Assembly (NCBI GenBank): GCA_025056095.1 | Contig: JANWVW010000001.1 | Location: forward strand, 1-51,766 | From: Bacteroidia bacterium | GTDB taxonomy: Bacteria > Bacteroidota > Bacteroidia > JANWVE01 | DNA: 51,766 bases | Reading direction: 5' to 3' | Shown: positions 1-51,766 of the stretch, piece after piece | Numbering within the stretch: the stretch's first letter is position 1 | Layout of the letters: each line of letters opens with the position of its first letter | Made by a program: the position numbers and the translations under genes | The notes under the pieces: generated by a model | Seen by the model: the letters and a program-made list of their open reading frames with translations, nothing else | What the model was told of the DNA's origin: nothing | Databases searched by the model: none

Positions 1-77
1 CGATAGCGTAGCCCGTAGCACGCCGACCTTGCCCACACAAGCGCAGCGAAGTGTGGGCAAGGGCACGCCCAAAAAAA
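1..77. repeat. GC-rich palindromic intergenic element, partial copy cut by the window edge (reverse orientation, probably the end of a long composite copy)
   Basis: Contains CCTTGCCCACAC-aagcgcagcgaa-GTGTGGGCAAGG hairpin, then GGGCACGCCC and an A-run, as in copies at 12333 and 33126. The leftmost bases (reverse complement gggctacgctatcg) match the junction seen only in long copies (about 21721-21735 and 51678-51691). Confidence 0.8.
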
Positions 78-133
78 CTATTCATATCAATAAATCCGAT
101 ATTACAATTTTTTAACAAAAATGTATCAGTCAA

Positions 134-1147
134 TTGCTTACTTTTGTGGTTGTGAAAGTGCGTTTAATCCTCTTAGTTTGGATAGTCTTTGTTTTGAATA
201 TATCCGCCCAAATATTACCTCCTCTAGGAAAACAAAGAGCAGGTACAGCAGGTATGCAGTTTCTAAAAATTGCCGTTGATCCTCGCAGTGCAGGAATGGG
301 CGAAAGCTTCATTGCCGTAGTCAATGACGCTTCTGCTTTATACTGGAATCCCGCAGGAATGAGCATTTCAGATAGCCAAAAAATTCATTTACAAGGTGCT
401 TATACCCGATATTTTGCGGATATTAGCATAAACTACGCAGCAGGGTTTATTAAACTCAAAAATGAACATTATCTCGGTATTAGCTTAACTCACTTGAATT
501 CAGGCGAAATGGATGTAACTACGGAATTCCAACCTTTTGGTACAGGACAAAAATTTAGCGCTACTAACACTGCCATCGGACTTTCTTACGCTAAAAAACT
601 GACAGATAATTTTGCCTTCGGCTTGACCTCTAAATACGCTAACGAAAATATTTTTGGACTACGAACAAATACACTGCTGTTTGATTTAGGTTTTTACTAT
701 GATATTGGCTATCACAACCTTCGTTTTGCGGTTACAATGACAAATTTTGGCTTCAATGTAAAGCCCAAAGGGCAATTAGAAGTAATCAGACTTTCAGGTA
801 CTCAAAATGTAAATAACTTTGAGCAAGTTACCGTACCTTCTATGTTTAAGGTAGGCTTAGCTTGGGATGCTGTTAAAAATGACCGTCATTTGCTCACTTT
901 GTCAGGGCAGCTAAACCATCCCACAGATAACAAAGAAACTTTTAATATTGGGGCTGAATACAGCTGGAATAGGCTGATTTATTTAAGAACAGGCTATCAA
1001 ATTGGAGCAGATGAGAGCAATATTCCTGCATTCGGATTCGGCTTAAAATTTACGCACCGCTTAGGCGCATTGAGAATAGACTATGCTTTTACTAACAAGA
1101 CTCGTTTAGGCTTTACACACAAGTTTGGAATTGGAATCAGTTTTTAA
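134..1147 (+). CDS. PorV/PorQ-family outer-membrane beta-barrel protein (T9SS-associated family)
   Basis: 337-aa ORF starting at TTG 134. GTG at 152 would give the signal peptide MKVRLILLVWIVFVLNISAQ. The N-terminal motif GTAGMQFLKIAVDPRSAGMGESFIAVVNDASALYWNPAGM is typical of PorV/PorQ proteins. The rest has an alternating beta-strand pattern and an aromatic C-terminus (GIGISF). Confidence 0.55.
   Translation: MLTFVVVKVRLILLVWIVFVLNISAQILPPLGKQRAGTAGMQFLKIAVDPRSAGMGESFIAVVNDASALYWNPAGMSISDSQKIHLQGAYTRYFADISINYAAGFIKLKNEHYLGISLTHLNSGEMDVTTEFQPFGTGQKFSATNTAIGLSYAKKLTDNFAFGLTSKYANENIFGLRTNTLLFDLGFYYDIGYHNLRFAVTMTNFGFNVKPKGQLEVIRLSGTQNVNNFEQVTVPSMFKVGLAWDAVKNDRHLLTLSGQLNHPTDNKETFNIGAEYSWNRLIYLRTGYQIGADESNIPAFGFGLKFTHRLGALRIDYAFTNKTRLGFTHKFGIGISF
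139..146 (+). promoter_or_regulatory. Bacteroidetes-type -7 promoter box TACTTTTG
   Basis: Matches TAnnTTTG. It lies 5 nt upstream of the GTG at 152 that would start a clean signal peptide. Confidence 0.3.
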
Positions 1148-1159
1148 TTTTGTCCATAT

Positions 1160-2389
1160 ATGAAAAAACACAGTTTTTTAGCTATTGTTGCTTGTTTACT
1201 TTTGCTTTCTTTCTGGGGTTGCGATGTTTTGTTGGGAACTAAAAAAGACCCTACCGTAGACGATGTTTTTCAACAAGGTAGCATTGACCCCAGCACTATT
1301 GTTTCCAACGTAGGCTATGTACCTATCAACCCTGTGTGGTACTTCAATCAGCCCACAGACGTGTACGTAGGCTATGATGAAATGGTTTACGTAACCGATG
1401 CCGACGGATTACATATTCTTGACCAAAAGGGAACAAAATACAAAACTATCCCCATTCCAAATGCTACAGACGTAACTCAGGATAGGCGTTTGCTTACTTA
1501 TGTAGTTGGGCGAGTGAATTATCCTGTTACTATTGGTAGTAGTACTCAAATTAAAAGCTTACCTGCAATTTACATTATCAAAAACGCGCCCACTTACAAC
1601 CATGAAATTATTGACACGCTTATTCATCCTTTTTGCGATATCACCCGGGCAAGCATTCCGTTTAGACCTCAAGATGAACAAGTTAGCTTTACAGGAGTGG
1701 CTACTTTACATGACAATACTTTTTATGTAAGCCGTACAGGAATAGTCAATACAGGGACAGGCTTTCCTGCACCCGATAATGCTATACTAGTTTTTGATAA
1801 AAATTTCAAAAATACAGGCTATATCAATGAGCTTGATCCTGTCAATACTAATTTACGTTCTGCTGTAAAGGTAACCAGTATTGCAAGCTTTGCCGCCCCT
1901 CCACAATTGGTTTCAGGAATTAGCACGTCTAAAGATTTTCTGCTTACTCAAAAAACAGGACTTGAAACTGAATATGCCGTGCTATGGATAAAACGCATAG
2001 ATGATGTGGATTTGGGCACAACTTACACTGAAAACACTAGTTTGTTGGTGCAAGACACCAGTAAAGCTGACCGTTTTTTGTATCAATCTTTTCGTTTTTC
2101 ACAGCCTGAAGACGTGTGCGTTGCACCTGATGCCTCAGGATACATATTTGTTGTAGATAGTGGAAAAGATAGTCTTTTTATTTTCAATAGGGCTGGATAT
2201 GAAGGCGTAAATAAACCTGCGAATTCTAACTTCCGCAAACAGGTTTTAGCATCTTTTGGCGGAGTAGGAAACGGACCTAAACAGTTTAATAATCCTGTGG
2301 GAGTGGCTTATTTTAGAAAAATGGTCTATGTAGCTGATAAAGATAATAACCGTATTTGTCGGTTTAAGCTATCTACAGATTTACAATGA
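1160..2389 (+). CDS. NHL-repeat (beta-propeller) lipoprotein
   Basis: Signal peptide with lipobox (LLLLSFWGC). C-terminal NHL-type repeats: PEDVCVAPDASGYIFVVDSGKDSLFIFN and FNNPVGVAYFRKMVYVADKDNNRICRF. Starts 12 nt after the preceding gene. Confidence 0.6.
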   Translation: MKKHSFLAIVACLLLLSFWGCDVLLGTKKDPTVDDVFQQGSIDPSTIVSNVGYVPINPVWYFNQPTDVYVGYDEMVYVTDADGLHILDQKGTKYKTIPIPNATDVTQDRRLLTYVVGRVNYPVTIGSSTQIKSLPAIYIIKNAPTYNHEIIDTLIHPFCDITRASIPFRPQDEQVSFTGVATLHDNTFYVSRTGIVNTGTGFPAPDNAILVFDKNFKNTGYINELDPVNTNLRSAVKVTSIASFAAPPQLVSGISTSKDFLLTQKTGLETEYAVLWIKRIDDVDLGTTYTENTSLLVQDTSKADRFLYQSFRFSQPEDVCVAPDASGYIFVVDSGKDSLFIFNRAGYEGVNKPANSNFRKQVLASFGGVGNGPKQFNNPVGVAYFRKMVYVADKDNNRICRFKLSTDLQ

Positions 2390-2411
2390 GTAAGCCAAAC
2401 ATTTGAGTTTT

Positions 2412-3404
2412 TTACTTGTTGTCATACAGTATTTTAACGGCAATAATCGTACAAATGAATCCTGCTACAATTACTAATATAGCTTGTGCCGTGTGATTGA
2501 GAGTAGCTGAAATTAAGCTCTGTTCAGCACTTATATGGTAAGCCAGCATAGATTGGCTAACTATGTAATGATATATGCCTATTCCACCTTGCACAGGTGC
2601 TGCCATACCTACCGCACCTACTAGAGTAACCACTAAAGCAGGTACGATTCCTAAGTGCGCTGTGCTTTTCAAAGCTAAAAAGATGCAATACGTAGTTAAA
2701 GTGTAACACATCCAAATACTTACAGTATAAATTAAAAACAATGGAATGTTTTTTACTTTGCGAATACTGATTAGCCCTTCTACTAAGCCCTGAATAAATC
2801 CCTTTATTTTAATCATCCATTTGTACTTAGGGTCAAGCTTTTGCCAATTTTTAAGTGCAAGTACAAACAAAATCAAACTTAAAATGCCTATTAAACTCAA
2901 AAAAAGTACAAGTTTGGAAAATTGTTCAGTAGAAAATCCAAAGGTCTGCACTAACCATTGATAAAAAACATCGTATTCTAATCCTAATGCTAATGCAATT
3001 ACCAGCAGCAAAGTAATTACATCCACGATTCTTTCCAATACCACTGTTCCAAGTATTTGGGCTATCGGTATATTATCAGCTTTATGTACTACTGCACAGC
3101 GAGTTATCTCTCCCATGCGCGGTAAAACCATATTTGCTAAATAACCTATAGCTACTCCACAAAATGTACTTATGAGCTTAGCAGAATACCCCGATGCATG
3201 TAATAACATACTCCACCGAGATGCCCTAATAAATTTCTCTGCTATACCTACTAACATGCTTATCCCTATCCAAAAATAATTTGCAGATGCAAATCCGTTC
3301 TTTATTTCTTTCCATTCTATATCCTTAAAAGCTAAAAGTAGCATTACTACAGCTATACTCAAACCTGTGGCGTACTGAACTACTTTTTTGACGGAAAGGG
3401 ACAT
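2412..3404 (-). CDS. Flippase-like / lysylphosphatidylglycerol-synthase TM-domain family integral membrane protein
   Basis: 330 aa and strongly hydrophobic with multiple predicted TM helices; overall resemblance to the UPF0104 flippase-like family. Starts 3 nt after the panD stop. Confidence 0.5.
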   Translation of the reverse strand: MSLSVKKVVQYATGLSIAVVMLLLAFKDIEWKEIKNGFASANYFWIGISMLVGIAEKFIRASRWSMLLHASGYSAKLISTFCGVAIGYLANMVLPRMGEITRCAVVHKADNIPIAQILGTVVLERIVDVITLLLVIALALGLEYDVFYQWLVQTFGFSTEQFSKLVLFLSLIGILSLILFVLALKNWQKLDPKYKWMIKIKGFIQGLVEGLISIRKVKNIPLFLIYTVSIWMCYTLTTYCIFLALKSTAHLGIVPALVVTLVGAVGMAAPVQGGIGIYHYIVSQSMLAYHISAEQSLISATLNHTAQAILVIVAGFICTIIAVKILYDNK

Positions 3405-3407
3405 ATA

Positions 3408-3761
3408 TTACTTTTTAGGTAGCCTATTATTTTCATCGGGGAATATTATCCAAGGTTTGAAGGTTTTTGCTTTTTCAAACTCCATTTGACAGTATGAGAC
3501 TACAATAACAATGTCCCCTACCTGTACCTTTCTTGCAGCAGGTCCATTGAGGCATATTATTCCTGAACCTCTTTCCCCTTCAATAACATAGGTTTCAAAT
3601 CGTTCGCCATTGTTTACGTTTAATACAGTAACTTTTTCGTATTCTATCATGTTGGCAGCGTCTAGCAAGTCTTTATCTATGGTGATACTTCCCACATAGT
3701 TGAGTTCAGCTTGTGTAACTCTTACTCTGTGTATCTTAGACTTCAAGACCTCAATGACCAT
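3408..3761 (-). CDS. panD: Aspartate 1-decarboxylase
   Basis: 117 aa. [29 protein letters not shown] carries the Gly-Ser self-processing site; full-length PanD-like sequence. Confidence 0.93.
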
Positions 3762-3811
3762 GACTCTGCAAATTTCGCAATTTTTCTCAAATTCATCAAA
3801 AAAGGCTTTTA

Positions 3812-4231
3812 TTATGGTTTGCTACCATATTTAGTAATCAGCATGTCATCTACAATGTCAGCAGTACGGCTTTGTGCTTCTATCATTTGAGCTACTTCTT
3901 GAGGGTTTAGTCCTTCTGCATAACGGGTGCTGGCTAAGCAAATCACTGAATTATTATACACAGTAAAATATGTTCCAACTAAGCTATGATTGATGGACAA
4001 TAGTTCCAAGAGTAGCTGCTCTCTATTTTGTTCTGGAAGCTTCATGATAGTGGAAACTACGGCAAAAATGATTCGATTTTCTTGATTGGTATTGAGTAGT
4101 AAAGTTATTTCTGCCGAACCTCTTTTTAACTGCCAAACTGTGGGAGTTTCGGTACGACAAGCGGATACATCTATCCCAAAAGATGCGATAGCCTGCTCTA
4201 TTATGGGAATGTATGACTCTAAGTTGCTCAT
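3812..4231 (-). CDS. YbjN-domain / secretion-chaperone-like small cytoplasmic protein
   Basis: The ORF track starts at 4267, but ATG at 4231 (MSNLESYIP...) sits 4 nt downstream of a TACTTTTG box. Size and sequence pattern resemble YbjN-like proteins. Confidence 0.45.
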
Positions 4232-4235
4232 ATTA

Positions 4236-4243
4236 CAAAAGTA
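4236..4243 (-). promoter_or_regulatory. -7 promoter box TACTTTTG
   Basis: Plus-strand caaaagta is TACTTTTG on the minus strand, 4 nt upstream of ATG 4231. Confidence 0.35.
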
Positions 4244-4278
4244 CATTTTTTTGAATAATAAAACCAAAAAAATTGTCG

Positions 4279-5199
4279 TTATATTTGTAAATACGTGTTC
4301 AAAAAAGCAAGTATTTCTTGATATTGGTCAGGTTCAAACCATTGTACTTGCGTATCTGCTCTAAACCAGGTTAGTTGTCTTTTGGCATATCTGCGGGTAT
4401 TCTGCTGAATGAGGTCAATAGCGGTATCTAAATCATATTGTTGATGTAGGTAAGCATAAATTTCTTTGTAGCCCACTGTATTGAGTGAATTGAGAGAAAA
4501 ATCTACATTTTGGTCAATTAAGTTTTGTACTTCGCTAATTAGTCCTTTTTCTATCATTCTAAGTACACGCGCGTTGATACGTGTATATAGTTCCTGACGT
4601 GGGAGATTCAGACCAATTTTGATAATCTTAAAATTGTGTTTAATGTTTTTCTTTGCTAAAAATGAGGAGTAGGGCTTACCTGTTTGTAGACATACCTCTA
4701 AAGCACGCAGCACGCGCCGGGGATTGTGCTTATCTATATTTTGGTAGGTGATGGGGTCAAGACAGGCTAATTCAGCAACTAAATTTTTCAATCCTTCTTT
4801 TTGATAGCGATCCTGCAAAGTTTGCCGCACTTGCAGATCAATCTGTGGAAAAATATCTAGACCTTCTAACAACGCTTTAAGGTACAAGCCTGTACCTCCT
4901 ACTGCAATTACAACATTGTATTTTTGAAAAAGACTTTCTAATCGTGCGGTAGATTGTTGTTGAAATTCCCCCGCAGAAAATTTTTGTGTAATAGAAAGTT
5001 CATCTATAAAATGATGTGGGATTCCTTTGCGCTCTTGTACAGTTGGCTTGGCTGTACCTATGTTGAGTTCTTTGTAAATTTGGCGAGAGTCAAAAGAAAG
5101 AATTTCAGTTTTATAGTATTGTGCTAACTCAATAGATAGCGCTGTTTTACCTACCGCTGTGGGACCTACTATACAAATGAGATACTTAGCCATAAACAC
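4279..5199 (-). CDS. miaA: tRNA dimethylallyltransferase
   Basis: P-loop IVGPTAVGKTALSIELA, followed by DSRQIYKELNIGTAKP and a full-length MiaA-like sequence. Confidence 0.92.
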   Translation of the reverse strand: MFMAKYLICIVGPTAVGKTALSIELAQYYKTEILSFDSRQIYKELNIGTAKPTVQERKGIPHHFIDELSITQKFSAGEFQQQSTARLESLFQKYNVVIAVGGTGLYLKALLEGLDIFPQIDLQVRQTLQDRYQKEGLKNLVAELACLDPITYQNIDKHNPRRVLRALEVCLQTGKPYSSFLAKKNIKHNFKIIKIGLNLPRQELYTRINARVLRMIEKGLISEVQNLIDQNVDFSLNSLNTVGYKEIYAYLHQQYDLDTAIDLIQQNTRRYAKRQLTWFRADTQVQWFEPDQYQEILAFLNTYLQI

Positions 5200-5225
5200 T
5201 AAGTAGTGCTAAAATAAACCTGCAT

Positions 5226-7043
5226 TTAGTCATTTGTCATCCAGGCTTTACGGCATTTTAAAATGATAGGGTCCTGAGTCTCTTCCAAAGTAAATACATG
5301 CGAGGCTTCTTCCTCAACTACTTTGAGAGGTTTTTCTATTTCAATCGTTTTACCTTCTCTTTCTACCACAATTTTAACGGGTTTTCCTACACTAGATTTT
5401 ATGTCTTCCCCAATAGACATTGCGGTAAAAATAGAAATTTCCACTCCGTTAATTGATTTTACATAATCACCAAATTTCAAGCCATATTCAGGGCAATCCT
5501 TAGTAATTTGTGTTTTAGAGCTTGAAAGCATTCCTAATTCTATACCACTTGCTTCTAATGAAGCGACTTTTATTTTGCCTAACCTTTCGTAACGAATTCC
5601 TACAGTTTTGAATAAAGTAGCATAGTCCAAAGGTTCTGTGCCTGTTATGTGCTTATCTATAAATTTTTGGACTTGCGGATGAGTAATTGCTACAATTTCT
5701 TTAAATAAGTTATTATCCTCAAAAGGTTTTTCAGGTCCGTATTTGTTGGATAGTTGTTCTATTACTGTGCGAAGAGTCATTTTACCTTGCGTTAGCCGCA
5801 TAATTTCTAAATCTAATCCCATGCAAAGTAAAGCACCTTTGTCATAAACGTGTCTATAGGCTTTATGATATTTTTCATCTAATACGTTTGCACTCATTTT
5901 AGTAATACTTAACTCTTTGGGCATTAGGTCGGCTGCTTCAATCTTAGCACGTACCTCCCTGAAAAATTCATCTAAGGTAATCATATTAGCTTTGAGTTGG
6001 ATAAGGTGTGAATAGTATTCCGTGCTACCTTCATATAGCCATAAATGTTGCGACATTTTAGGTTGAGCAAAGTTAAATTCGTGAATTTCTCGGCTATGCA
6101 GATTGAGAGGAGTGATAATATGTAAAAACTCATGCGAAGCGACATCATTTACTTGTTTAATCACTGCCGATAGAGGCATAACAGGCAAGTAGTAAAAGGA
6201 ACTGTAAGAATGCTCCAAAGCCCCAAAAGCACCTGTACGAGTGTTACTACCAAACAACGAAGTAAAATAAAATAAAAAAGCATATTTATTCACGGGTAAA
6301 ACTTTCAAAAACTGTTGTAGAGCTTTAACGGTGGGTTCTACCGAAGGTACAAGAGCTTTGGCGTTTATGTTTTTGTCTTTGGAATAGCAAGCGATTAAAA
6401 TTTCTGTTTTGCCAATTTTAATCATGGCAGTATCTAAGGGAGCATACAAGATAGGGCTATCTACTAATTGGACATAGTTAGGAGCTAGCCACACATCTGT
6501 GGTAGCGTCTACTTTTTTCTTTTCCATTGCAGAAGCACCAAAAAGCTTTTCAGGGTGAGTAATAGTTATTTCATAAGGCAACATCATTGCACCTTCTAAG
6601 TATCCAAAAATCCCACCTTGGTTGAGTACAAAGCAATTATCTTTCTCAAAATGAGTTCCTGCGGGTTCAAAAATAGGGTCTTTATCCACAGGTGTATCCC
6701 AAGAAGGACTAACTTGATAGACTATTTTAGCTAAATTTTTACCATTGATAATAAAAGTGTTAGGTTCTTTTTTACTGACACTTAATTTTTTGTTAGCTAG
6801 GTCGTATGCCTCAAAGTTGCTAATAAACCTACCGTAATTTAGATTAGCATACGTTCCAGGTACAGTTTTTGGAAACTGAAAAATATACTTACTTTTTGGT
6901 ATTTTAGGGGGAATGATAGTTACAGTAATTTTTTTATCTTGAACAACGTTCAGATCTATGGTGCATTGGTATTTTTCTTGGCTGTATAGGTCCAAGAAAA
7001 CACACAAAGTACAAAAAACAATACAAGATCGCAGATAATTCAT
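5226..7043 (-). CDS. M61-type zinc metallopeptidase with C-terminal PDZ domain
   Basis: Signal peptide; HEFLHIITP (HExxH) followed by YEGSTEYYS; C-terminal PDZ-like segment GLKFGDYVKSINGVEI. Confidence 0.7.
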   Translation of the reverse strand: MNYLRSCIVFCTLCVFLDLYSQEKYQCTIDLNVVQDKKITVTIIPPKIPKSKYIFQFPKTVPGTYANLNYGRFISNFEAYDLANKKLSVSKKEPNTFIINGKNLAKIVYQVSPSWDTPVDKDPIFEPAGTHFEKDNCFVLNQGGIFGYLEGAMMLPYEITITHPEKLFGASAMEKKKVDATTDVWLAPNYVQLVDSPILYAPLDTAMIKIGKTEILIACYSKDKNINAKALVPSVEPTVKALQQFLKVLPVNKYAFLFYFTSLFGSNTRTGAFGALEHSYSSFYYLPVMPLSAVIKQVNDVASHEFLHIITPLNLHSREIHEFNFAQPKMSQHLWLYEGSTEYYSHLIQLKANMITLDEFFREVRAKIEAADLMPKELSITKMSANVLDEKYHKAYRHVYDKGALLCMGLDLEIMRLTQGKMTLRTVIEQLSNKYGPEKPFEDNNLFKEIVAITHPQVQKFIDKHITGTEPLDYATLFKTVGIRYERLGKIKVASLEASGIELGMLSSSKTQITKDCPEYGLKFGDYVKSINGVEISIFTAMSIGEDIKSSVGKPVKIVVEREGKTIEIEKPLKVVEEEASHVFTLEETQDPIILKCRKAWMTND

Positions 7044-7054
7044 AAACTAGACTG

Positions 7055-7062
7055 CAAATATA
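7055..7062 (-). promoter_or_regulatory. -7 promoter box TATATTTG
   Basis: Plus-strand caaatata is TATATTTG on the minus strand, 11 nt upstream of ATG 7043. Confidence 0.4.
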
Positions 7063-7184
7063 CCTTGATTTTTTGCTTAATGTTTTCAAAAAATTGATGA
7101 AGTTAAAAAATCCAACTTAACTCAAAATGCAGTTTATTGAAAAAAGATTGATAAAGAAGTATTTTTTAATATGAGAAAAGTATC

Positions 7185-7192
7185 TATTTTTG
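7185..7192 (+). promoter_or_regulatory. -7 promoter box TATTTTTG
   Basis: TAnnTTTG match 12 nt upstream of ATG 7205. Confidence 0.4.
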
Positions 7193-7204
7193 CAGGAAAA
7201 ACTT

Positions 7205-9232
7205 ATGAAACTTTTTGTATTGTTTTTGGTACTGTTTGTACCGATTTGTAGCGGTTTAGGTCAAAGTGCAGAAGCTAAAAAAGACTTTCATAAATACATG
7301 AAACAAGGTGAGCTAGCTTATTACAATGACTTATTTGATGAAGCAGCACACTACTTTGAATTAGCTGCGGCTATAAATCCAAACTCTTTTGAAGCTAATT
7401 TTATGGCAGGACTTAGCCATGAGCGGGGAGTAAGACCTCAAGAATGCTTAAAATACTTTGAACAAGCCTACAAACTTAAACCTGAAGGTGAAGATGAACT
7501 GATATACCTTTTAGGTAGGGGCATGCATCTCAATAACCGCTTTGATGAAGCAATTAAATACTACAAACAAGCTTTGAATAATAAAAAAGTTCATAACGCC
7601 TACAATGCCCGCATAAAAGATAAAGAACGGTATATAGGTCCTGAGCGAATTCAATTACTTATCAAGCAATGTGAAAACGGAAAGAAATTGGTTTTGAATC
7701 CTTTAGATGTAGAAATAAAGAATCTTGGACCAAACATCAATGGAAAATTTCCTGATTATGTTCCTGCTTTAACGGCTGACGAACGACGAATATTCTTTAC
7801 CACTCGCCGAGAGGGTGAAAAGGACCCTTACACAGGGCATTACTATGAAGAAATTTTCTATGCAGACAAAGATCCTAAAACAGGGGAATGGAAACCCGCT
7901 AAAAATATAGGAAAAACAATCAATGCTGGGCACAAAAATGAATCCGCAGTAAGTGTTTCTCTAGATGGTAGTACACTTTACATTTATGATGAAAGAGACT
8001 TATATTACTGCACTTTGAAAGGCAATGAGTGGTCTAAACCCGAACCTTTGAAAGAAATTAACACTAAACATTGGGAAACCCATTGTGCAATTTCAGCAGA
8101 TGGTACAGAGCTATTTTTCACTTCTGATAGACCTGGTGGATATGGGGGATTGGATATATACGTAGCTAAAAAACAACCTGACGGCAAGTGGGGACAAATT
8201 CAGAACTTAGGACCTAATATCAATACAGAATTCGATGAAGAGGCCCCCTTCATCCACTACGATGGTGTAACCCTATATTTTAGTTCAAGGGGACATAACA
8301 GCATGGGTGGATACGATATATTCTACGCCACTCGCAACCCTGATGGTTCTTGGAACAAACCTGTGAACATAGGTTACCCTATCAATACCGCTTCTGATGA
8401 TGTTTACTTTGTAATAAACTTTGATAGAAAAAGAGCATACTACTCTTCTGCTAGAGGTGATGATAGTTATGGCGATAAAGACATTTACATGATTATTATG
8501 CCTGAACCCAAAGACTTAGTTACCGTAGAAAATAAACCTGAAGAGAAGCAGCCTGAAAAAAAACCTGAACCTATAATTACAGTTACACGTGTCTATGGTA
8601 CTGTAACTGATGAACGCACAGGTCAGCCATTAGAAGCAGATGTAACTATCGTTGATAACGAAACAGGAAACATAGTATTTAAAAGTAAAACAAATTCTGC
8701 TACTGGATATTACGTAGTAACCTTGCCTTCAGGTAAAAATTATGGCTTTAGAGTAGAAAAGCCTGGCTATACTTTCTATTCTGAAAATTTTGACCTTCCA
8801 ATGGGAACAGAATCTCGGGACTATGAGAAAAATGCCAAGATAAAAGGCTTCTCGGAGGGAACTAGGATAATCATGCGAAACATATTTTATGACTATAACA
8901 AAGCAACCCTTCGCCCACAGTCCAAAGCAGAACTTGACCGTGTAGCAGCAATGCTAAACGAGTGTCCAAAAATGAGAGTCCAAATCAATGCGCATACTGA
9001 TTCTGATGGAACTGAAGAGTATAATTTAGATTTGTCCCAAAGACGCGCCCAATCTGTAGTAGATTACTTGGTCAAAGTAAAAGGTATTGATCCTAAACGA
9101 CTATCTGCCAAAGGTTTTGGAGAGTCCCAGCCTGTAGATACAAACGAAACGGATGAAGGAAAACAAAATAATCGCCGTACTGAACTAGAAATAATAGGAG
9201 GTACTGAAGACTGTGTATTTTCCACTAAATAA
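7205..9232 (+). CDS. OmpA-family protein with N-terminal TPR, TolB-type WD40-like beta-propeller repeats and a carboxypeptidase-regulatory-like domain
   Basis: The ORF track begins at TTG 7190; ATG 7205 gives the signal peptide MKLFVLFLVLFVPICSG. Repeated ...FFTS.R.GG.GG.DIY... units match the TolB/PD40 repeat type. The C-terminal OmpA domain reads INAHTDSDGTEEYNLDLSQRRAQSVVDYL...NRRTELEI. Confidence 0.75.
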   Translation: MKLFVLFLVLFVPICSGLGQSAEAKKDFHKYMKQGELAYYNDLFDEAAHYFELAAAINPNSFEANFMAGLSHERGVRPQECLKYFEQAYKLKPEGEDELIYLLGRGMHLNNRFDEAIKYYKQALNNKKVHNAYNARIKDKERYIGPERIQLLIKQCENGKKLVLNPLDVEIKNLGPNINGKFPDYVPALTADERRIFFTTRREGEKDPYTGHYYEEIFYADKDPKTGEWKPAKNIGKTINAGHKNESAVSVSLDGSTLYIYDERDLYYCTLKGNEWSKPEPLKEINTKHWETHCAISADGTELFFTSDRPGGYGGLDIYVAKKQPDGKWGQIQNLGPNINTEFDEEAPFIHYDGVTLYFSSRGHNSMGGYDIFYATRNPDGSWNKPVNIGYPINTASDDVYFVINFDRKRAYYSSARGDDSYGDKDIYMIIMPEPKDLVTVENKPEEKQPEKKPEPIITVTRVYGTVTDERTGQPLEADVTIVDNETGNIVFKSKTNSATGYYVVTLPSGKNYGFRVEKPGYTFYSENFDLPMGTESRDYEKNAKIKGFSEGTRIIMRNIFYDYNKATLRPQSKAELDRVAAMLNECPKMRVQINAHTDSDGTEEYNLDLSQRRAQSVVDYLVKVKGIDPKRLSAKGFGESQPVDTNETDEGKQNNRRTELEIIGGTEDCVFSTK

Positions 9233-9280
9233 AAGAGCCTAAAATTACAAAATATATTAGCTCTAAAAATAATTTCACCT

Positions 9281-9381
9281 TTTGGGCGTGCCCTTGTGGG
9301 CAAAAGCCCACAAGGTCGGCGTGCTACGGGCTACGTGCGGAATGCCCCGACCCGAGCGTAGCGAGGGACACGCCCAAAAAA
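9281..9381. repeat. GC-rich palindromic intergenic element, short form (stem variant 2, short loop)
   Basis: TTT-GGGCGTGCCCTTGTGGGC-aaaa-GCCCACAAGG-tcggcgtgctacgggctacgtgcggaatgcccc...GGGACACGCCC-AAAAAA. Confidence 0.85.
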
Positions 9382-9493
9382 CTTAATCGCAAAATTCTTT
9401 TTAGGTTAGTATGAAAAAACACACTTTTTAGAACTGCGAATATATTAACTAAAAAAAATACGAAAATCATATTGACAAAAAATTTTTTATGTG

Positions 9494-9501
9494 TATATTT
9501 G
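9494..9501 (+). promoter_or_regulatory. -7 promoter box TATATTTG
   Basis: TAnnTTTG match 17 nt upstream of ATG 9519. Confidence 0.4.
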
Positions 9502-9518
9502 CATTATAGCCCTTTTGT

Positions 9519-10892
9519 ATGGCAAAAAACTCACTTTTAGTTTTTGGGATACTCTTATGGCTTTTCCACGCTAACACAAGTACAAGTGTGGCACAAGATG
9601 CAATGAATGGTCCTTATTCAGAGGAAGACGGCTATTGGCAAGAAAAGTATGTCCGAAAATCTCACACCTCAGAAGCAGAGTGGATGATTCGTTTAGGGGA
9701 TATTGATAACTTCGGTTTTGGATTTAGTAAAGGTTTCAATCCCTTTTCAGGCGATACTACCGCTTTTCATCCCCCTCTATCTGTCTTTACGCCTAATGAA
9801 CCGCAAGGTCTAGATATGATTATGTTACCTACCAGCTTCCGCAAATTTAATCAGCCCTGCACTTACGATATATACAGCAGCTACTTTGGCTTTCTCAAAA
9901 ACAACTACAAAAAAGTCAACTTTCCTATTAAAATACCGCTCAATTTACCCTCCACTATGCCTATACAAAGCATTAAGCTCATGATTTTTATAGATGACAT
10001 TCAAAGTAAAGTATCTTGCAGTAAGTTTGATGTTTGGCTAAACGGCAAACCCGCCGACTTCATAGCCGAGCATCTAAAACAGTTGAACTTACAGCAACAA
10101 GGCAAACTACTAACTTTTGATGTCCCTCAAACTTATTTCGATCTGTTCAAAAAAGACACTTTAGAACTTATCATTGATGATGTTACCACAGGTGCAGGCG
10201 ATGGTTTTGCTATTGACTTCGTAAAAATTTTAATCAATCCTCGTATCCAAGTTTTGGGACAAATTTCAGGCTATGTTACCGAAAAAAAAACGGGACGACC
10301 TATTCACAAAGCCATTCTTAAAAATCAAAATAACATACAAACAGAAACTACTCCGCAAGGAAAATATACCTTATCAGGTCTGCCGATAGGAATAAATACT
10401 ATTACAGTGTCTGCTCAAAACTATGGTACAGAAATTTTTACCGTAGATATTACGCCCTCGCCAAAACAAATCAATTTTGAACTCTCATGCAAAACTTTGA
10501 TAAACACAGTCTTTCCTGAAATACAGAATATGACCATTGGCACTAAAATTATTATTAAAGACGCATACTTTGACCCAAATTCAGCACGTTTGAAAAAAGA
10601 AGCTTATCCTGAATTAGAAAAATTAGTACAGCTGATGAAAATGAACCCTACCTTAAAAATATGCATCAATGGGCATACAGATAGTGGAATCCCAGGTACA
10701 CGAGAAGAGCAACTTTTGCATCTGTCCGAAGGTAGGGCTAAATCAGTAATGCACTTTCTTATTTCAAGAGGCATATCCTCTCACCGAATTTCATATAAAG
10801 GTTATGGTTCAAGCAGACCTATTGTAGATAATAACACTCCTGAAAACCAGGCTAAAAACCGTAGAGTAGAGTTTGAAATTGTAGATTTTTAG
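9519..10892 (+). CDS. OmpA-family protein with carboxypeptidase-regulatory-like domain
   Basis: Signal peptide; central CarbopepD_reg-like segment (GYVTEKKTGRPI...GKYTLSGLPIGINTITVSAQNYG). C-terminal OmpA-like domain INGHTDS...LSEGRAKSVMHFLISRGI...NRRVEFEI. Confidence 0.7.
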   Translation: MAKNSLLVFGILLWLFHANTSTSVAQDAMNGPYSEEDGYWQEKYVRKSHTSEAEWMIRLGDIDNFGFGFSKGFNPFSGDTTAFHPPLSVFTPNEPQGLDMIMLPTSFRKFNQPCTYDIYSSYFGFLKNNYKKVNFPIKIPLNLPSTMPIQSIKLMIFIDDIQSKVSCSKFDVWLNGKPADFIAEHLKQLNLQQQGKLLTFDVPQTYFDLFKKDTLELIIDDVTTGAGDGFAIDFVKILINPRIQVLGQISGYVTEKKTGRPIHKAILKNQNNIQTETTPQGKYTLSGLPIGINTITVSAQNYGTEIFTVDITPSPKQINFELSCKTLINTVFPEIQNMTIGTKIIIKDAYFDPNSARLKKEAYPELEKLVQLMKMNPTLKICINGHTDSGIPGTREEQLLHLSEGRAKSVMHFLISRGISSHRISYKGYGSSRPIVDNNTPENQAKNRRVEFEIVDF

Positions 10893-10960
10893 CCATCAAG
10901 CAACTATATTTTGAAGTGGATATTAAAATACGGCAGGTGTGTTAAAAACAAGTTTAAGCT

Positions 10961-12283
10961 CTATGTTACAGAATGGGTTACGTGTACGTTGTCTTTTACT
11001 TCACCTATTACATTTCCTTCGGGGCTGATGCTCTGTAAGGTTACAGTTACTAATTCATTGACCATTAAAGGGTCATAGGGCATTTGCACTTTAATGTAAT
11101 TTTCAGTAAAGCCTACCATGTGGTTACCTTCTAATTCTTGCTCAAAAAGGACACGATAAGTTTTTTTTAAGTTTTGTTCGTAAAAATATCGCCGTTTTTT
11201 TTCAGATAAGATGGTGAGCATACGATTACGTTTTTTACGTTCTGCAAAAGGGACTACGGGTTTAATAGAAAGGGCTTTTGTATTATCTCGTTCGGAGTAA
11301 GTAAAAACATGTAAATAGCTCACATCTAACTCATTGATAAATTGATAAGTATCCAAGAAATGGGCTTCAGTTTCACTAGGAAAGCCCACAATCACATCAA
11401 CGCCTATGCAAGCATGGGGCATAATAGACTTAATGTAATCTACACGATCCTTGTAAAGTTCTCTTTTGTATCTGCGTTGCATGCGAGCTAAAATTTCATT
11501 ATTACCACTTTGCAAAGGAATATGAAAATGCGGCATGAAGTGCCGACTTTGGGCTACAAAGTCAATAATCTTATTGCTCAATAGGTTAGGTTCAATTGAA
11601 GAGATACGTACTCTAAAATCCCCCTCTAACTCATCTATTTTTTGGATAAGGTCCAAAAAAGAGTAAGGTAAGTTTTTACCATAATCTCCGATATTTACTC
11701 CTGTAAGTACAATTTCTTTTACGCCTTGTGCAAGGATATGCTTAGCATTTTGAAGTACATTTTCTAATGTATCGCTGCGGCTTGCACCCCTCGCCAAAGG
11801 GATAGTACAAAAGCTGCAATGATAATCACATCCATCTTGTATTTTGAGAAAAGAACGAGTTCTATCGCCAATAGAGTACGCATCTGTAAAGTGCTTTACT
11901 TGCTTAATTTCAGATACGTGAATTTCGGGTTTAGACCGTTTTTCGAAGTTTTGGATAATGTCTAAAAGTTGGAATTTTTCTGCTGCGCCCAAAACTACAT
12001 CTACCCCAGGGATTTGAACAATCTCTTCAGGTTTGAGCTGCGCGTAGCATCCTATGACGACGATGAACGCATTTGGGGAAAACTTTAAAGCTTGTTGGAC
12101 GACTTTACGGCATTTTTTATCTGCGTGTTCGGTTACAGAGCAAGTGTTGATTATATACACATCTGCGCCGCTTTCAAAATCTACCTTTTGAAAACCTGCT
12201 TGGGCAAACATTCGGCTTATGGTAGAAGTCTCTGAATAGTTTAATTTGCATCCCAAAGTATAGTAGCTAACTGTTTTATTCAT
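10961..12283 (-). CDS. mtaB: tRNA t6A37 methylthiotransferase (radical SAM, MtaB type)
   Basis: N-terminal YTLGCKLNYSETS...NTCSVTEHADKKC, radical-SAM CDYHCSFCTIP motif and a C-terminal TRAM-like domain; 440 aa. Confidence 0.82.
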   Translation of the reverse strand: MNKTVSYYTLGCKLNYSETSTISRMFAQAGFQKVDFESGADVYIINTCSVTEHADKKCRKVVQQALKFSPNAFIVVIGCYAQLKPEEIVQIPGVDVVLGAAEKFQLLDIIQNFEKRSKPEIHVSEIKQVKHFTDAYSIGDRTRSFLKIQDGCDYHCSFCTIPLARGASRSDTLENVLQNAKHILAQGVKEIVLTGVNIGDYGKNLPYSFLDLIQKIDELEGDFRVRISSIEPNLLSNKIIDFVAQSRHFMPHFHIPLQSGNNEILARMQRRYKRELYKDRVDYIKSIMPHACIGVDVIVGFPSETEAHFLDTYQFINELDVSYLHVFTYSERDNTKALSIKPVVPFAERKKRNRMLTILSEKKRRYFYEQNLKKTYRVLFEQELEGNHMVGFTENYIKVQMPYDPLMVNELVTVTLQSISPEGNVIGEVKDNVHVTHSVT

Positions 12284-12296
12284 CCTAAATTATTTG

Positions 12297-12304
12297 CAAA
12301 GATA
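12297..12304 (-). promoter_or_regulatory. -7 promoter box TATCTTTG
   Basis: Plus-strand caaagata, 13 nt upstream of ATG 12283. Confidence 0.4.
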
Positions 12305-12332
12305 CGTAAAATTGATGTATGTAGAATTTTTA

Positions 12333-12448
12333 TTTTGGGCGTGCCCCTTGCTGACGCAAGGGTCGGGGCATTCCGCACGTAGCCTGTAGCACGCCGACCT
12401 TGCCCACACCAGCGCAAGCGAAGTGTGGGCAAGGGCACGCCCAAAAAA
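12333..12448. repeat. GC-rich palindromic intergenic element, short form (reverse orientation, stem variant 1)
   Basis: TTTT-GGGCGTGCCCCTTGCtgacGCAAGGG...CCTTGCCCACACcagcgcaagcgaaGTGTGGGCAAGG-GCACGCCC-AAAAAA. Sits in the divergent mtaB / CHAT promoter region. Confidence 0.9.
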
Positions 12449-12524
12449 GAAAAAACAGACTTTAACAAAAAATAAAAAATAAAATGAATAATAAGTGCTA
12501 CTCTTTGCAATTTGGTTCTTGCAC

Positions 12525-12532
12525 TATTTTTG
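12525..12532 (+). promoter_or_regulatory. -7 promoter box TATTTTTG
   Basis: TAnnTTTG match 31 nt upstream of ATG 12564. Confidence 0.35.
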
Positions 12533-12563
12533 CAGTCAAAAGTAAAATTGTGGTTATATTCTT

Positions 12564-15500
12564 ATGAAAGTATGCCGCATTTGCCTGCTTAGCCTGCTCT
12601 TGCTTACATGTATCAATGCTACCGCTCAATCTAAAAAGGTCAATTTATCTAAAGCCGACTTGCTTGTGCATAAACAGCACTTTAAAAAAGCATTTGACTA
12701 TGCGGCTAAAAAACATCAACAGTACATCAGAAAAAATCCCAATGACACCTTAGTAGGATACCTAGCAGCTAAAACAGGATACTACGCCCTTTTAGCCAAA
12801 AAATATGACAAAGCACATCAATACGCCTTAGAAGCAGAAGGATTTTACCAAAATAGAAGTTTAACACGGCATTACATGTATGCTTATGTCAATACCCTGT
12901 TGGGCGCTATTGAATTAGCTAAGCATCAGTACAAAAAAACGGATAGTTATTTGGAGAAAGGTTTATCTATAATAGAAAACAACCTACAAAACCAACCTGA
13001 AATAGATATAAGAAACGCCGAAGTTTATCGTACATACGCTTTTACCTTAGAAACTTTACTTCGTTTGCAGATAGAAAGACAAGAACTACAAAAGGCTATC
13101 CAAACAGCCCAAAAGCTTTGCACTATAAACGAAAAATTTACAAAACAACGTAAGTTAGAGCGAACTAAGTCTATTCCCCAAGCACGTTACGGTGTAGGAT
13201 TAAGTTTATACGCCCGAGCTCTACATTTGAAACAGGACTTTAACGCAGCAGATAGTGTGTTTTACCTTGCTAGTAAACAAATTAACCGCGCTTTATCTAA
13301 AAAATCAGAGGCTTACTATACTCATCTGCTTTACCACTCTGATAGCTATCTTGCCAAAGGAGATTATTCTAAAGCCTACAACCGTGCTAAAGAAGCACTA
13401 AATATTGCCACACATAAGTTTGGTAAAAAGAGTACCCAAAGGATAGCTACTCAAATTCAAATTGCAAAAGTGAATTACACTCGAAAGCGATATAATGCTA
13501 TTCTCAAAGATTTCAGGAAATTCTCTAAATACAAACCTCGCAAAAAGCAAGATCCCTTACAATGGTCGCAAGCTATGTTATGGATAGCTATGGCAGAGTA
13601 TCAAACAAAACGCCCTAAGTCTGCTAATACACACTTTCAAAGAGCCTTAAAATATGCAAAACAAAAATACCCTACAACTTCATGGGAATACACACAAATT
13701 CTTAACCAAGTATATCAATACTACCTGACTATCAAAGACTACGGCAGCGCAGAGCAAACTCTAAACCAAATTATGCAAAACATTGAGGAGTATATGGGTA
13801 AGAATTATTTAGCTTATGCTTTGTATGAAGATGAGTTGGGTAAGCTTTACATGGAAAAATTAGCACAATACAAAGAAGCACTCCCCTTGCTTAAAGACGC
13901 TTATCAATACAAAAATACAGAAATTAAGCATAACTCTGAAAGTTATATCAGCACTGCTACTGCATTAGCAAGGTTATTACAGAATATAGGTCAGTATTCT
14001 GAAGCTGTACCTGTGTTTGAAGAGGTCAAAAATTTAAGAGAGCAGAATATAGGTCGGCGAAAAAATATTTTGTATGCCTTAGCTGTATCGGATTTAGCTG
14101 TGATAAAAGCAGACATGGGCAAATACGATGAAGCTAATAAACTGATTACCCAATTGGGCGACCCCGAAGAGTACAAAGCAGGTAATAACTTAGTGGCATA
14201 TAACAAGTTCCTTGAAAACATTGCAGACATGTACCGTAAAACAGGTAAATACAAAGAAGCAGAAGATATTTTAATGAAATCTTTCAGAACTTCAAAAAAA
14301 GCCGATGCGCAAGTTCAAGCAGCTAATTCTGTGGTCGCCTTAGCCGATTTATATGTGTCCTTAGGCAAATATGATGATGCCGAACCTCTTTGCGACAAGG
14401 CTATTGAATTAGTAGCCCAAAGAAATGGAAAGAATAGTTTAGAGTACGCAAACGTTCTCAATACAAAAGCTAAGCTTTTGTACTACATGGGTAGATACAC
14501 AGAAGCAGCACCTATTAGCACAGAAGCCACAAAAATCATTAAAGAAAAAGTGGGCGAAAAACAAAAGGTATACGTTGAATCTTTAGGTATAGAAACAGAT
14601 ATTTATGTTGCTATTGGAGATTACGAAAAATCTGAACAACAAGCTAAAACAATGCTCTATCTTAATGAGCAATTAGGAGGTAAAAACACATTAGAATACG
14701 CCAAAACTTTGATTAGATTAGGTAAAATTGCATACTTACAGGGTGTAAATGTACTAGCATCAGAAGCTAAAAACAGCAAAGCCGAAGCACAAAGATTATT
14801 TCAAGTTTCAGAGAAGTATTATACCGATGGCATAAATATCATGCAAAATGTGCTAAAAGAGAATAAGTTAGAATATAGCTTAGCCCTTACAGACTTAGCG
14901 AATTTGTATGCAGTTACTCAAAGAGATAAAGAAGCAGAAGAAACATATAAGAAAGCGATTGAAATAGAAAAAAGCCAAGTAGGTGATAAAAATCCAAGAT
15001 ATGCCACTGCTTTGTTCAATCTTGCACAGTTTTATACTTCCAGAGGTAAATACACAGAATCAGGTGAGTTGTATGAGAAGGTACTAGAGATTCGTGAAGA
15101 AAATTTGCCTGAAGGACACCCTGATTATACCGATGCACTTATGGGCTATGCAGGTTATGCTTGGCGTACTAATGATCTCAAAAATGCAGAAAAATCTTTC
15201 ACTAATGCCATTACACAGTATCAAAAACAAATCAAAACATATTTTCCTGCACTAACTGAAATTGAGCGTGTTAAATACATTACAAAACTTAAATTCCAAT
15301 TTGATGAATTTATTTCTTTTGCTTTTGACCAAATTGACCGAAATCCTAACTTACTTGGTTTTGTGTACAATCATCAACTACAAACTAAAGCCCTTATTTT
15401 TAATACTTCTACCAAAATCCGCCGTAGAATCATGAACAGCGGAGATAGTACGTTGATAATGAAGTATCAACTATGGTTAGAAAAAAGAGAAGAACTTGCC

Positions 15501-16820
15501 CGCGTACTCAATATGAGTAAAGAGAAAATTCAAGCGGAAGGAATTAACCAAGCTCAGCTGGAAAATGAGCTAGATGATTTAGAAAAAGAACTGTCTTTAC
15601 TTTCTGAAGAGTTTGCCCGAAACTACGAACGTAAAAACTATACTTGGAAAGATGTACAAAAGCAATTAGGTAAAAATGATGCTGCCGTAGAGATTATTCG
15701 CTTCAAATGTACGCATGGTAAGTACAAAGACTCTATTTGCTACGCGTATTTGATTGTAGATAAAAAAACTAAAAAAGCACCTAGCTATGTATTAGAAACC
15801 GATGGCAGAGCTATGGAAAAAATGCACATTCTTGCGTATCGTAGGTCGGTCAAGAATGCTATTGATGATCCATATTCTTATGGAGTGTTTTGGGAGAAAA
15901 TAGATAAAAAAGTGGGCAATAAGATGAATTTGTACGTGTCTTCTGATGGAGTGTATCATCAACTTAACTTAAATACTCTGCTACAACCTGATGGTAAGTA
16001 TGTAATTGAAAACCATAATATTCGTTTAGTAAGTAACACAAAAGACCTTGTTGAATACAAAAAATTGGAGAAATCTCGGACTTCAAATAGTGCAACTTTT
16101 TTTGGCTACCCTGACTACAACGCAAAAATTATCATTCCTAAAAATGAAATAAAATCTGATGAGCTTAAAGAATATAAATTAGCTGAATTACCTGGTACTA
16201 AAGAAGAAATAAGCGATATTTCCAAGCTATGTGCAGAAAAAAACATTAACCCTAAAATGTATCTCGGTACAGAAGCTTCTGAAGAAATGATTAAAAAAGC
16301 GGCTAAAAATCCTGCTATTTTACACATTGCTACACACGGTTTCTTTTTAGCGCAGACTAACCGCGGTCGTGAATTAGGTATCAATACAGAAGCTGCGGCT
16401 AAGCATCCACTTTTACGTTCAGGGCTTATGTTAGCAGGTGCGAACTTAGCTATCAACAACGAATTAGATCAGGAAAGCAACAACGGTATTCTTACAGCTT
16501 ACGAAGCCATGAATTTAGACTTGAATAATACAGAGTTGGTTGTAATGAGCGCTTGCGAAACAGGCTTGGGCGAAGTACGTAATGGTGAGGGAGTATTTGG
16601 TTTACAGCGTTCTTTCATGGCTGCGGGGGCAAAAGCTACCTTAATGAGCTTATGGAAAGTTAGTGACGCTGCTACGAAAGAATTGATGATATTGTTCTAT
16701 AAATACTGGCTACATGAGGATTTACCTAAGCACGTTGCTTTTCGCAAAGCACAATTGGAGCTCAAAAATAAGTATCCTCATCCTAAGTATTGGGGTGCTT
16801 TTGTAATGGTTGGAATGTGA
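12564..16820 (+). CDS. Exported TPR-repeat / CHAT-domain (caspase-like) protease
   Basis: 1418 aa. Signal peptide MKVCRICLLSLLLLTCINATAQ. About 850 aa of TPR-like helical repeats, then a coiled-coil linker. The C-terminal CHAT domain has ILHIATHGFF (His, codon 16335-16337) and VVMSACETGLG (Cys, codon 16554-16556). Confidence 0.8.
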   Translation: MKVCRICLLSLLLLTCINATAQSKKVNLSKADLLVHKQHFKKAFDYAAKKHQQYIRKNPNDTLVGYLAAKTGYYALLAKKYDKAHQYALEAEGFYQNRSLTRHYMYAYVNTLLGAIELAKHQYKKTDSYLEKGLSIIENNLQNQPEIDIRNAEVYRTYAFTLETLLRLQIERQELQKAIQTAQKLCTINEKFTKQRKLERTKSIPQARYGVGLSLYARALHLKQDFNAADSVFYLASKQINRALSKKSEAYYTHLLYHSDSYLAKGDYSKAYNRAKEALNIATHKFGKKSTQRIATQIQIAKVNYTRKRYNAILKDFRKFSKYKPRKKQDPLQWSQAMLWIAMAEYQTKRPKSANTHFQRALKYAKQKYPTTSWEYTQILNQVYQYYLTIKDYGSAEQTLNQIMQNIEEYMGKNYLAYALYEDELGKLYMEKLAQYKEALPLLKDAYQYKNTEIKHNSESYISTATALARLLQNIGQYSEAVPVFEEVKNLREQNIGRRKNILYALAVSDLAVIKADMGKYDEANKLITQLGDPEEYKAGNNLVAYNKFLENIADMYRKTGKYKEAEDILMKSFRTSKKADAQVQAANSVVALADLYVSLGKYDDAEPLCDKAIELVAQRNGKNSLEYANVLNTKAKLLYYMGRYTEAAPISTEATKIIKEKVGEKQKVYVESLGIETDIYVAIGDYEKSEQQAKTMLYLNEQLGGKNTLEYAKTLIRLGKIAYLQGVNVLASEAKNSKAEAQRLFQVSEKYYTDGINIMQNVLKENKLEYSLALTDLANLYAVTQRDKEAEETYKKAIEIEKSQVGDKNPRYATALFNLAQFYTSRGKYTESGELYEKVLEIREENLPEGHPDYTDALMGYAGYAWRTNDLKNAEKSFTNAITQYQKQIKTYFPALTEIERVKYITKLKFQFDEFISFAFDQIDRNPNLLGFVYNHQLQTKALIFNTSTKIRRRIMNSGDSTLIMKYQLWLEKREELARVLNMSKEKIQAEGINQAQLENELDDLEKELSLLSEEFARNYERKNYTWKDVQKQLGKNDAAVEIIRFKCTHGKYKDSICYAYLIVDKKTKKAPSYVLETDGRAMEKMHILAYRRSVKNAIDDPYSYGVFWEKIDKKVGNKMNLYVSSDGVYHQLNLNTLLQPDGKYVIENHNIRLVSNTKDLVEYKKLEKSRTSNSATFFGYPDYNAKIIIPKNEIKSDELKEYKLAELPGTKEEISDISKLCAEKNINPKMYLGTEASEEMIKKAAKNPAILHIATHGFFLAQTNRGRELGINTEAAAKHPLLRSGLMLAGANLAINNELDQESNNGILTAYEAMNLDLNNTELVVMSACETGLGEVRNGEGVFGLQRSFMAAGAKATLMSLWKVSDAATKELMILFYKYWLHEDLPKHVAFRKAQLELKNKYPHPKYWGAFVMVGM

Positions 16821-16910
16821 TGCTTAATAATCAAACCTATACTTTTTAGCTTCATTAAAAACTTTGAGAATTTTATGTTATTAAATTGTAAGATAGCATT
16901 CACTTAACAT

Positions 16911-16918
16911 TACCTTTG
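16911..16918 (+). promoter_or_regulatory. -7 promoter box TACCTTTG
   Basis: TAnnTTTG match 13 nt upstream of ATG 16932. Confidence 0.4.
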
Positions 16919-16931
16919 TAACTTTGAAAGC

Positions 16932-18656
16932 ATGGAACCATTATTCAGAATGGTCATAGCCTCTTTTGTAGTAAGCATAAGTATTGCTCTAGATTTACAT
17001 GGTCAAGAACAATCCGTCCATATCAGAGTTTCTAAAAACATAGAGGCATTGCATCCTTTAATAAAACATAGCCTGGTGGACAATAGTATTGCTAAGCACA
17101 TTTTTTATCCCTTATTAGATATTGAGCCTAAAACGCATCTTTATACGCCAATTGTACTCAAAGCTTTACCTGCGGTAGTAGAAGGCGGGCGAGCAAAAAT
17201 ATATGAAATTAGGGAAAATGCTGCTTGGTCAGATGGAAAGCCAATAACTGCTTATGATGTTCTTTTTACCTTAAAAGCTGTTTTATGCCCAAATTTAAGT
17301 ACATATAGATGGAAAGATAATGTCAAAATGATAGAAAACTTTGAAATAGATATTAACAATTCTAAAATATTCAAAATTACTGTAAGCAGCTCTAACTTTA
17401 CACTAACAGGGTTGCCAATCTATCCCGAGCATATTTATGATAAGAATGCCTGGCTTAAAGGCTATTCTTTAAGCGAAATAGCTAAAATGAAATCTAAAAC
17501 TGTTCCTATGGAAATTGCTAAATTTGAACAACAATTTGTATCTTCTGAAATGAAAAGAGTAGCCGTCGGTGCAGGACCATACAAAGTGAAACAATGGATA
17601 GATAATAATATTTTAGTTTTAGAGCGAATACCTAATTGGTGGGGTAATGGATTAGACAGTAGCAAAGAATGGTTCAACATCAATGCTCGTGAACTTCATT
17701 ATGAGATAGTGTCTGACTTAGTAATGACTACAGTTGCATTTAAGTTGCAGCAGTTGGATATTTGGTACGATATTCCCGCAAAGGAATTCAATGATCTTCA
17801 AAAATTAGACAGTAACTATTACCATTTTGCTTTGAGGAAAGTGCCTACCTTATCGTATGAATACGTTGCCATTAACAACAGACCAAAAGACCAGAGTAAA
17901 AAATTTCTTTCAGATCCTAATGTGAGAAAGGCATTTGCGCATGCTATTAACATTGAAAGCATGCAAAAACAAGTCCTCAAGGGGTATGGATACCGAATCT
18001 GCTGTCCTTTTGTACCACAAAAAAAATCAAGCTATTCAAAAGAAATTTCATGCGTGGAATATAGCCCACAAGAAGCCAAAAAATATTTTGCATTAGCAGG
18101 TTGGTTAGATACGAATAATGATGGAATTTTGGACCAATACTCTAATGGTGAAAGAGTCAATCTCAAAGTTACTCTACTAGTTAATAAGGAAGATGCTTAT
18201 GATAGAAAAATAGCACACTTTATTATCAAGGATTTACAAAGCGCAGGGGTAGAAATAGAATCAGAAGAAGTAGATAGTGAAACAGAGTTATTAAGAGTTC
18301 AAGAAGGAGATTATGACTTGGCGATTGTATCCTATCATGATAAACCAGGACCCGCGCACCCGAGACATTCATGGCATTCACAAGGGGCGTATAACATTAC
18401 AGGTTTTTCTAATACACAAGTTGATGCTGTCATAGAAAAAATTGAAAAGTCAAAAGATATTACAGAAAAAGAAAAATTATTTTTAGAGTTTAATACAATT
18501 TGGGCAAAGGAACAGCCCGCTATCCTATTATGGCAAAAAGAAATGTTAATTGCAGTTAGCGATAAATACAAAAGCTACAATTTTTCAATGGCTTTTGATA
18601 ATTATGTTGGCTTTAATCCTAGCAGTTTTTTTATGCCAGCAGAGGTGCAGCGGTAG
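16932..18656 (+). CDS. Family-5 (peptide/nickel/opine type) ABC-transporter solute-binding protein homologue, orphan
   Basis: Signal peptide. The WSDGKPITAYDVLFTL segment and overall length are typical of SBP family 5. No permease or ATPase gene is adjacent. Paralogous to 42469-44247. Confidence 0.7.
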   Translation: MEPLFRMVIASFVVSISIALDLHGQEQSVHIRVSKNIEALHPLIKHSLVDNSIAKHIFYPLLDIEPKTHLYTPIVLKALPAVVEGGRAKIYEIRENAAWSDGKPITAYDVLFTLKAVLCPNLSTYRWKDNVKMIENFEIDINNSKIFKITVSSSNFTLTGLPIYPEHIYDKNAWLKGYSLSEIAKMKSKTVPMEIAKFEQQFVSSEMKRVAVGAGPYKVKQWIDNNILVLERIPNWWGNGLDSSKEWFNINARELHYEIVSDLVMTTVAFKLQQLDIWYDIPAKEFNDLQKLDSNYYHFALRKVPTLSYEYVAINNRPKDQSKKFLSDPNVRKAFAHAINIESMQKQVLKGYGYRICCPFVPQKKSSYSKEISCVEYSPQEAKKYFALAGWLDTNNDGILDQYSNGERVNLKVTLLVNKEDAYDRKIAHFIIKDLQSAGVEIESEEVDSETELLRVQEGDYDLAIVSYHDKPGPAHPRHSWHSQGAYNITGFSNTQVDAVIEKIEKSKDITEKEKLFLEFNTIWAKEQPAILLWQKEMLIAVSDKYKSYNFSMAFDNYVGFNPSSFFMPAEVQR

Positions 18657-18693
18657 CTAGATTGAGTTTTCAAAAAGTTTAAAGAATTTTTTA

Positions 18694-18701
18694 TAGATTT
18701 G
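18694..18701 (+). promoter_or_regulatory. -7 promoter box TAGATTTG
   Basis: TAnnTTTG match 18 nt upstream of ATG 18720. Confidence 0.4.
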
Positions 18702-18719
18702 TAAAGTTAAAGTAGTGGT

Positions 18720-19931
18720 ATGTCAGCATCTGAAAAAATAGCGGCGCCGCCTTTTACAGCGCCTGATTATTATTTAGTAGATGAATTATTGACAGAAGAG
18801 CATAAATTGATAAGGGATTCTGTCCGCCAGTGGGTAAATGAGCATATTATCCCAATCATTGATGAATATTGCCAAAGAGCAGAAACTCCCAAGCATTTAA
18901 TACCTTTAATGGCACAAATGGGAATGTTTGGTCCTACCATACCACAAGAGTACGGAGGTGGGGGATTAGACTACATTTCTTACGGCTTAATAATGCAGGA
19001 GATTGAAAGGGGAGATTCAGGGATTCGCTCAATAGCATCAGTTCAAAGCTCTTTGGTCATGTTTCCAATTTATGCTTATGGTTCAGAAGAGCAAAAAAGA
19101 AAGTATTTACCCAAGTTAGCGAAAGGAGAATACATAGGTTGTTTTGGTTTAACAGAACCTGACTTTGGTTCAAATCCAGGGGGTATGCTCACTAATTTCA
19201 AAGATATGGGGGATTATTACTTACTCAATGGCACTAAGATGTGGATTTCTAATGCACCCTTTGCAGATATTGCTGTGGTATGGGCAAAGAATGAAGAAGG
19301 TAGAATTCACGGCTTAATTGTAGAGCGTGGCATGGAGGGCTTTTCTACCCCCGAAATGAAAAATAAATGGTCTTTGCGTGCTTCTGCCACAGGTGAGCTC
19401 ATTTTTCAGGATGTCAAAGTACCTAAGTCTAACTTACTACCTGGAGTATCAGGATTGAGAGGACCTTTATCCTGCTTAGATAATGCAAGATATGGTATTG
19501 CTTGGGGTGCTATCGGTGCAGCTATGGCTTGTTACGACTCGGCGTTGCAATATGCAAAATCTCGTATTCAGTTTGATAGACCTATTGCAGCCTATCAGCT
19601 TACGCAGAAAAAATTAGCAGAGATGCTCACAGAGATTACCAAAGCTCAACTTTTAGCATGGCGGTTAGGCGTACTCAAAAATGAAGGTAAAGCCACTTCC
19701 GCACAAATTTCTATGGCAAAGCGAAACAATGTATACATGGCATTAGAAGTTGCGCGAGAAGCGCGTCAAATTCATGGTGGAAATGGAATTATGGGCGAAT
19801 ATCCTGTCATGCGGCATCTGATGAACCTTGAATCTGTGATTACTTACGAAGGTACTCACGATATTCATTTGCTTATTACAGGAATGGACATAACAGGTAT
19901 TCCTGCTTTCAGAATTGATGGCAAAAAATAA
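18720..19931 (+). CDS. gcdH: Acyl-CoA dehydrogenase, glutaryl-CoA dehydrogenase type
   Basis: DYYLVDELLTEEHKLIRDSVRQWV, SVQSSLVMFPIYAYGSEEQKRKYLPKLAKGEYIGCFGLTEPDFGSNPGGM and TYEGTHDIHLLITG are characteristic of GCDH-type ACADs. Confidence 0.78.
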   Translation: MSASEKIAAPPFTAPDYYLVDELLTEEHKLIRDSVRQWVNEHIIPIIDEYCQRAETPKHLIPLMAQMGMFGPTIPQEYGGGGLDYISYGLIMQEIERGDSGIRSIASVQSSLVMFPIYAYGSEEQKRKYLPKLAKGEYIGCFGLTEPDFGSNPGGMLTNFKDMGDYYLLNGTKMWISNAPFADIAVVWAKNEEGRIHGLIVERGMEGFSTPEMKNKWSLRASATGELIFQDVKVPKSNLLPGVSGLRGPLSCLDNARYGIAWGAIGAAMACYDSALQYAKSRIQFDRPIAAYQLTQKKLAEMLTEITKAQLLAWRLGVLKNEGKATSAQISMAKRNNVYMALEVAREARQIHGGNGIMGEYPVMRHLMNLESVITYEGTHDIHLLITGMDITGIPAFRIDGKK

Positions 19932-19960
19932 GTAATGTTTATTTTGTAGATATATTTTTC

Positions 19961-20074
19961 TTTTTTGGCGTGTCCTTGCCCACACAAGCGCAACCGAAGT
20001 ATGGGCAGGACGGCGTGCTTCGAGCTACGTACGGAATGCCCCGACCCTTGCGCAGCAAGGGGCATACCCAAAAA
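19961..20074. repeat. GC-rich palindromic intergenic element, short form (forward, stem variant 1, slightly degenerate)
   Basis: TTTTTT-GGCGTGTCCTTGCCCACACaagcgcaaccgaagtATGGGCAGGacggcgtgcttcgagctacgtacggaatgccccgaCCCTTGCgcaGCAAGGGGCATACCC-AAAAA. Lies between convergent genes. Confidence 0.85.
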
Positions 20075-20125
20075 GAAAACCTAAATCATCAAATTTGTTA
20101 AAAACTGTACTTCAATAATTGTTCG

Positions 20126-21106
20126 CTACGAAATGATATTGACATGATTTTCTTCTTTGGTTAGCGTATGTATATCCCATTCAGGTAAAGCAACCATACT
20201 CTCACTACGTATGGGACAGTTAGAAACACTACAAAAACGACAATGAGCATTTACACAAGGGTCAACATGAATAAAAACATCCGTAGAAAATGGCGAGTGT
20301 TTGTCTAAAAGTTTTTCTATGTAAGTTTGTTTAGCTTCACTTTGCTCAACCGTCCAATAACGTGGAAAAGTTACATGGCAGTCTATATGAATGTGTGCGC
20401 CGTACTGAATAACGCGTAAGTTATGAATGTCTATCCAATATGGTTCTCTGTTTTTTTTGAGCGTATTTACGATGTCTTCAATTATAGCTTTATCTGCGGT
20501 ATCTAATAGGGGTAAAATGGCTTGCTTGACTACTTTGTATCCTGACCAAAGAATGTAAAAAGCTAATCCAATGGATAAAATACTATCCAAAATATTCCAG
20601 TTTGTAACTTGAATGGTAAATAATCCCAAAATTACTGCGGCAGAAGAGTAAGTATCGGAGAGAATATGCTTGGCTTCGGCTATTAAAACTAAACTTCGCT
20701 GCTTTTTACCTTGTTTGAGCAAGAGAAAACCTGTAAAAGCATTTACTATGGTGGAGAGTAGCATAAGTCCTATGCCTATTTCTAGTCTTTGCACTTCTGA
20801 TTGACCTGTGTAGAGCTTGTATCCGCTGCTGATGATTATGCCTATTCCTGCTATAATAATCAATGCGCCTTCTAGTCCTGCGGCAAAAAATTCTATTTTA
20901 CCATGTCCATAAGGGTGATTAGTGTCTTTGGGGCGAGATGCCCATTGTACGCTAAATAAAGCAAATCCGCTTGCTACAATGTTAATGATACTTTCTAATG
21001 CATCTGTGAGAATCATTTGAGAATGTGTATAAAAATATGTGCTTATTTTGAGCACAAACAGCGCAACGGCTAATCCAAAAGAAAGCCAAAGTAGTTTAAT
21101 TTTCAT
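20126..21106 (-). CDS. Cation diffusion facilitator (CDF) family metal efflux transporter with Cys-rich C-terminal tail
   Basis: Six TM helices, HxxxD-type motif (HILSDTYSS) and a cytoplasmic CDF C-terminal domain. The tail reads HVDPCVNAHCRFCSVSNCP. ATG 21106 forms an ATGA overlap with the upstream stop; the ORF track start at 21124 is the alternative. Confidence 0.85.
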   Translation of the reverse strand: MKIKLLWLSFGLAVALFVLKISTYFYTHSQMILTDALESIINIVASGFALFSVQWASRPKDTNHPYGHGKIEFFAAGLEGALIIIAGIGIIISSGYKLYTGQSEVQRLEIGIGLMLLSTIVNAFTGFLLLKQGKKQRSLVLIAEAKHILSDTYSSAAVILGLFTIQVTNWNILDSILSIGLAFYILWSGYKVVKQAILPLLDTADKAIIEDIVNTLKKNREPYWIDIHNLRVIQYGAHIHIDCHVTFPRYWTVEQSEAKQTYIEKLLDKHSPFSTDVFIHVDPCVNAHCRFCSVSNCPIRSESMVALPEWDIHTLTKEENHVNIIS

Positions 21107-21570
21107 ACTTTCGTTCTTTTCCATTGATTTTTGAGATAACGGTCATACAGAACAATTGTTCCTGCCATAGCTACGTTGTAATTTCCTTTGGGTAGCTGTA
21201 TAATGGCATGGCAGCGTTCTAATATCTTGGGAGAGATGCCTGAATGTTCAGAACCTAACAGATATACACTTTGAGCAAAATGGTCAAATTCTTCAATAGG
21301 CTGGGCTTTTTCGTGCATTTCTACACCTACTAAACGGCAACTATACGGTAAATGTGCGTAAAAATCCTCAAAATCAGTATAGAAAAAACAAGGTACAGAC
21401 TTGTAGCTTTCAAATACGTCAGAAGTTTGCTTGAAATACTTTCGCCCGATGGTAAAGATAAAATCTACTCCGAATATCATAGCTGACCGCCATAGTGTTC
21501 CTACGTTTTCTTTATGTTCAGGATACAATATTCCGATACCTGTAACTTCTTGCTTCCCGAAGGACTTCAT
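21103..21570 (-). CDS. SpoU/TrmH-family (SPOUT) RNA 2'-O-methyltransferase
   Basis: 155 aa. NVGTLWRSAMIFGVD, YLLGSEHSGIS and NVAMAGTIVLYD correspond to the three SPOUT motifs. Confidence 0.65.
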   Translation of the reverse strand: MKSFGKQEVTGIGILYPEHKENVGTLWRSAMIFGVDFIFTIGRKYFKQTSDVFESYKSVPCFFYTDFEDFYAHLPYSCRLVGVEMHEKAQPIEEFDHFAQSVYLLGSEHSGISPKILERCHAIIQLPKGNYNVAMAGTIVLYDRYLKNQWKRTKV

Positions 21571-21575
21571 TCACA

Positions 21576-21583
21576 CAAAAATA
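21576..21583 (-). promoter_or_regulatory. -7 promoter box TATTTTTG abutting the start codon
   Basis: Plus-strand caaaaata, only 5 nt upstream of ATG 21570. Confidence 0.4.
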
Positions 21584-21658
21584 ACATTTTAGCGTGAATC
21601 ATGGTTGAGTTCGTTTTGGCGCTGTGCAAGAGATAATTTTCAGAAGATTGAATTTTAG

Positions 21659-22020
21659 TTTTTTTGGGCGTGCCCTTGCCCCCACTTCGCTGCGCTTGTG
21701 TAGGCAAGGTCGGCGTGCTACGGGCTACGCTGACGCTTCGGTGCTACGCTTCGCTCCGCACTGGGCTAACGCCCACCCTCCGCATGCCTCACGCAAGGAA
21801 TCTCTGAAACAACCGTTTTTCTGTTTCTTATGCAAAGTTTTAGCTTGTAAGTACTTGTACTTCAAGCTTAAACAAGGTAAAGACATAATTGCACAGGTTA
21901 TCTGCGTGAGGGGCATGGAGCATGCCCGCAAGGGCAGTACGAAGCGTTAGCGAAGTACCGAAGCGAAGCGCAGTGCGGAATGCCCCGACCCTTGCGTTAG
22001 CAAGGGGCACGCCCAAAAAA
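21659..22020. repeat. GC-rich palindromic element, long composite form (short element carrying a ~244-bp nested insert at 21730-21973)
   Basis: The ends are identical to the short form (GGGCGTGCCCTTGCCC...; ...tgcggaatgccccgaCCCTTGCgttaGCAAGGGGCACGCCC). The insert has its own inverted termini and an AT-rich core (21787-21911). Collinear with the copy at 37632-37988. Confidence 0.9.
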
Positions 22021-22058
22021 TAAAATCATTTTTTACATTTGACAAAACCCTACACGTC

Positions 22059-22100
22059 AAAAAAACAGGCTAGCCCGTTGTAAGTAGAAGGCTAGCCTGT
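22059..22100 (-). terminator. Rho-independent terminator of the respiratory operon
   Basis: Perfect 11-bp stem ACAGGCTAGCC / GGCTAGCCTGT (22065-22100) followed on the minus strand by a T7 run (plus-strand A-run 22059-22065). Located about 26 nt after the stop at 22126. Confidence 0.75.
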
Positions 22101-22125
22101 CTGAAGTTTAGTTGAAGCAGGCAGA

Positions 22126-24117
22126 TTACTGCTTTTTATTTTGCTCATCCTTTGGAGGTTCTGGTTCTTTGGGCTTCACAGCATCCTTTTTACCTTTGCT
22201 TTTTAAGAACTCTTCTCTGCGTTTCTTTTCCATTTCTCTATCTCTTACATAGAGTTTATATAGGCGCTCTCTTTCATTAAAGTTAGTGTAATCAGGGTTA
22301 ATTCCTAACATGCCATCATAATTATAGTGCAAGGTATGCGCAGAGTTCTTTTCAGCAAGGGATTGAATGTAGTGTATTAAATACCATTTGTATTGCTGTG
22401 CGCGAGTAAGTCTCTCATATTCAGGTAAAGAGTCAAATTGTTTTTTAGTAGGGAGTTTTTCTAAGAATCCTTTGACCAGCTCTACATCCTCTTTGGTAAA
22501 CATTGCTTTACCTTGATTATTTACTGCCGATGCGATAGAGTTGAGGAATTCATCGGATAGGATGCTTTTTGTAATTACCATGAAGTTAGCATCGGCATAA
22601 ACAGGCATGGGACCTCCTGCAATACCTGCGGTCAAGTGTCTGTATAATGACCATGAGTCTCCTCCACCTTTGAATATACCGTTGTTATAGTTGGCAATTT
22701 TGAGTTTACCTCCCCAAGCATCTAAGCTGGCGTGGAAGTTATATTGGTCAGCAGCGGGGCCATCTGCGTGTCCATCACCGCCATGACATTGCCAGCATTG
22801 CTGAATAATATACACTGCTCTTCCCATTTTTTCTGTTTCGCGTGTGCGAGGAGGTTCGTTATCAGGGATACTTACTTTTTTACCAGGTTTTTCTTTGGCA
22901 TAGCGAGGTGAGAAAGTTTTAATGTAATCAATTACGTACCATTTGTCTACATCGCTCATTTTGTAGCCCACAGTGTGGTCATGCCAAGAGGGCATAGAGG
23001 AACCTGCTAAGCCTTTGACCAAAGTACGATAGATGTCCCAGTCCAGAGGTAGAGAAGAAGCATCGGTAGAACGGAACTTGTAAATACCTTGCTCAAAGTA
23101 GCGGGGTTTGGGTTTTAAGAATGGGTCTGCGGGTCCATTGAAATAGATCATGTACTCTCCTTTGCTTTTGTTTTTCTTCATTTGAATTGTATCCCACCAT
23201 TCTTTTGGGCGAGGTAGCATTCCACGATACTTAAAGTAAATGTTCTCTACATTAGGAACTAGTAGGACTTGTTTGAGCCAAGAGAAGTCGAACTTTTGAA
23301 TATTGACCTCTAATTGTTTTAACTTGGTTTCGCTGACGTACATGTCTAAATCGCGTAGGTAATAAAGTGCGTCAAGCTTGCGATTTTTGTTTTGAGGGTC
23401 AGGTTCTACATCAGCCACTTTGTCCGCAATAACCATTCTACCATGGCATCCTGAGCATTTCTTTTCATATATCTCTTTGCCTTTCGCAATTCTGACACTC
23501 ATGGGTTCTGATGTGATTGCAGTGGGAGTAGGAATTTCAGTACCTGTTGGAACATTGTAATTTCTCCACTCACCGATATCTTTACCGAGTCTTTGCATGT
23601 AAGCCAAGAGAGCTGCGCCATCTGCGTTCATTTTAGGTACGCGTTCTCCATCTGCATTGAGTTCTGTACCTTCAAATAACCAAGTGAAAGAAGGCATCAA
23701 GCTTTGAGGTACGGTATAGCGAGGGTTATAAAAATGAGCAATGTGCCAATCATCTGTTCTTTTACCTCCTTCACGGCTTAAATCTGGACCTATGCGGCGT
23801 GTTCCAAAGGTATGAGGTCTGTCAAATGCGTATTCACCTTCTTGGGATACAGGACCGTAGTATGCATTTTCATTGATAGTAGGTCTAACGAATTGCGAAT
23901 GGCAATACCAGCATCCTTCACGTAAGTATACTTTGCGCCCCCTTGCTTCTAATTCAGTATAGGGGTGAGCATAGACTTTTTCTCCTTTGTAGTTGATGAG
24001 TTCATCTGTTTGCGTACCTTTGAGTAACATTGGTAACACAAGCTGAATGGCTACAGCAAGGAAGAAAAAACCTATGCCTGCTACTAATGCAATGGTCTTG
24101 AATCTTTCCAGTAACAT
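22126..24117 (-). CDS. ccoO: cbb3-type oxidase subunit II (CcoO/FixO-like) fused to a long C-terminal dihaem (CcoP-like) extension
   Basis: N-terminal TM anchor. CcoO signature GRKVYLREGCWYCHSQFVRP...FGTRRIGPDLSREGGKRTDDWHIAHFYNPR...SLMPSF. Two further CxxCH motifs (CSGCH, CWQCH) are separated by a region of roughly 200 aa without recognisable motifs. Lys-rich tail. Confidence 0.8.
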   Translation of the reverse strand: MLLERFKTIALVAGIGFFFLAVAIQLVLPMLLKGTQTDELINYKGEKVYAHPYTELEARGRKVYLREGCWYCHSQFVRPTINENAYYGPVSQEGEYAFDRPHTFGTRRIGPDLSREGGKRTDDWHIAHFYNPRYTVPQSLMPSFTWLFEGTELNADGERVPKMNADGAALLAYMQRLGKDIGEWRNYNVPTGTEIPTPTAITSEPMSVRIAKGKEIYEKKCSGCHGRMVIADKVADVEPDPQNKNRKLDALYYLRDLDMYVSETKLKQLEVNIQKFDFSWLKQVLLVPNVENIYFKYRGMLPRPKEWWDTIQMKKNKSKGEYMIYFNGPADPFLKPKPRYFEQGIYKFRSTDASSLPLDWDIYRTLVKGLAGSSMPSWHDHTVGYKMSDVDKWYVIDYIKTFSPRYAKEKPGKKVSIPDNEPPRTRETEKMGRAVYIIQQCWQCHGGDGHADGPAADQYNFHASLDAWGGKLKIANYNNGIFKGGGDSWSLYRHLTAGIAGGPMPVYADANFMVITKSILSDEFLNSIASAVNNQGKAMFTKEDVELVKGFLEKLPTKKQFDSLPEYERLTRAQQYKWYLIHYIQSLAEKNSAHTLHYNYDGMLGINPDYTNFNERERLYKLYVRDREMEKKRREEFLKSKGKKDAVKPKEPEPPKDEQNKKQ

Positions 24118-24134
24118 ACTTGCCTATTCCTACC

Positions 24135-25664
24135 TTACTTTTGGACAGTTATAGTTTCTTTCAATGCTAGTAATTCCTCTATTTCTTTTGTACGTTGTTT
24201 AGGTTCAATGAAATCGTCAGTAGCATTAGGTACTTTCTGACCTTTTACTACAGTAAGTATAATGTTAATAGCGTATAGAATTTGGCTAACATCAGATAAC
24301 CAGCCAAAGAAGGTTCTCATTTCCCAATAAGGTATCATGGCAGCCATTGAGTCTACAAAGTCTATTCCTGATGCCCACATTTGACCTTGTAGAGGACCTT
24401 GGAAAGTAAGTACAGCTAACATTCCTGTTAGTCCGATAACGGTTAGCCACCAGTGCCAATCCGCAAGTGCTTTACTGTATAATCGCCTACCCGTAACTCG
24501 GGGAATGACATAGTACCCTCCTGCTGAAATAAAGAGAATAAATGCTCCGTAAGTAGCCATGTGTGCATGTCCTACTACAAAGTCTGTAAAGTGTGTAAGG
24601 TCTTGTACTGCGCGGAATGATTCTAATGAGCCTTGTAGAGAGCCTAAGAAATACCAAAATGCTCCCAATAGCAAAAAGCGTACGCCGTGATTTTGATTAA
24701 AGCGTTTCCAATTGCCTGTCATAGTACCGTAGAAGTTTTGAGTTACAGTAAGTACAGGTACCATCAATAGCCATGAAGTGGCAATAGCGATATCTTGGAC
24801 CCACTTAGGTAGTGGCGAGTATAAATAATGATGGGCACCTACAAAAGGATAGACTAGCGCAATTGTCCAAAAACCTATTAAGGAGAGTTTATGGCTGTAT
24901 AGGGGTCTTTGTGCTGCTAATGGTAAAAAGTAATAAATGATAGCTAATCCGCCAGGGGTTATGAGTAGCCCTACTGTGTAGTGCAAATATGCGCCGTGTA
25001 AATTCATATTGTCTACACCCCAAGTGAAGTTTGGTATGATGACGTATCCAAGAATGAGGTTCATGCTTGCCCATATTACACACACAGTAAGATACCACAA
25101 GGATACATACATTTTTTCTTCTTTACGAGTAAGAATAGTAGTCAAAACGGTAGCTGCGAACATTGCAAAAGCTATAAACAAGGGTATAGATGCATAGGGT
25201 CCTAAATCTGCTACTTCAATTCCTGGGTTATCTCCTATCATTACCGAAATAAATCCCACTATCAAAGACAAATTCCATAGTGTAAAAATCGCCCATCCCA
25301 TTTTAGGTCCGAACGCCATGCGCCTGCCTGTGAGCTTGGGAATCATATAGTATGAAAGTCCCATTAGGAAAGTGCCAAACCCAGCTAGTGCCATACCTGA
25401 GGTATGAACAGCACGGAATCTGCCGAAGTGTGTCCACATAGAATGTCCAAACCAGGGCGCATGAAACTTCATAGCCAGGAACCAGCCTGCGGCCTGTACA
25501 AAGCCTAGCCAAACTGCAGCGGTTATAATGAATGCAATTACAACAGGTGTATCAATTAGCTTCACTTTGGGCATATCCGCAAATAGAGCGGATAGTGAAC
25601 CTGTGGAAGCTTTTTGTTCTTTTGTATCTGCTTTTATGAAAGCTTTTATTGTACTCATAGTCAA
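24135..25664 (-). CDS. ccoN: cbb3-type (C-family) haem-copper oxidase subunit I
   Basis: FGRFRAVHTSG (low-spin haem His), YLHYTVGL (CuB His), ALVYPFVGAHHYLY (Tyr six residues before the HH CuB ligands, as in CcoN) and FVVGHAHMATYG (HxH haem ligands). 12 TM-like segments. Confidence 0.88.
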   Translation of the reverse strand: MTMSTIKAFIKADTKEQKASTGSLSALFADMPKVKLIDTPVVIAFIITAAVWLGFVQAAGWFLAMKFHAPWFGHSMWTHFGRFRAVHTSGMALAGFGTFLMGLSYYMIPKLTGRRMAFGPKMGWAIFTLWNLSLIVGFISVMIGDNPGIEVADLGPYASIPLFIAFAMFAATVLTTILTRKEEKMYVSLWYLTVCVIWASMNLILGYVIIPNFTWGVDNMNLHGAYLHYTVGLLITPGGLAIIYYFLPLAAQRPLYSHKLSLIGFWTIALVYPFVGAHHYLYSPLPKWVQDIAIATSWLLMVPVLTVTQNFYGTMTGNWKRFNQNHGVRFLLLGAFWYFLGSLQGSLESFRAVQDLTHFTDFVVGHAHMATYGAFILFISAGGYYVIPRVTGRRLYSKALADWHWWLTVIGLTGMLAVLTFQGPLQGQMWASGIDFVDSMAAMIPYWEMRTFFGWLSDVSQILYAINIILTVVKGQKVPNATDDFIEPKQRTKEIEELLALKETITVQK

Positions 25665-25673
25665 AAAGAATTG

Positions 25674-26597
25674 TTACCTACCTATAATTTCAAAATTTAG
25701 TTCTGTTTTTGCACCAGGTTTAATTTCTACCTCTTTCTCTACCACATAAGGGGGCTCAAATGTATAGGAATAATCTCCGTTATCTTTTTTCTCCTTGTTT
25801 GCTATTTTATATCCTTCATGCCAAGCGCGAACTTTGTACTTTCCAGGGGGAATATCTTTAATTTCAAAATTACCATTGTTGTCGGTCAAAGCATTATAAG
25901 GATGATTTACAGCAATAAAATACGCGTTCATCCAAGTATGACCTGCATCACAGACCATAGGGAAGACACCTGCCTGAGTAATTTCTTTGACAATTTCTTG
26001 ATCTTTAAGAGGCATAGCTTCATTGAATAGATTATTGGATTTACCTTCATCAGTGTAGGCGTGTACATTGTGCAGAATAGGGTCACTGTTTCTGAGCTTA
26101 GCTTTTGCTCCTACTGCAACTAGCTGAATATGTGGTGTATAGAAGCATCCTTTTTGATCTAGTAGTACGTCTTTTTTCTCCAAAGCTTTACCTTTGGTAA
26201 TGTTGACGATAGAGATCCACGTATTAGCTAGTCCCCCTCCTGGACCTACAATAATGCGATCAGACTTTAGTCTTCCACCTTTTACGCCACATTTATCTGC
26301 ATCTTTAACTACTACGAAGTCTTCTACGGTTGGATTACCTTTGAAGGTAACTTTGCCTGCTAAAGTTCCTCCGTTCTTAACTTCTTCTACGGTATATTCG
26401 CCTGATACAATTTCAGTGGAGCTACTTGAAGCACTAGCTGCATTTTCTGCTCCACCCTTTTTCTCACCACTACTCTCTAATGCAGTTCTCAATGAGTCTG
26501 CATTACCTGTAACTAGTGGCTCGCGTACTGCCTTGCTCTTGCAAGCCACTAAGCCCACCAAACTAACTGCAATTGCGAAATGAATGATTCTTTTCAT
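25674..26597 (-). CDS. Lipoprotein with cupredoxin-like domain (putative type-1 copper site) and C-terminal carboxypeptidase-regulatory-like beta-sandwich
   Basis: Lipobox LVGLVAC and a Ser/Ala-rich linker. FYTPHIQLVAVGAKAKLRNSDPILHNVHAY ... MVCDAGHTWMNAY gives a His...Cys-x3-His-x2-Met arrangement. The C-terminus reads NGNFEIKDIPPGKYKVRAWHEG. The functional call is tentative. Confidence 0.45.
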   Translation of the reverse strand: MKRIIHFAIAVSLVGLVACKSKAVREPLVTGNADSLRTALESSGEKKGGAENAASASSSSTEIVSGEYTVEEVKNGGTLAGKVTFKGNPTVEDFVVVKDADKCGVKGGRLKSDRIIVGPGGGLANTWISIVNITKGKALEKKDVLLDQKGCFYTPHIQLVAVGAKAKLRNSDPILHNVHAYTDEGKSNNLFNEAMPLKDQEIVKEITQAGVFPMVCDAGHTWMNAYFIAVNHPYNALTDNNGNFEIKDIPPGKYKVRAWHEGYKIANKEKKDNGDYSYTFEPPYVVEKEVEIKPGAKTELNFEIIGR

Positions 26598-26650
26598 GAT
26601 ACTGTATTAATAATAGGTAAAAATATTTTTTTTGCTTCATATTTTTGTTT

Positions 26651-26684
26651 CACTGGGTAGGTAGAAGCAGTACCCTACCCAGTG
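26651..26684 (-). promoter_or_regulatory. Intercistronic stem-loop within the respiratory operon
   Basis: Perfect 11-bp inverted repeat CACTGGGTAGG / CCTACCCAGTG in the 113-nt gap between the octahaem and cupredoxin genes. No U-run follows on the transcribed strand. Confidence 0.5.
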
Positions 26685-26710
26685 CTTTCTACTATCAGTT
26701 TAGAATGTGG

Positions 26711-29700
26711 TTACTTATGTTTATTTTGAGTTTTTTTAGGTTGTGTTTTTTTCTTATCTTCTTGTTGCGCCAGGTTAGAGTTCATGTAGAACAGATAGTC
26801 TCTGATAGCTTCGCCTTGGTACCTTGCCATAGCTTTGGCGTCCATACCTAGTTTTGCCAAGTTGCTATCAGGTACTGCTGTCATAGTGTAGCCTTCTCCG
26901 AAGTAGTTGGGCATATTAACGCCTGGCATTAGGCTGGCAGGCCAACCAATCCATTCGTATACATACTGTGGTTTTAAGCGTTCATAGACCATACCTAAGT
27001 TAGGTGCGAGTTTTCCTGCTTTAGTTTGTTCCTCCATTGAAGGGCCGCTGATATAATGACAACTCACACATTGGAATTTTTCAAATAGTGCCTTGCCCAT
27101 TGCTATTTTTTCAGGAGTAGTCGGAATATTTTTGTAGTTTTCAATATTTACGTGTTTTTTCTTAATAGCCAAGAAATAGCGTATGGCGTAGCCCCATTCC
27201 TCATCTGAATGTTGGAAAGAGGGCATGCGTACTTTTAACCATGGCCTAATTCCGTAGCCGTCAAGCTTTGGATTATTAAAGAATTTAAGCAGCCAGTCTT
27301 CTTGTGTTTTGATACCTTGATGAGTTAGTAAAGGTGGTCGGTTGGTAGGTTCAGGAATTTGTTGATGAATGTACGCACCCTTGTAATCCTCGATTTGGTG
27401 GCAGCCAATACAGTTGTTGTCCCTAACAAAGTATTGTCCTGCATCATAGTTTGCATTGATTTCTGTGTATTGAGGTTGATACTGTGTGCTGATCTTACGA
27501 TTTGTCCAACCTTTAATAGCTACGGCAATTGCTTCTACTTCGGTTTCATTTAATCCAAAGTTGGGCATCATGAGAGGAATACGATTAGTAGAGTATTGGC
27601 GTGGATCGCGTATCTTTCCTTTAATCCAACCTTCCCAAGTGTGTCCAATGTTGTATTTATCTCCGCGTATTGTGTTACCGAAGTCAAATTCATGTGTGGT
27701 CTTGTCTGCTTCTTCGGTTAAAGACACGCTAACGTTGCTTAGTTTGTTAATGTCTTCGCGGATATTGTGGCATCCGTAGCATCCGAGCATTTTGACCATT
27801 TTTTCTCCATTCGCAATGTTGTTAGCGTCTTTGAGTGAAGCCATATCTATGGGTTTGAATTTATGTTTTTCGGATTTTTTGAGAGTCATTAGGTATGCGG
27901 TAATATCAGCTGCTTCTTGCTCTGTAAGCCTCATGCTAGGCATTTTGGTTTCAGAATAGTAGTGCTTAGGATTGATTAGCCAATCAAATAGCCAATCAGG
28001 ATTTACTTTTGAACCTACTTTGTTTAGATTAGGACCGAACCCTGGACCTTCTCGTAAAGCAGGAGTTTTAGAGATAGACGCCCAATCTATTTTGTCTACA
28101 CTATGGCACCCTGTACAGCCAATTTGTAGAGTTAGTGTTTTTCCATTTACAGGATCACCGTTACCTGGATATTTTAGAGGTTTGTATGTAGTATCTTTTT
28201 CTGTTAGGCTATTGAGAAATGCAGTTATATTACGAGCATCAATTTCTTCAAGGTAGAAGTTAGGCATTCTGGTATGAGGATAGAAGTCTTTGGGGTTGAG
28301 TAGCCAATTATATACAAACTCGGGGTTATCTTTTTTCATCACGTAAGCTAAGTTGGGTCCTACCTTGCGGACAGGATATTTTTCTTGATTAGGGACTGCA
28401 TGGCATCCATTACATCCGAGATCGAACACTAACTTTTTACCTAACGAAACTGTTTCAGCCATTGGCAGATTGATGGCTGTACTATGGCAGCTTTGGCAGC
28501 TGGCTTCTACAAACTTACCTTGTAGAAGGGGTCTTTCCCAATAGTGGTCGTAGTCAGGTTCACCGTGTCTTGAATGGGCATGTGAGGCTTTGAGGGCTCT
28601 CCCTTGTCCTGCATGGCAGCTAATACAGCCCATTTTTTCAATATTGTGAACTCTCATGATTTCAGGACTGTGGTATTGTAACGGATCCTTGCGAATGGCC
28701 AGCCTATTTCCTGATACTTTTACTTTACCTTTATAGTGTTTCGCTACCTCTTCAAGAATTTTCTTTTGCTCTTCGGGTTTTTTGGCTTCATATTCATCTG
28801 CACTAACAGGGGCATGGAATTTCCAGTGCATTTCTGCAAACTCTTCGTAAGATACTTCTTTGAATTGACCCTTGTAGTACTTTTCACTAAATAATGAGTC
28901 ATTCCATGCAGCATGACAGCTTTGGCATCTGTCAACTTCCATGTTATACTCCCCAAAATTGTTAGTGCCGTAGTTTCTCATTATTACTTGCTGAACTTTA
29001 ATTCTTTTTTCATTGTAAGCTTTTTTCGCTGCTTCTAATGCAACTAGCTTTCCTTTAAGTGCTTCAATTTTGGCTTCTAGATCGTTGATAATTTTTTCAT
29101 ATTTATCTAATTCTACTTTTTTCTCATCACGTTTTCGGCGAGTTTCTTCTACTTGTTTAATTTTGCCTTCAATTTGTACTTTGTAGTTGTCCAGCTTTGC
29201 TTTGAGTTTGTTTGCAGTGCTATAATCGTTCTTTTTAAGTGCTTCTGTATATGCGTAATAGTCTTGTGAGTCGTATGCTTTGATATCTGCTAATTCTCTA
29301 TTGAATTCACGAAGTTGAGTAGCCAACTTGTAATATTCTTCCGATAACTTAACATAAGCAGGGTATTTTCGCAAAGAGTCTTTCGCACGTGCTTTGGCAG
29401 CTTCTAATTCAGCCAGGCGTTTGCGAAATTGTTCACCGTTTTTAGTTTCTATTGCGCTTTGAAGAGAATCTACAATTTTTAATCCTGCTGTTTTGTATTC
29501 GTTTATCCATCTTTTCCATGGGCGGCGTTCTCTACCCGAAAACTCATTAAAAGCTGCATAAACCGTAGACAAAAACAACAATCCTGAAAAAATCATGTAC
29601 ACGGTAGCATAATTCCGTGTTTCAACAGGATCTTTAGCAAGCCCGCGAATATTTCGCCAGCTTAGCTCTCTCGCAGCAGTCTTTACATCAACACTAAGTT

Positions 29701-29752
29701 GAGTAAGACTTTCTCTTATGCTATTTCCTAAATTTTTGAAAAAACTTCTCAT
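26711..29752 (-). CDS. Membrane-anchored octahaem c-type cytochrome with long coiled-coil region
   Basis: 1013 aa. TM helix at about aa 48-68 and a K/E-rich helical region at about aa 85-250. Eight CxxCH motifs: CQSCH, CISCH, CQSCH, CNGCH, CTGCH, CYGCH, CIGCH, CVSCH. The last five lie in class-I-like modules with GPNL...MP signatures. Confidence 0.85.
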   Translation of the reverse strand: MRSFFKNLGNSIRESLTQLSVDVKTAARELSWRNIRGLAKDPVETRNYATVYMIFSGLLFLSTVYAAFNEFSGRERRPWKRWINEYKTAGLKIVDSLQSAIETKNGEQFRKRLAELEAAKARAKDSLRKYPAYVKLSEEYYKLATQLREFNRELADIKAYDSQDYYAYTEALKKNDYSTANKLKAKLDNYKVQIEGKIKQVEETRRKRDEKKVELDKYEKIINDLEAKIEALKGKLVALEAAKKAYNEKRIKVQQVIMRNYGTNNFGEYNMEVDRCQSCHAAWNDSLFSEKYYKGQFKEVSYEEFAEMHWKFHAPVSADEYEAKKPEEQKKILEEVAKHYKGKVKVSGNRLAIRKDPLQYHSPEIMRVHNIEKMGCISCHAGQGRALKASHAHSRHGEPDYDHYWERPLLQGKFVEASCQSCHSTAINLPMAETVSLGKKLVFDLGCNGCHAVPNQEKYPVRKVGPNLAYVMKKDNPEFVYNWLLNPKDFYPHTRMPNFYLEEIDARNITAFLNSLTEKDTTYKPLKYPGNGDPVNGKTLTLQIGCTGCHSVDKIDWASISKTPALREGPGFGPNLNKVGSKVNPDWLFDWLINPKHYYSETKMPSMRLTEQEAADITAYLMTLKKSEKHKFKPIDMASLKDANNIANGEKMVKMLGCYGCHNIREDINKLSNVSVSLTEEADKTTHEFDFGNTIRGDKYNIGHTWEGWIKGKIRDPRQYSTNRIPLMMPNFGLNETEVEAIAVAIKGWTNRKISTQYQPQYTEINANYDAGQYFVRDNNCIGCHQIEDYKGAYIHQQIPEPTNRPPLLTHQGIKTQEDWLLKFFNNPKLDGYGIRPWLKVRMPSFQHSDEEWGYAIRYFLAIKKKHVNIENYKNIPTTPEKIAMGKALFEKFQCVSCHYISGPSMEEQTKAGKLAPNLGMVYERLKPQYVYEWIGWPASLMPGVNMPNYFGEGYTMTAVPDSNLAKLGMDAKAMARYQGEAIRDYLFYMNSNLAQQEDKKKTQPKKTQNKHK

Positions 29753-29776
29753 CAGTTTTCTTTTCTCTCCTTTCTT

Positions 29777-30694
29777 TTAGAAATTAATCCATGGGGTTGC
29801 AAGCACATACTTCACATTCAAGGTCAATCGCAAAATAATTTTTATAGGCATTGTCATACAGGTAAGCACAAAGAAAGAAACCGTTGCGTAACGTAGAGGT
29901 CCAAGCTTTTTAACTATGTCTTTATCTTTTGTTGCACGAGGTAGAATAACTTTCTTCAGTAGTAAATTTCCAAAGAAATAGTAGCCTATGATAGAAAGCG
30001 AACCGATAATTATATGTCCTGTGTTGATAGAACCGTCTACATTTTTGGCAGGGAATTTTCCGAATAGTTCTGGCCAATCTCTACTATTGGCAGCTACTAC
30101 CTTGTGTGCATCCCATTCTTCCCAAGGAAAGAAAAAGTTCCATCCTGGACCTCTAAGTAGTGTTCCTAGTATAATCAAAAATACCCAAAGGATAAGAAAA
30201 CCAAACATAAAGAAACCTATTGCAAAACGTCGCTCTTTCCATGTATAGTAGCCATTTCCTTTGGGATTGATATCTACATACGGTATAGCCATTAACCCTG
30301 CTTGGATTAAGAACGGGAATACAATTCCTGCTAGCCAAGGATCAAAGTATACTAACATTTCTTGTAATCCCAAGAAATACCAAGGTGCTTTTGATGGGTT
30401 AGGGGTTCTGCCAGGGTTTGCAGGTTCTTCCAAAGGTGCATCAATACCTACGCTCCATATAGTAAGTATGAGAATAACCACAATAGAAGTGAGAAACTCA
30501 ATTCTTACTAAGTAAGGCCACACTTGCACACGGTCAGTCATGCTAGCTTCCACAGGGGTACCTAAGCGATCGTTTCGAAGCGCTTTGCGCATTGACTGCC
30601 ATGTGTAGAAAATCACCAAAGCTAACATACCAATGATTGGTACGTTGTCAGGTAATGAAACTAAATGCCAAAAATTTTTTAATCCTTCTTGCAT
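29777..30694 (-). CDS. Cytochrome b C-terminal part (b6f subunit-IV-like), extended multi-TM form
   Basis: EPANPGRTPNPSKAPWYFLGLQEML aligns with the subunit IV / cyt b Qo loop (PEWYF replaced by APWYF). 305 aa with more TM segments than canonical subunit IV. Confidence 0.75.
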   Translation of the reverse strand: MQEGLKNFWHLVSLPDNVPIIGMLALVIFYTWQSMRKALRNDRLGTPVEASMTDRVQVWPYLVRIEFLTSIVVILILTIWSVGIDAPLEEPANPGRTPNPSKAPWYFLGLQEMLVYFDPWLAGIVFPFLIQAGLMAIPYVDINPKGNGYYTWKERRFAIGFFMFGFLILWVFLIILGTLLRGPGWNFFFPWEEWDAHKVVAANSRDWPELFGKFPAKNVDGSINTGHIIIGSLSIIGYYFFGNLLLKKVILPRATKDKDIVKKLGPLRYATVSFFVLTCMTMPIKIILRLTLNVKYVLATPWINF

Positions 30695-30738
30695 AGGCTA
30701 ATTAGTTTTATGATTTTAATGGATGATATAATTACTTT

Positions 30739-31884
30739 TTAATGATGATTGGTAGAATTGTCATTGGATGTATGCGTATCATTTGTGTGGTGCTTGTCAG
30801 AGGAAGATTTGTCCTCACCGCCTTTGATATTTTGCTCTGCGGCTTGATCTATAACATTAACTAAATTTACAAGTTTGTTAGATGTTTTTTGTTTAAGCGT
30901 TTCTAAATCTTTTTTAATGACTTCTTTGAAGCTTTGTTCGCCCTCTATTTGCTTGAAGCCTTGTACATACTCGTACTTAGGTAGGTGCTCTACTACAGAG
31001 ACTTTGAGTTTGCTAGCATCTGTAACAGCCTTATTAAATTCAATCATAGGAGGACCAGAAATACCACCGTCTTTACGAATGCGCCAGAAGTGTACTGCTA
31101 ATAGCACACCTGTTACCACAGGTAGAAATACTGTATGCAATACGTAGAAGCGTAGTAAAGTGGGAGAGCCTACTTCTGTGCCACCTAAAAGAATGAAACG
31201 AACATCTGCGTCAGGCGCTCCACCAAAGCCTACCAGCTGATGAAATTCAGGGGCAAAAGGTCCTGCATGTCCTAAAAAAGGTACTGCGCGAGCCATGTTA
31301 GAACCTACGGTAATCGCCCATATTGCTAATTGGTCCCAAGGTAAAAGGTAGCCTGTGAAAGAAAGGGCAAGAGTTAGCACTAATAAGTTCACACCTATTA
31401 CCCAGTTAAACTCACGGGGAGGTTTATACGAACCTGTCAAAAATACTCTGTACATGTGTAACATTACGCATATTACCATAGAGTGTGCAGCCCAGCGATG
31501 CATATTCCGTATGAAAGCACCGAAAGGAACATCGTGCATGAGCTGCTTCATATCATTATATGCATACTCAGATGTTGGGCGATAGTAGAACATGAGTAAT
31601 ATACCAGTTACCGCAGTAACAATAAACAATAGCAATGTAATTCCACCCATACCCCATGTATAGCCAATATCTACAGCATGCCTACTAACACGGGTGGGAT
31701 GTAGATGCAAAAACACATTATTGACGATCTGCAAAGCGCGGTTGCGCTTGTTATCTTTATAGTCATGGCGGAATATAGAGGTATAAACTTGGCTTTCATA
31801 GAACTGCTGCAGCAGGTCTTTTTTACCTCCGCTATCCGCTTTTACTACTGGTCTTTTATTCGGTACTTTTATGATATCTGACAT
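30739..31884 (-). CDS. Cytochrome b6-like (N-terminal four-helix) subunit of a Rieske/cyt b complex
   Basis: [40 protein letters not shown] has the helix B His pair spaced 14 apart. [15 protein letters not shown] is present. [33 protein letters not shown] has the helix D His pair with b6-type spacing. About 100 aa of C-terminal extension ends in a His-rich tail. Confidence 0.9.
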
Positions 31885-31929
31885 AGTTATATTATGTTTT
31901 AAGGTTACCTACAATACATGTTTGAAAAT

Positions 31930-32547
31930 TTATCCTTTGTATGGTAGAAATGCTCCAGGCTGATCCCACTGCCCTTTCTCACCTAAAAAGACTACTGCTT
32001 TGTTAATAAGGATTTGTCCATCAGTATCAAGTGTAATTTTATAGCGCTCTAATGGGCGTGGTGCGGGACCTTCAAAATTTACCGCAATTTCTTTCGGATC
32101 AGCCATAATTCCATAGAAACCGCTACCGTGGCATGGGCACTTGAACTTGTTCTCCGCAGGTAGCCATCTGGGCGTGCACCCTAAATGGGTACACACAGTA
32201 CTTTGTGCAATAAATCCCTCTTTTGTGCGAATAATCCATACTTTTTGAGTGGGCTTGAATCTCTCGTCTACTGTGCCTGGTGTGTATTCATTTGGAAAGC
32301 CTGCTTTGAAAGACTTAGATGGCTCATAAATTACGCGGTTGAATAAACCCCTTACAGAACCAAAAACAAATAAACCAAAGTAAGCAAAGAAAGAGCCCCA
32401 TGCAATTTTGCTCAAAAAGCTCCTTCGGTTACCAAAGTATAGATGTCTGTCTTCTTCTACTGCTTTTGTTACAGCAGTATTTTCTGCTTTTGTTACTTCT
32501 TTTGTATTTTCTGCCATGTTTGTATTTCCTTTTAATTTATTCTCCAC
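31930..32547 (-). CDS. Rieske [2Fe-2S] subunit
   Basis: Tat-like NRRSFLSK followed by a TM anchor. Cluster boxes CTHLGC and CPCHGS. An alternative start at 32517 (MAENTKE) would remove the 11-nt overlap with the upstream gene. Confidence 0.9.
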   Translation of the reverse strand: MENKLKGNTNMAENTKEVTKAENTAVTKAVEEDRHLYFGNRRSFLSKIAWGSFFAYFGLFVFGSVRGLFNRVIYEPSKSFKAGFPNEYTPGTVDERFKPTQKVWIIRTKEGFIAQSTVCTHLGCTPRWLPAENKFKCPCHGSGFYGIMADPKEIAVNFEGPAPRPLERYKITLDTDGQILINKAVVFLGEKGQWDQPGAFLPYKG

Positions 32548-32860
32548 TTAAATTACCTGCTGTTAGTAAAACCCCCCTTGCTGCAATTTCGTCATCTTCT
32601 AATATCGCTTCTTCGGGAATTAACTCTCTGTTAAACATTTGAATTACATCCCATGGACAAGGCTTAGCACACCATGCGCAACCTGTACATTGCAGCAAAT
32701 CTACTTGGCAAATAGATGATACCGTCGGATCATCCGCATAAGGATTCGGTACCTTGATGATAGCATCAAATTCACAGAATTCCATACAGACCATACAGCC
32801 TGTGCATCCCGTAGCATCTATAACTGCTACTCTTTTAGATAATCTTTCTACTTTGCTCAT
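32537..32860 (-). CDS. 2x[4Fe-4S] dicluster ferredoxin-like protein
   Basis: 107 aa. CTGCMVCMEFC and CTGCAWCAKPCP (CxxCxxCxxxC(P)) motifs. No signal peptide or TM segment. First gene of the operon. Confidence 0.85.
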   Translation of the reverse strand: MSKVERLSKRVAVIDATGCTGCMVCMEFCEFDAIIKVPNPYADDPTVSSICQVDLLQCTGCAWCAKPCPWDVIQMFNRELIPEEAILEDDEIAARGVLLTAGNLSGE

Positions 32861-33125
32861 AAGTCAATACTTTTAAGTTTAAACATACGTAATAGTTCTT
32901 TTTTTCTACTTTTCCTCTTGTCCTGCAAATTACTACATCCTTTCCCATATATCAAAACTTTTTACAATCCTTATAACACTTTTACTCATCGTGAGTTTCC
33001 AATTTTCAATAAAAATTGAAAATTGATACAGGTGCGAAAATACAAAAAAAATCAAATGTGTCAAATAATAATTTAACTTTTTTACATTAAGTTTGGCTTT
33101 GGACAACATGAAGACAAATTTTTAA

Positions 33126-33244
33126 TTTTTTGGGGCGTGCCCTTGCCCACACTTCGCTTGCGCTTGTGTGGGCAAGGGCGGCGTGCTACGGGCTACGTGC
33201 GGAATGCCCCGACCCTTGCGTCAGCAAGGGGCACGCCCAAAAAA
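33126..33244. repeat. GC-rich palindromic intergenic element, short form (forward, stem variant 1; best-preserved copy)
   Basis: TTTTTT-GGGGCGTGCC-CTTGCCCACAC-ttcgcttgcgctt-GTGTGGGCAAG-ggcggcgtgctacgggctacgtgcggaatgccccga-CCCTTGC-gtca-GCAAGGG-GCACGCCC-AAAAAA. Sits in the divergent operon / fbp promoter region. Confidence 0.92.
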
Positions 33245-33297
33245 TAAAAATTCATGCACAAGAAATATACATTTTTCATGTATGTTTTTCTATTTTT

Positions 33298-33305
33298 TAT
33301 TTTTG
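33298..33305 (+). promoter_or_regulatory. -7 promoter box TATTTTTG abutting the start codon
   Basis: TAnnTTTG match 5 nt upstream of ATG 33311. Confidence 0.35.
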
Positions 33306-33310
33306 CACCC

Positions 33311-34309
33311 ATGGTCATCACGTTGGAACAGTTTATTATTGAGCGCCAAAAAGAAATTCCCGACAGTACAGGTGTGTTCTCTCAAATTTTAAGAGACATT
33401 GGTCTAGCTGCCAAAATTGTGAGCAGAGAAGTCAACAAAGCAGGATTAGTAGATATTTTAGGAATTACAGGTACAACTAACGTACAAGGGGAAGAAGTAA
33501 AAAAGTTAGATGTATATGCGAACAATACGTTTATTAAAGCTCTTAAAAAAGGAGGTGCAGTATGTGCAATTGCATCCGAAGAGCAGGAAGAAATTATTTC
33601 CATAGATGGACCAAATGCTAAATACGCTATCACACTTGACCCTTTGGATGGCTCATCTAATATTGACGTGAATGTGTCCATAGGAACAATATTTTCCATT
33701 TACAGGCGTGTTTCAGAAATGGGACCTGGTACAGAAGAGGACTGCTTACAAGTAGGTTCAAAACAAGTTGCTGCAGGCTATGTGATATATGGTTCAAGCA
33801 CAATGCTGGTCTATACCACAGGCAACGGCGTAAATGGATTTACCTTAGATCCTTCTATTGGTGAGTTTTGTTTATCTCATCCTAACCTTAAAATTCCCAA
33901 GCGCGGCAAAATTTATTCTATCAATGAGGGCAATATCAAAGAGTACAGCATCGGAGTTCAGAAATATATTGACTATCTACATGATACAGACAAAGCTACC
34001 TCTCGCCCTTATTCTGCGCGATATATAGGTTCTATGGTAGCAGATTTTCATAGAAACTTGCTTCAAGGCGGGATTTTTATCTATCCTGCAAGCAAAAAGT
34101 CCCCAAATGGTAAATTAAGACTACTTTACGAAGCTAATCCAATGGCTTTTATCCTTGAACAAGCAGGAGGTAGAGCAAGCAACGGCTTTGAACCTATCCT
34201 ACAAATACAGCCAAAAGAATTGCATCAGAGAGTACCTTTATTTATGGGAAGTGAAGAAGACGTAATAATGGCAGAAAAATTTATGCAAGAATATGGGCAT
34301 GGCTTTTGA
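33311..34309 (+). CDS. fbp: Fructose-1,6-bisphosphatase class 1
   Basis: [15 protein letters not shown]...[38 protein letters not shown] and [21 protein letters not shown]. The ORF track start at 33254 adds a non-homologous hydrophobic 19 aa, so ATG 33311 is preferred. Confidence 0.92.
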
Positions 34310-34356
34310 AAATTAGTATTACATTTTGTTGTGAGTTTTTTACAAGTCTATCAATC

Positions 34357-35493
34357 CTAACGTACTTCAATCGTAATTTTATCTATTCTAAAGGAATAGC
34401 TTTTGGCGTTTTGAACTTGGTATAAAACATAAAGTCGCTGTGGAGACACACCTCGCTCTAAGATAATGCCTTTTAGATAAAAGTAAGTGGCTTCTGCTTG
34501 GGCTTTGAGTAGCTCTTTATCTTGGTTGCCCGATACAGCAATAGTGAAATAAGCATTTTTGCTAGGTAGTTCTTTGAGCTTATCGCCCACTTTCTCTAAT
34601 TTTTGATGATTTTCTTGGCTTAAACTTAATTTTTCACTATACCGCAGCTCTACCGTGTTTCCTTTTATGCCCGATAAACCTACAATCTTAATTGGAACAG
34701 AAGTGTAGGAATTTTCTGGATCAGAAAACTCACTTTTGGGTAATTGTGTAGCTATCATACCCTTGCGAAGTTCGTCAGAAGGGGAGAAAGTGGGCTTTTT
34801 GTAAGATTTTTGTACCCACTGTGAGGGGGATAGTTGTATTCCTAAGCTTAATCCAAATAACCGGTCATTTTTTTTATGCGAACCTAACTGATAGATGTTA
34901 TCCAAGTACCGCGTTTGCGGATTGAAGCTGATTGCTTCAACATTCAAGCTAGTGTAAGGATTAAGGTAGTAGCGATAGCCTATGAGAGTAGGAAGTACAA
35001 ATGTTACGTTTGAATATGTTTCATTTTCAGCACGAGAGGTTCTGTCTTCTGAAAGAGAATTTCCATTCATATCCTTAGGGTTGAAAAACAGGATACCTGA
35101 ACCTATACCAAAATACGCTGTTCCTTTTTTACGAGGCGTAAAACGATATAAAAACCGAATATCTACACTTGTAAAAGAGGTCTTAACAAAACGGTTGTAT
35201 TTATCTTTAAGAGGATTAAAATGCATGTTTTGCCCTGTGATTGTGCCTGAGTTAAGGTTAATTTGAGGCATTATTTTTTTTCTCTTTTCAAATTGTAGGT
35301 TGAAACCAAAACCCAAGTTGAATTTTTCCCAAGTTTTGTTTAAATCCCCATGGTAAGTGAATCCCGAAGCAGAAAGCCCTACCTTAAAAGGATGTATAAT
35401 GAGCGTATCTTTGAAGATTATATCAGGTTGTGCAAAAAGTGAGCTTGTACAAAGAAAAATTATTATATGACAGCAAAATATAATTTTGTGCAC
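34357..35493 (-). CDS. Outer-membrane beta-barrel protein with a degenerate OmpA-like C-terminal domain (hypothetical)
   Basis: The ORF track start at 35727 overlaps the upstream gene by 221 nt. GTG 35493 (VHKIIFCCHIIIFLCTSSLFAQ, a signal peptide) lies 13 nt after the upstream stop. The mature part has alternating aromatic beta-strand patterns. Confidence 0.5.
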   Translation of the reverse strand: MHKIIFCCHIIIFLCTSSLFAQPDIIFKDTLIIHPFKVGLSASGFTYHGDLNKTWEKFNLGFGFNLQFEKRKKIMPQINLNSGTITGQNMHFNPLKDKYNRFVKTSFTSVDIRFLYRFTPRKKGTAYFGIGSGILFFNPKDMNGNSLSEDRTSRAENETYSNVTFVLPTLIGYRYYLNPYTSLNVEAISFNPQTRYLDNIYQLGSHKKNDRLFGLSLGIQLSPSQWVQKSYKKPTFSPSDELRKGMIATQLPKSEFSDPENSYTSVPIKIVGLSGIKGNTVELRYSEKLSLSQENHQKLEKVGDKLKELPSKNAYFTIAVSGNQDKELLKAQAEATYFYLKGIILERGVSPQRLYVLYQVQNAKSYSFRIDKITIEVR

Positions 35494-35506
35494 AGCAGCG
35501 TCAGTC

Positions 35507-36277
35507 TTAATTAAGAATTCTGTATTCAATTCTTCTATTTTTCTGTCTATTTTCTTCAGTGTCATTAGGGGCAATAGGTTGTGTATCCCCGTACCCCACA
35601 GCTTCAATTCGGCTGGGATGTATACCTTTTTTAACAAGATAGTTTTTAACAGCGATTGCTCTTTCTTGAGAGAGCTGCATATTTTTTTGGCTACTTCCTT
35701 GATTATCTGTATGTCCTTGAATTTCAATTCGTAAATCAGGATTTTTTCTCAAAAGTTCTACCACAGCGTCTAGGTCGTCGTAAGACTCGGGGCGTAAATT
35801 GGCAGACCCAGGATCAAAATGTACTCTTTTTAATACGATATGGTCTTTTGAATTATTATTTTCAGAACTGCTTTCTTTCAAGTATCTTGGGTTAAGTACA
35901 AAGTCTAAACGTAGCAACTGTAAGGGATCACTGTCAGAAGAGGTATATAATTCATAGTCTTCACCATCAAACTTGTATACTCTACCACCTGACTTTATTT
36001 CAAAATATAGGCGTCTATTTCTTGGTAATTTTACAGTAAATGTTCCATCTTGTTTAGCTTCTGCTGTGGCTACTAGAGCTTTGGTTATTACATCATAGAA
36101 CATGATAGTACCTGACGTAGGCATGAAGTACTCATTTCGTAGTGAACCCTCTCCTTTATCATATAATACAGGTGATTTTTGAGCCGTAGTTTGGGCTTGC
36201 AGATTATAAAAGCCTACCAACCAAATTAACCCAAATATCAATAATCTCATATAATCATTTTTCATACTTATAAGCAA
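35507..36277 (-). CDS. OmpA-family peptidoglycan-binding protein
   Basis: Signal peptide. C-terminal IQGHTDNQGSSQKNMQLSQERAIAVKNYLVKKGI...GYGDTQPIAPNDTEENRQKNRRIEYRI. Confidence 0.8.
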   Translation of the reverse strand: MLISMKNDYMRLLIFGLIWLVGFYNLQAQTTAQKSPVLYDKGEGSLRNEYFMPTSGTIMFYDVITKALVATAEAKQDGTFTVKLPRNRRLYFEIKSGGRVYKFDGEDYELYTSSDSDPLQLLRLDFVLNPRYLKESSSENNNSKDHIVLKRVHFDPGSANLRPESYDDLDAVVELLRKNPDLRIEIQGHTDNQGSSQKNMQLSQERAIAVKNYLVKKGIHPSRIEAVGYGDTQPIAPNDTEENRQKNRRIEYRILN

Positions 36278-36296
36278 ATTTTGTTCCGTGAATTTT

Positions 36297-36788
36297 TTAT
36301 TTACGAATATCTAAATATAAAGTATTTTCTCTTTCAGCCCAAGTTAAGTCTATATAATACTTACCTCTAGCGCTCTCTACCTCCCAATACCTTTCTTTAT
36401 CTTTACCCTTAGGATTGCCATATTTGTGTGTATAGTATCCAACAAGTTCATTATACAAATTTTCTGTATTTGTATAATTCCGCAGTACTATTTTAGCTCG
36501 GATATTTTTTACTTTTTCCTCTTGTTTATCATACTCTATGAAAAGCGTTTCATTTTCATTTAACTGAATTTGATACCTTAGCCCCAGCACGTCGTCTATT
36601 TCGGGCTTAATAGATTCTATCTTTTTTACGTTGCCAATGGGAGTGTCAAAATCAATTCCTCTAAAAATGCCGTGCTCTGAAGTTATAATTTTCTTGAATG
36701 TATCCGAGTACTCTACTTTGGATGCACAAGAGCAAAGCACAACCAACCCCCACAAACTACCTATAAGCACAAGTTTGACTGAATACAT
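36297..36788 (-). CDS. Small lipoprotein, function unknown
   Basis: Lipobox-like LVVLCSCAS. 163 aa with no recognisable catalytic motif. Starts 1 nt after the lemA stop. Confidence 0.5.
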   Translation of the reverse strand: MYSVKLVLIGSLWGLVVLCSCASKVEYSDTFKKIITSEHGIFRGIDFDTPIGNVKKIESIKPEIDDVLGLRYQIQLNENETLFIEYDKQEEKVKNIRAKIVLRNYTNTENLYNELVGYYTHKYGNPKGKDKERYWEVESARGKYYIDLTWAERENTLYLDIRK

Positions 36789-36789
36789 A

Positions 36790-37449
36790 CTAAAACTTAA
36801 TCGTAGGTGCTACATCTGAACCTTCTTTTGCCTTAAAGGGATTTTCCATTACCTCTTTACGATGAAAACCAAAAATAGCTGCGTAAATGTTATTAGGAAA
36901 CTTACGAATATAAGTGTTGTACTTTTGTACTGCTTCATTGTATCTATTTACTTGGTTAATATAGTCATTTCGGGCTACTGTAATTCGGTTTTCTGTACCT
37001 TCTAATTGAGTTTGTAGATTCATAAACTGCTGGTTAGCTTTAAGTTCAGGATATTGGGCTACTATGGGCATTAACCAAGTGCCTATATTGTAACGGTTTT
37101 GCTTTTCTACATATTCTCTAACCGAGTTTGGATCTTCAGGATCGGCTTTTTTAATGCTCAAAATACCGCTTCGAGCGGCTTCAATGTTAGTGATAATTTC
37201 TTTTTCATATTTGGTATAACCCTTTACTGTTTCTACTAAATTCGGAATCAAGTCTGCTCTTCGCTGATACTGGTTTTCTACTTTTGACCATGCAGTTTTT
37301 ACATTAGCTTTTTCTGTATTCATTTTTTCATCTTGCTCTACCAACGCATTATACTTGCTGCAACCGTTGAAAAGAAAACCTACTACCAATAAGCTGACAA
37401 TACCCAGTATGATGAGTTTTACACTGTTTTTCATATTTAACAAAAGCAA
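36790..37449 (-). CDS. lemA: LemA-family membrane protein
   Basis: N-terminal TM anchor. WSKVENQYQRRADLIPNLVETVKGYTKYEKE...QLEGTENRITVARNDYNQ-type sequence is typical of LemA. The start may be M6 at 37434. Confidence 0.88.
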   Translation of the reverse strand: MLLLNMKNSVKLIILGIVSLLVVGFLFNGCSKYNALVEQDEKMNTEKANVKTAWSKVENQYQRRADLIPNLVETVKGYTKYEKEIITNIEAARSGILSIKKADPEDPNSVREYVEKQNRYNIGTWLMPIVAQYPELKANQQFMNLQTQLEGTENRITVARNDYINQVNRYNEAVQKYNTYIRKFPNNIYAAIFGFHRKEVMENPFKAKEGSDVAPTIKF

Positions 37450-37468
37450 TTATACGAAATTTTGCATG

Positions 37469-37476
37469 CAAAGTTA
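37469..37476 (-). promoter_or_regulatory. -7 promoter box TAACTTTG
   Basis: Plus-strand caaagtta, 19 nt upstream of ATG 37449. Confidence 0.35.
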
Positions 37477-37631
37477 TACAACTTTTAAAAACCTTACAAC
37501 GTACCAACTACAACTATCTTACTTTATCTATACATAAAAGTTTGTTAATACTGTGATGTAGTAGAATTGTAGTCCTTTGAGAGTAAAACCATGTTTTACC
37601 CAAAGTTATTTAGGCAGAAGTTGAATTTTAA

Positions 37632-37988
37632 TTTTTTGGGCGTGCCCTTGTGGGCGTTTCGCTGCGCTCATGCCCACAAGGTCGGCGTGCTTCGGGCTTC
37701 GCTAACGCTTCGGTGCTGCGCTTCGCTGCGCACCGTGCTGACGCACGCCCTTCGCATGCCTCACGCAGGGAATCTCTGAAACCATCATTTCTCTGTGCGT
37801 TATGCAAGGTTTTAGTTTGTAAGTACTTGTACTTCAAGCTTAAACAAGGTAAAGATGTGATTGCACAGGTCATCTGCGTGAGGGGCATGGAGCATGCCGA
37901 TAGGCAGTACGAAGCGTAGCGAAGTACCGAAGCGTTAGCGTAGTGCGGAATGCCCCGACCCTTGCGTCAGCAAGGGGCACGCCCAAAA
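37632..37988. repeat. GC-rich palindromic element, long composite form (stem variant 2; nested ~242-bp insert at 37702-37943)
   Basis: Collinear with 21659-22020 across the whole length, including the AT-rich core (37759-37883). Lies about 100 nt 3' of tRNA-Pro. Confidence 0.9.
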
Positions 37989-38089
37989 TAAAAAATAAAA
38001 AAAACTTCTTTCAAACCTGGTACAATAGCAGCATAAAAGCAGGTTTTTGTTAGGTAGGCTTAGCCGCCCATTAAGACTATTAGGTTTCG

Positions 38090-38163
38090 TCGGGATGGCG
38101 GGATTTGAACCCGCGACCTCTTGCACCCCAAGCAAGTGCGCTACCGGGCTGCGCCACATCCCG
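38090..38163 (-). tRNA. tRNA-Pro (anticodon GGG), CCA not encoded
   Basis: Manual cloverleaf: acceptor CGGGATG/CATCCCG, D stem GCGC/GCGC, anticodon stem CTTGC/GCAAG with loop TT-GGG-GT, T arm GCGGG-TTCAAAT-CCCGC, discriminator A. 74 nt. Confidence 0.93.
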
Positions 38164-38240
38164 AACCTTTGCCCCGCAAAAATAAAACAAAGAATCAAAA
38201 TATCAAAATATATCTTTTACCCATACTTGATTGACAAAAA

Positions 38241-38702
38241 TCAGCTTGTTTGTTTAAGATATTCTTGTATTGTTTTCCAAGCTTGCCTTTTGAAGGCTAC
38301 ATTGTCTATCATTTGTGCCAAAGAAGGTATGCATCTTACTTTTTCAGCAGATATCCCTTGTTTTTTTAGCCATGTTTGTATAGTATCTGGAATTTGATTA
38401 TCGGCATAAAAAACAAAAGTAGGAGGATGAAAAAAGGTAATTTCTGGATTCTGAATAATTTCTTGCGCGTTGAACACTGCTACCTGGTCAAGAGAGTACT
38501 TAAATCCATTCTGAATTATGACCTCAAAAAGCTCTTTGTGTGCCGCAGGAAGCCAATCAGGAATCACGTTCTTATAAGACAACAAGAATACTAAACTTGC
38601 CTTAGGATTGTACAAAGGATACTTAAAAGAAGATAATTGGCATGTTACAGGTCTTTTGTCAGGCAACAAAATTAAGGTATCATATTCAAATAAGGACAAC
38701 AT
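38241..38702 (-). CDS. Hypothetical protein (153 aa)
   Basis: ORF 5 nt downstream of the response-regulator gene on the same strand. No motif recognised. Confidence 0.4.
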   Translation of the reverse strand: MLSLFEYDTLILLPDKRPVTCQLSSFKYPLYNPKASLVFLLSYKNVIPDWLPAAHKELFEVIIQNGFKYSLDQVAVFNAQEIIQNPEITFFHPPTFVFYADNQIPDTIQTWLKKQGISAEKVRCIPSLAQMIDNVAFKRQAWKTIQEYLKQTS

Positions 38703-38707
38703 AGCTA

Positions 38708-40420
38708 CTACAATGAAATACCTATAACTAACATATCGTCAGTTTGTGGAATATCTTTTCGCCATTCTAAAATATGTTTCTGAATACGTTCTAATTGCTG
38801 TTGTGCAGGTAAAGTATGAATACTCTCTAATAAGCTTGCTAATTGCTTACGAGAGAATTTTTTACCTTCTTCACCTCCAAATTGATCGGTAATTCCATCC
38901 GTGAACATGTATAGAATATCGTTAGAATTAAATTGGATTTCATAAGTAGTAAAGGTATATTCGTGTTGTCCGCCAATCGGCATTTTATCCGTTTTATGCT
39001 CATACATCTGTCCATTTTGAAAGATATATAGAATATGGTTAGCCCCTGAAAATTGTATATGCTTAGTTTTAAGGTTTATCCTGCATAGAGATATATCCAT
39101 TCCATCTTGAATAAGTCCATATTCATCTGTGGGATTACTTTGCAAAGTTTTTCGGATAGCGTTGTGAAGTTCGGTAAGAATTTTACCTGTGTCGTAAATT
39201 CTGTACTCACTGACAATATTATGCAATAACATGCTTCCAATTAAAGACATGAAGGCACCTGGAACTCCATGCCCTGTACAATCTCCCGCAGCAATAAAAA
39301 AGTACTCTTCAGCTGGCAAAGCCCAATAAAAGTCCCCACTTACAATGTCTTTGGGAGAGAAAAATATAAAAGAATTAGGGATAAACTTTTGAATATCTAC
39401 AACGCTAGGCATCACAGCAAACTGTATTCGCCTTGCATATCGAATACTGTCTTGAATATCTTTGTTTTGCTGTTCTATTACTTGGGTACGCTCTGCGATA
39501 ACTTGCTCTAAGCCTTCGTACAAAAAAGCATTATCTAACATTGTAGCAGCTTGGTCTAAAAGTAGCTTGAGATAAGTAAGGTGTTCATTTGTAAAATAAT
39601 CAGATTTTTTGGTTTTTTCTGCATATATGGTAGCAATAGTTTCGTTTTTATATACCATGGGATGAATAACCAAAGAAGCCACTCTGTTACTCTGTATGTA
39701 ACTTTGATTTTTGTAGTCTGGTTTATAAACTGCGTTATTTTCTACAATAACTTTTTTTTCTTTGTAGGATTGTGTGATAATCTCATAAGGTAATTGAGTA
39801 TCTTCCAAGTAAAGATGCTGCCCATTTTGTATAGAAATGTGTTTATTCAGATGACTTTGGTGAGCAGGAAATACAATACTTACTTTATCTAAGTCTAAGT
39901 AGGTAATAATTTCATTGATTAGTGCTTGAACTAACCTTGAAACTCTAACTTCTTGAGCTAACTGCGTAGTGGTTTTGTTGATACGTTCTAAAATCGCAAC
40001 ATGTTTGCTTAATTTTGAGTCTAAAAAGTAGCTTTTAACAGCTTCTTGTACAGTCAATTTAAGGTCTGTGGTATCCCAAGGTTTAGCAATATATCGGTAT
40101 AAGTTAGCCTGGTTAATGGCATTAACTACAGAATTCATAGTAGCTTGACCTGTAAGTAGAATTTTGCGGGTATTAGGTATAATCCGATGTACTTCTTTCA
40201 ATAACTCATCACCTTTCATGCCTGGCATAAGCTGGTCGGATATAAATGCAGGAATATCTCTATTCTGCGAAAGTAGATCTTGAACTAGTTCGAGTGCTTC
40301 TTCTCCACTTTCAGCGGGTTCAATAACGAATTCATCTCCCATTGCAAACTCTAGTTCTTTGGATAAGCTATCTAGTACAACTTTCTCGTCATCTACGCAA
40401 ATAATAACAGGCTTGGACAT
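38708..40420 (-). CDS. Response-regulator receiver - GAF-like - PP2C (SpoIIE/RsbU-type) phosphatase fusion
   Basis: Receiver domain KPVIICVDDEK...FISDQLMPGMKG...ILLTGQA. PP2C motifs VSGDFYW, AAGDCTGHGVPGAFMS and FTDGITDQFG. The ORF track start at 40429 is TTG, so ATG 40420 is preferred. Confidence 0.85.
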   Translation of the reverse strand: MSKPVIICVDDEKVVLDSLSKELEFAMGDEFVIEPAESGEEALELVQDLLSQNRDIPAFISDQLMPGMKGDELLKEVHRIIPNTRKILLTGQATMNSVVNAINQANLYRYIAKPWDTTDLKLTVQEAVKSYFLDSKLSKHVAILERINKTTTQLAQEVRVSRLVQALINEIITYLDLDKVSIVFPAHQSHLNKHISIQNGQHLYLEDTQLPYEIITQSYKEKKVIVENNAVYKPDYKNQSYIQSNRVASLVIHPMVYKNETIATIYAEKTKKSDYFTNEHLTYLKLLLDQAATMLDNAFLYEGLEQVIAERTQVIEQQNKDIQDSIRYARRIQFAVMPSVVDIQKFIPNSFIFFSPKDIVSGDFYWALPAEEYFFIAAGDCTGHGVPGAFMSLIGSMLLHNIVSEYRIYDTGKILTELHNAIRKTLQSNPTDEYGLIQDGMDISLCRINLKTKHIQFSGANHILYIFQNGQMYEHKTDKMPIGGQHEYTFTTYEIQFNSNDILYMFTDGITDQFGGEEGKKFSRKQLASLLESIHTLPAQQQLERIQKHILEWRKDIPQTDDMLVIGISL

Positions 40421-40426
40421 ACAGGG

Positions 40427-40434
40427 CAAAAATA
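40427..40434 (-). promoter_or_regulatory. -7 promoter box TATTTTTG abutting the start codon
   Basis: Plus-strand caaaaata, 6 nt upstream of ATG 40420. Confidence 0.35.
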
Positions 40435-40483
40435 CAATAAAAATTAAACCTTGACTTGATTTTGCTATAAAACAAGATTTGTT

Positions 40484-42472
40484 TTAAATCTTGAACTTAT
40501 AGATAATTCGGATTAAAAATTCTCTATTCAAAGCAGGCAGTGCATTTACTCCGCCGTTATAGGGTTGAATTAAGCGAAAGTTTTCATTGAATATATTGTA
40601 TATACCTATACCTACTTCTAAACCTTGTATTTGAACAGGATTTTGGTAACTGACATACAAATTAGTTAAGAATACAGGTTTGTATTCCCCTACACTATCT
40701 ATCCCGACATATCCATACCTTTGACTAAGAAATACCTGATTGATATTGACGTTAAATGACTTAGTAGGATGAAGATTAAGTTCTGTACATATTTTGTGTT
40801 GAGCATTTCCTAGTAAATAGCCTTTACGTTGCGGTACTTCAAACAAAGGCACTTTATTTTGTACATTGCGATAGTAGGAATAACTGAAAGTAACACTACC
40901 CCATTGCCGTTTAAATATGGTTTCTAACTCTGCACCTATATTGTCTGCTTCATCAAAGTTATAGTAGTATTCTGCAACAGTATCTGATGTATAGACAATA
41001 GGGTCCAATAGTCTTACATTAAAAACATTCAAACTTACATAAAAATTTTTATCAAATTTGTAGGTAGTACCTGCTTCAAAAGTATAAATTCTTTCAGGTT
41101 TAATAGTATTTTTATTCATTTCAGCTAGGCGAATATTTTCAATAACGGGTGAGCGAAATGCACCACTTGCCATCATTTTAAGAGTAAGTTTATCAAAGAA
41201 GGTTCGAGTGACAACTAATCTTGGACTTATAGCCCCTGCAAAGGCATTGTGCTTGTCGTAACGAAGTCCCACAGTAAAGTTAGCCCATTTAGTATGTACT
41301 GTTGCTTGTGCGAAACCTGCAAGATTGTAATAAAAAGCACTGTACGTACTATCTTTAAATAGTTCGTCTGGAGTAGAATGTTTATTTACTAGACAATAAT
41401 CTTGATAACTGTCAAATCCCCACTGGAGGTTTATTTTCTCAGTTACGTTGTAGTTAAACAGTATATTTGGGTTGGTTCTGTATGCAGTTTTATCGTAGTG
41501 AAACGGAATAACTGCAGGAAGTTTAGGTTTTTGCCATGGAATATTTCTTTTTATGGTTAATGAGGGCAAGCATTCTAGTTTATCATTGAGTTTAAGCTTG
41601 TAAGAAGCTCTAGCATTAAAGCTATGAAATCTTACAGTTTGTGGTTCATCAGAATTACTTCCAAATATCACTCGGTCATATATAATGTAGTTATCAAATT
41701 GTGAAGAGAGTAGAAAGTTTTTGTATTCCAATTTAGCCGAAAGCATTGTGGGTACAATCGTACTGTTATTACCTTCGCCCATATCAAAAGTTTTGCCATA
41801 AAAGTCGGTAAAGTTCTCATTGCTCCGAACACTTCTCCCATACAAACCATGTAGACCTATATTTAATCCATTTTCCCATTTTTTTGTAATGTTCAGGTTA
41901 CCATTTATACGACTAAGTCGATCGTAAAAGGTACCTGTTGTATTAGAAACGGTAACTAAGTTACCATCATTTCCATCTTTTGTAATGATGTTAATCACAC
42001 ATAATCCTGCATATCCACCATATAAAGCTGAACCTGGTCCTCTTATAATTTCTATACGTTTAATGGCTTGTATATCGTAGTGGTTACCAAATTGAGTAGT
42101 AGCGAACAAATTCTCATTTAGTTCAATGCCATCCCATAAAATAAGTACTTTGCCTTCATGTCCCCAAAAGCCTCTCATGCTTATTCCTACAACATTTTCT
42201 ACATCATGCCCAAACTGTATACCTGGAATCATGTGGAGAACATCCAATAAGTCTCTTGCGCCTGAGTATTTTATTTCTTCTTGAGTAATAAAAGACACAA
42301 TAGCAGGTGCTTCTAAAATCTTAGTTTTTTGTTTGTTAGTTACTTCTATAGTTGTGTTGAGCAGCTCTTCTATACTCATATCGAAAAACTGCTCGTCAGA
42401 TTGGGCACATGCAGTTAGACCTAATAATAACAAATATTTTAGTACAAATCTTTTCATAAGCCAATACTTCAT
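40484..42472 (-). CDS. TonB-dependent outer-membrane receptor
   Basis: Signal peptide. Plug region ITQEEIKYSGARDLLDVLHMIPGIQF...RGF...VLILWDGIELN...IEIIRGPGSALYG. Long beta-barrel with an aromatic C-terminus. The ATG overlaps the upstream stop (ATGA at 42469-42472). Confidence 0.85.
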   Translation of the reverse strand: MKYWLMKRFVLKYLLLLGLTACAQSDEQFFDMSIEELLNTTIEVTNKQKTKILEAPAIVSFITQEEIKYSGARDLLDVLHMIPGIQFGHDVENVVGISMRGFWGHEGKVLILWDGIELNENLFATTQFGNHYDIQAIKRIEIIRGPGSALYGGYAGLCVINIITKDGNDGNLVTVSNTTGTFYDRLSRINGNLNITKKWENGLNIGLHGLYGRSVRSNENFTDFYGKTFDMGEGNNSTIVPTMLSAKLEYKNFLLSSQFDNYIIYDRVIFGSNSDEPQTVRFHSFNARASYKLKLNDKLECLPSLTIKRNIPWQKPKLPAVIPFHYDKTAYRTNPNILFNYNVTEKINLQWGFDSYQDYCLVNKHSTPDELFKDSTYSAFYYNLAGFAQATVHTKWANFTVGLRYDKHNAFAGAISPRLVVTRTFFDKLTLKMMASGAFRSPVIENIRLAEMNKNTIKPERIYTFEAGTTYKFDKNFYVSLNVFNVRLLDPIVYTSDTVAEYYYNFDEADNIGAELETIFKRQWGSVTFSYSYYRNVQNKVPLFEVPQRKGYLLGNAQHKICTELNLHPTKSFNVNINQVFLSQRYGYVGIDSVGEYKPVFLTNLYVSYQNPVQIQGLEVGIGIYNIFNENFRLIQPYNGGVNALPALNREFLIRIIYKFKI

Positions 42473-44247
42473 TTATATCTAACCAATTCCGTAGGTGTGT
42501 AGAAAGCCGCAGGATTAAATCCTGCAAAATAGGCTGATACAGGATAAGTATTTACATTTTGAAAGCGATTGTTAATTGCAATTTTAGATTGGGGCGACCA
42601 AAGCAGAATTAAAGGACTTTCTGCCATAATCATTTCTTGTAGCTGGTCATATAAATTTTTTTTACGAGCAGCATCCTTTTCTTTTAATATGTTTTCTATT
42701 AAATCATCTGAAGTGGCATTGCCAAAACCTGTATAGTTTGCAGGACTTTTTGTATGCCAAGAAGTATAAGGGTTAGTTATACCTATACCTTCGGTTACCT
42801 TACCTAAATATAAGTCAAAGTCTCTTTTGTTCAATTTTTCTGTTTGTTCAGGAATACTGCGTTCCGCAACATTCAGCTTAACACCTATTTGCTTAAAAGC
42901 CTCAGACAGATAGTGGGCAATTTTACGATAATCGTGATTACCTTCTACAATACTTAACTCTAACTCAATGTATCTTTTTTGGCTGCCTTCTATCTTATAC
43001 CTAAATCCATCCTCATCTTGTTGATTATATCCTAATTTTGATACAATAGATATAGCTTGCTCAGGGTTAGGTTCTATGAGAGGTATTTTATCATTGTAGC
43101 CAATTTTCTTTTCAGGTATTCCTGGACAAGTCAATCTTCTACCATACTCGCGAGCAACTTTACTCAGAAAATAATCTACATCTACAGCTAAACACAGTGC
43201 TTTTCTGAATTCGCTGTTAGAAAGCAAGTTGTTTCTTTTAGTGTTAATCCCAATAAATAGATATTCCAAAGTGTTAGAAGTACAGAGCTTGTAATTGAAA
43301 TACGAACTATTTGACTTTGCCATTTCTGCAAATTCTTTGGCAGGTAAGTCATATACGACATCGAGGTATTCAAGTGTAAGCATGTTTATGGTTAGTTTTA
43401 AGTCTTTTACTACCTTATATACAATCCTTTTCTGATTAGCCACAAATAGTTCGCCAGGTTCGCTATAATAATTATCTCCCCACCACACTTCCTTACGCTG
43501 TAGTACTAATTCCTCTGATGGATTACAAGAAGCAAAGTAATAAGCCCCTGATGAGCAAGCTTTATTAAACAAAACTTTTTTACTAAACTCCTCACTATTA
43601 AATTGTTCTGCAAACTTATTAATTTTAGGATTTTCCGCTAACTCTACAGTATCTCTATTTAGTTCAGATATAGAAAATTTATCCATTAAACCTTCTGGAT
43701 CAAAAAGATGCTTTGGTAGTATCTTGAGCATTGCAATACTTTGATTAGGTTGATCGTATTTCACCTCAAATTTCTTGTTATTATTCTTATCCGCTTTGAT
43801 ATCCAAAACACCACGATAAAAATATCGCAATCTTGATGACTTAACCTTAGGATTTTTAATTACTTTTATAGTAAATTCAACATCCTCCGCAGTAATAGGT
43901 GTACCATCGCCCCATACTGCATCATTCCTAATTTCAAAGATCTGGCTTTTACCATCTTCACTACGAATAGGTAAGGAAGCTAAAAAGGGAATAACCTCTA
44001 ATGTTTTCGGATTAACCCCATTCAAGCTTTGGAATACGAATTGGTTGATGTGCTGATTCTTGGGGCTTATGTTTATGATAGGATTGAGACATTCTATATC
44101 CGTAGAGTGACGTATAATCACCCAATCTCTAGGCTGTGTGAAACTTTCCTGTGCTAATAAAAAATTACCTTTATCACAAGATAAAATAATAACGACACAA
44201 GCACAAAGTAGCTGATAACTAATAAGTTCAAATAGAGCAGGCTTCAT
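42469..44247 (-). CDS. Family-5 solute-binding-protein homologue, lipoprotein
   Basis: Start M14 (MKPALFELISYQLLCACVVIILSC) gives a lipobox. WGDGTPITAEDVEFTI and the overall length are typical of SBP family 5. A TAAATTTG box at 44284-44291 overlaps the longer ORF start at 44286, favouring 44247. Confidence 0.7.
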   Translation of the reverse strand: MKPALFELISYQLLCACVVIILSCDKGNFLLAQESFTQPRDWVIIRHSTDIECLNPIINISPKNQHINQFVFQSLNGVNPKTLEVIPFLASLPIRSEDGKSQIFEIRNDAVWGDGTPITAEDVEFTIKVIKNPKVKSSRLRYFYRGVLDIKADKNNNKKFEVKYDQPNQSIAMLKILPKHLFDPEGLMDKFSISELNRDTVELAENPKINKFAEQFNSEEFSKKVLFNKACSSGAYYFASCNPSEELVLQRKEVWWGDNYYSEPGELFVANQKRIVYKVVKDLKLTINMLTLEYLDVVYDLPAKEFAEMAKSNSSYFNYKLCTSNTLEYLFIGINTKRNNLLSNSEFRKALCLAVDVDYFLSKVAREYGRRLTCPGIPEKKIGYNDKIPLIEPNPEQAISIVSKLGYNQQDEDGFRYKIEGSQKRYIELELSIVEGNHDYRKIAHYLSEAFKQIGVKLNVAERSIPEQTEKLNKRDFDLYLGKVTEGIGITNPYTSWHTKSPANYTGFGNATSDDLIENILKEKDAARKKNLYDQLQEMIMAESPLILLWSPQSKIAINNRFQNVNTYPVSAYFAGFNPAAFYTPTELVRYK

Positions 44248-44283
44248 ATAATTATGAATTATCTGTAATCTGTAGTTGCGGGT

Positions 44284-44291
44284 CAAATTTA
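44284..44291 (-). promoter_or_regulatory. -7 promoter box TAAATTTG
   Basis: Plus-strand caaattta, 36 nt upstream of ATG 44247. Confidence 0.35.
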
Positions 44292-44452
44292 AGAATAATT
44301 TTTAAAGTTGGAAAAACGCACAACAAAATATTACATTTTGTTTTCTCTTTTTTAACGTGAGTTCTGGATTGTAAAAAAAGTTTTTGGGGTATAAATAGCA
44401 ATAAAATCAGATAAGATTTGGATAAATAAAAAAGAGCAATAAAACTACTCTT

Positions 44453-44605
44453 ATGATAATAAACGAAATTGTTATCATTGGGCTGTTTATGGAAGCCGAC
44501 GATTTTTGTAAAGATCTAGATGCATATAACGCTACTCACACTTTACAAAGTGCAAATATGCAAAATAATCAGAGTAAAAAGGCCGTGTTTAGTGGAACAA
44601 CATAA
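44453..44605 (+). pseudogene. IS982-family-like transposase N-terminal remnant (50 codons)
   Basis: Translation MIINEIVIIGLFMEADDFCKDLDAYNATHTLQS...NQSKKAVFSGTT*. The I..F...DDFCK motif resembles IS982 transposase N-termini. The ORF stops prematurely with no continuation. Confidence 0.35.
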
Positions 44606-44659
44606 TTTTGGATAGAGGTCCTCATGATACCTGCCTTTTTTAGAAAAACAAGTAATCCT

Positions 44660-45183
44660 TCAAGCTAAACGCTTGTTTCTAACCTGTAAGCAAGTATTTA
44701 CGCCCTCAATTTTTTTAGCGTAATGTTTGCCAACCCGATGATTCTCCTTTCTTTCCTCGCTAAATACCTTTACAAACGCTTTCAAATTATCCATGCAAAA
44801 CTCATCTATCTGCATATCTTTCAGTTGCTCACACCCTATAACCGTATCCTCATTTCTCTTTTCTATCACGTAAGCTAGTACCTCATATACGCATACAATA
44901 TCCATCGCTTACAGCGTTTCTTGCCTACGTAAGACCATAATTTTGGTCTAATCAAGACCTTTTTTGACTGCTCAATAAGCGTACACAACACTGTACCATG
45001 ACTGACCTACTCTGTATCTCTTACCCCAAAGTATCTTGATTATCTACTTTTTAGCTATGGTATTAGCATCCTTATACTTGTAATCATTCTGAAAATTGTT
45101 TGCCACAGTTTTTACACAAAAAATTTTGTGCTTCATTTTTTGTAACCGTTTTTTACTAAGCAATGAGGACAAGTTACTTTCAC
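44660..45183 (-). pseudogene. IS1-family-like transposase pseudogene (multiple frameshifts and stops)
   Basis: Minus-strand fragments lie in different frames. They read (GTG)KVTCPHCLVKNGYKK, NFLCKNCGKQF (two zinc-knuckle motifs), KLWSYVGKKRCKRWILYAY (DEMWSFVGKK..W-like) and MDNLKAF...HRVGKHYAKKIEGVNTCLQVRNKRLA (TD..AY...H.GK..T..IER.N..LR..RL-like). The last fragment is the 81-aa ORF at 44660-44905. Confidence 0.55.
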
Positions 45184-45272
45184 TTATACTACAAAACTAA
45201 AAATTCATTCATTAACTCCTTAAAACACTATCATACATTCTAAACCACAACCAAAGTGTTTTTTGTAGGCTA

Positions 45273-45390
45273 TTTTTTTGGGCGTGCCCCTTGCTGACGC
45301 AAGGGTCAGGGCATTCCGCACGTAGCCCGCAGCACGCCGACCTTGTGGGCATGAGCACAGCGAAACGCCCACAAGGACACGCCCAAAAAA
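45273..45390. repeat. GC-rich palindromic intergenic element, short form (reverse orientation, stem variant 2)
   Basis: TTTTTTT-GGGCGTGCCCCTTGCtgacGCAAGGG...CCTTGTGGGCatgagcacagcgaaacGCCCACAAGG-ACACGCCC-AAAAAA. Ends 6 nt before the alpha-2-macroglobulin stop codon. Confidence 0.9.
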
Positions 45391-45395
45391 TTAAC

Positions 45396-48300
45396 TTACT
45401 TAATCTCTACTTTTATACCTTCAGAATGACTGTTAAATTCAGGGGCATACATGCATTGTATGGTAGCTATTCCATTCTGAAATACGCCCCTATGTGCAGC
45501 TCGCAAAGGATATTCAAACACGTACGTACCTTTACGTAAATAATCCATAAAAAAGTGTGTGGCTATGTCCCGGGTACTTTCATAGTAGCCCAAACCCCCT
45601 TGATACTTGTACTGCGAAAGTACATTCATCGGTTCAAATCCTGCGGCACGCATATCTTTGAGATGTATGTACTCCATGTCCCTGTCTACCCTTAACTCTA
45701 TCCTTACTTTGACTATATCCCCTACTTGAATAGGTGTATTTTCGGTAATGGGTTCCAATACTTTACCTCTGTCCGTATTCCGTTCAATGAATATCTGCTT
45801 TTTAAGTTTAAGAGGAGTTTCATGCGGTGTAACCTTATCCATTTGCTCAAAATATTGCCAATATACCGCGCCCCAAGCTACTCCCTCATCTTTTTTATGC
45901 ACTGTGATGTTGCCCATGTCTGATTTAATATCACTTGCCTGCCACACAGTCTTGAAATAACCTGTACCTGCTTCTGCTTTTTCAGGTACTATGGTAAGAC
46001 TACCCAAAGTAATTTCTACAAGCTCATCACTCAAAAGCTGATTAACGCCCCTGCGCAGCAAAGCATAACATGCTTCCACAGTAGCTTTGGTTGTTTTCCA
46101 ATCATTAGTCTGTTTGTGTTTCAATAACCATACTTTAAGCTCTTCTACTGATTTTTGGTCATTCGTAATTTCATCAAAACACTCAATCATAAGGGCTTGC
46201 GTTTCAATAGGCGCTTGATACCAATAGTAACCTCCCGTGTTCTCTTTGAAATACATTCCCATCTCTTCGTGATAAATAGCATGTTCTTTAATGGACTTCA
46301 TAATATCCAAAGCGAATTTGGGATTAGTTTGCGGTAAATATGCTTTTGTGTTGTTATGAGCAAAACGGTGCATACCTAAAGCTATCATACCTTTGAGCAT
46401 GATGTTGCAACTTGTCCAATACTTTTCTACTTGCTTAACAAAATACTTGAAAGCTTCTTCATAATGGTTGTCCAACTTATATTCGGTGAAATAACTCCTT
46501 GTGTATAAGTAGTGTATAGCATAGTAGCTTAGGTGGTTATCATTGAGGTTCGTAGCATATTTTTTAATATTTTGATAATGTTCATGCATGCGGGCATCCA
46601 TGTAAGGAACGGCTTTTTGAATAATAGTTTGTAGTTGTCCGTATTTTTCTACGTTTATGCCCAATACGTTCAAATGTCCGATTCCTGCAAGAATGTGCTG
46701 CGTTATCCAAGGATTGTCAGGCATACCTGGAAACCATGCAAAACCTCCGTTTGGCGTTTGCCGTTCTGCTAGGGTTTTGAGTGCTTTGCTAAGCTCATAG
46801 TTCATGCGATTGAGGTCAAAAAGAAGCGCAATTCGTTTTTTGCGTTCTGTTTCGTCCTTTCCCTCTAAAACCCAAGGGGTTTCCTCTAAAAGTGCATATT
46901 TAAGTTCTTGATTTTTTTCTAAATTAGACAGTAAAGCTTTACTATCAGGTTCATTTGCCCAACGGTCAAATACCGCTTTGATTTTAGGATGTGAATTAGC
47001 AATATGCGCAGCAATGCTATTCGCATAAAAACGGCTAAATATTTGTTCAGTGCATTCGTGTGGGAATTCCATCAAATAAGGTAGTGCCTGCACAGCGTAC
47101 CACGCGGGATTAGAAGTAAATTCCAGAGTTAGTTTATGATTTCTAATCGTTGTAGAACCTGCATTTTGAGTAATGAGCTTATCAAAAGTGAATTTCTTTT
47201 TTTCTTTGCCCCGAATAGGTAGAGGTAGACTTTCTGTAACTAAAATTCTATCTGTAACCACAGGCGCAGTAGCTTCCTCGCCATCAGAAAATTCATTAGT
47301 AAGGGCTACTACTCGATGCGTAATAGCAGATGTACCGACAGGAATAACCATTCGCCAAGAAATACCTTTATTTTGTCCTGGGGCTATGGTAAAGTCTTGT
47401 TCTACATTAGAAATTTGGCAGAGCGATTCAATAGGTTTGAGTGTTAGGGCGTCAAAAAGGGCAATTTTTACCTTACCTGTGAGTGTTTTAGTGGATAAGT
47501 TTGTAATTTTGACGGGATACTCTATTATATCTGTTTCTCTGAAAAAGCGAGGTGCGTTAGGTTGAACCATCAGTTCTTTCTGTGTAATGACTTCATCGTA
47601 CAAAAAGCCTACTTTAAGGTCTTGGGTATGGGCTAGTGCCATAAATTTCCACTTAGTCAATGCTTCGGGGATAGTAAAGCTAAGCACAAACTCCCCTTTC
47701 TCGTTCGTTTGGACTTGGGGATAAAAAAATGCTGTTTCATTAAAATTAGTGCGTATTTTCAATTCTGTCTGTTTTTTATTTTCCAGATCTTGGTCTTTGT
47801 CTTTTGAGGGAGCTTTTTCAACTTCATTATTACCATTAACAGGAATTTTTTCATTATCATCTAACTTACTGCCCACATCTGTTTCATTTGGAGCACCGTT
47901 GCGCTTAGGTGAATTAAAAGTTATAGAGTAAGCAGGTTCGGACATTTTCCCTTTTTTACTTCCTCTTTTGAGGTATAGATCTCTATATGTTTGGTAAAAG
48001 TATAAACCATAGTAGTTAATTTGGTCATCACTGAGAGAATAGCCATATACGTACTGGTACCAATGCTCTTGGAATGTACCTATGTGAGATAGTCCCAAAC
48101 CATACTCATGAATCCCGTAATGGCTATCATAATTTGGGTATAAAGATAAGTTCCAATCATTTGGTTTGAATAGGTCTAAAGAAGCATCGTAAAGGTTGGC
48201 AAGTAATTCTGCCATTACTTTTTCTGCGTTTTTACCTGAAACGGTTAGTTTCCACTCTTCTTTTTGTCCAGGTTGTAGCTTGTTGCGAAAAGTGCTCCAT

Positions 48301-51300
48301 TTGAGGGTAAGTTCTTTATTGTCCCAAGGTACAGAAATAAGAATTTTTTGATAGTAAAAACGATATTGGTGAATCATTGAAACATGTACCACTATCCCGC
48401 CGCGCATTTCTTCGGTAATGGGTATCTCAAGTAAGTGTTGAGATTGATTAAGCGTAATAAGTTGCTGTGATACAATAGACTCACGGTGTTCTACTTGAAC
48501 TTGGACAAGGGCATCCGTTAGTGCAGAACCTATTAGAATTTTAGCTTTTTCGTTTGGTTGCACCTTTTGAGTGTAAACAGGAATACAGTAAAATATTTCT
48601 TGCTGAACGGCTTGTGTTTCTTTTGGGCTATAAAGGATAAATTCTTTTTCATAACGTATAGCTGTGCCATATTTATCTTGGGCTTCTACAATAAGCGCGT
48701 AATTGCCACTCGGCAAGTGAGCAGGTATGGACACGGTTTGATTAAGTTTATTTTCAACAGTAATGGCATTTTCGGGAAGTTTAATTTCATCTAAACGATA
48801 TTGATGTTCATTTTGATAGGGGTCGTACGGAAAGGTAGAGTAAAATTCTTGTTTAGTAAGCAAAAAGTCTGTGGGAGTTTGCCATAACCGTTTGCGAAAG
48901 AGTTTTTCTTTTTTAGGTAAAGGTACAAAAGCGTATTTAATAAGTGTATTATGATGCTGTCCGTTAAGGTTTTCAGTAAAAATATGGATAGGTTCAAGTT
49001 TATCTCGGTCTATAATGTCGGGAATATCAGTAGATAGAGTAATGGCTGTATAGCCTGCTTTGATATTGACTTGTGTGCTGCGGGTTTCACCATTAAGGTC
49101 TGTAACGTCTACGTAAACTGTATAGGTAAAAATGGGGTTAAATTGTTTATCTATGGATTTATCGGGAATAGCTTCAAAAGTTATTTCTGCTTGACCTTTT
49201 TCATTAGTTTGAGTAATTCCGTGTGCAATTTCTTTTTTGGTTTTAGTTAGGTCTGGATATTCACCCCACCACCAGCACCAACGTGGATAACGGGCTTGCC
49301 GTACTACACGATACTGTACTTTGGCATTAGTAACGGCAGCTCCTGCATACGATTTAGCTTCGGCAACCACAGTAATTTTATCGCCTAAACGGTAGCTACT
49401 TGTAATAGGTAAAGTGTAGACCTCAAATTTAGGTCGTTTGTATTCTTCTACTGAAAAATACCGTTCTCCATTTCCATCTGTAATGTACATGTTTCCATTC
49501 AGTACGCCCATAGGTGCAGTAAAAGCACCGTGAACTGTACCATATTCGTTCGTGCGAAGGTCTAATTTGCTGACCAATTGATGATTAACATCATAAAAAT
49601 ATACCGTTACAGATTCATTTTGCCGAATTTGATATATTTCACTATTCGCAGGTTGATGTAAGCACAGTGCCTTAAAGTAAATAGTTTGCCCAGGGCGATA
49701 AAGGACACGGTCTGTAAAGAAAAAAGTTTGGTTACGGGCTAATTTATCCCCTTTACCAATGGCTAAATACAAAGCTTTGTCTGAAAAATAAGCATCATTT
49801 TGGTAGGTTACAAATAGTGAAACAGCATGATAAAAGTTTTCCATCCCTTCTATAGCAGCTATTCCTTCCGAATTAGTAGTCAAGGTCTTATACTTAACAA
49901 ATTCATAGCGTCGAGTTTGGTAGTTATAGTCCTTGTAAAACACTTGTACAGTAGCTTGCGGAATAGGTTTGCCTGTTTGTGCGTGTAATACCCGTATAAG
50001 ATTCTCGGCTTTTCTAGCTTTTGATATGCTCTGTGTAACGATAGAAAGGTTAGTTACCCAAAAAATGGCATATTTAATACAATTTTTACTTAAAGAAAAA
50101 TCTTTTTCTGCACTAACTAAGATTGCGTAGCGCCCCAACTGCAAAGCAGGAATTTTAACTTCGGTAGAATGTATTTGGTAATCTTTTTGGTTTGCAAAAG
50201 GAATGTTCAAGGTAAAAGACTGAACAGGAGTTTGTTTGAGCAAAAACTTAATTATTTTTTCGGTTTCATACACATTTTCTTCATCAGGGTTTTTTGCACT
50301 GAAAGGATTAGTAGATAAAGAAACTATGCGAATATAGGTTTGAGCAAGGTTTTTAGCAGCAAGATAAATTTTGAACGGGCTATTAGGAGCTACTTGATGC
50401 TCTACTTGTATAATCATCTCAGGTTGTTGTAAAGCGTTCAGCGCAGCGGCACAATTTTTTACGCCTCTACAAGTAGAAGGATATTTTTGTATGACCTTTT
50501 CATAGATAGCTGCGGCTTGCTGTTCGGGATTAAGTCCATTTTTAGTTTTACCGTGCGTTTGTAAGTGCATTCCTATTTGATATTGAATTTGTGCAGCTTC
50601 GGGATGTGCGGCAAACTCTTCGCTAAGCTGCTGTAAAGTTTGTAAATAAGTTTCATCTTTATTTTCGTTAAATGTGATGCGATAAGCATACGATAAACGG
50701 CGTAAATTCCACTCTATAAAAGCAGAAGGGTCTTTGTCTTGAATATGAAAAGCAATCATTTCTTGATATAGCAGCAATGATTGATATCTAAGGCTTTCTT
50801 TATCAGGAGTGCTGAATTGAGTTTGAATAAAAGTTTTAGGAGTAGATAGTGCAGAAAGGTCAGTAACTTCAAATGCGTAAGTGGGTTCGGTGATAGCACG
50901 CTCTTCGTTTGTGAAATAGGATAAAGCTCTTTGGGTTAAAAAATCAAACAAGGTAGGGGCGTAGATATCATTTTCTTTGTAATGGTGGATAATTTCAGGG
51001 AAGTCCTTGACAAATACAGTTTTAAGTTTTTCTTTGTTTTGTAGGGATGCAAGGTATAGTTCTGTAATTTTATTTTGAAGCGTTTGTAAGTCCCATGTAC
51101 GAATGTCGTTATCTTTTTGACCTTGAACAGGCGTACGATTGTAGAATAAATGCCGATTATTTTGGTAGTATTGCCAATAAAAATCAGCTAATATGCTCTG
51201 TAGGATGGGTTTAGCAGGAAATTCCGCTTTTTCTGTTTCTTTTTCAAACAAAGTAATACCGTTGATTAAGCCTTCTTCTTCCACTTGTGCATTAAACTTA

Positions 51301-51515
51301 ACTACATGTATCAAGGCTTTGAGGTACTGACCTGTATGTTGTTCTTTTTTAGCTTTTTCAAGAATAATTTTTACGGTATCTAAGGCAGATTTAGGCAGAC
51401 CTTTACTTTCAAACTTTTCTACGGAGTTCCATAGTTTTTCATAGTCATTTTGACTGAAAAGAGGAAATAATTTCATAATTAAGATAAAGATGATGAAATG
51501 ACAGCGGTATTTCAT
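45396..51515 (-). CDS. Bacterial alpha-2-macroglobulin family protein (thioester-containing)
   Basis: 2039 aa. Signal peptide, N-terminal helical region, repeated MG-type beta-sandwich stretches, thioester motif FPHECTEQ (CTEQ codons 47043-47054) and a C-terminal receptor-binding-like domain. Confidence 0.85.
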   Translation of the reverse strand: MKYRCHFIIFILIMKLFPLFSQNDYEKLWNSVEKFESKGLPKSALDTVKIILEKAKKEQHTGQYLKALIHVVKFNAQVEEEGLINGITLFEKETEKAEFPAKPILQSILADFYWQYYQNNRHLFYNRTPVQGQKDNDIRTWDLQTLQNKITELYLASLQNKEKLKTVFVKDFPEIIHHYKENDIYAPTLFDFLTQRALSYFTNEERAITEPTYAFEVTDLSALSTPKTFIQTQFSTPDKESLRYQSLLLYQEMIAFHIQDKDPSAFIEWNLRRLSYAYRITFNENKDETYLQTLQQLSEEFAAHPEAAQIQYQIGMHLQTHGKTKNGLNPEQQAAAIYEKVIQKYPSTCRGVKNCAAALNALQQPEMIIQVEHQVAPNSPFKIYLAAKNLAQTYIRIVSLSTNPFSAKNPDEENVYETEKIIKFLLKQTPVQSFTLNIPFANQKDYQIHSTEVKIPALQLGRYAILVSAEKDFSLSKNCIKYAIFWVTNLSIVTQSISKARKAENLIRVLHAQTGKPIPQATVQVFYKDYNYQTRRYEFVKYKTLTTNSEGIAAIEGMENFYHAVSLFVTYQNDAYFSDKALYLAIGKGDKLARNQTFFFTDRVLYRPGQTIYFKALCLHQPANSEIYQIRQNESVTVYFYDVNHQLVSKLDLRTNEYGTVHGAFTAPMGVLNGNMYITDGNGERYFSVEEYKRPKFEVYTLPITSSYRLGDKITVVAEAKSYAGAAVTNAKVQYRVVRQARYPRWCWWWGEYPDLTKTKKEIAHGITQTNEKGQAEITFEAIPDKSIDKQFNPIFTYTVYVDVTDLNGETRSTQVNIKAGYTAITLSTDIPDIIDRDKLEPIHIFTENLNGQHHNTLIKYAFVPLPKKEKLFRKRLWQTPTDFLLTKQEFYSTFPYDPYQNEHQYRLDEIKLPENAITVENKLNQTVSIPAHLPSGNYALIVEAQDKYGTAIRYEKEFILYSPKETQAVQQEIFYCIPVYTQKVQPNEKAKILIGSALTDALVQVQVEHRESIVSQQLITLNQSQHLLEIPITEEMRGGIVVHVSMIHQYRFYYQKILISVPWDNKELTLKWSTFRNKLQPGQKEEWKLTVSGKNAEKVMAELLANLYDASLDLFKPNDWNLSLYPNYDSHYGIHEYGLGLSHIGTFQEHWYQYVYGYSLSDDQINYYGLYFYQTYRDLYLKRGSKKGKMSEPAYSITFNSPKRNGAPNETDVGSKLDDNEKIPVNGNNEVEKAPSKDKDQDLENKKQTELKIRTNFNETAFFYPQVQTNEKGEFVLSFTIPEALTKWKFMALAHTQDLKVGFLYDEVITQKELMVQPNAPRFFRETDIIEYPVKITNLSTKTLTGKVKIALFDALTLKPIESLCQISNVEQDFTIAPGQNKGISWRMVIPVGTSAITHRVVALTNEFSDGEEATAPVVTDRILVTESLPLPIRGKEKKKFTFDKLITQNAGSTTIRNHKLTLEFTSNPAWYAVQALPYLMEFPHECTEQIFSRFYANSIAAHIANSHPKIKAVFDRWANEPDSKALLSNLEKNQELKYALLEETPWVLEGKDETERKKRIALLFDLNRMNYELSKALKTLAERQTPNGGFAWFPGMPDNPWITQHILAGIGHLNVLGINVEKYGQLQTIIQKAVPYMDARMHEHYQNIKKYATNLNDNHLSYYAIHYLYTRSYFTEYKLDNHYEEAFKYFVKQVEKYWTSCNIMLKGMIALGMHRFAHNNTKAYLPQTNPKFALDIMKSIKEHAIYHEEMGMYFKENTGGYYWYQAPIETQALMIECFDEITNDQKSVEELKVWLLKHKQTNDWKTTKATVEACYALLRRGVNQLLSDELVEITLGSLTIVPEKAEAGTGYFKTVWQASDIKSDMGNITVHKKDEGVAWGAVYWQYFEQMDKVTPHETPLKLKKQIFIERNTDRGKVLEPITENTPIQVGDIVKVRIELRVDRDMEYIHLKDMRAAGFEPMNVLSQYKYQGGLGYYESTRDIATHFFMDYLRKGTYVFEYPLRAAHRGVFQNGIATIQCMYAPEFNSHSEGIKVEIK

Positions 51516-51531
51516 AACAGGGTTTAATATC

Positions 51532-51539
51532 CAAATTTA
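51532..51539 (-). promoter_or_regulatory. -7 promoter box TAAATTTG
   Basis: Plus-strand caaattta, 16 nt upstream of ATG 51515. Confidence 0.4.
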
Positions 51540-51635
51540 CGAAAAAGTAAATAAAATTTTTGATTTTGCTTAAAAATAATCATACTCAAGATAGTGGGGT
51601 TAAGTAAGCATTTAACAGTTAAATTTTTATTCTCA

Positions 51636-51766
51636 TTTTGGGCGTGCCCCTCGCTAACGCTCGGGTCGGCGTGCTACGGGCTACGCTAGCGCTTCGGTGC
51701 TTCGCTGCGCTTCGCACCGTGCTAACGCACGCCCTCCGCATGCCTCACGCAAAAAGCCCCTGCAAA
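51636..51766. repeat. GC-rich palindromic element, long composite form, truncated by the window end
   Basis: TTTT-GGGCGTGCCCCTCGCTAACGCTCGGGTCGGCGTGCTACGGGCTACG then ctagcgcttcggtgcttcgctgcgcttcgcaccgtgctaacgcacgccctccgcatgcctcacgca. Collinear with the left part of the nested insert in 21659-22020 and 37632-37988. Confidence 0.85.

Follow-up and report, generated by a model that had tools for sequence, protein, structure and literature searches.

Does a run of eight genes in a Bacteroidia bacterium encode a whole electron path from quinol to O2, and, if so, which part of that arrangement is new? The window, by which we mean the entire stretch of 51,766 nucleotides analysed (contig JANWVW010000001.1), carries on its minus strand a cluster that an earlier note had read as an operon joining a Rieske/cytochrome b6-type complex to a cbb3-type oxidase. 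We consider it likely that the cluster is a complete quinol-to-O2 respiratory branch, in which two pre-existing modules have been joined at a shared cupredoxin gene.

Gene order and expression signals

The ORF calls returned eight ORFs, all on the minus strand and exactly at the coordinates given in the earlier note (Table 1), in the order ferredoxin, Rieske, b6, subunit IV, octahaem cytochrome c, cupredoxin, CcoN and CcoO fusion, with longest-ORF gaps of -11, 45, 44, 24, 113, 9 and 17 nt. Pfam and NCBIfam matches agree with all eight assignments, as do motifs, and Foldseek bears out the earlier guess of a cupredoxin. The claim that one cluster encodes the parts needed for a whole quinol-to-O2 path also stands; the strong intrinsic terminator at the cluster end is likewise real. 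The upstream non-coding region, put at about 265 nt, is in fact 393 nt long and reaches to a divergent FBPase gene, and the first junction of -11 nt holds as a longest-ORF spacing but not as the likely junction. For the Rieske gene the ATG at 32517 is the more likely start, fitting better than the longest-ORF start because the homologue in L001 is given as 196 aa long and alignments to relatives begin at residue 10; this would make the first junction a gap of +19 nt rather than an 11-nt overlap.

Table 1. Coordinates of the cluster genes and of the sequence signals around them, in the direction of transcription
Feature	Position	Strand	Remarks
Promoter	33035..33065	-	TTTG(ACA) 33059-33065, 19-nt spacer, TATTTTCG 33035-33042
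Palindrome 8-4-8	33003..33022	-	TTTTCAAT-N4-ATTGAAAA; leader; conserved
2x[4Fe-4S] ferredoxin	32537..32860	-	107 aa, cytoplasmic; Fer4 family matches, two CxxCxxCxxxC
Rieske [2Fe-2S] protein	31930..32547	-	PF00355; Tat motif and membrane anchor
Cytochrome b6-type subunit	30739..31884	-	PF00033, 150 bits; four-helix core, N- and C-terminal extensions
Extended subunit IV-like protein	29777..30694	-	305 aa; PF00032; about 6 hydrophobic segments; Qo motif APWY
Octahaem cytochrome c	26711..29752	-	1013 aa, membrane-anchored; 8 CxxCH; Pfam Cytochrom_C, c3_2, C7
Intercistronic hairpin, octahaem/cupredoxin gap	26651..26684	-	11-bp stem, 12-nt loop, no U-tract
Cupredoxin	25674..26597	-	307 aa, lipid-anchored; lipobox LVAC; joined to CarboxypepD_reg-like beta-sandwich
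CcoN, divergent C-family haem-copper O2 reductase subunit	24135..25664	-	COX1 237 bits
CcoO fusion, trihaem	22126..24117	-	663 aa; FixO (PF02433) 161 bits on residues 49-150
Intrinsic terminator, cluster end	22057..22101	-	13-bp stem, 12-nt loop, U7

The identical eight-gene order is kept in four other assemblies of the same Bacteroidia lineage (L001, L083, L084 and L087) at 85-96% amino-acid identity, which argues that the arrangement is not a chance product. NCBI MAGs named 'Bacteroidia bacterium' hold identical or 95%-identical proteins, which supports placing the host in the Bacteroidota. The genes flanking the cluster are housekeeping genes. Within the 393-nt upstream stretch there is also a REP-like repeat.

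So far as its signals go, the whole cluster is served by one strong promoter-like block and by one terminator with a U-tract, and we infer that the eight genes may be transcribed together. The promoter scan upstream of the ferredoxin gene returned TTGACA-16-TATTTT; the block is the same in four assemblies, whose flanking sequences diverge, and it probably matches the Bacteroidetes -33/-7 consensus. The leader palindrome has half-sites that do not vary among the window, L001, L083 and L084, with a 4-nt spacer that switches between TTTT and AAAA, and is a candidate operator or leader hairpin.

The subunits

The ferredoxin has neither a signal peptide nor a transmembrane segment, and homologues lie just 5' of the Rieske gene in seven loci (L003, L005, L009, L013, L019, L029, L072), labeled mostly as Bacteroidota or Ignavibacteria. 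The Rieske protein has a Tat motif (NRRSFLSK) and both cluster boxes, CTHLGC and CPCHGS, which 66 of 66 related loci share unchanged; the PetC, QcrA and proteobacterial Rieske models all score it under their cut-offs.

Cytochrome b is split, with separate PF00033 and PF00032 genes. The best PDB matches of the b6-type subunit are cytochrome b6 chains, and all four histidine ligands of haems bL and bH align with those of cytochrome b6 in 6rqf, while the cysteine for haem cn/ci is absent, the FYCLGG of b6 aligning with TWGMGG. The subunit IV-like protein aligns with subunit IV of b6f, scores below the cut-off of the subunit IV equivalog model, and has APWY in place of PEWY (KAPWYF), as is the case in 75 of 75 related loci. 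With APWY in its split form, this cytochrome b falls, by motif rather than by tree placement, in the 'APWY clade' that Kao and Hunte 2014 (PMC4122944) describe, and the bc module probably belongs to subfamily G of Dibrova et al. (PMC5600118).

No cytochrome f is encoded in the cluster, and the octahaem protein stands in its place. It consists of one N-terminal transmembrane segment, a coiled-coil, three c3/c7-like haems and five class-I-like domains. All 8 CxxCH motifs are invariant among 17 homologues, as are five conserved methionine positions, four of them Met-Pro. We found no homologue in the PDB, and identity to the homologues in Nitrospinota and Methylomirabilota loci, whose Rieske, b6, subunit IV and octahaem genes follow one another as they do here, is 26-35%.

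The 307-aa lipoprotein is confirmed as a predicted type-1 (blue) copper protein with a cupredoxin fold. Its copper ligands H176, C216, H220 and M223 (CDAGHxWM) are kept by all of 36 homologues and align with those of 5fc9, and its AlphaFold (AF2) model, at pLDDT 83, has as top Foldseek matches the 5fc9 cupredoxin, plastocyanin, amicyanin and pseudoazurin (E from 2e-6, TMt 0.7-0.8, probability 1.00).

The oxidase belongs to a divergent subfamily, as judged from scores under the equivalog cut-offs (237 against 583 for TIGR00780, ccoN, and 139.5 against 200.65 for TIGR00781, ccoO) and from nearest relatives outside the lineage that are only 41-51% identical. Aligned to R. capsulatus CcoN (6xkw_n), the window's CcoN keeps all six metal-ligand histidines and the helix-VII tyrosine (H in RAVHTS, H in YLHYTVG, Y and HH in LVYPFVGAHH, HxH in GHAHM), and is thus confirmed as divergent but, by this predicted ligand set, catalytically complete. 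The CcoO fusion has one N-terminal transmembrane segment, CxxCH at residues 69, 221 and 441, and a C-terminal extension with two additional c-type haems; its residues 334-508 match 6h5l_B (E 9e-27) and are 40-43% identical to a separate dihaem cytochrome encoded 5' of CcoN in L085 and L086. There is no separate CcoP or CcoQ ORF in the cluster, and ccoGHIS-like genes were found neither in the operon nor among the ten flanking ORFs scanned.

A probable respiratory branch assembled from two modules

The Rieske-b6-subunit IV-octahaem operon occurs in at least 579 genome loci, a lower bound, and is partnered in other loci by A-family oxidases (11 loci), bd-like oxidases (12) or Mo-enzymes (2). The nearest CcoN relatives, at the 41-51% identity given above, lie in clusters of cupredoxin, dihaem c, CcoN and CcoO::c fusion genes that lack bc genes and that carry CcoS and CcoI. 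The earlier note had proposed a search of related genomes for the same neighborhood, and this yielded the full order in the four assemblies of the lineage but no C-family oxidase in any of the 80 best octahaem loci; among the 80 nearest CcoN loci, the bc module is present in only one, from the same lineage as the window. What is new is therefore the junction of a bc-octahaem-cupredoxin unit with a C-family oxidase, and it is confined to one lineage.

The gene common to both parent module types is that of the cupredoxin. It accompanies the Rieske-b6-subunit IV-octahaem module in 36 of 56 loci and, since the clusters of the CcoN relatives contain it too, regularly goes with this oxidase subfamily as well; elsewhere the family is thus associated with both octahaem bc modules and this cbb3 subfamily. 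In the only Binatia locus inspected for this (L031), the cupredoxin gene ends the operon, which fits a role for the cupredoxin in taking electrons from the bc-octahaem unit, much as plastocyanin does from b6f.

In the branch that we propose, the first module would be a Rieske/cytochrome b complex of the APWY clade, with split b6 and extended subunit IV and without haem cn, in which a membrane-anchored octahaem protein would replace c1/f, the 2x[4Fe-4S] ferredoxin being encoded just upstream. The second would be a divergent cbb3-type oxidase made of CcoN and a CcoO that absorbed a dihaem domain, and the lipid-anchored type-1 copper protein would stand between the two. The Qo site would oxidize quinol, probably menaquinol; one electron would pass to the Rieske cluster and on through the eight haems, those of bis-His type before those of His/Met type, then to the tethered cupredoxin, directly to the trihaem CcoO, or to both, and finally by way of CcoN haem b to haem b3-CuB, the site at which O2 would be reduced. 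The second electron would be recycled through haems bL and bH in a Q cycle. Domain and ligand evidence for every subunit, the cupredoxin fold, the eight-gene order kept within the lineage and the single promoter-like block and terminator support such a branch, as do the varied partners that the Rieske-b6-subunit IV-octahaem module precedes in other phyla. Several points count against it: the path as proposed leaves the ferredoxin without a role, the operon lacks CcoQ and assembly genes of the ccoGHIS type, the Qo-site glutamate is replaced by proline in a type of complex, APWY, that is uncharacterized and that Kao and Hunte propose works in reverse (PMC4122944), and the very point at which the modules join carries a strong, conserved hairpin.

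The eight products might go further and form one obligate bc-cbb3 supercomplex, with the octahaem protein as a fixed wire touching the oxidase and no need of a diffusible carrier, a possibility we regard as real although doubtful. All parts are co-encoded with short spacers, the octahaem protein, the cupredoxin and the CcoO fusion are each membrane-anchored, and no soluble monohaem cytochrome c is encoded within the cluster; the bc-octahaem module is repeatedly encoded beside a terminal enzyme; and there are bc1-cbb3 precedents in R. capsulatus and P. aeruginosa, whose structures 6xkw and 8smr hold both cytochrome b and CcoN matches (PMC10556555). However, the bc-octahaem-cupredoxin unit is free-standing in the Binatia locus and pairs with four unrelated enzymes, which suggests an interface suited to carriers in general, not a surface made for docking one partner; the cbb3 junction is confined to one lineage, and a lipid-tethered cupredoxin makes rigid contact needless.

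The hairpin at the junction, overlooked in the earlier note, bears on whether the halves are expressed as one. It lies in the 113-nt gap, wider than any other in the cluster, exactly where the bc half gives way to the oxidase half, with a folding energy of -21.1 kcal/mol (z = -4.1), and L001, L083 and L087 have hairpins of -17 to -22 kcal/mol at the same place with different stem sequences. Given this conservation, the halves may depart from 1:1 expression, or transcription may partly stop there. Two linked but separately expressed units, in which a ferredoxin-to-octahaem transcript would end or be stabilized at the hairpin and cupredoxin-CcoN-CcoO would be expressed apart (at low O2, for example), seem unlikely to us. 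The downstream half does have the gene content of free-standing cbb3 clusters elsewhere, but the hairpin lacks a U-tract, the gap shows no conserved promoter block, and promoter-like matches within the cluster are about as many as chance would give (33, with 28.3 expected).

It is very improbable that the haem-copper enzyme serves chiefly to reduce NO or to scavenge O2 for protection, and not as an oxidase that conserves energy. CcoN does fall far under its equivalog cut-off and has a weak match to NorB (4xyd_A, E 4e-6), but the matches to cbb3 CcoN chains are far stronger (E about 1e-52), and all three CuB histidines and the C-family cross-link tyrosine are kept. Least probable of all is a bc module running in reverse, from a periplasmic donor to the quinone pool, with the oxidase as a mere neighbor or a side-branch electron sink, for which the APWY motif, its tie to reverse operation by Kao and Hunte, and relatives in nitrite oxidizers and anammox bacteria (PMC3578206) can be cited, but no periplasmic substrate-oxidizing enzyme is encoded in the cluster or adjoining it, and many Bacteroidota- and Ignavibacteria-labeled loci wire the module to two O2 reductase families, which is sensible only for forward flow.

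Comparison with known systems

The novelty claimed in the earlier note was overstated, as both the octahaem bc module and the adjacency of b6-type genes to a C-family oxidase were already known. The octahaem protein in the c1/f position is found in the Rieske / split b6 / subunit IV / octahaem operon of Nitrospina gracilis, Ca. Kuenenia stuttgartiensis and Ca. Methylomirabilis oxyfera (Lücker et al. 2013, PMC3578206). That operon and the window's have the same four-gene core and order, a homologous octahaem protein and APWY, and both lack a c1/f subunit; the window adds the upstream ferredoxin and the downstream cupredoxin and C-family oxidase, and its host is a Bacteroidia bacterium rather than a nitrite oxidizer, an anammox bacterium or a methanotroph.

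Co-encoding of bc and cbb3 genes has a precedent in the Melainabacteria, where a 'complex III/IV combination' has b6-type petB/petC directly 5' of type C oxidase genes, ccoN and ccoO, which are partly fused (Matheus Carnevali et al. 2019, PMC6349859 and Supplementary Note 6), an arrangement which that paper credits to Soo et al. 2017. Likened by its description there, the combination differs in phylum, and the account as given in that paper makes no mention of an octahaem protein, cupredoxin or ferredoxin. The two Melainabacteria octahaem loci that we retrieved, one with a Mo-enzyme (L082) and one that stops at the contig edge (L081), are both without a C-family oxidase.

Nor is the co-encoding of a bc complex with an oxidase limited to Actinobacteria, from which the earlier note gave it as best known. 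Loci labeled Bacteroidota, Ignavibacteria, Methylomirabilales and Binatia (L002, L008-L010, L013-L016, L029, L041, L044, L053) join the module to an A-family (aa3-type) oxidase in the order Rieske, b6, subunit IV, octahaem, cupredoxin, oxidase subunit I, some with an upstream ferredoxin. They differ from the window in having COX1/COX3/COX2 with CtaA and CtaB, not CcoN/CcoO, and their octahaem proteins are about 33-35% identical to that of the window; we found no published description of them.

In the actinobacterial qcrCAB-ctaCDEF system, an obligate CIII2CIV2 supercomplex, bc and oxidase genes are also genetically linked and a multi-haem c replaces soluble cytochrome c; the PDB matches of our cytochrome b under this comparison include 7q21, 6adq and 6hwh. 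No cupredoxin is known to be involved there. The actinobacterial system differs in its A-family oxidase, its dihaem QcrC, its unsplit long cytochrome b and its major Qo motif, PDWY (Kao and Hunte, PMC4122944), and in the window the linkage seen is that of the genes. The best NCBIfam match of the window's b6-type subunit is Geobacter ExtP (278.7 bits, cut-off 290), and among ExtP, ExtQ and ExtS (NF040969-71) are also the best match for subunit IV and a partial match for the octahaem protein; the remaining scores, 54.8 against 150 and 66.5 against 100, are below cut-off as well, and the context differs, the models being named for a selenite/tellurite reduction operon.

The bc1 and cbb3 genes of R. 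capsulatus and P. aeruginosa are not known to lie together, and electrons are carried there by soluble or tethered cytochromes c. Their bc1-cbb3 supercomplexes (6xkw; 8smr, PMC10556555) pair the same enzyme classes as the window, and their CcoN and CcoO are homologous to ours (E 1e-52 and 1e-29 to 1e-33), but they have a classical long cytochrome b, a monohaem c1 and a separate CcoP, unlike the window. Compared with cytochrome b6f and plastocyanin, the cluster has no haem cn cysteine and no cytochrome f, has APWY in contrast to PEWY, and encodes a cupredoxin that, unlike plastocyanin, is lipid-anchored and carries an extra beta-sandwich; the split into b6 and subunit IV is shared, and in both systems a cupredoxin is the likely acceptor.

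Gene content and conservation of the operon

The eight consecutive minus-strand open reading frames lie exactly at the coordinates claimed in the earlier note, and Pfam, NCBIfam, searches of PDB sequences and motif counts agree with its assignments for all eight products. The full gene order recurs in four other assemblies at 85-96% amino-acid identity (L001, a Logan assembly; L083 and L084, NCBI MAGs; and L087, a JGI metagenome contig), and the cluster is therefore a real, selected unit of one lineage. The cupredoxin and CcoN are 100% and 95% identical, respectively, to "Bacteroidia bacterium" NCBI MAG proteins. The spacings given previously (-11, 45, 44, 24, 113, 9 and 17 nt) hold for the longest open reading frames, except that the first junction appears to be a 19-nt gap rather than an overlap, since the Rieske homologue in L001 has a called length of 196 aa and alignments with relatives begin at residue 10, making the ATG at 32517 the most likely start. 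The flanking genes are unrelated housekeeping genes, namely a divergent fructose-1,6-bisphosphatase gene upstream and SpoU methylase and cation-efflux genes downstream. Upstream, the non-coding region is 393 nt long, including one copy of a REP-like element, and not about 265 nt as first estimated.

In the quinol-oxidizing half, the ferredoxin carries two CxxCxxCxxxC motifs and has neither a signal peptide nor a membrane segment, and the Rieske protein contains NRRSFLSK, CTHLGC and CPCHGS. The cytochrome b is matched best by cytochrome b6 chains and keeps four of four haem-ligand histidines. A b6f-type haem cn site was considered and rejected, as the cysteine is absent (TWGMGG in place of FYCLGG). 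The subunit IV-like protein, which contains about six hydrophobic segments, is double the normal length and has APWY at the position of the b6f PEWY. In the octahaem cytochrome c (1013 aa), a single membrane segment at the N terminus and a coiled-coil stretch accompany the eight CxxCH motifs. Across 17 homologues none of these motifs varies, nor do five Met positions, of which four are Met-Pro. Such Met positions are typical of His/Met class-I domains. A search of the PDB with the octahaem sequence found no match.

In the oxidase half, the guess that the sixth product is cupredoxin-like is borne out by an AlphaFold model (pLDDT 83), which matches a Nitrosopumilus cupredoxin, plastocyanins, amicyanin and pseudoazurin in the PDB with E-values from 2e-6 and target TM-scores of 0.7-0.8. 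This 307-aa protein has a lipobox, and H176, C216, H220 and M223 (CDAGHxWM) are invariant in 36 homologues. CcoN is divergent (237 bits for TIGR00780 against a cut-off of 583), and its alignment to Rhodobacter capsulatus CcoN shows all six metal-ligand histidines and the C-family cross-link tyrosine to be kept. The last gene encodes CcoO (FixO, 161 bits) fused to an extension bearing two more haems; residues 334-508 of the fusion resemble chain B of Kuenenia entry 6H5L and also the separate dihaem cytochrome encoded ahead of CcoN in related clusters. NCBIfam had additionally suggested ExtP/Q/S, families of the Geobacter Ext cluster, and this identity was rejected because every score fell under the cut-off.

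Transcription signals and the junction between the two halves

The earlier note held that the whole quinol-to-O2 path is expressed as one unit. The evidence supports this in part. In favor of it, there is a single conserved promoter, sigma-70-type promoter matches within the operon do not exceed chance level, and the intrinsic terminator reported at the operon end is indeed present, complete with its U-tract. Weighing against equal expression of all eight genes, a hairpin lies at the junction of the bc and oxidase halves (see table). It folds at -21 kcal/mol (z = -4.1), and in every lineage member (L001, L083/L084 and L087) this place is taken by a hairpin with an energy of -17 to -22 kcal/mol and a different stem sequence. 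RNAalifold gave a poor covariation score on the hairpin alignment, in which MAFFT mis-registers the window copy, so the hairpins were compared as single-sequence folds. A canonical intrinsic terminator was rejected here because no lineage member has a U-tract after the hairpin. A role in mRNA stabilization or processing, or as a partial stop, is more likely for the hairpin than full termination, and it could set different levels for the bc half and the oxidase half.

Four assemblies share an identical promoter block within surrounding DNA that diverges. About 12 nt downstream of it, a perfect 8-4-8 palindrome, TTTTCAAT-N4-ATTGAAAA, has half-sites that are invariant in four assemblies and a spacer that alternates between TTTT and AAAA, making it a candidate operator. 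The half-sites TCAAT/ATTGA do not fit an FNR box (TTGAT-N4-ATCAA), and that identity was rejected. Several blocks of the leader (about 165 nt), such as ATGTTATAAGAATTGTAAAA and GTAATTTGCAGGA, are conserved in four assemblies. Rfam found no match in the leader or in the intergenic gaps.

A REP-like, palindromic, GC-rich element of 40 nt, GGGCGTGCCCCTTGCTRACGCAAGGGTCGGGGCATTCCGC, has five intergenic copies in the window, where none would be expected by chance. Two of the five bracket the respiratory operon, and one lies about 105 nt downstream of a tRNA-Pro gene. The copy upstream of the operon is absent from the corresponding spot in L001.

Features of the window and of homologous loci from other assemblies (L-numbers)
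Sequence	Feature	Position	Strand	Remark
Window	Eight-gene operon	22126-32860	-	
Window	Intrinsic terminator	22057-22101		13-bp stem, 12-nt loop, U7
Window	Junction hairpin	26651-26684	-	in the 113-nt octahaem-cupredoxin gap, exactly at the bc/oxidase junction; 11-bp stem
Window	Leader	32861-33030	-	
Window	Palindrome (candidate operator)	33003-33022	-	
Window	Promoter block	33035-33065		TTTGACA, 19-nt spacer (counted from TTTG), then TATTTTCG
Window	REP-like copy	12337-12376	+	
Window	REP-like copy	21975-22014	-	
Window	REP-like copy	33199-33238	-	
Window	REP-like copy	37945-37984	-	
Window	REP-like copy	45280-45319	+	
Window	tRNA-Pro (GGG)	38089-38163	-	sole RNA gene detected in the window (Rfam)
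Window	Very long ORF	45396-51515	-	2039 aa
Window	Very long ORF	12564-16820	+	1418 aa
L003	Rrf2-family regulator	6755-7558		between ferredoxin and Rieske genes
L057	bc-octahaem and bd-like locus	13666-20497		Poribacteria
L082	NXR/Nar-like locus	3658-10194		Melainabacteria
L085	Pfam-less proteins	7653-9041; 13198-13689		homologues in many of L088-L125
L167	NXR/Nar-like locus	3466-10878		no bc genes

Two modules in related genomes

Scanning an alignment of the octahaem protein against one genome per GTDB species gave at least 579 loci. The best 80 of these span Bacteroidota, Ignavibacteria, Nitrospinota, Binatia, Poribacteria, Methylomirabilota, Melainabacteria, KSB1 and others, and where the contig covers it they almost always keep the order Rieske, b6, subunit IV, octahaem. 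APWY is present in 75 of 75 scorable subunit IV homologues, and the Rieske cluster boxes are identical in all 66 Rieske homologues. We took a census of the 56 loci whose sequence continues for 4 kb or more downstream of the octahaem gene. A cupredoxin follows in 36 of them; the partner is an A-family oxidase in 11, a bd-like oxidase with extra cytochromes c in 12 and an NXR/Nar-like molybdoenzyme in two, while a C-family oxidase occurs in none and 31 loci have none of these four partner types. In other phyla, no C-family oxidase was found beside the octahaem gene among the best 80 of the at least 579 GTDB loci. In the Binatia locus L031, the cupredoxin is the last gene of the operon.

Among the 80 metagenome loci nearest by CcoN, the only one with bc genes is L087, from the same lineage; the other 79 (41-51% identity, with up to 10 kb retrieved per side) show none. 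Those nearest loci with enough flanking sequence typically encode a same-family cupredoxin, a dihaem cytochrome, CcoN and CcoO fused to a cytochrome c (CcoO::cytochrome c), frequently joined by CcoS and CcoI. Cupredoxins of this family also precede a molybdoenzyme cluster lacking bc genes. The best reading of the cluster is that two modules which already existed were joined through a gene common to both, the cupredoxin: the Rieske/b6/subunit IV complex with its octahaem wire would act as a quinol:cupredoxin oxidoreductase, and the second module would be a cbb3 oxidase dependent on cupredoxin or cytochrome c.

The related loci have further features of their own. Two conserved proteins without a Pfam family, of about 462 and 163 aa, recur regularly in the related cupredoxin-cbb3 clusters and are missing from the window's operon. 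In Poribacteria (L057, L037, L040, L046, L054 and others) the bc-octahaem genes are followed by a cupredoxin-like gene and a homologue of "bd-like" oxidase subunit I, with several c-type cytochromes, one fused to an EB_dh haem-b domain. In L082 and in L077, an unclassified MAG, 121 nt separate the octahaem gene from the NXR/Nar-like molybdopterin enzyme downstream of it, which comprises alpha, beta and EB_dh-type gamma proteins and a chaperone; in L167 the enzyme comes directly after a cupredoxin and an Rrf2 regulator. In L003, the closest Bacteroidota locus outside the lineage, the region just upstream encodes A-family oxidase accessory proteins (CtaB, two COX3, SCO1 and DUF420) and the beta and epsilon subunits of ATP synthase.

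Proposed electron path and relation to known systems

Gene content and conservation make a complete quinol-to-O2 branch a well-supported reading. From homology and gene linkage, the likely path would begin with quinol oxidation at Qo, with one electron passing to the Rieske cluster, along the octahaem chain, to the tethered cupredoxin and/or the trihaem CcoO, and then to haem b and haem b3-CuB of CcoN, where O2 would be reduced; the second electron would enter a Q cycle via haems bL and bH. The obligate bc-cbb3 supercomplex raised in the earlier note is kept here as a hypothesis.

The cytoplasmic ferredoxin has no role in this path. In distant loci, most of which carry a Bacteroidota or Ignavibacteria label, homologues of it are again encoded immediately before the Rieske gene, so the link between ferredoxin and the bc genes is probably functional. 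We think it quite improbable that the 2x[4Fe-4S] ferredoxin is a cytoplasmic-side bc subunit exchanging electrons with the haem bH/Qi side, the eight products thus forming one machine that couples low-potential ferredoxin to the quinone pool and O2; in that case contact may be made through, for example, the long extensions at the N and C termini of cytochrome b. If true, this would be a bc-cbb3 supercomplex that is ferredoxin-linked or bifurcating, with an octahaem chain and a tethered blue-copper protein as its wiring.

Precedents exist for the components and for both kinds of linkage. An octahaem protein in the cytochrome c1/f position, as the earlier note proposed, has been described for Nitrospina gracilis, with exactly the same operon structure in Kuenenia and Methylomirabilis (PMC3578206), and the cytochrome b of Methylomirabilis (DAMO_0768) falls in subfamily G of Dibrova et al., a taxonomically mixed group that also takes in sequences from Nitrospinae and Ca. 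Kryptonia (PMC5600118). Matheus Carnevali et al. report Melainabacteria type C oxidase genes directly downstream of petB/petC, a complex III/IV combination for which Obscuribacter is also cited (PMC6349859), and the bc1-cbb3 supercomplexes of R. capsulatus and P. aeruginosa have been solved structurally. The Ignavibacterium album genome paper was rejected as a precedent, the type strain being reported with alternative complex III (ACIII) only. Open-access papers and preprints yielded no account of the eight-gene arrangement, of the cupredoxin family, or of bc-octahaem-aa3 loci in Bacteroidota and Ignavibacteria. The cbb3 junction, the cupredoxin hinge and the leading ferredoxin appear to be undescribed and restricted to a single Bacteroidia lineage.

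Among cytochromes b, Kao and Hunte defined an "APWY clade" that had no characterized member, and they proposed that it operates in reverse (PMC4122944); a full-text search for "APWY" found no later characterization of a member. APWY-type complexes adjoin O2 reductases in many loci from several phyla, which argues against reverse-only operation, and the host bacteria are presumably heterotrophs. With this family beside O2 reductases (cbb3 here, aa3-type elsewhere), the direction of electron flow becomes directly testable, and the operon is a compact unit that we nominate for expression and cryo-EM. A Rieske-type complex III is also added to a phylum where ACIII counts as the norm; ACIII is reported to be far commoner in Bacteroidetes than Rieske/cytochrome b complexes (PMC3362086). 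The widespread, unnamed cupredoxin family identified here, lipid- or signal-anchored, probably serves as the common currency linking the octahaem bc module to aa3, cbb3 and bd-like oxidases and NXR/Nar-like molybdoenzymes. Actinobacterial qcr-cta provides a genetic parallel for the bc-oxidase arrangement, and the b6f complex with plastocyanin is the functional parallel of the proposed quinol-to-cupredoxin route.

Follow-up and report, generated by a model that had tools for sequence, protein, structure and literature searches.

The window analysed here is a 51,766-nt stretch from the genome of a Bacteroidia bacterium (assembly GCA_025056095.1, contig JANWVW010000001.1). Its DNA is AT-rich, and several of its intergenic regions, that at 33126-33244 among them, are occupied by a GC-rich palindromic repeat. 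The question raised by this locus is what these repeats are and from what they are derived. The repeat family is previously undescribed. Roughly even probability is given to the reading that its nine elements in the window are gene-less, MITE-like internal-deletion derivatives of a palindromic element that bears an Rpn gene.

Repeat copies in the window

Repeat finding and BLAST of the window recovered nine copies, and only nine, at the coordinates of the original prediction. All nine lie between ORFs, as had been stated, and both orientations occur. Together the copies make up 2.7% of the window, and approximately a quarter of its intergenic regions contain one. The claimed contrast with the host DNA is real, since the copy cores have 56-70% GC and the rest of the window 36.8%. 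The terminus GGGCGTGCCC has 12 exact matches on the two strands, with 0.01 expected by chance; none of 100 shuffled sequences reached 12.

The focal copy (33126-33244, plus strand) is a short form with a core of 106 nt (33133-33238) and a predicted fold of -69.1 kcal/mol (z = -4.93). It lies in a divergent region, with a ferredoxin/Rieske/cytochrome b operon on one side and fbp on the other. The divergent context proposed for it and for the short form at 12333-12448 (minus strand, core 12337-12442, 106 nt) was found in both cases, and the short form at 19961-20074 (plus strand) was indeed seen between convergent genes. A further short form at 9281-9381 (plus strand, core 9284-9375, 92 nt) has a GTGGGC/GCCCAC variant of the stem of hairpin H1 (see below) with a 4-nt loop, and is flanked by two co-directional OmpA-family genes. 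The short form at 45273-45390 (minus strand, core 45280-45384, 105 nt), found by repeat finding and terminus match, stops 5 nt from the stop codon of a 2039-aa alpha-2-macroglobulin-family gene. Two copies are of a medium form. The one at 21659-22020 (plus strand, core 21666-22014, 349 nt, fold z = -8.75) consists of a left arm with 67% GC, an AT-rich core of ~105 nt with 33% GC that holds a single copy of a 46-nt unit, and a right arm with 65% GC; it is 84-92% identical to many copies of the related genome SKYG108. The other (37632-37988, plus strand, core 37638-37984, 347 nt) is 86% identical to 21660-21926 and lies 100 nt from the tRNA-Pro gene at 38089-38163, the tRNA adjacency noted originally. 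The remaining two copies are partial. That cut by the window start (1-77, minus strand) still has a long-form arm (CGATAGCGTAGCCCGTAGCACGCCGACC) and the H1 hairpin, and its terminus GGGCACGCCC adjoins an A-run. That cut by the window end (51636-51766, plus strand) is a long-type left arm with terminus, H2-like hairpin, GGTCGGCGTGCTACGGGCTACGCTAGCGCTTCGGTGCT and the boundary motif CGCATGCCTCACGCA, and over 97 nt it shares 80% identity with the left arm of a gene-bearing unit in a related locus (L105 874-962). The repeat also creates spurious ORFs, as predicted, for example at 21624-21950.

Structure of the element

The focal copy begins with the left terminus GGGCGTGCCC (33133-33142, plus strand, as are all its parts), the exact point at which homology between copies starts in gene-bearing relatives. 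It continues with hairpin module H1 (33141-33177; CCTTGCCCACAC, loop TTCGCTTGCGCTT, GTGTGGGCAAGG), the linker GCGGCGTGCTACGGGCTACG|TGCGGAATGCCCCGA (33178-33212), in which the bar marks the junction at which the short form lacks the long form's core and inner arm segments, hairpin module H2 (33213-33230; CCCTTGC-GTCA-GCAAGGG) and the right terminus GGGCACGCCC (33229-33238, by terminus match), after which an A-run follows. The two hairpin modules and the conserved linker GGCGTGCTACGGGCTACGTGCGGAATGCCCCGA described in the original prediction are thus present; this plain anatomy does not extend to the two long copies, which have extra GC-rich arm segments and the core of ~105 nt with 33% GC. The terminal inverted repeat holds for complete copies, with GGGCGTGCCC and GGGCACGCCC at opposite ends, whereas the copy at 19961 has the degenerate termini GGCGTGTCC and GGGCATACCC. 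Nor is the end sequence uniform, the copies at 9281 and 45273 ending in GGACACGCCC. The extensions GAATTTT(T)AnTTTTTT are present at four copy ends. A T-run stands to the left and an A-run to the right of the element, an inverted and not a direct arrangement. The outer boxes ATGAA and CTGATGTTA were rejected as true element ends, occurring in only 10-22% of flanks. The GTAGC motifs of the repeat lie within the linker (CGTAGCCCGTAGCACGCC) and do not head a stem.

The boundary between arm and core is marked by CGCATGCCTMACGC and has the motif CGCATGCCT[C/A]ACGC / GCGTGAGG. The boundary motif CGCATGCCTCACGCA occurs in 104 exact copies, and its conservation equals or exceeds that of the termini. 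The 46-nt units of the AT-rich cores are irregularly spaced, degenerate tandem copies with no spacers, on which ground the cores were rejected as mini-CRISPR arrays.

Whole elements fold as nested hairpins, far better than shuffled sequence. Across 32 distinct copies of H1, 97.9% of cells are paired and 8 of the 12 pairs have changed on both sides; none of 500 shuffles was as good. Selection is not required for stem covariation in a DNA palindrome, since intramolecular gene conversion can also produce it. Folding is alike on the two strands, with 631 and 652 G-U pairs. A strand-specific RNA was rejected because both strands fold equally well with near-equal numbers of G-U pairs, and the same symmetry suggests that the structure acts at the level of DNA; the folding models support a DNA hairpin or cruciform as the relevant form. 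An intrinsic terminator was likewise rejected, because on both strands the T-run precedes and the A-run follows the stem, that is, both runs are on the wrong sides.

Searches for known families and enzymes

At gathering score, only the tRNA-Pro passed in a search of the whole window with Rfam 15, and relaxed Rfam searches of 21600-22080 and 44250-45420 gave chance-level matches only. The arm motif had zero matches in IMG/VR, a search bearing on viral origin, and plasmids gave no match to the repeat. In the searchable literature the repeat motifs led to no paper on a bacterial repeat: GGGCGTGCCC occurs mostly in papers on phiC31 att sites, TTGGGCGTGCCC mostly in papers on HCV primers and assays, GGTCGGCGTGCT in a single paper, on Lysobacter, and the two remaining motifs gave no matches. 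Identity with a known annotated repeat family, raised originally as a possible objection, was not found in these searches. A large MITE survey contains no mention of PDDEXK or Rpn. No transposase, RAYT or HUH/Y1 domain was found among the window ORFs, and neither TnpA nor TnpB was detected in the window or related loci. A search of 767 kb of sequence found no IS200-like gene, which is a weak test on partial genomes. A multi-copy transposase beside the SKYG108 repeats was rejected, as all-vs-all clustering of ORFs returned only spurious repeat ORFs and TonB-type paralogues.

Distribution and size series in related genomes

Confinement of the family to the window, raised originally as a possible objection, is disproved by its high copy number in relatives. 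The related Bacteroidia MAG SKYG108 shares 91.6% DNA identity with the window in one orthologous stretch of 1.4 kb, and its examined loci contain clearly more than 100 copies. One 19-mer of the repeat matches 45 SKYG108 loci, and BLAST with one long copy gave 191 match clusters in the window and SKYG108 loci, a few of them due to chance. The family is also present in SKYG84, in an ENA assembly and in the metagenome Ga0272446, where 21 loci with 35-40% GC contain it.

Size classes with constant termini were observed at ~52, 92-118, ~345-350 and 500-630 nt, and up to gene-bearing units of 1.3-1.5 kb. The SKYG108 copies cluster into ~52, 92-106, 345-350 and 500-630 nt. In the forms of 500-630 nt no credible ORF was found, only short and non-recurrent ones. 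In Ga0272446 copies the parts always follow one another as TL-A1-B1-[core]-B2-C2-TR; copies that consist of arms only (~250 nt) are numerous. Copies are equally distributed over divergent, convergent and tandem gene contexts, with no preference, and show a mild bias towards the orientation of co-directional neighbour genes (19 vs 7, p = 0.03). The original description, that of a dispersed MITE- or REP/BIME-like family ending in inverted repeats, is supported by the high copy number in relatives and by gene-bearing elements with the same ends.

Gene-bearing units

The full-length form, found in sister genomes only, is 1.3-1.5 kb long and consists of two GC-rich arms that enclose a promoter of the Bacteroidetes type and a single gene. 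The arms, of ~105 nt each, are imperfect inverted repeats of each other with the ends GGGCGTKYCC and GGRMACGCCC. Such units were found in Ga0272446, ERZ27247594 and SKYG108, the last cut by a contig end; the window has no gene-bearing copy, and no complete one was found in its own lineage. In nine aligned left ends the homology starts exactly at GGGCGT, and the flanks are unrelated. Two genes, A and B, share a common arm type and the same slot, and gene orientation is constant relative to the asymmetric arms. Units with gene A (408 aa) lie at L081 115-1644 and L093 2068-3555, and units with gene B at L084 4606-5926 and L105 847-2237. Gene A occurs at eight loci with 95-99% amino-acid identity. 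In SKYG108 (L014 7380-7880) a left arm, three 46-nt units, the sequence TAnnTTTG and a gene start with the family-invariant motif NPxYDVVF[KR]YLMED precede the contig end.

Gene B (L084 4735-5760, minus strand) matches PF12784 (E = 2e-66, 224.4 bits, cut-off 27.4) and TIGR01784 (E = 2.5e-25, 89.8 bits, cut-off 52.1). Gene A had no match in a direct comparison with Pfam. Its assignment needed a profile-profile comparison: two-profile hhalign aligned it with the PDDEXK_2 profile over 300 columns (97.9% probability, E = 3.2e-13), the D...E-x-Q motif included, whereas single-sequence hhalign aligned the C-terminus only. The catalytic motif of gene A is LDF...IELQK, with D84 and Q104 invariant and E102 nearly so; hhalign sets the gene B motif, LDLYC...IEVQR, opposite to it. 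The catalytic residues of RpnA are D63, E82 and Q84 (PMC5350276). As in RpnL and RpnS, the heptad repeats of both proteins vary while their C-terminal tail is conserved. For gene A, a PDB sequence-profile search returned only coiled-coil noise, and Foldseek with its AlphaFold2 model, of mediocre quality (pLDDT 70.6), found no match in the PDB below E = 0.04. The search for a cognate element suggested originally therefore succeeded as to gene-bearing units with the same ends in sister genomes, and failed as to the kind of gene, which is neither a RAYT nor a classical IS transposase. We know of no autonomous PD-(D/E)XK transposase.

One locus (L080) is a deletion intermediate in which both arms and the promoter survive together with two pieces of gene B, its 3' part and 27 N-terminal codons; short C-terminal gene remnants remain in L095 and L080. 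One arm pair encloses a CRISPR array and not a nuclease gene. In other lineages homologues of gene A (L097, L100, L101) and gene B (L102-L104) are ordinary single genes with no arms, from which it follows that the proteins do not need such ends.

Orthologous sites and age of the copies

Several orthologous sites are occupied by different size classes. The site of the short copy at 12333-12448 has a long-form arm in SKYG108 (L014 1-112), the site of window positions 1-77 has a full 1.5-kb gene A element in Ga0272446 (L081 108-1645), and one further site has a 52-nt copy in SKYG108 and a 256-nt copy in Ga0272446. The comparison for presence and absence proposed originally gave, besides these, one filled-vs-empty case with diverged flanks, a 52-nt SKYG108 copy (L028 6523-6574) against an element-free Ga0272446 locus (L080); no clean filled-vs-empty site with exact junctions was found among the orthologous sites compared. 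The copy at 45273 and L105 were rejected as an orthologous site downstream of the alpha-2-macroglobulin gene, the proteins being only 24.5% identical. Exact-protein look-ups for strain variants at the focal site led to contigs that stop at the element edge. The target-site duplications that had been suggested as a check were not seen: no direct repeat was present in 124 ends of 62 complete elements of the window and SKYG108, or in 48 ends of 24 Ga0272446 elements.

Copies in the lineage of the window are 86-93% identical to one another, and orthologous sites are occupied in genomes only ~77-92% identical in flanking genes, so recent transposition in this genome is not supported. Judged from sequence divergence, the copies in this genome appear old and mostly decaying in place.

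Origin of the elements

The full-length unit would be the ancestral state, with inverted structured arms around a promoter and a lone PD-(D/E)XK nuclease gene of the Rpn/PDDEXK_2 family, and the window copies would be leftovers of successive deletions of its inner palindromic layers. We infer that the observed size series runs from long to short: loss of the gene would give the non-coding forms of 500-630 nt, then those of ~350, ~100 and ~52 nt. The outermost termini and the T-run and A-run flanks would be retained at every step, which would account for the 'Russian-doll' anatomy. The Rpn-like nuclease may work in trans on hairpin or cruciform ends and so mobilise or copy the unit, and probably the shorter derivatives too, with insertion into AT-rich intergenic DNA without target-site duplication. 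A wider claim is possible but doubtful, namely that the label 'putative transposase' of the Rpn/PDDEXK_2 proteins holds in one branch of the superfamily or more, and that here a nuclease specific for the structure of hairpin or cruciform ends seeded hundreds of MITE-like palindromes.

An unlikely but serious alternative takes the arms as a non-autonomous REPIN- or MITE-like vehicle moved by an unlinked enzyme, and the Rpn-like genes as hitch-hiking toxin-antitoxin or defence cargo with no role in mobility. Rpn proteins have been described as defence toxins that 'likely rely on hitch-hiking with mobile elements', and for rpn genes a toxin-antitoxin/antiphage role was assigned and no evidence of autonomous transposition found (PMC10400941). 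The arm-less homologues, the RpnL/RpnS-like heptad repeats and C-terminal tail, the two different genes within one arm type and the CRISPR array inside one arm pair all agree with this account. A general vehicle, however, would be expected to hold diverse cargo, whereas all enclosed genes (A, B and that of SKYG108) except in the CRISPR case belong to the same Rpn/PDDEXK_2 superfamily, and their orientation relative to the asymmetric arms is always the same. The search for a trans-acting transposase also returned no candidate, a weak negative since it covered 767 kb of partial genomes.

That the nuclease gene is instead a homing gene, which cuts arms-only palindromes at the boundary motif and copies itself in by repair while the palindromes spread otherwise, is considered distinctly improbable. 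This would suit the strong conservation and 104 exact copies of the boundary motif, the near-identical gene copies at exactly equal internal arm positions in different loci, the shared slot of genes A and B and the varying slot filling at orthologous sites, and homing endonucleases include at least one of the PD-(D/E)XK type (PMC5350276). Against it, the dispersal of the palindromes is left unexplained, the intermediates that keep gene pieces fit decay better than precise homing, and site-specific cleavage is hypothetical here. A non-mobile host function (a terminator or insulator, an mRNA 3'-end stabiliser, a REP-like protein or supercoiling site, or a structured small RNA) is very improbable. 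The positions conserved between genomes with ~75-92% nucleotide identity of orthologous genes, the covarying stems and the mild orientation bias speak for it, as does thermophily as an explanation of the GC content, since structured nucleic acids of thermophiles typically stand out as GC-rich in AT-rich genomes. It is opposed by the A- and T-runs, which are the reverse of those of an intrinsic terminator, by the equal use of gene contexts, the like folding of the strands and the lack of an Rfam match, by the range of 52 to 630 nt at equivalent sites, and by the gradation of the family into multi-copy gene-bearing units with unrelated flanks.

Comparison with known systems

With bacterial MITEs such as Correia/CREE of Neisseria and Nezha of cyanobacteria, the family shares small, non-coding, high-copy, intergenic elements with terminal inverted repeats in both orientations, a size series apparently due to internal deletion of a longer, gene-bearing element that has identical ends, spurious ORFs and broken assemblies. 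The inverted repeats of MITEs are short and simple, however, whereas those of the family are arms of ~105 nt with several nested GC-rich hairpins, and no target-site duplication was found. MITE parents encode DDE, HUH or serine/tyrosine transposases, while the sole gene of the putative parent here is a PD-(D/E)XK (Rpn/PDDEXK_2) nuclease, at most a candidate transposase. Unlike MITEs, most copies look old and are common to several species. Like REP, BIME and REPIN sequences, the copies are GC-rich extragenic palindromes, present in hundreds, with inverted doublets that fold as hairpins, compensatory stem changes, long vertical persistence at orthologous sites and an associated enzyme gene flanked by inverted repeats. 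REPs are defined as imperfect palindromes of 20-40 nt headed by a conserved GTAG or CGTC (PMC3733652), whereas the units described here are larger and multi-layered, with arms of ~50-105 nt and no such head. The REP-associated enzyme is a RAYT (TnpA_REP, Y1 HUH), typically single-copy; the flanked gene here is from an unrelated nuclease superfamily and is multi-copy in Ga0272446, like an IS. IS200/IS605 and PATE elements have subterminal hairpins, no inverted ends and TnpA(Y1)/TnpB, in contrast to the inverted terminal repeats here. Rickettsia palindromic elements (RPE) are also dispersed hairpin repeats (~100-150 nt) of AT-rich genomes with no known transposase, but they are unrelated in sequence and also insert in frame within genes, whereas the window family is strictly intergenic. 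AT-rich genomes with RPEs also encode PDDEXK_2 genes (PMC12445526). RPEs are not known to be linked to these genes.

Within the Rpn (YhgA-like, Transposase_31)/PDDEXK_2 (TIGR01784) proteins, gene B encodes a bona fide member and gene A a full-length remote homologue, sharing the D...E-x-Q motif, the variable repeat helix, the conserved C-terminal tail and the presence of multiple copies per genome. Characterised Rpn genes have no known element ends, and their autonomous transposition was judged unlikely (PMC10400941); here the gene is the only one in a repeated unit whose limits are sharp, whose inverted arms are structured and of which many gene-less derivatives exist.

Significance

The repeats fragment assemblies of hot-spring-type Bacteroidia MAGs and create false ORFs, and they are usable as lineage markers. 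Few 'putative transposase' proteins are as widespread as those of the PDDEXK_2, Transposase_31 and Rpn groups, which occur in Bacteroidota, cyanobacteria, spirochaetes, Rickettsiales and Wolbachia, and to our knowledge element ends have never been defined for them. Their best-studied members are now regarded as defence toxins unable to move by themselves (PMC10400941). The transfer of cif genes is still attributed to such proteins (PMC12445526). The bounded gene-bearing unit and its complete gene-less series offer a concrete DNA substrate on which possible recognition, cutting or movement of specific structures by these nucleases can be examined. If the wider claim on the 'putative transposase' label is true, the unit described here would rank as the first mobile one with sharp bounds and an Rpn/PDDEXK_2 nuclease as its sole gene, and its relationship with the palindromes as a PD-(D/E)XK analogue of that between REPIN and RAYT.

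Copies in the window

The window carries exactly nine copies of the repeat, in the number and at the positions originally claimed, as determined by repeat finding and by sensitive BLAST with one long copy. Five are short forms of 92-106 nt from GGGCG to CGCCC (starting at 9281, 12333, 19961, 33126 and 45273), two are medium forms of 349 and 347 nt (21659-22020 and 37632-37988), and the copies at 1-77 and 51636-51766 are cut by the window ends. All nine lie between genes, as had been described, and the tRNA reported next to the copy at 37632 is a tRNA-Pro (38089-38163). The contrast in GC content also holds, with 56-70% in the copy cores, which make up 2.7% of the window, and 36.8% in the remainder. 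The decamer GGGCGTGCCC occurs 12 times on both strands, against a mean of 0.01 in dinucleotide-preserving shuffles, none of which (0/100) reached 12. Folding energies are -69.1 kcal/mol for the focal copy (33126-33244; z = -4.9 relative to shuffled sequence) and -171 kcal/mol for one long copy (z = -8.8). The window is ordinary chromosome, a Bacteroidota housekeeping region whose ORFs include PorV-like, OmpA-family, MiaB-like radical-SAM, cbb3 oxidase, Rieske/cytochrome b, FBPase, LemA, TonB-receptor and alpha-2-macroglobulin-family proteins; no intact transposase was found among them. A 1.1 kb stretch without a long ORF (44287-45270) lies beside the element at 45273. Two neighbouring small ORFs at 44660-44991 on the minus strand have weak Pfam DDE_Tnp_IS1 matches (E = 0.002-0.003), suggestive of the decayed remains of an IS1-like transposase. 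Part of the stretch, 44978-45253, shares 79% identity with positions 7632-7922 of locus L008 from the MAG SKYG108.

Distribution in related genomes

The family is not confined to the window and is present in SKYG108, SKYG84 and the metagenome Ga0272446. An exact search of a species-representative genome collection with a right-arm 19-mer returned 54 stretches, 45 of them from 'Bacteroidia bacterium SKYG108', one from 'Microscillaceae bacterium SKYG84' and eight that are chance matches in GC-rich genomes. SKYG108 is a close relative (91.6% identity between window 10955-12378 and its locus L014). With one long copy as query, BLAST gave 191 hit clusters in the window and ~330 kb of fetched sequence, a few of them in chance-hit loci. 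The arm motif had no match in IMG/VR; in JGI metagenomes it was found at 22 loci, all from the sample Ga0272446 and 21 of them at 35-40% GC. The Ga0272446 organism is a more distant relative (77% identity between window 57-2389 and locus L081). Both window ends fall inside elements, and two independent Logan contigs (L055 and L056) of 99.7-100% identical DNA end at 33131 in the window, where they meet the edge of the element at 33126; the repeats thus break assemblies, and a high copy number is already implied by this breakage. Arms are also the end point of many SKYG108 contigs. In SKYG108, ~240 N mask an etfB-etfA-like intergenic region (L008 30-270), and locus L067 is without an element at that site.

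Structure and flanks

In the large forms the left arm runs from the terminus through a hairpin and GGTCGGCGTGCTNCGGGCTNCGCT... to the boundary motif CGCATGCCTCACGCA, of which 104 exact copies were counted. The AT-rich core holds one to five degenerate ~46-nt units (CTTAACCTTGTAAGTACTTGAAAATCAA..AAACAAGGTAAAG), and the right arm comprises ...TGCGTGAGG..., GGAATGCCCCGACCC, a hairpin and the terminus. Each medium copy of the window has one ~46-nt unit, and the short copies consist of the two outermost layers, joined where GGGCTACG meets TGCGGAATG. Terminus-to-terminus distances in SKYG108 cluster at ~52, 92-106, 345-350, 400-430 and 500-630 nt, and its large forms contain no credible ORFs. In Ga0272446 the order of termini (TL, TR) and arm segments is constant, TL-A1-B1-[core]-B2-C2-TR, and arms-only copies of ~250 nt are most common.

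Flanks were compared at 124 ends from the window and SKYG108, with left and right ends combined and all read as left flanks. The first four positions outside the terminus are T in 96-98% (A on the top strand at the right flank) and the fifth in 84%, followed by only a weak (G)ATTTTAnTTTTTT tendency. Target-site duplications, for which the original prediction had suggested a search, were absent from these 124 ends; the T-run and A-run do not qualify, since they are mutually inverted. An intrinsic terminator was likewise rejected, because on both strands the T-run precedes and the A-run follows the stem. In about 22% of Ga0272446 flanks (for example L081 6863-7269, L092 5917-6160 and L090 3968) an additional inverted box, CTGATGTTA...TAACATCAG, lies 20-27 nt beyond the GGGCG termini; it may be a further outer palindrome layer or a preferred target. 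A lone, reversed arm of the right-arm type, from terminus to CCCTCACGCA, lies immediately after a stop codon at L081 3970-4085; its window counterpart is a 22-nt gap between convergent genes, and the downstream gene differs between the genomes.

Hairpin conservation

The 12-bp stem of H1, the hairpin module near one terminus, covaries strongly among 32 distinct copies. Standard pairs account for 97.9% of cells, compared with 84.8% in shuffles (0/500 equalled the observed score) and 31-50% when partners were slid by 1-3 columns, and 8 of the 12 pairs are altered on both sides. In alignment A4, which covers copies from the window, SKYG108 and Ga0272446, the loop TTCGCTGCGCTC is constant and the stems around it form discrete classes, each complementary: GCCCAC/GTGGGC, the same pair swapped (GTGGGC/GCCCAC), GCTTGC/GCAAGC, GCCTGC/GCAGGC and GCACAC/GTGTGC. 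One chimeric copy is unpaired (GCTTGC with GCCCAC), a sign that copies may have exchanged sequence. A DNA-level hairpin or cruciform fits better than a strand-specific RNA, because the two strands fold nearly equally (mean -165.7 and -163.9 kcal/mol; 631 and 652 G-U pairs), gene contexts are mixed (26 tandem, 12 convergent, 9 divergent) and orientation bias is weak (19 to 7, p = 0.03). Intramolecular conversion can, however, keep the arms of a DNA palindrome complementary without selection.

Gene-bearing relatives

At the Ga0272446 site orthologous to window 1-77, upstream of the PorV-like gene, locus L081 carries a 1,530-nt unit in which the left and right arms enclose a TAnnTTTG promoter box followed by a 408-aa ORF (gene A). 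Gene A occurs at eight loci with 95-99% amino-acid identity. In nine aligned left ends the flanks are unrelated and homology begins exactly at GGGCGTTCC, preceded by a T-run in six. The slot of gene A is taken by a second gene, B, within the same arms in L084 (4606-5926) and in L105 (847-2237), a locus from ENA assembly ERZ27247594; these elements, from different assemblies, share 89.5% identity over 1,330 nt. Gene B belongs to the PDDEXK_2 / Rpn family, 'recombination-promoting nuclease/putative transposase' (PF12784, E = 2e-66; TIGR01784, E = 2.5e-25). The gene A protein has at least 931 homologues, annotated 'hypothetical', and had no match in Pfam, PDB sequence search or Foldseek. Profile-profile comparison aligned it with PDDEXK_2 over 300 columns (97.9% probability, E = 3.2e-13). 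The alignment pairs the N-terminal motif NPxYDVVF[KR]YL with NxLTDFGFKRIF and LDF...IELQK with LDLYC...IEVQR, and the latter pair corresponds to the D/E-x-Q residues known to be catalytic in RpnA (PMC5350276); the C-terminal tails also align. In the Rpn-like proteins (L081 284-1509, L084 4735-5760 and P0001/P0002) the conserved tail, ...TGLTxEEIEKL, is preceded by heptad repeats (EQEKQRA / EEEKKRA) that vary in number and recall the variable 4-aa repeats of RpnS antitoxin domains (PMC10400941).

In SKYG108, the closest relative of the window, locus L014 (7380-7880) has a window-type left arm, three 46-nt units, the TAnnTTTG box and a gene start with the invariant N-terminal motif of gene A, at which the contig ends. 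By this order, the upstream region of an Rpn-like gene is what makes up the AT-rich cores of non-coding forms. An element in Ga0272446 locus L080 lies ~1.2 kb from a gene for a 494-aa protein (7862-9346, minus strand) that, read by eye, has an AAA-ATPase-like N-terminus and a putative PD-(D/E)XK-like C-terminal end (...GRIDAIMIYQNRVYIFEFK...).

Probable decay and age of the copies

Several observations speak for decay through internal deletions. Partly deleted units were found: one in L080 still has both arms and the promoter, together with 27 codons from the N-terminus and the final (3') third of gene B, and others keep only ~30 C-terminal codons; within L080 5895-6670 the protein is reduced essentially to the C-terminal part with heptad repeats and tail. 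Different forms occupy orthologous sites: the short window copy at 12333 and a long-form arm in SKYG108, window 1-77 and the full gene-A unit in L081, a 52-nt SKYG108 copy and a 256-nt Ga0272446 copy, and, between diverged flanks, a 52-nt copy and no element. Five window copies, with three different H1 backgrounds among them, have the short-form junction, as against a single occurrence in ~300 kb of SKYG108 loci; in the window lineage the inner palindrome was probably lost repeatedly in a structure-directed manner, or copies exchanged sequence. Window copies (86-93% identity) are no closer to each other than to SKYG108 copies (84-92%), and most insertions therefore look older than the split of the two genomes.

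Origin of the repeats

The original prediction compared the repeats to MITE- or REP/BIME-like families. Functionally they do resemble bacterial MITEs and come closer still to REPIN-RAYT systems, where repeats flank the enzyme gene and the palindromes are long-lived in extragenic DNA, but defining features of both are missing: the family lacks the target-site duplication of MITEs, the GTAG-headed unit of REPs and a RAYT. For the cognate transposase or IS with matching ends that the original prediction suggested looking for, the gene-bearing units are a candidate; the gene they enclose is Rpn-like. A literature search found no paper on the family motifs in the context of bacterial repeats, nor one in which MITEs or defined ends are tied to genes of the PDDEXK_2 or Rpn type.

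A functional link between gene and arms is favoured by all protein genes seen inside arms belonging to one superfamily, by their invariant orientation relative to the arms and by the lack of another candidate enzyme among the window ORFs or related loci. Against a necessary link, other lineages have homologues of genes A and B that stand singly and lack arms. The literature (PMC10400941) also treats rpn genes as toxin-antitoxin or antiphage modules, finds no evidence that they transpose autonomously and knows of no autonomous PD-(D/E)XK transposase. The sole non-Rpn content seen inside arms is a CRISPR array in SKYG108. There, at L036 5717-7292, the array and a ~400-nt leader lie between two inverted family arms, with ~10 repeats of 47 nt (GTTGTAAATGCTGTACAAAAATACCGAGATTCCTCGGTATTTACAAC) at 6243-6976. 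That the arms are a vehicle and the genes their cargo, a reading to which the CRISPR array and the armless homologues are congenial and the single superfamily and fixed orientation are not, is rather doubtful. Homing of the nuclease gene into pre-existing palindromes we consider improbable. A purely host-functional structure, with which the paired H1 stems are compatible and the gene-bearing units are not readily reconciled, is the most improbable of all.

Two things are shown by the data: a unit with an Rpn-like gene alone was copied, with exact boundaries, to many loci, and the window repeats are gene-less relatives of this unit. The repeats may, on an evenly balanced judgement, be MITE-like derivatives of an Rpn-nuclease element, which the Rpn-like nuclease would mobilise in trans.
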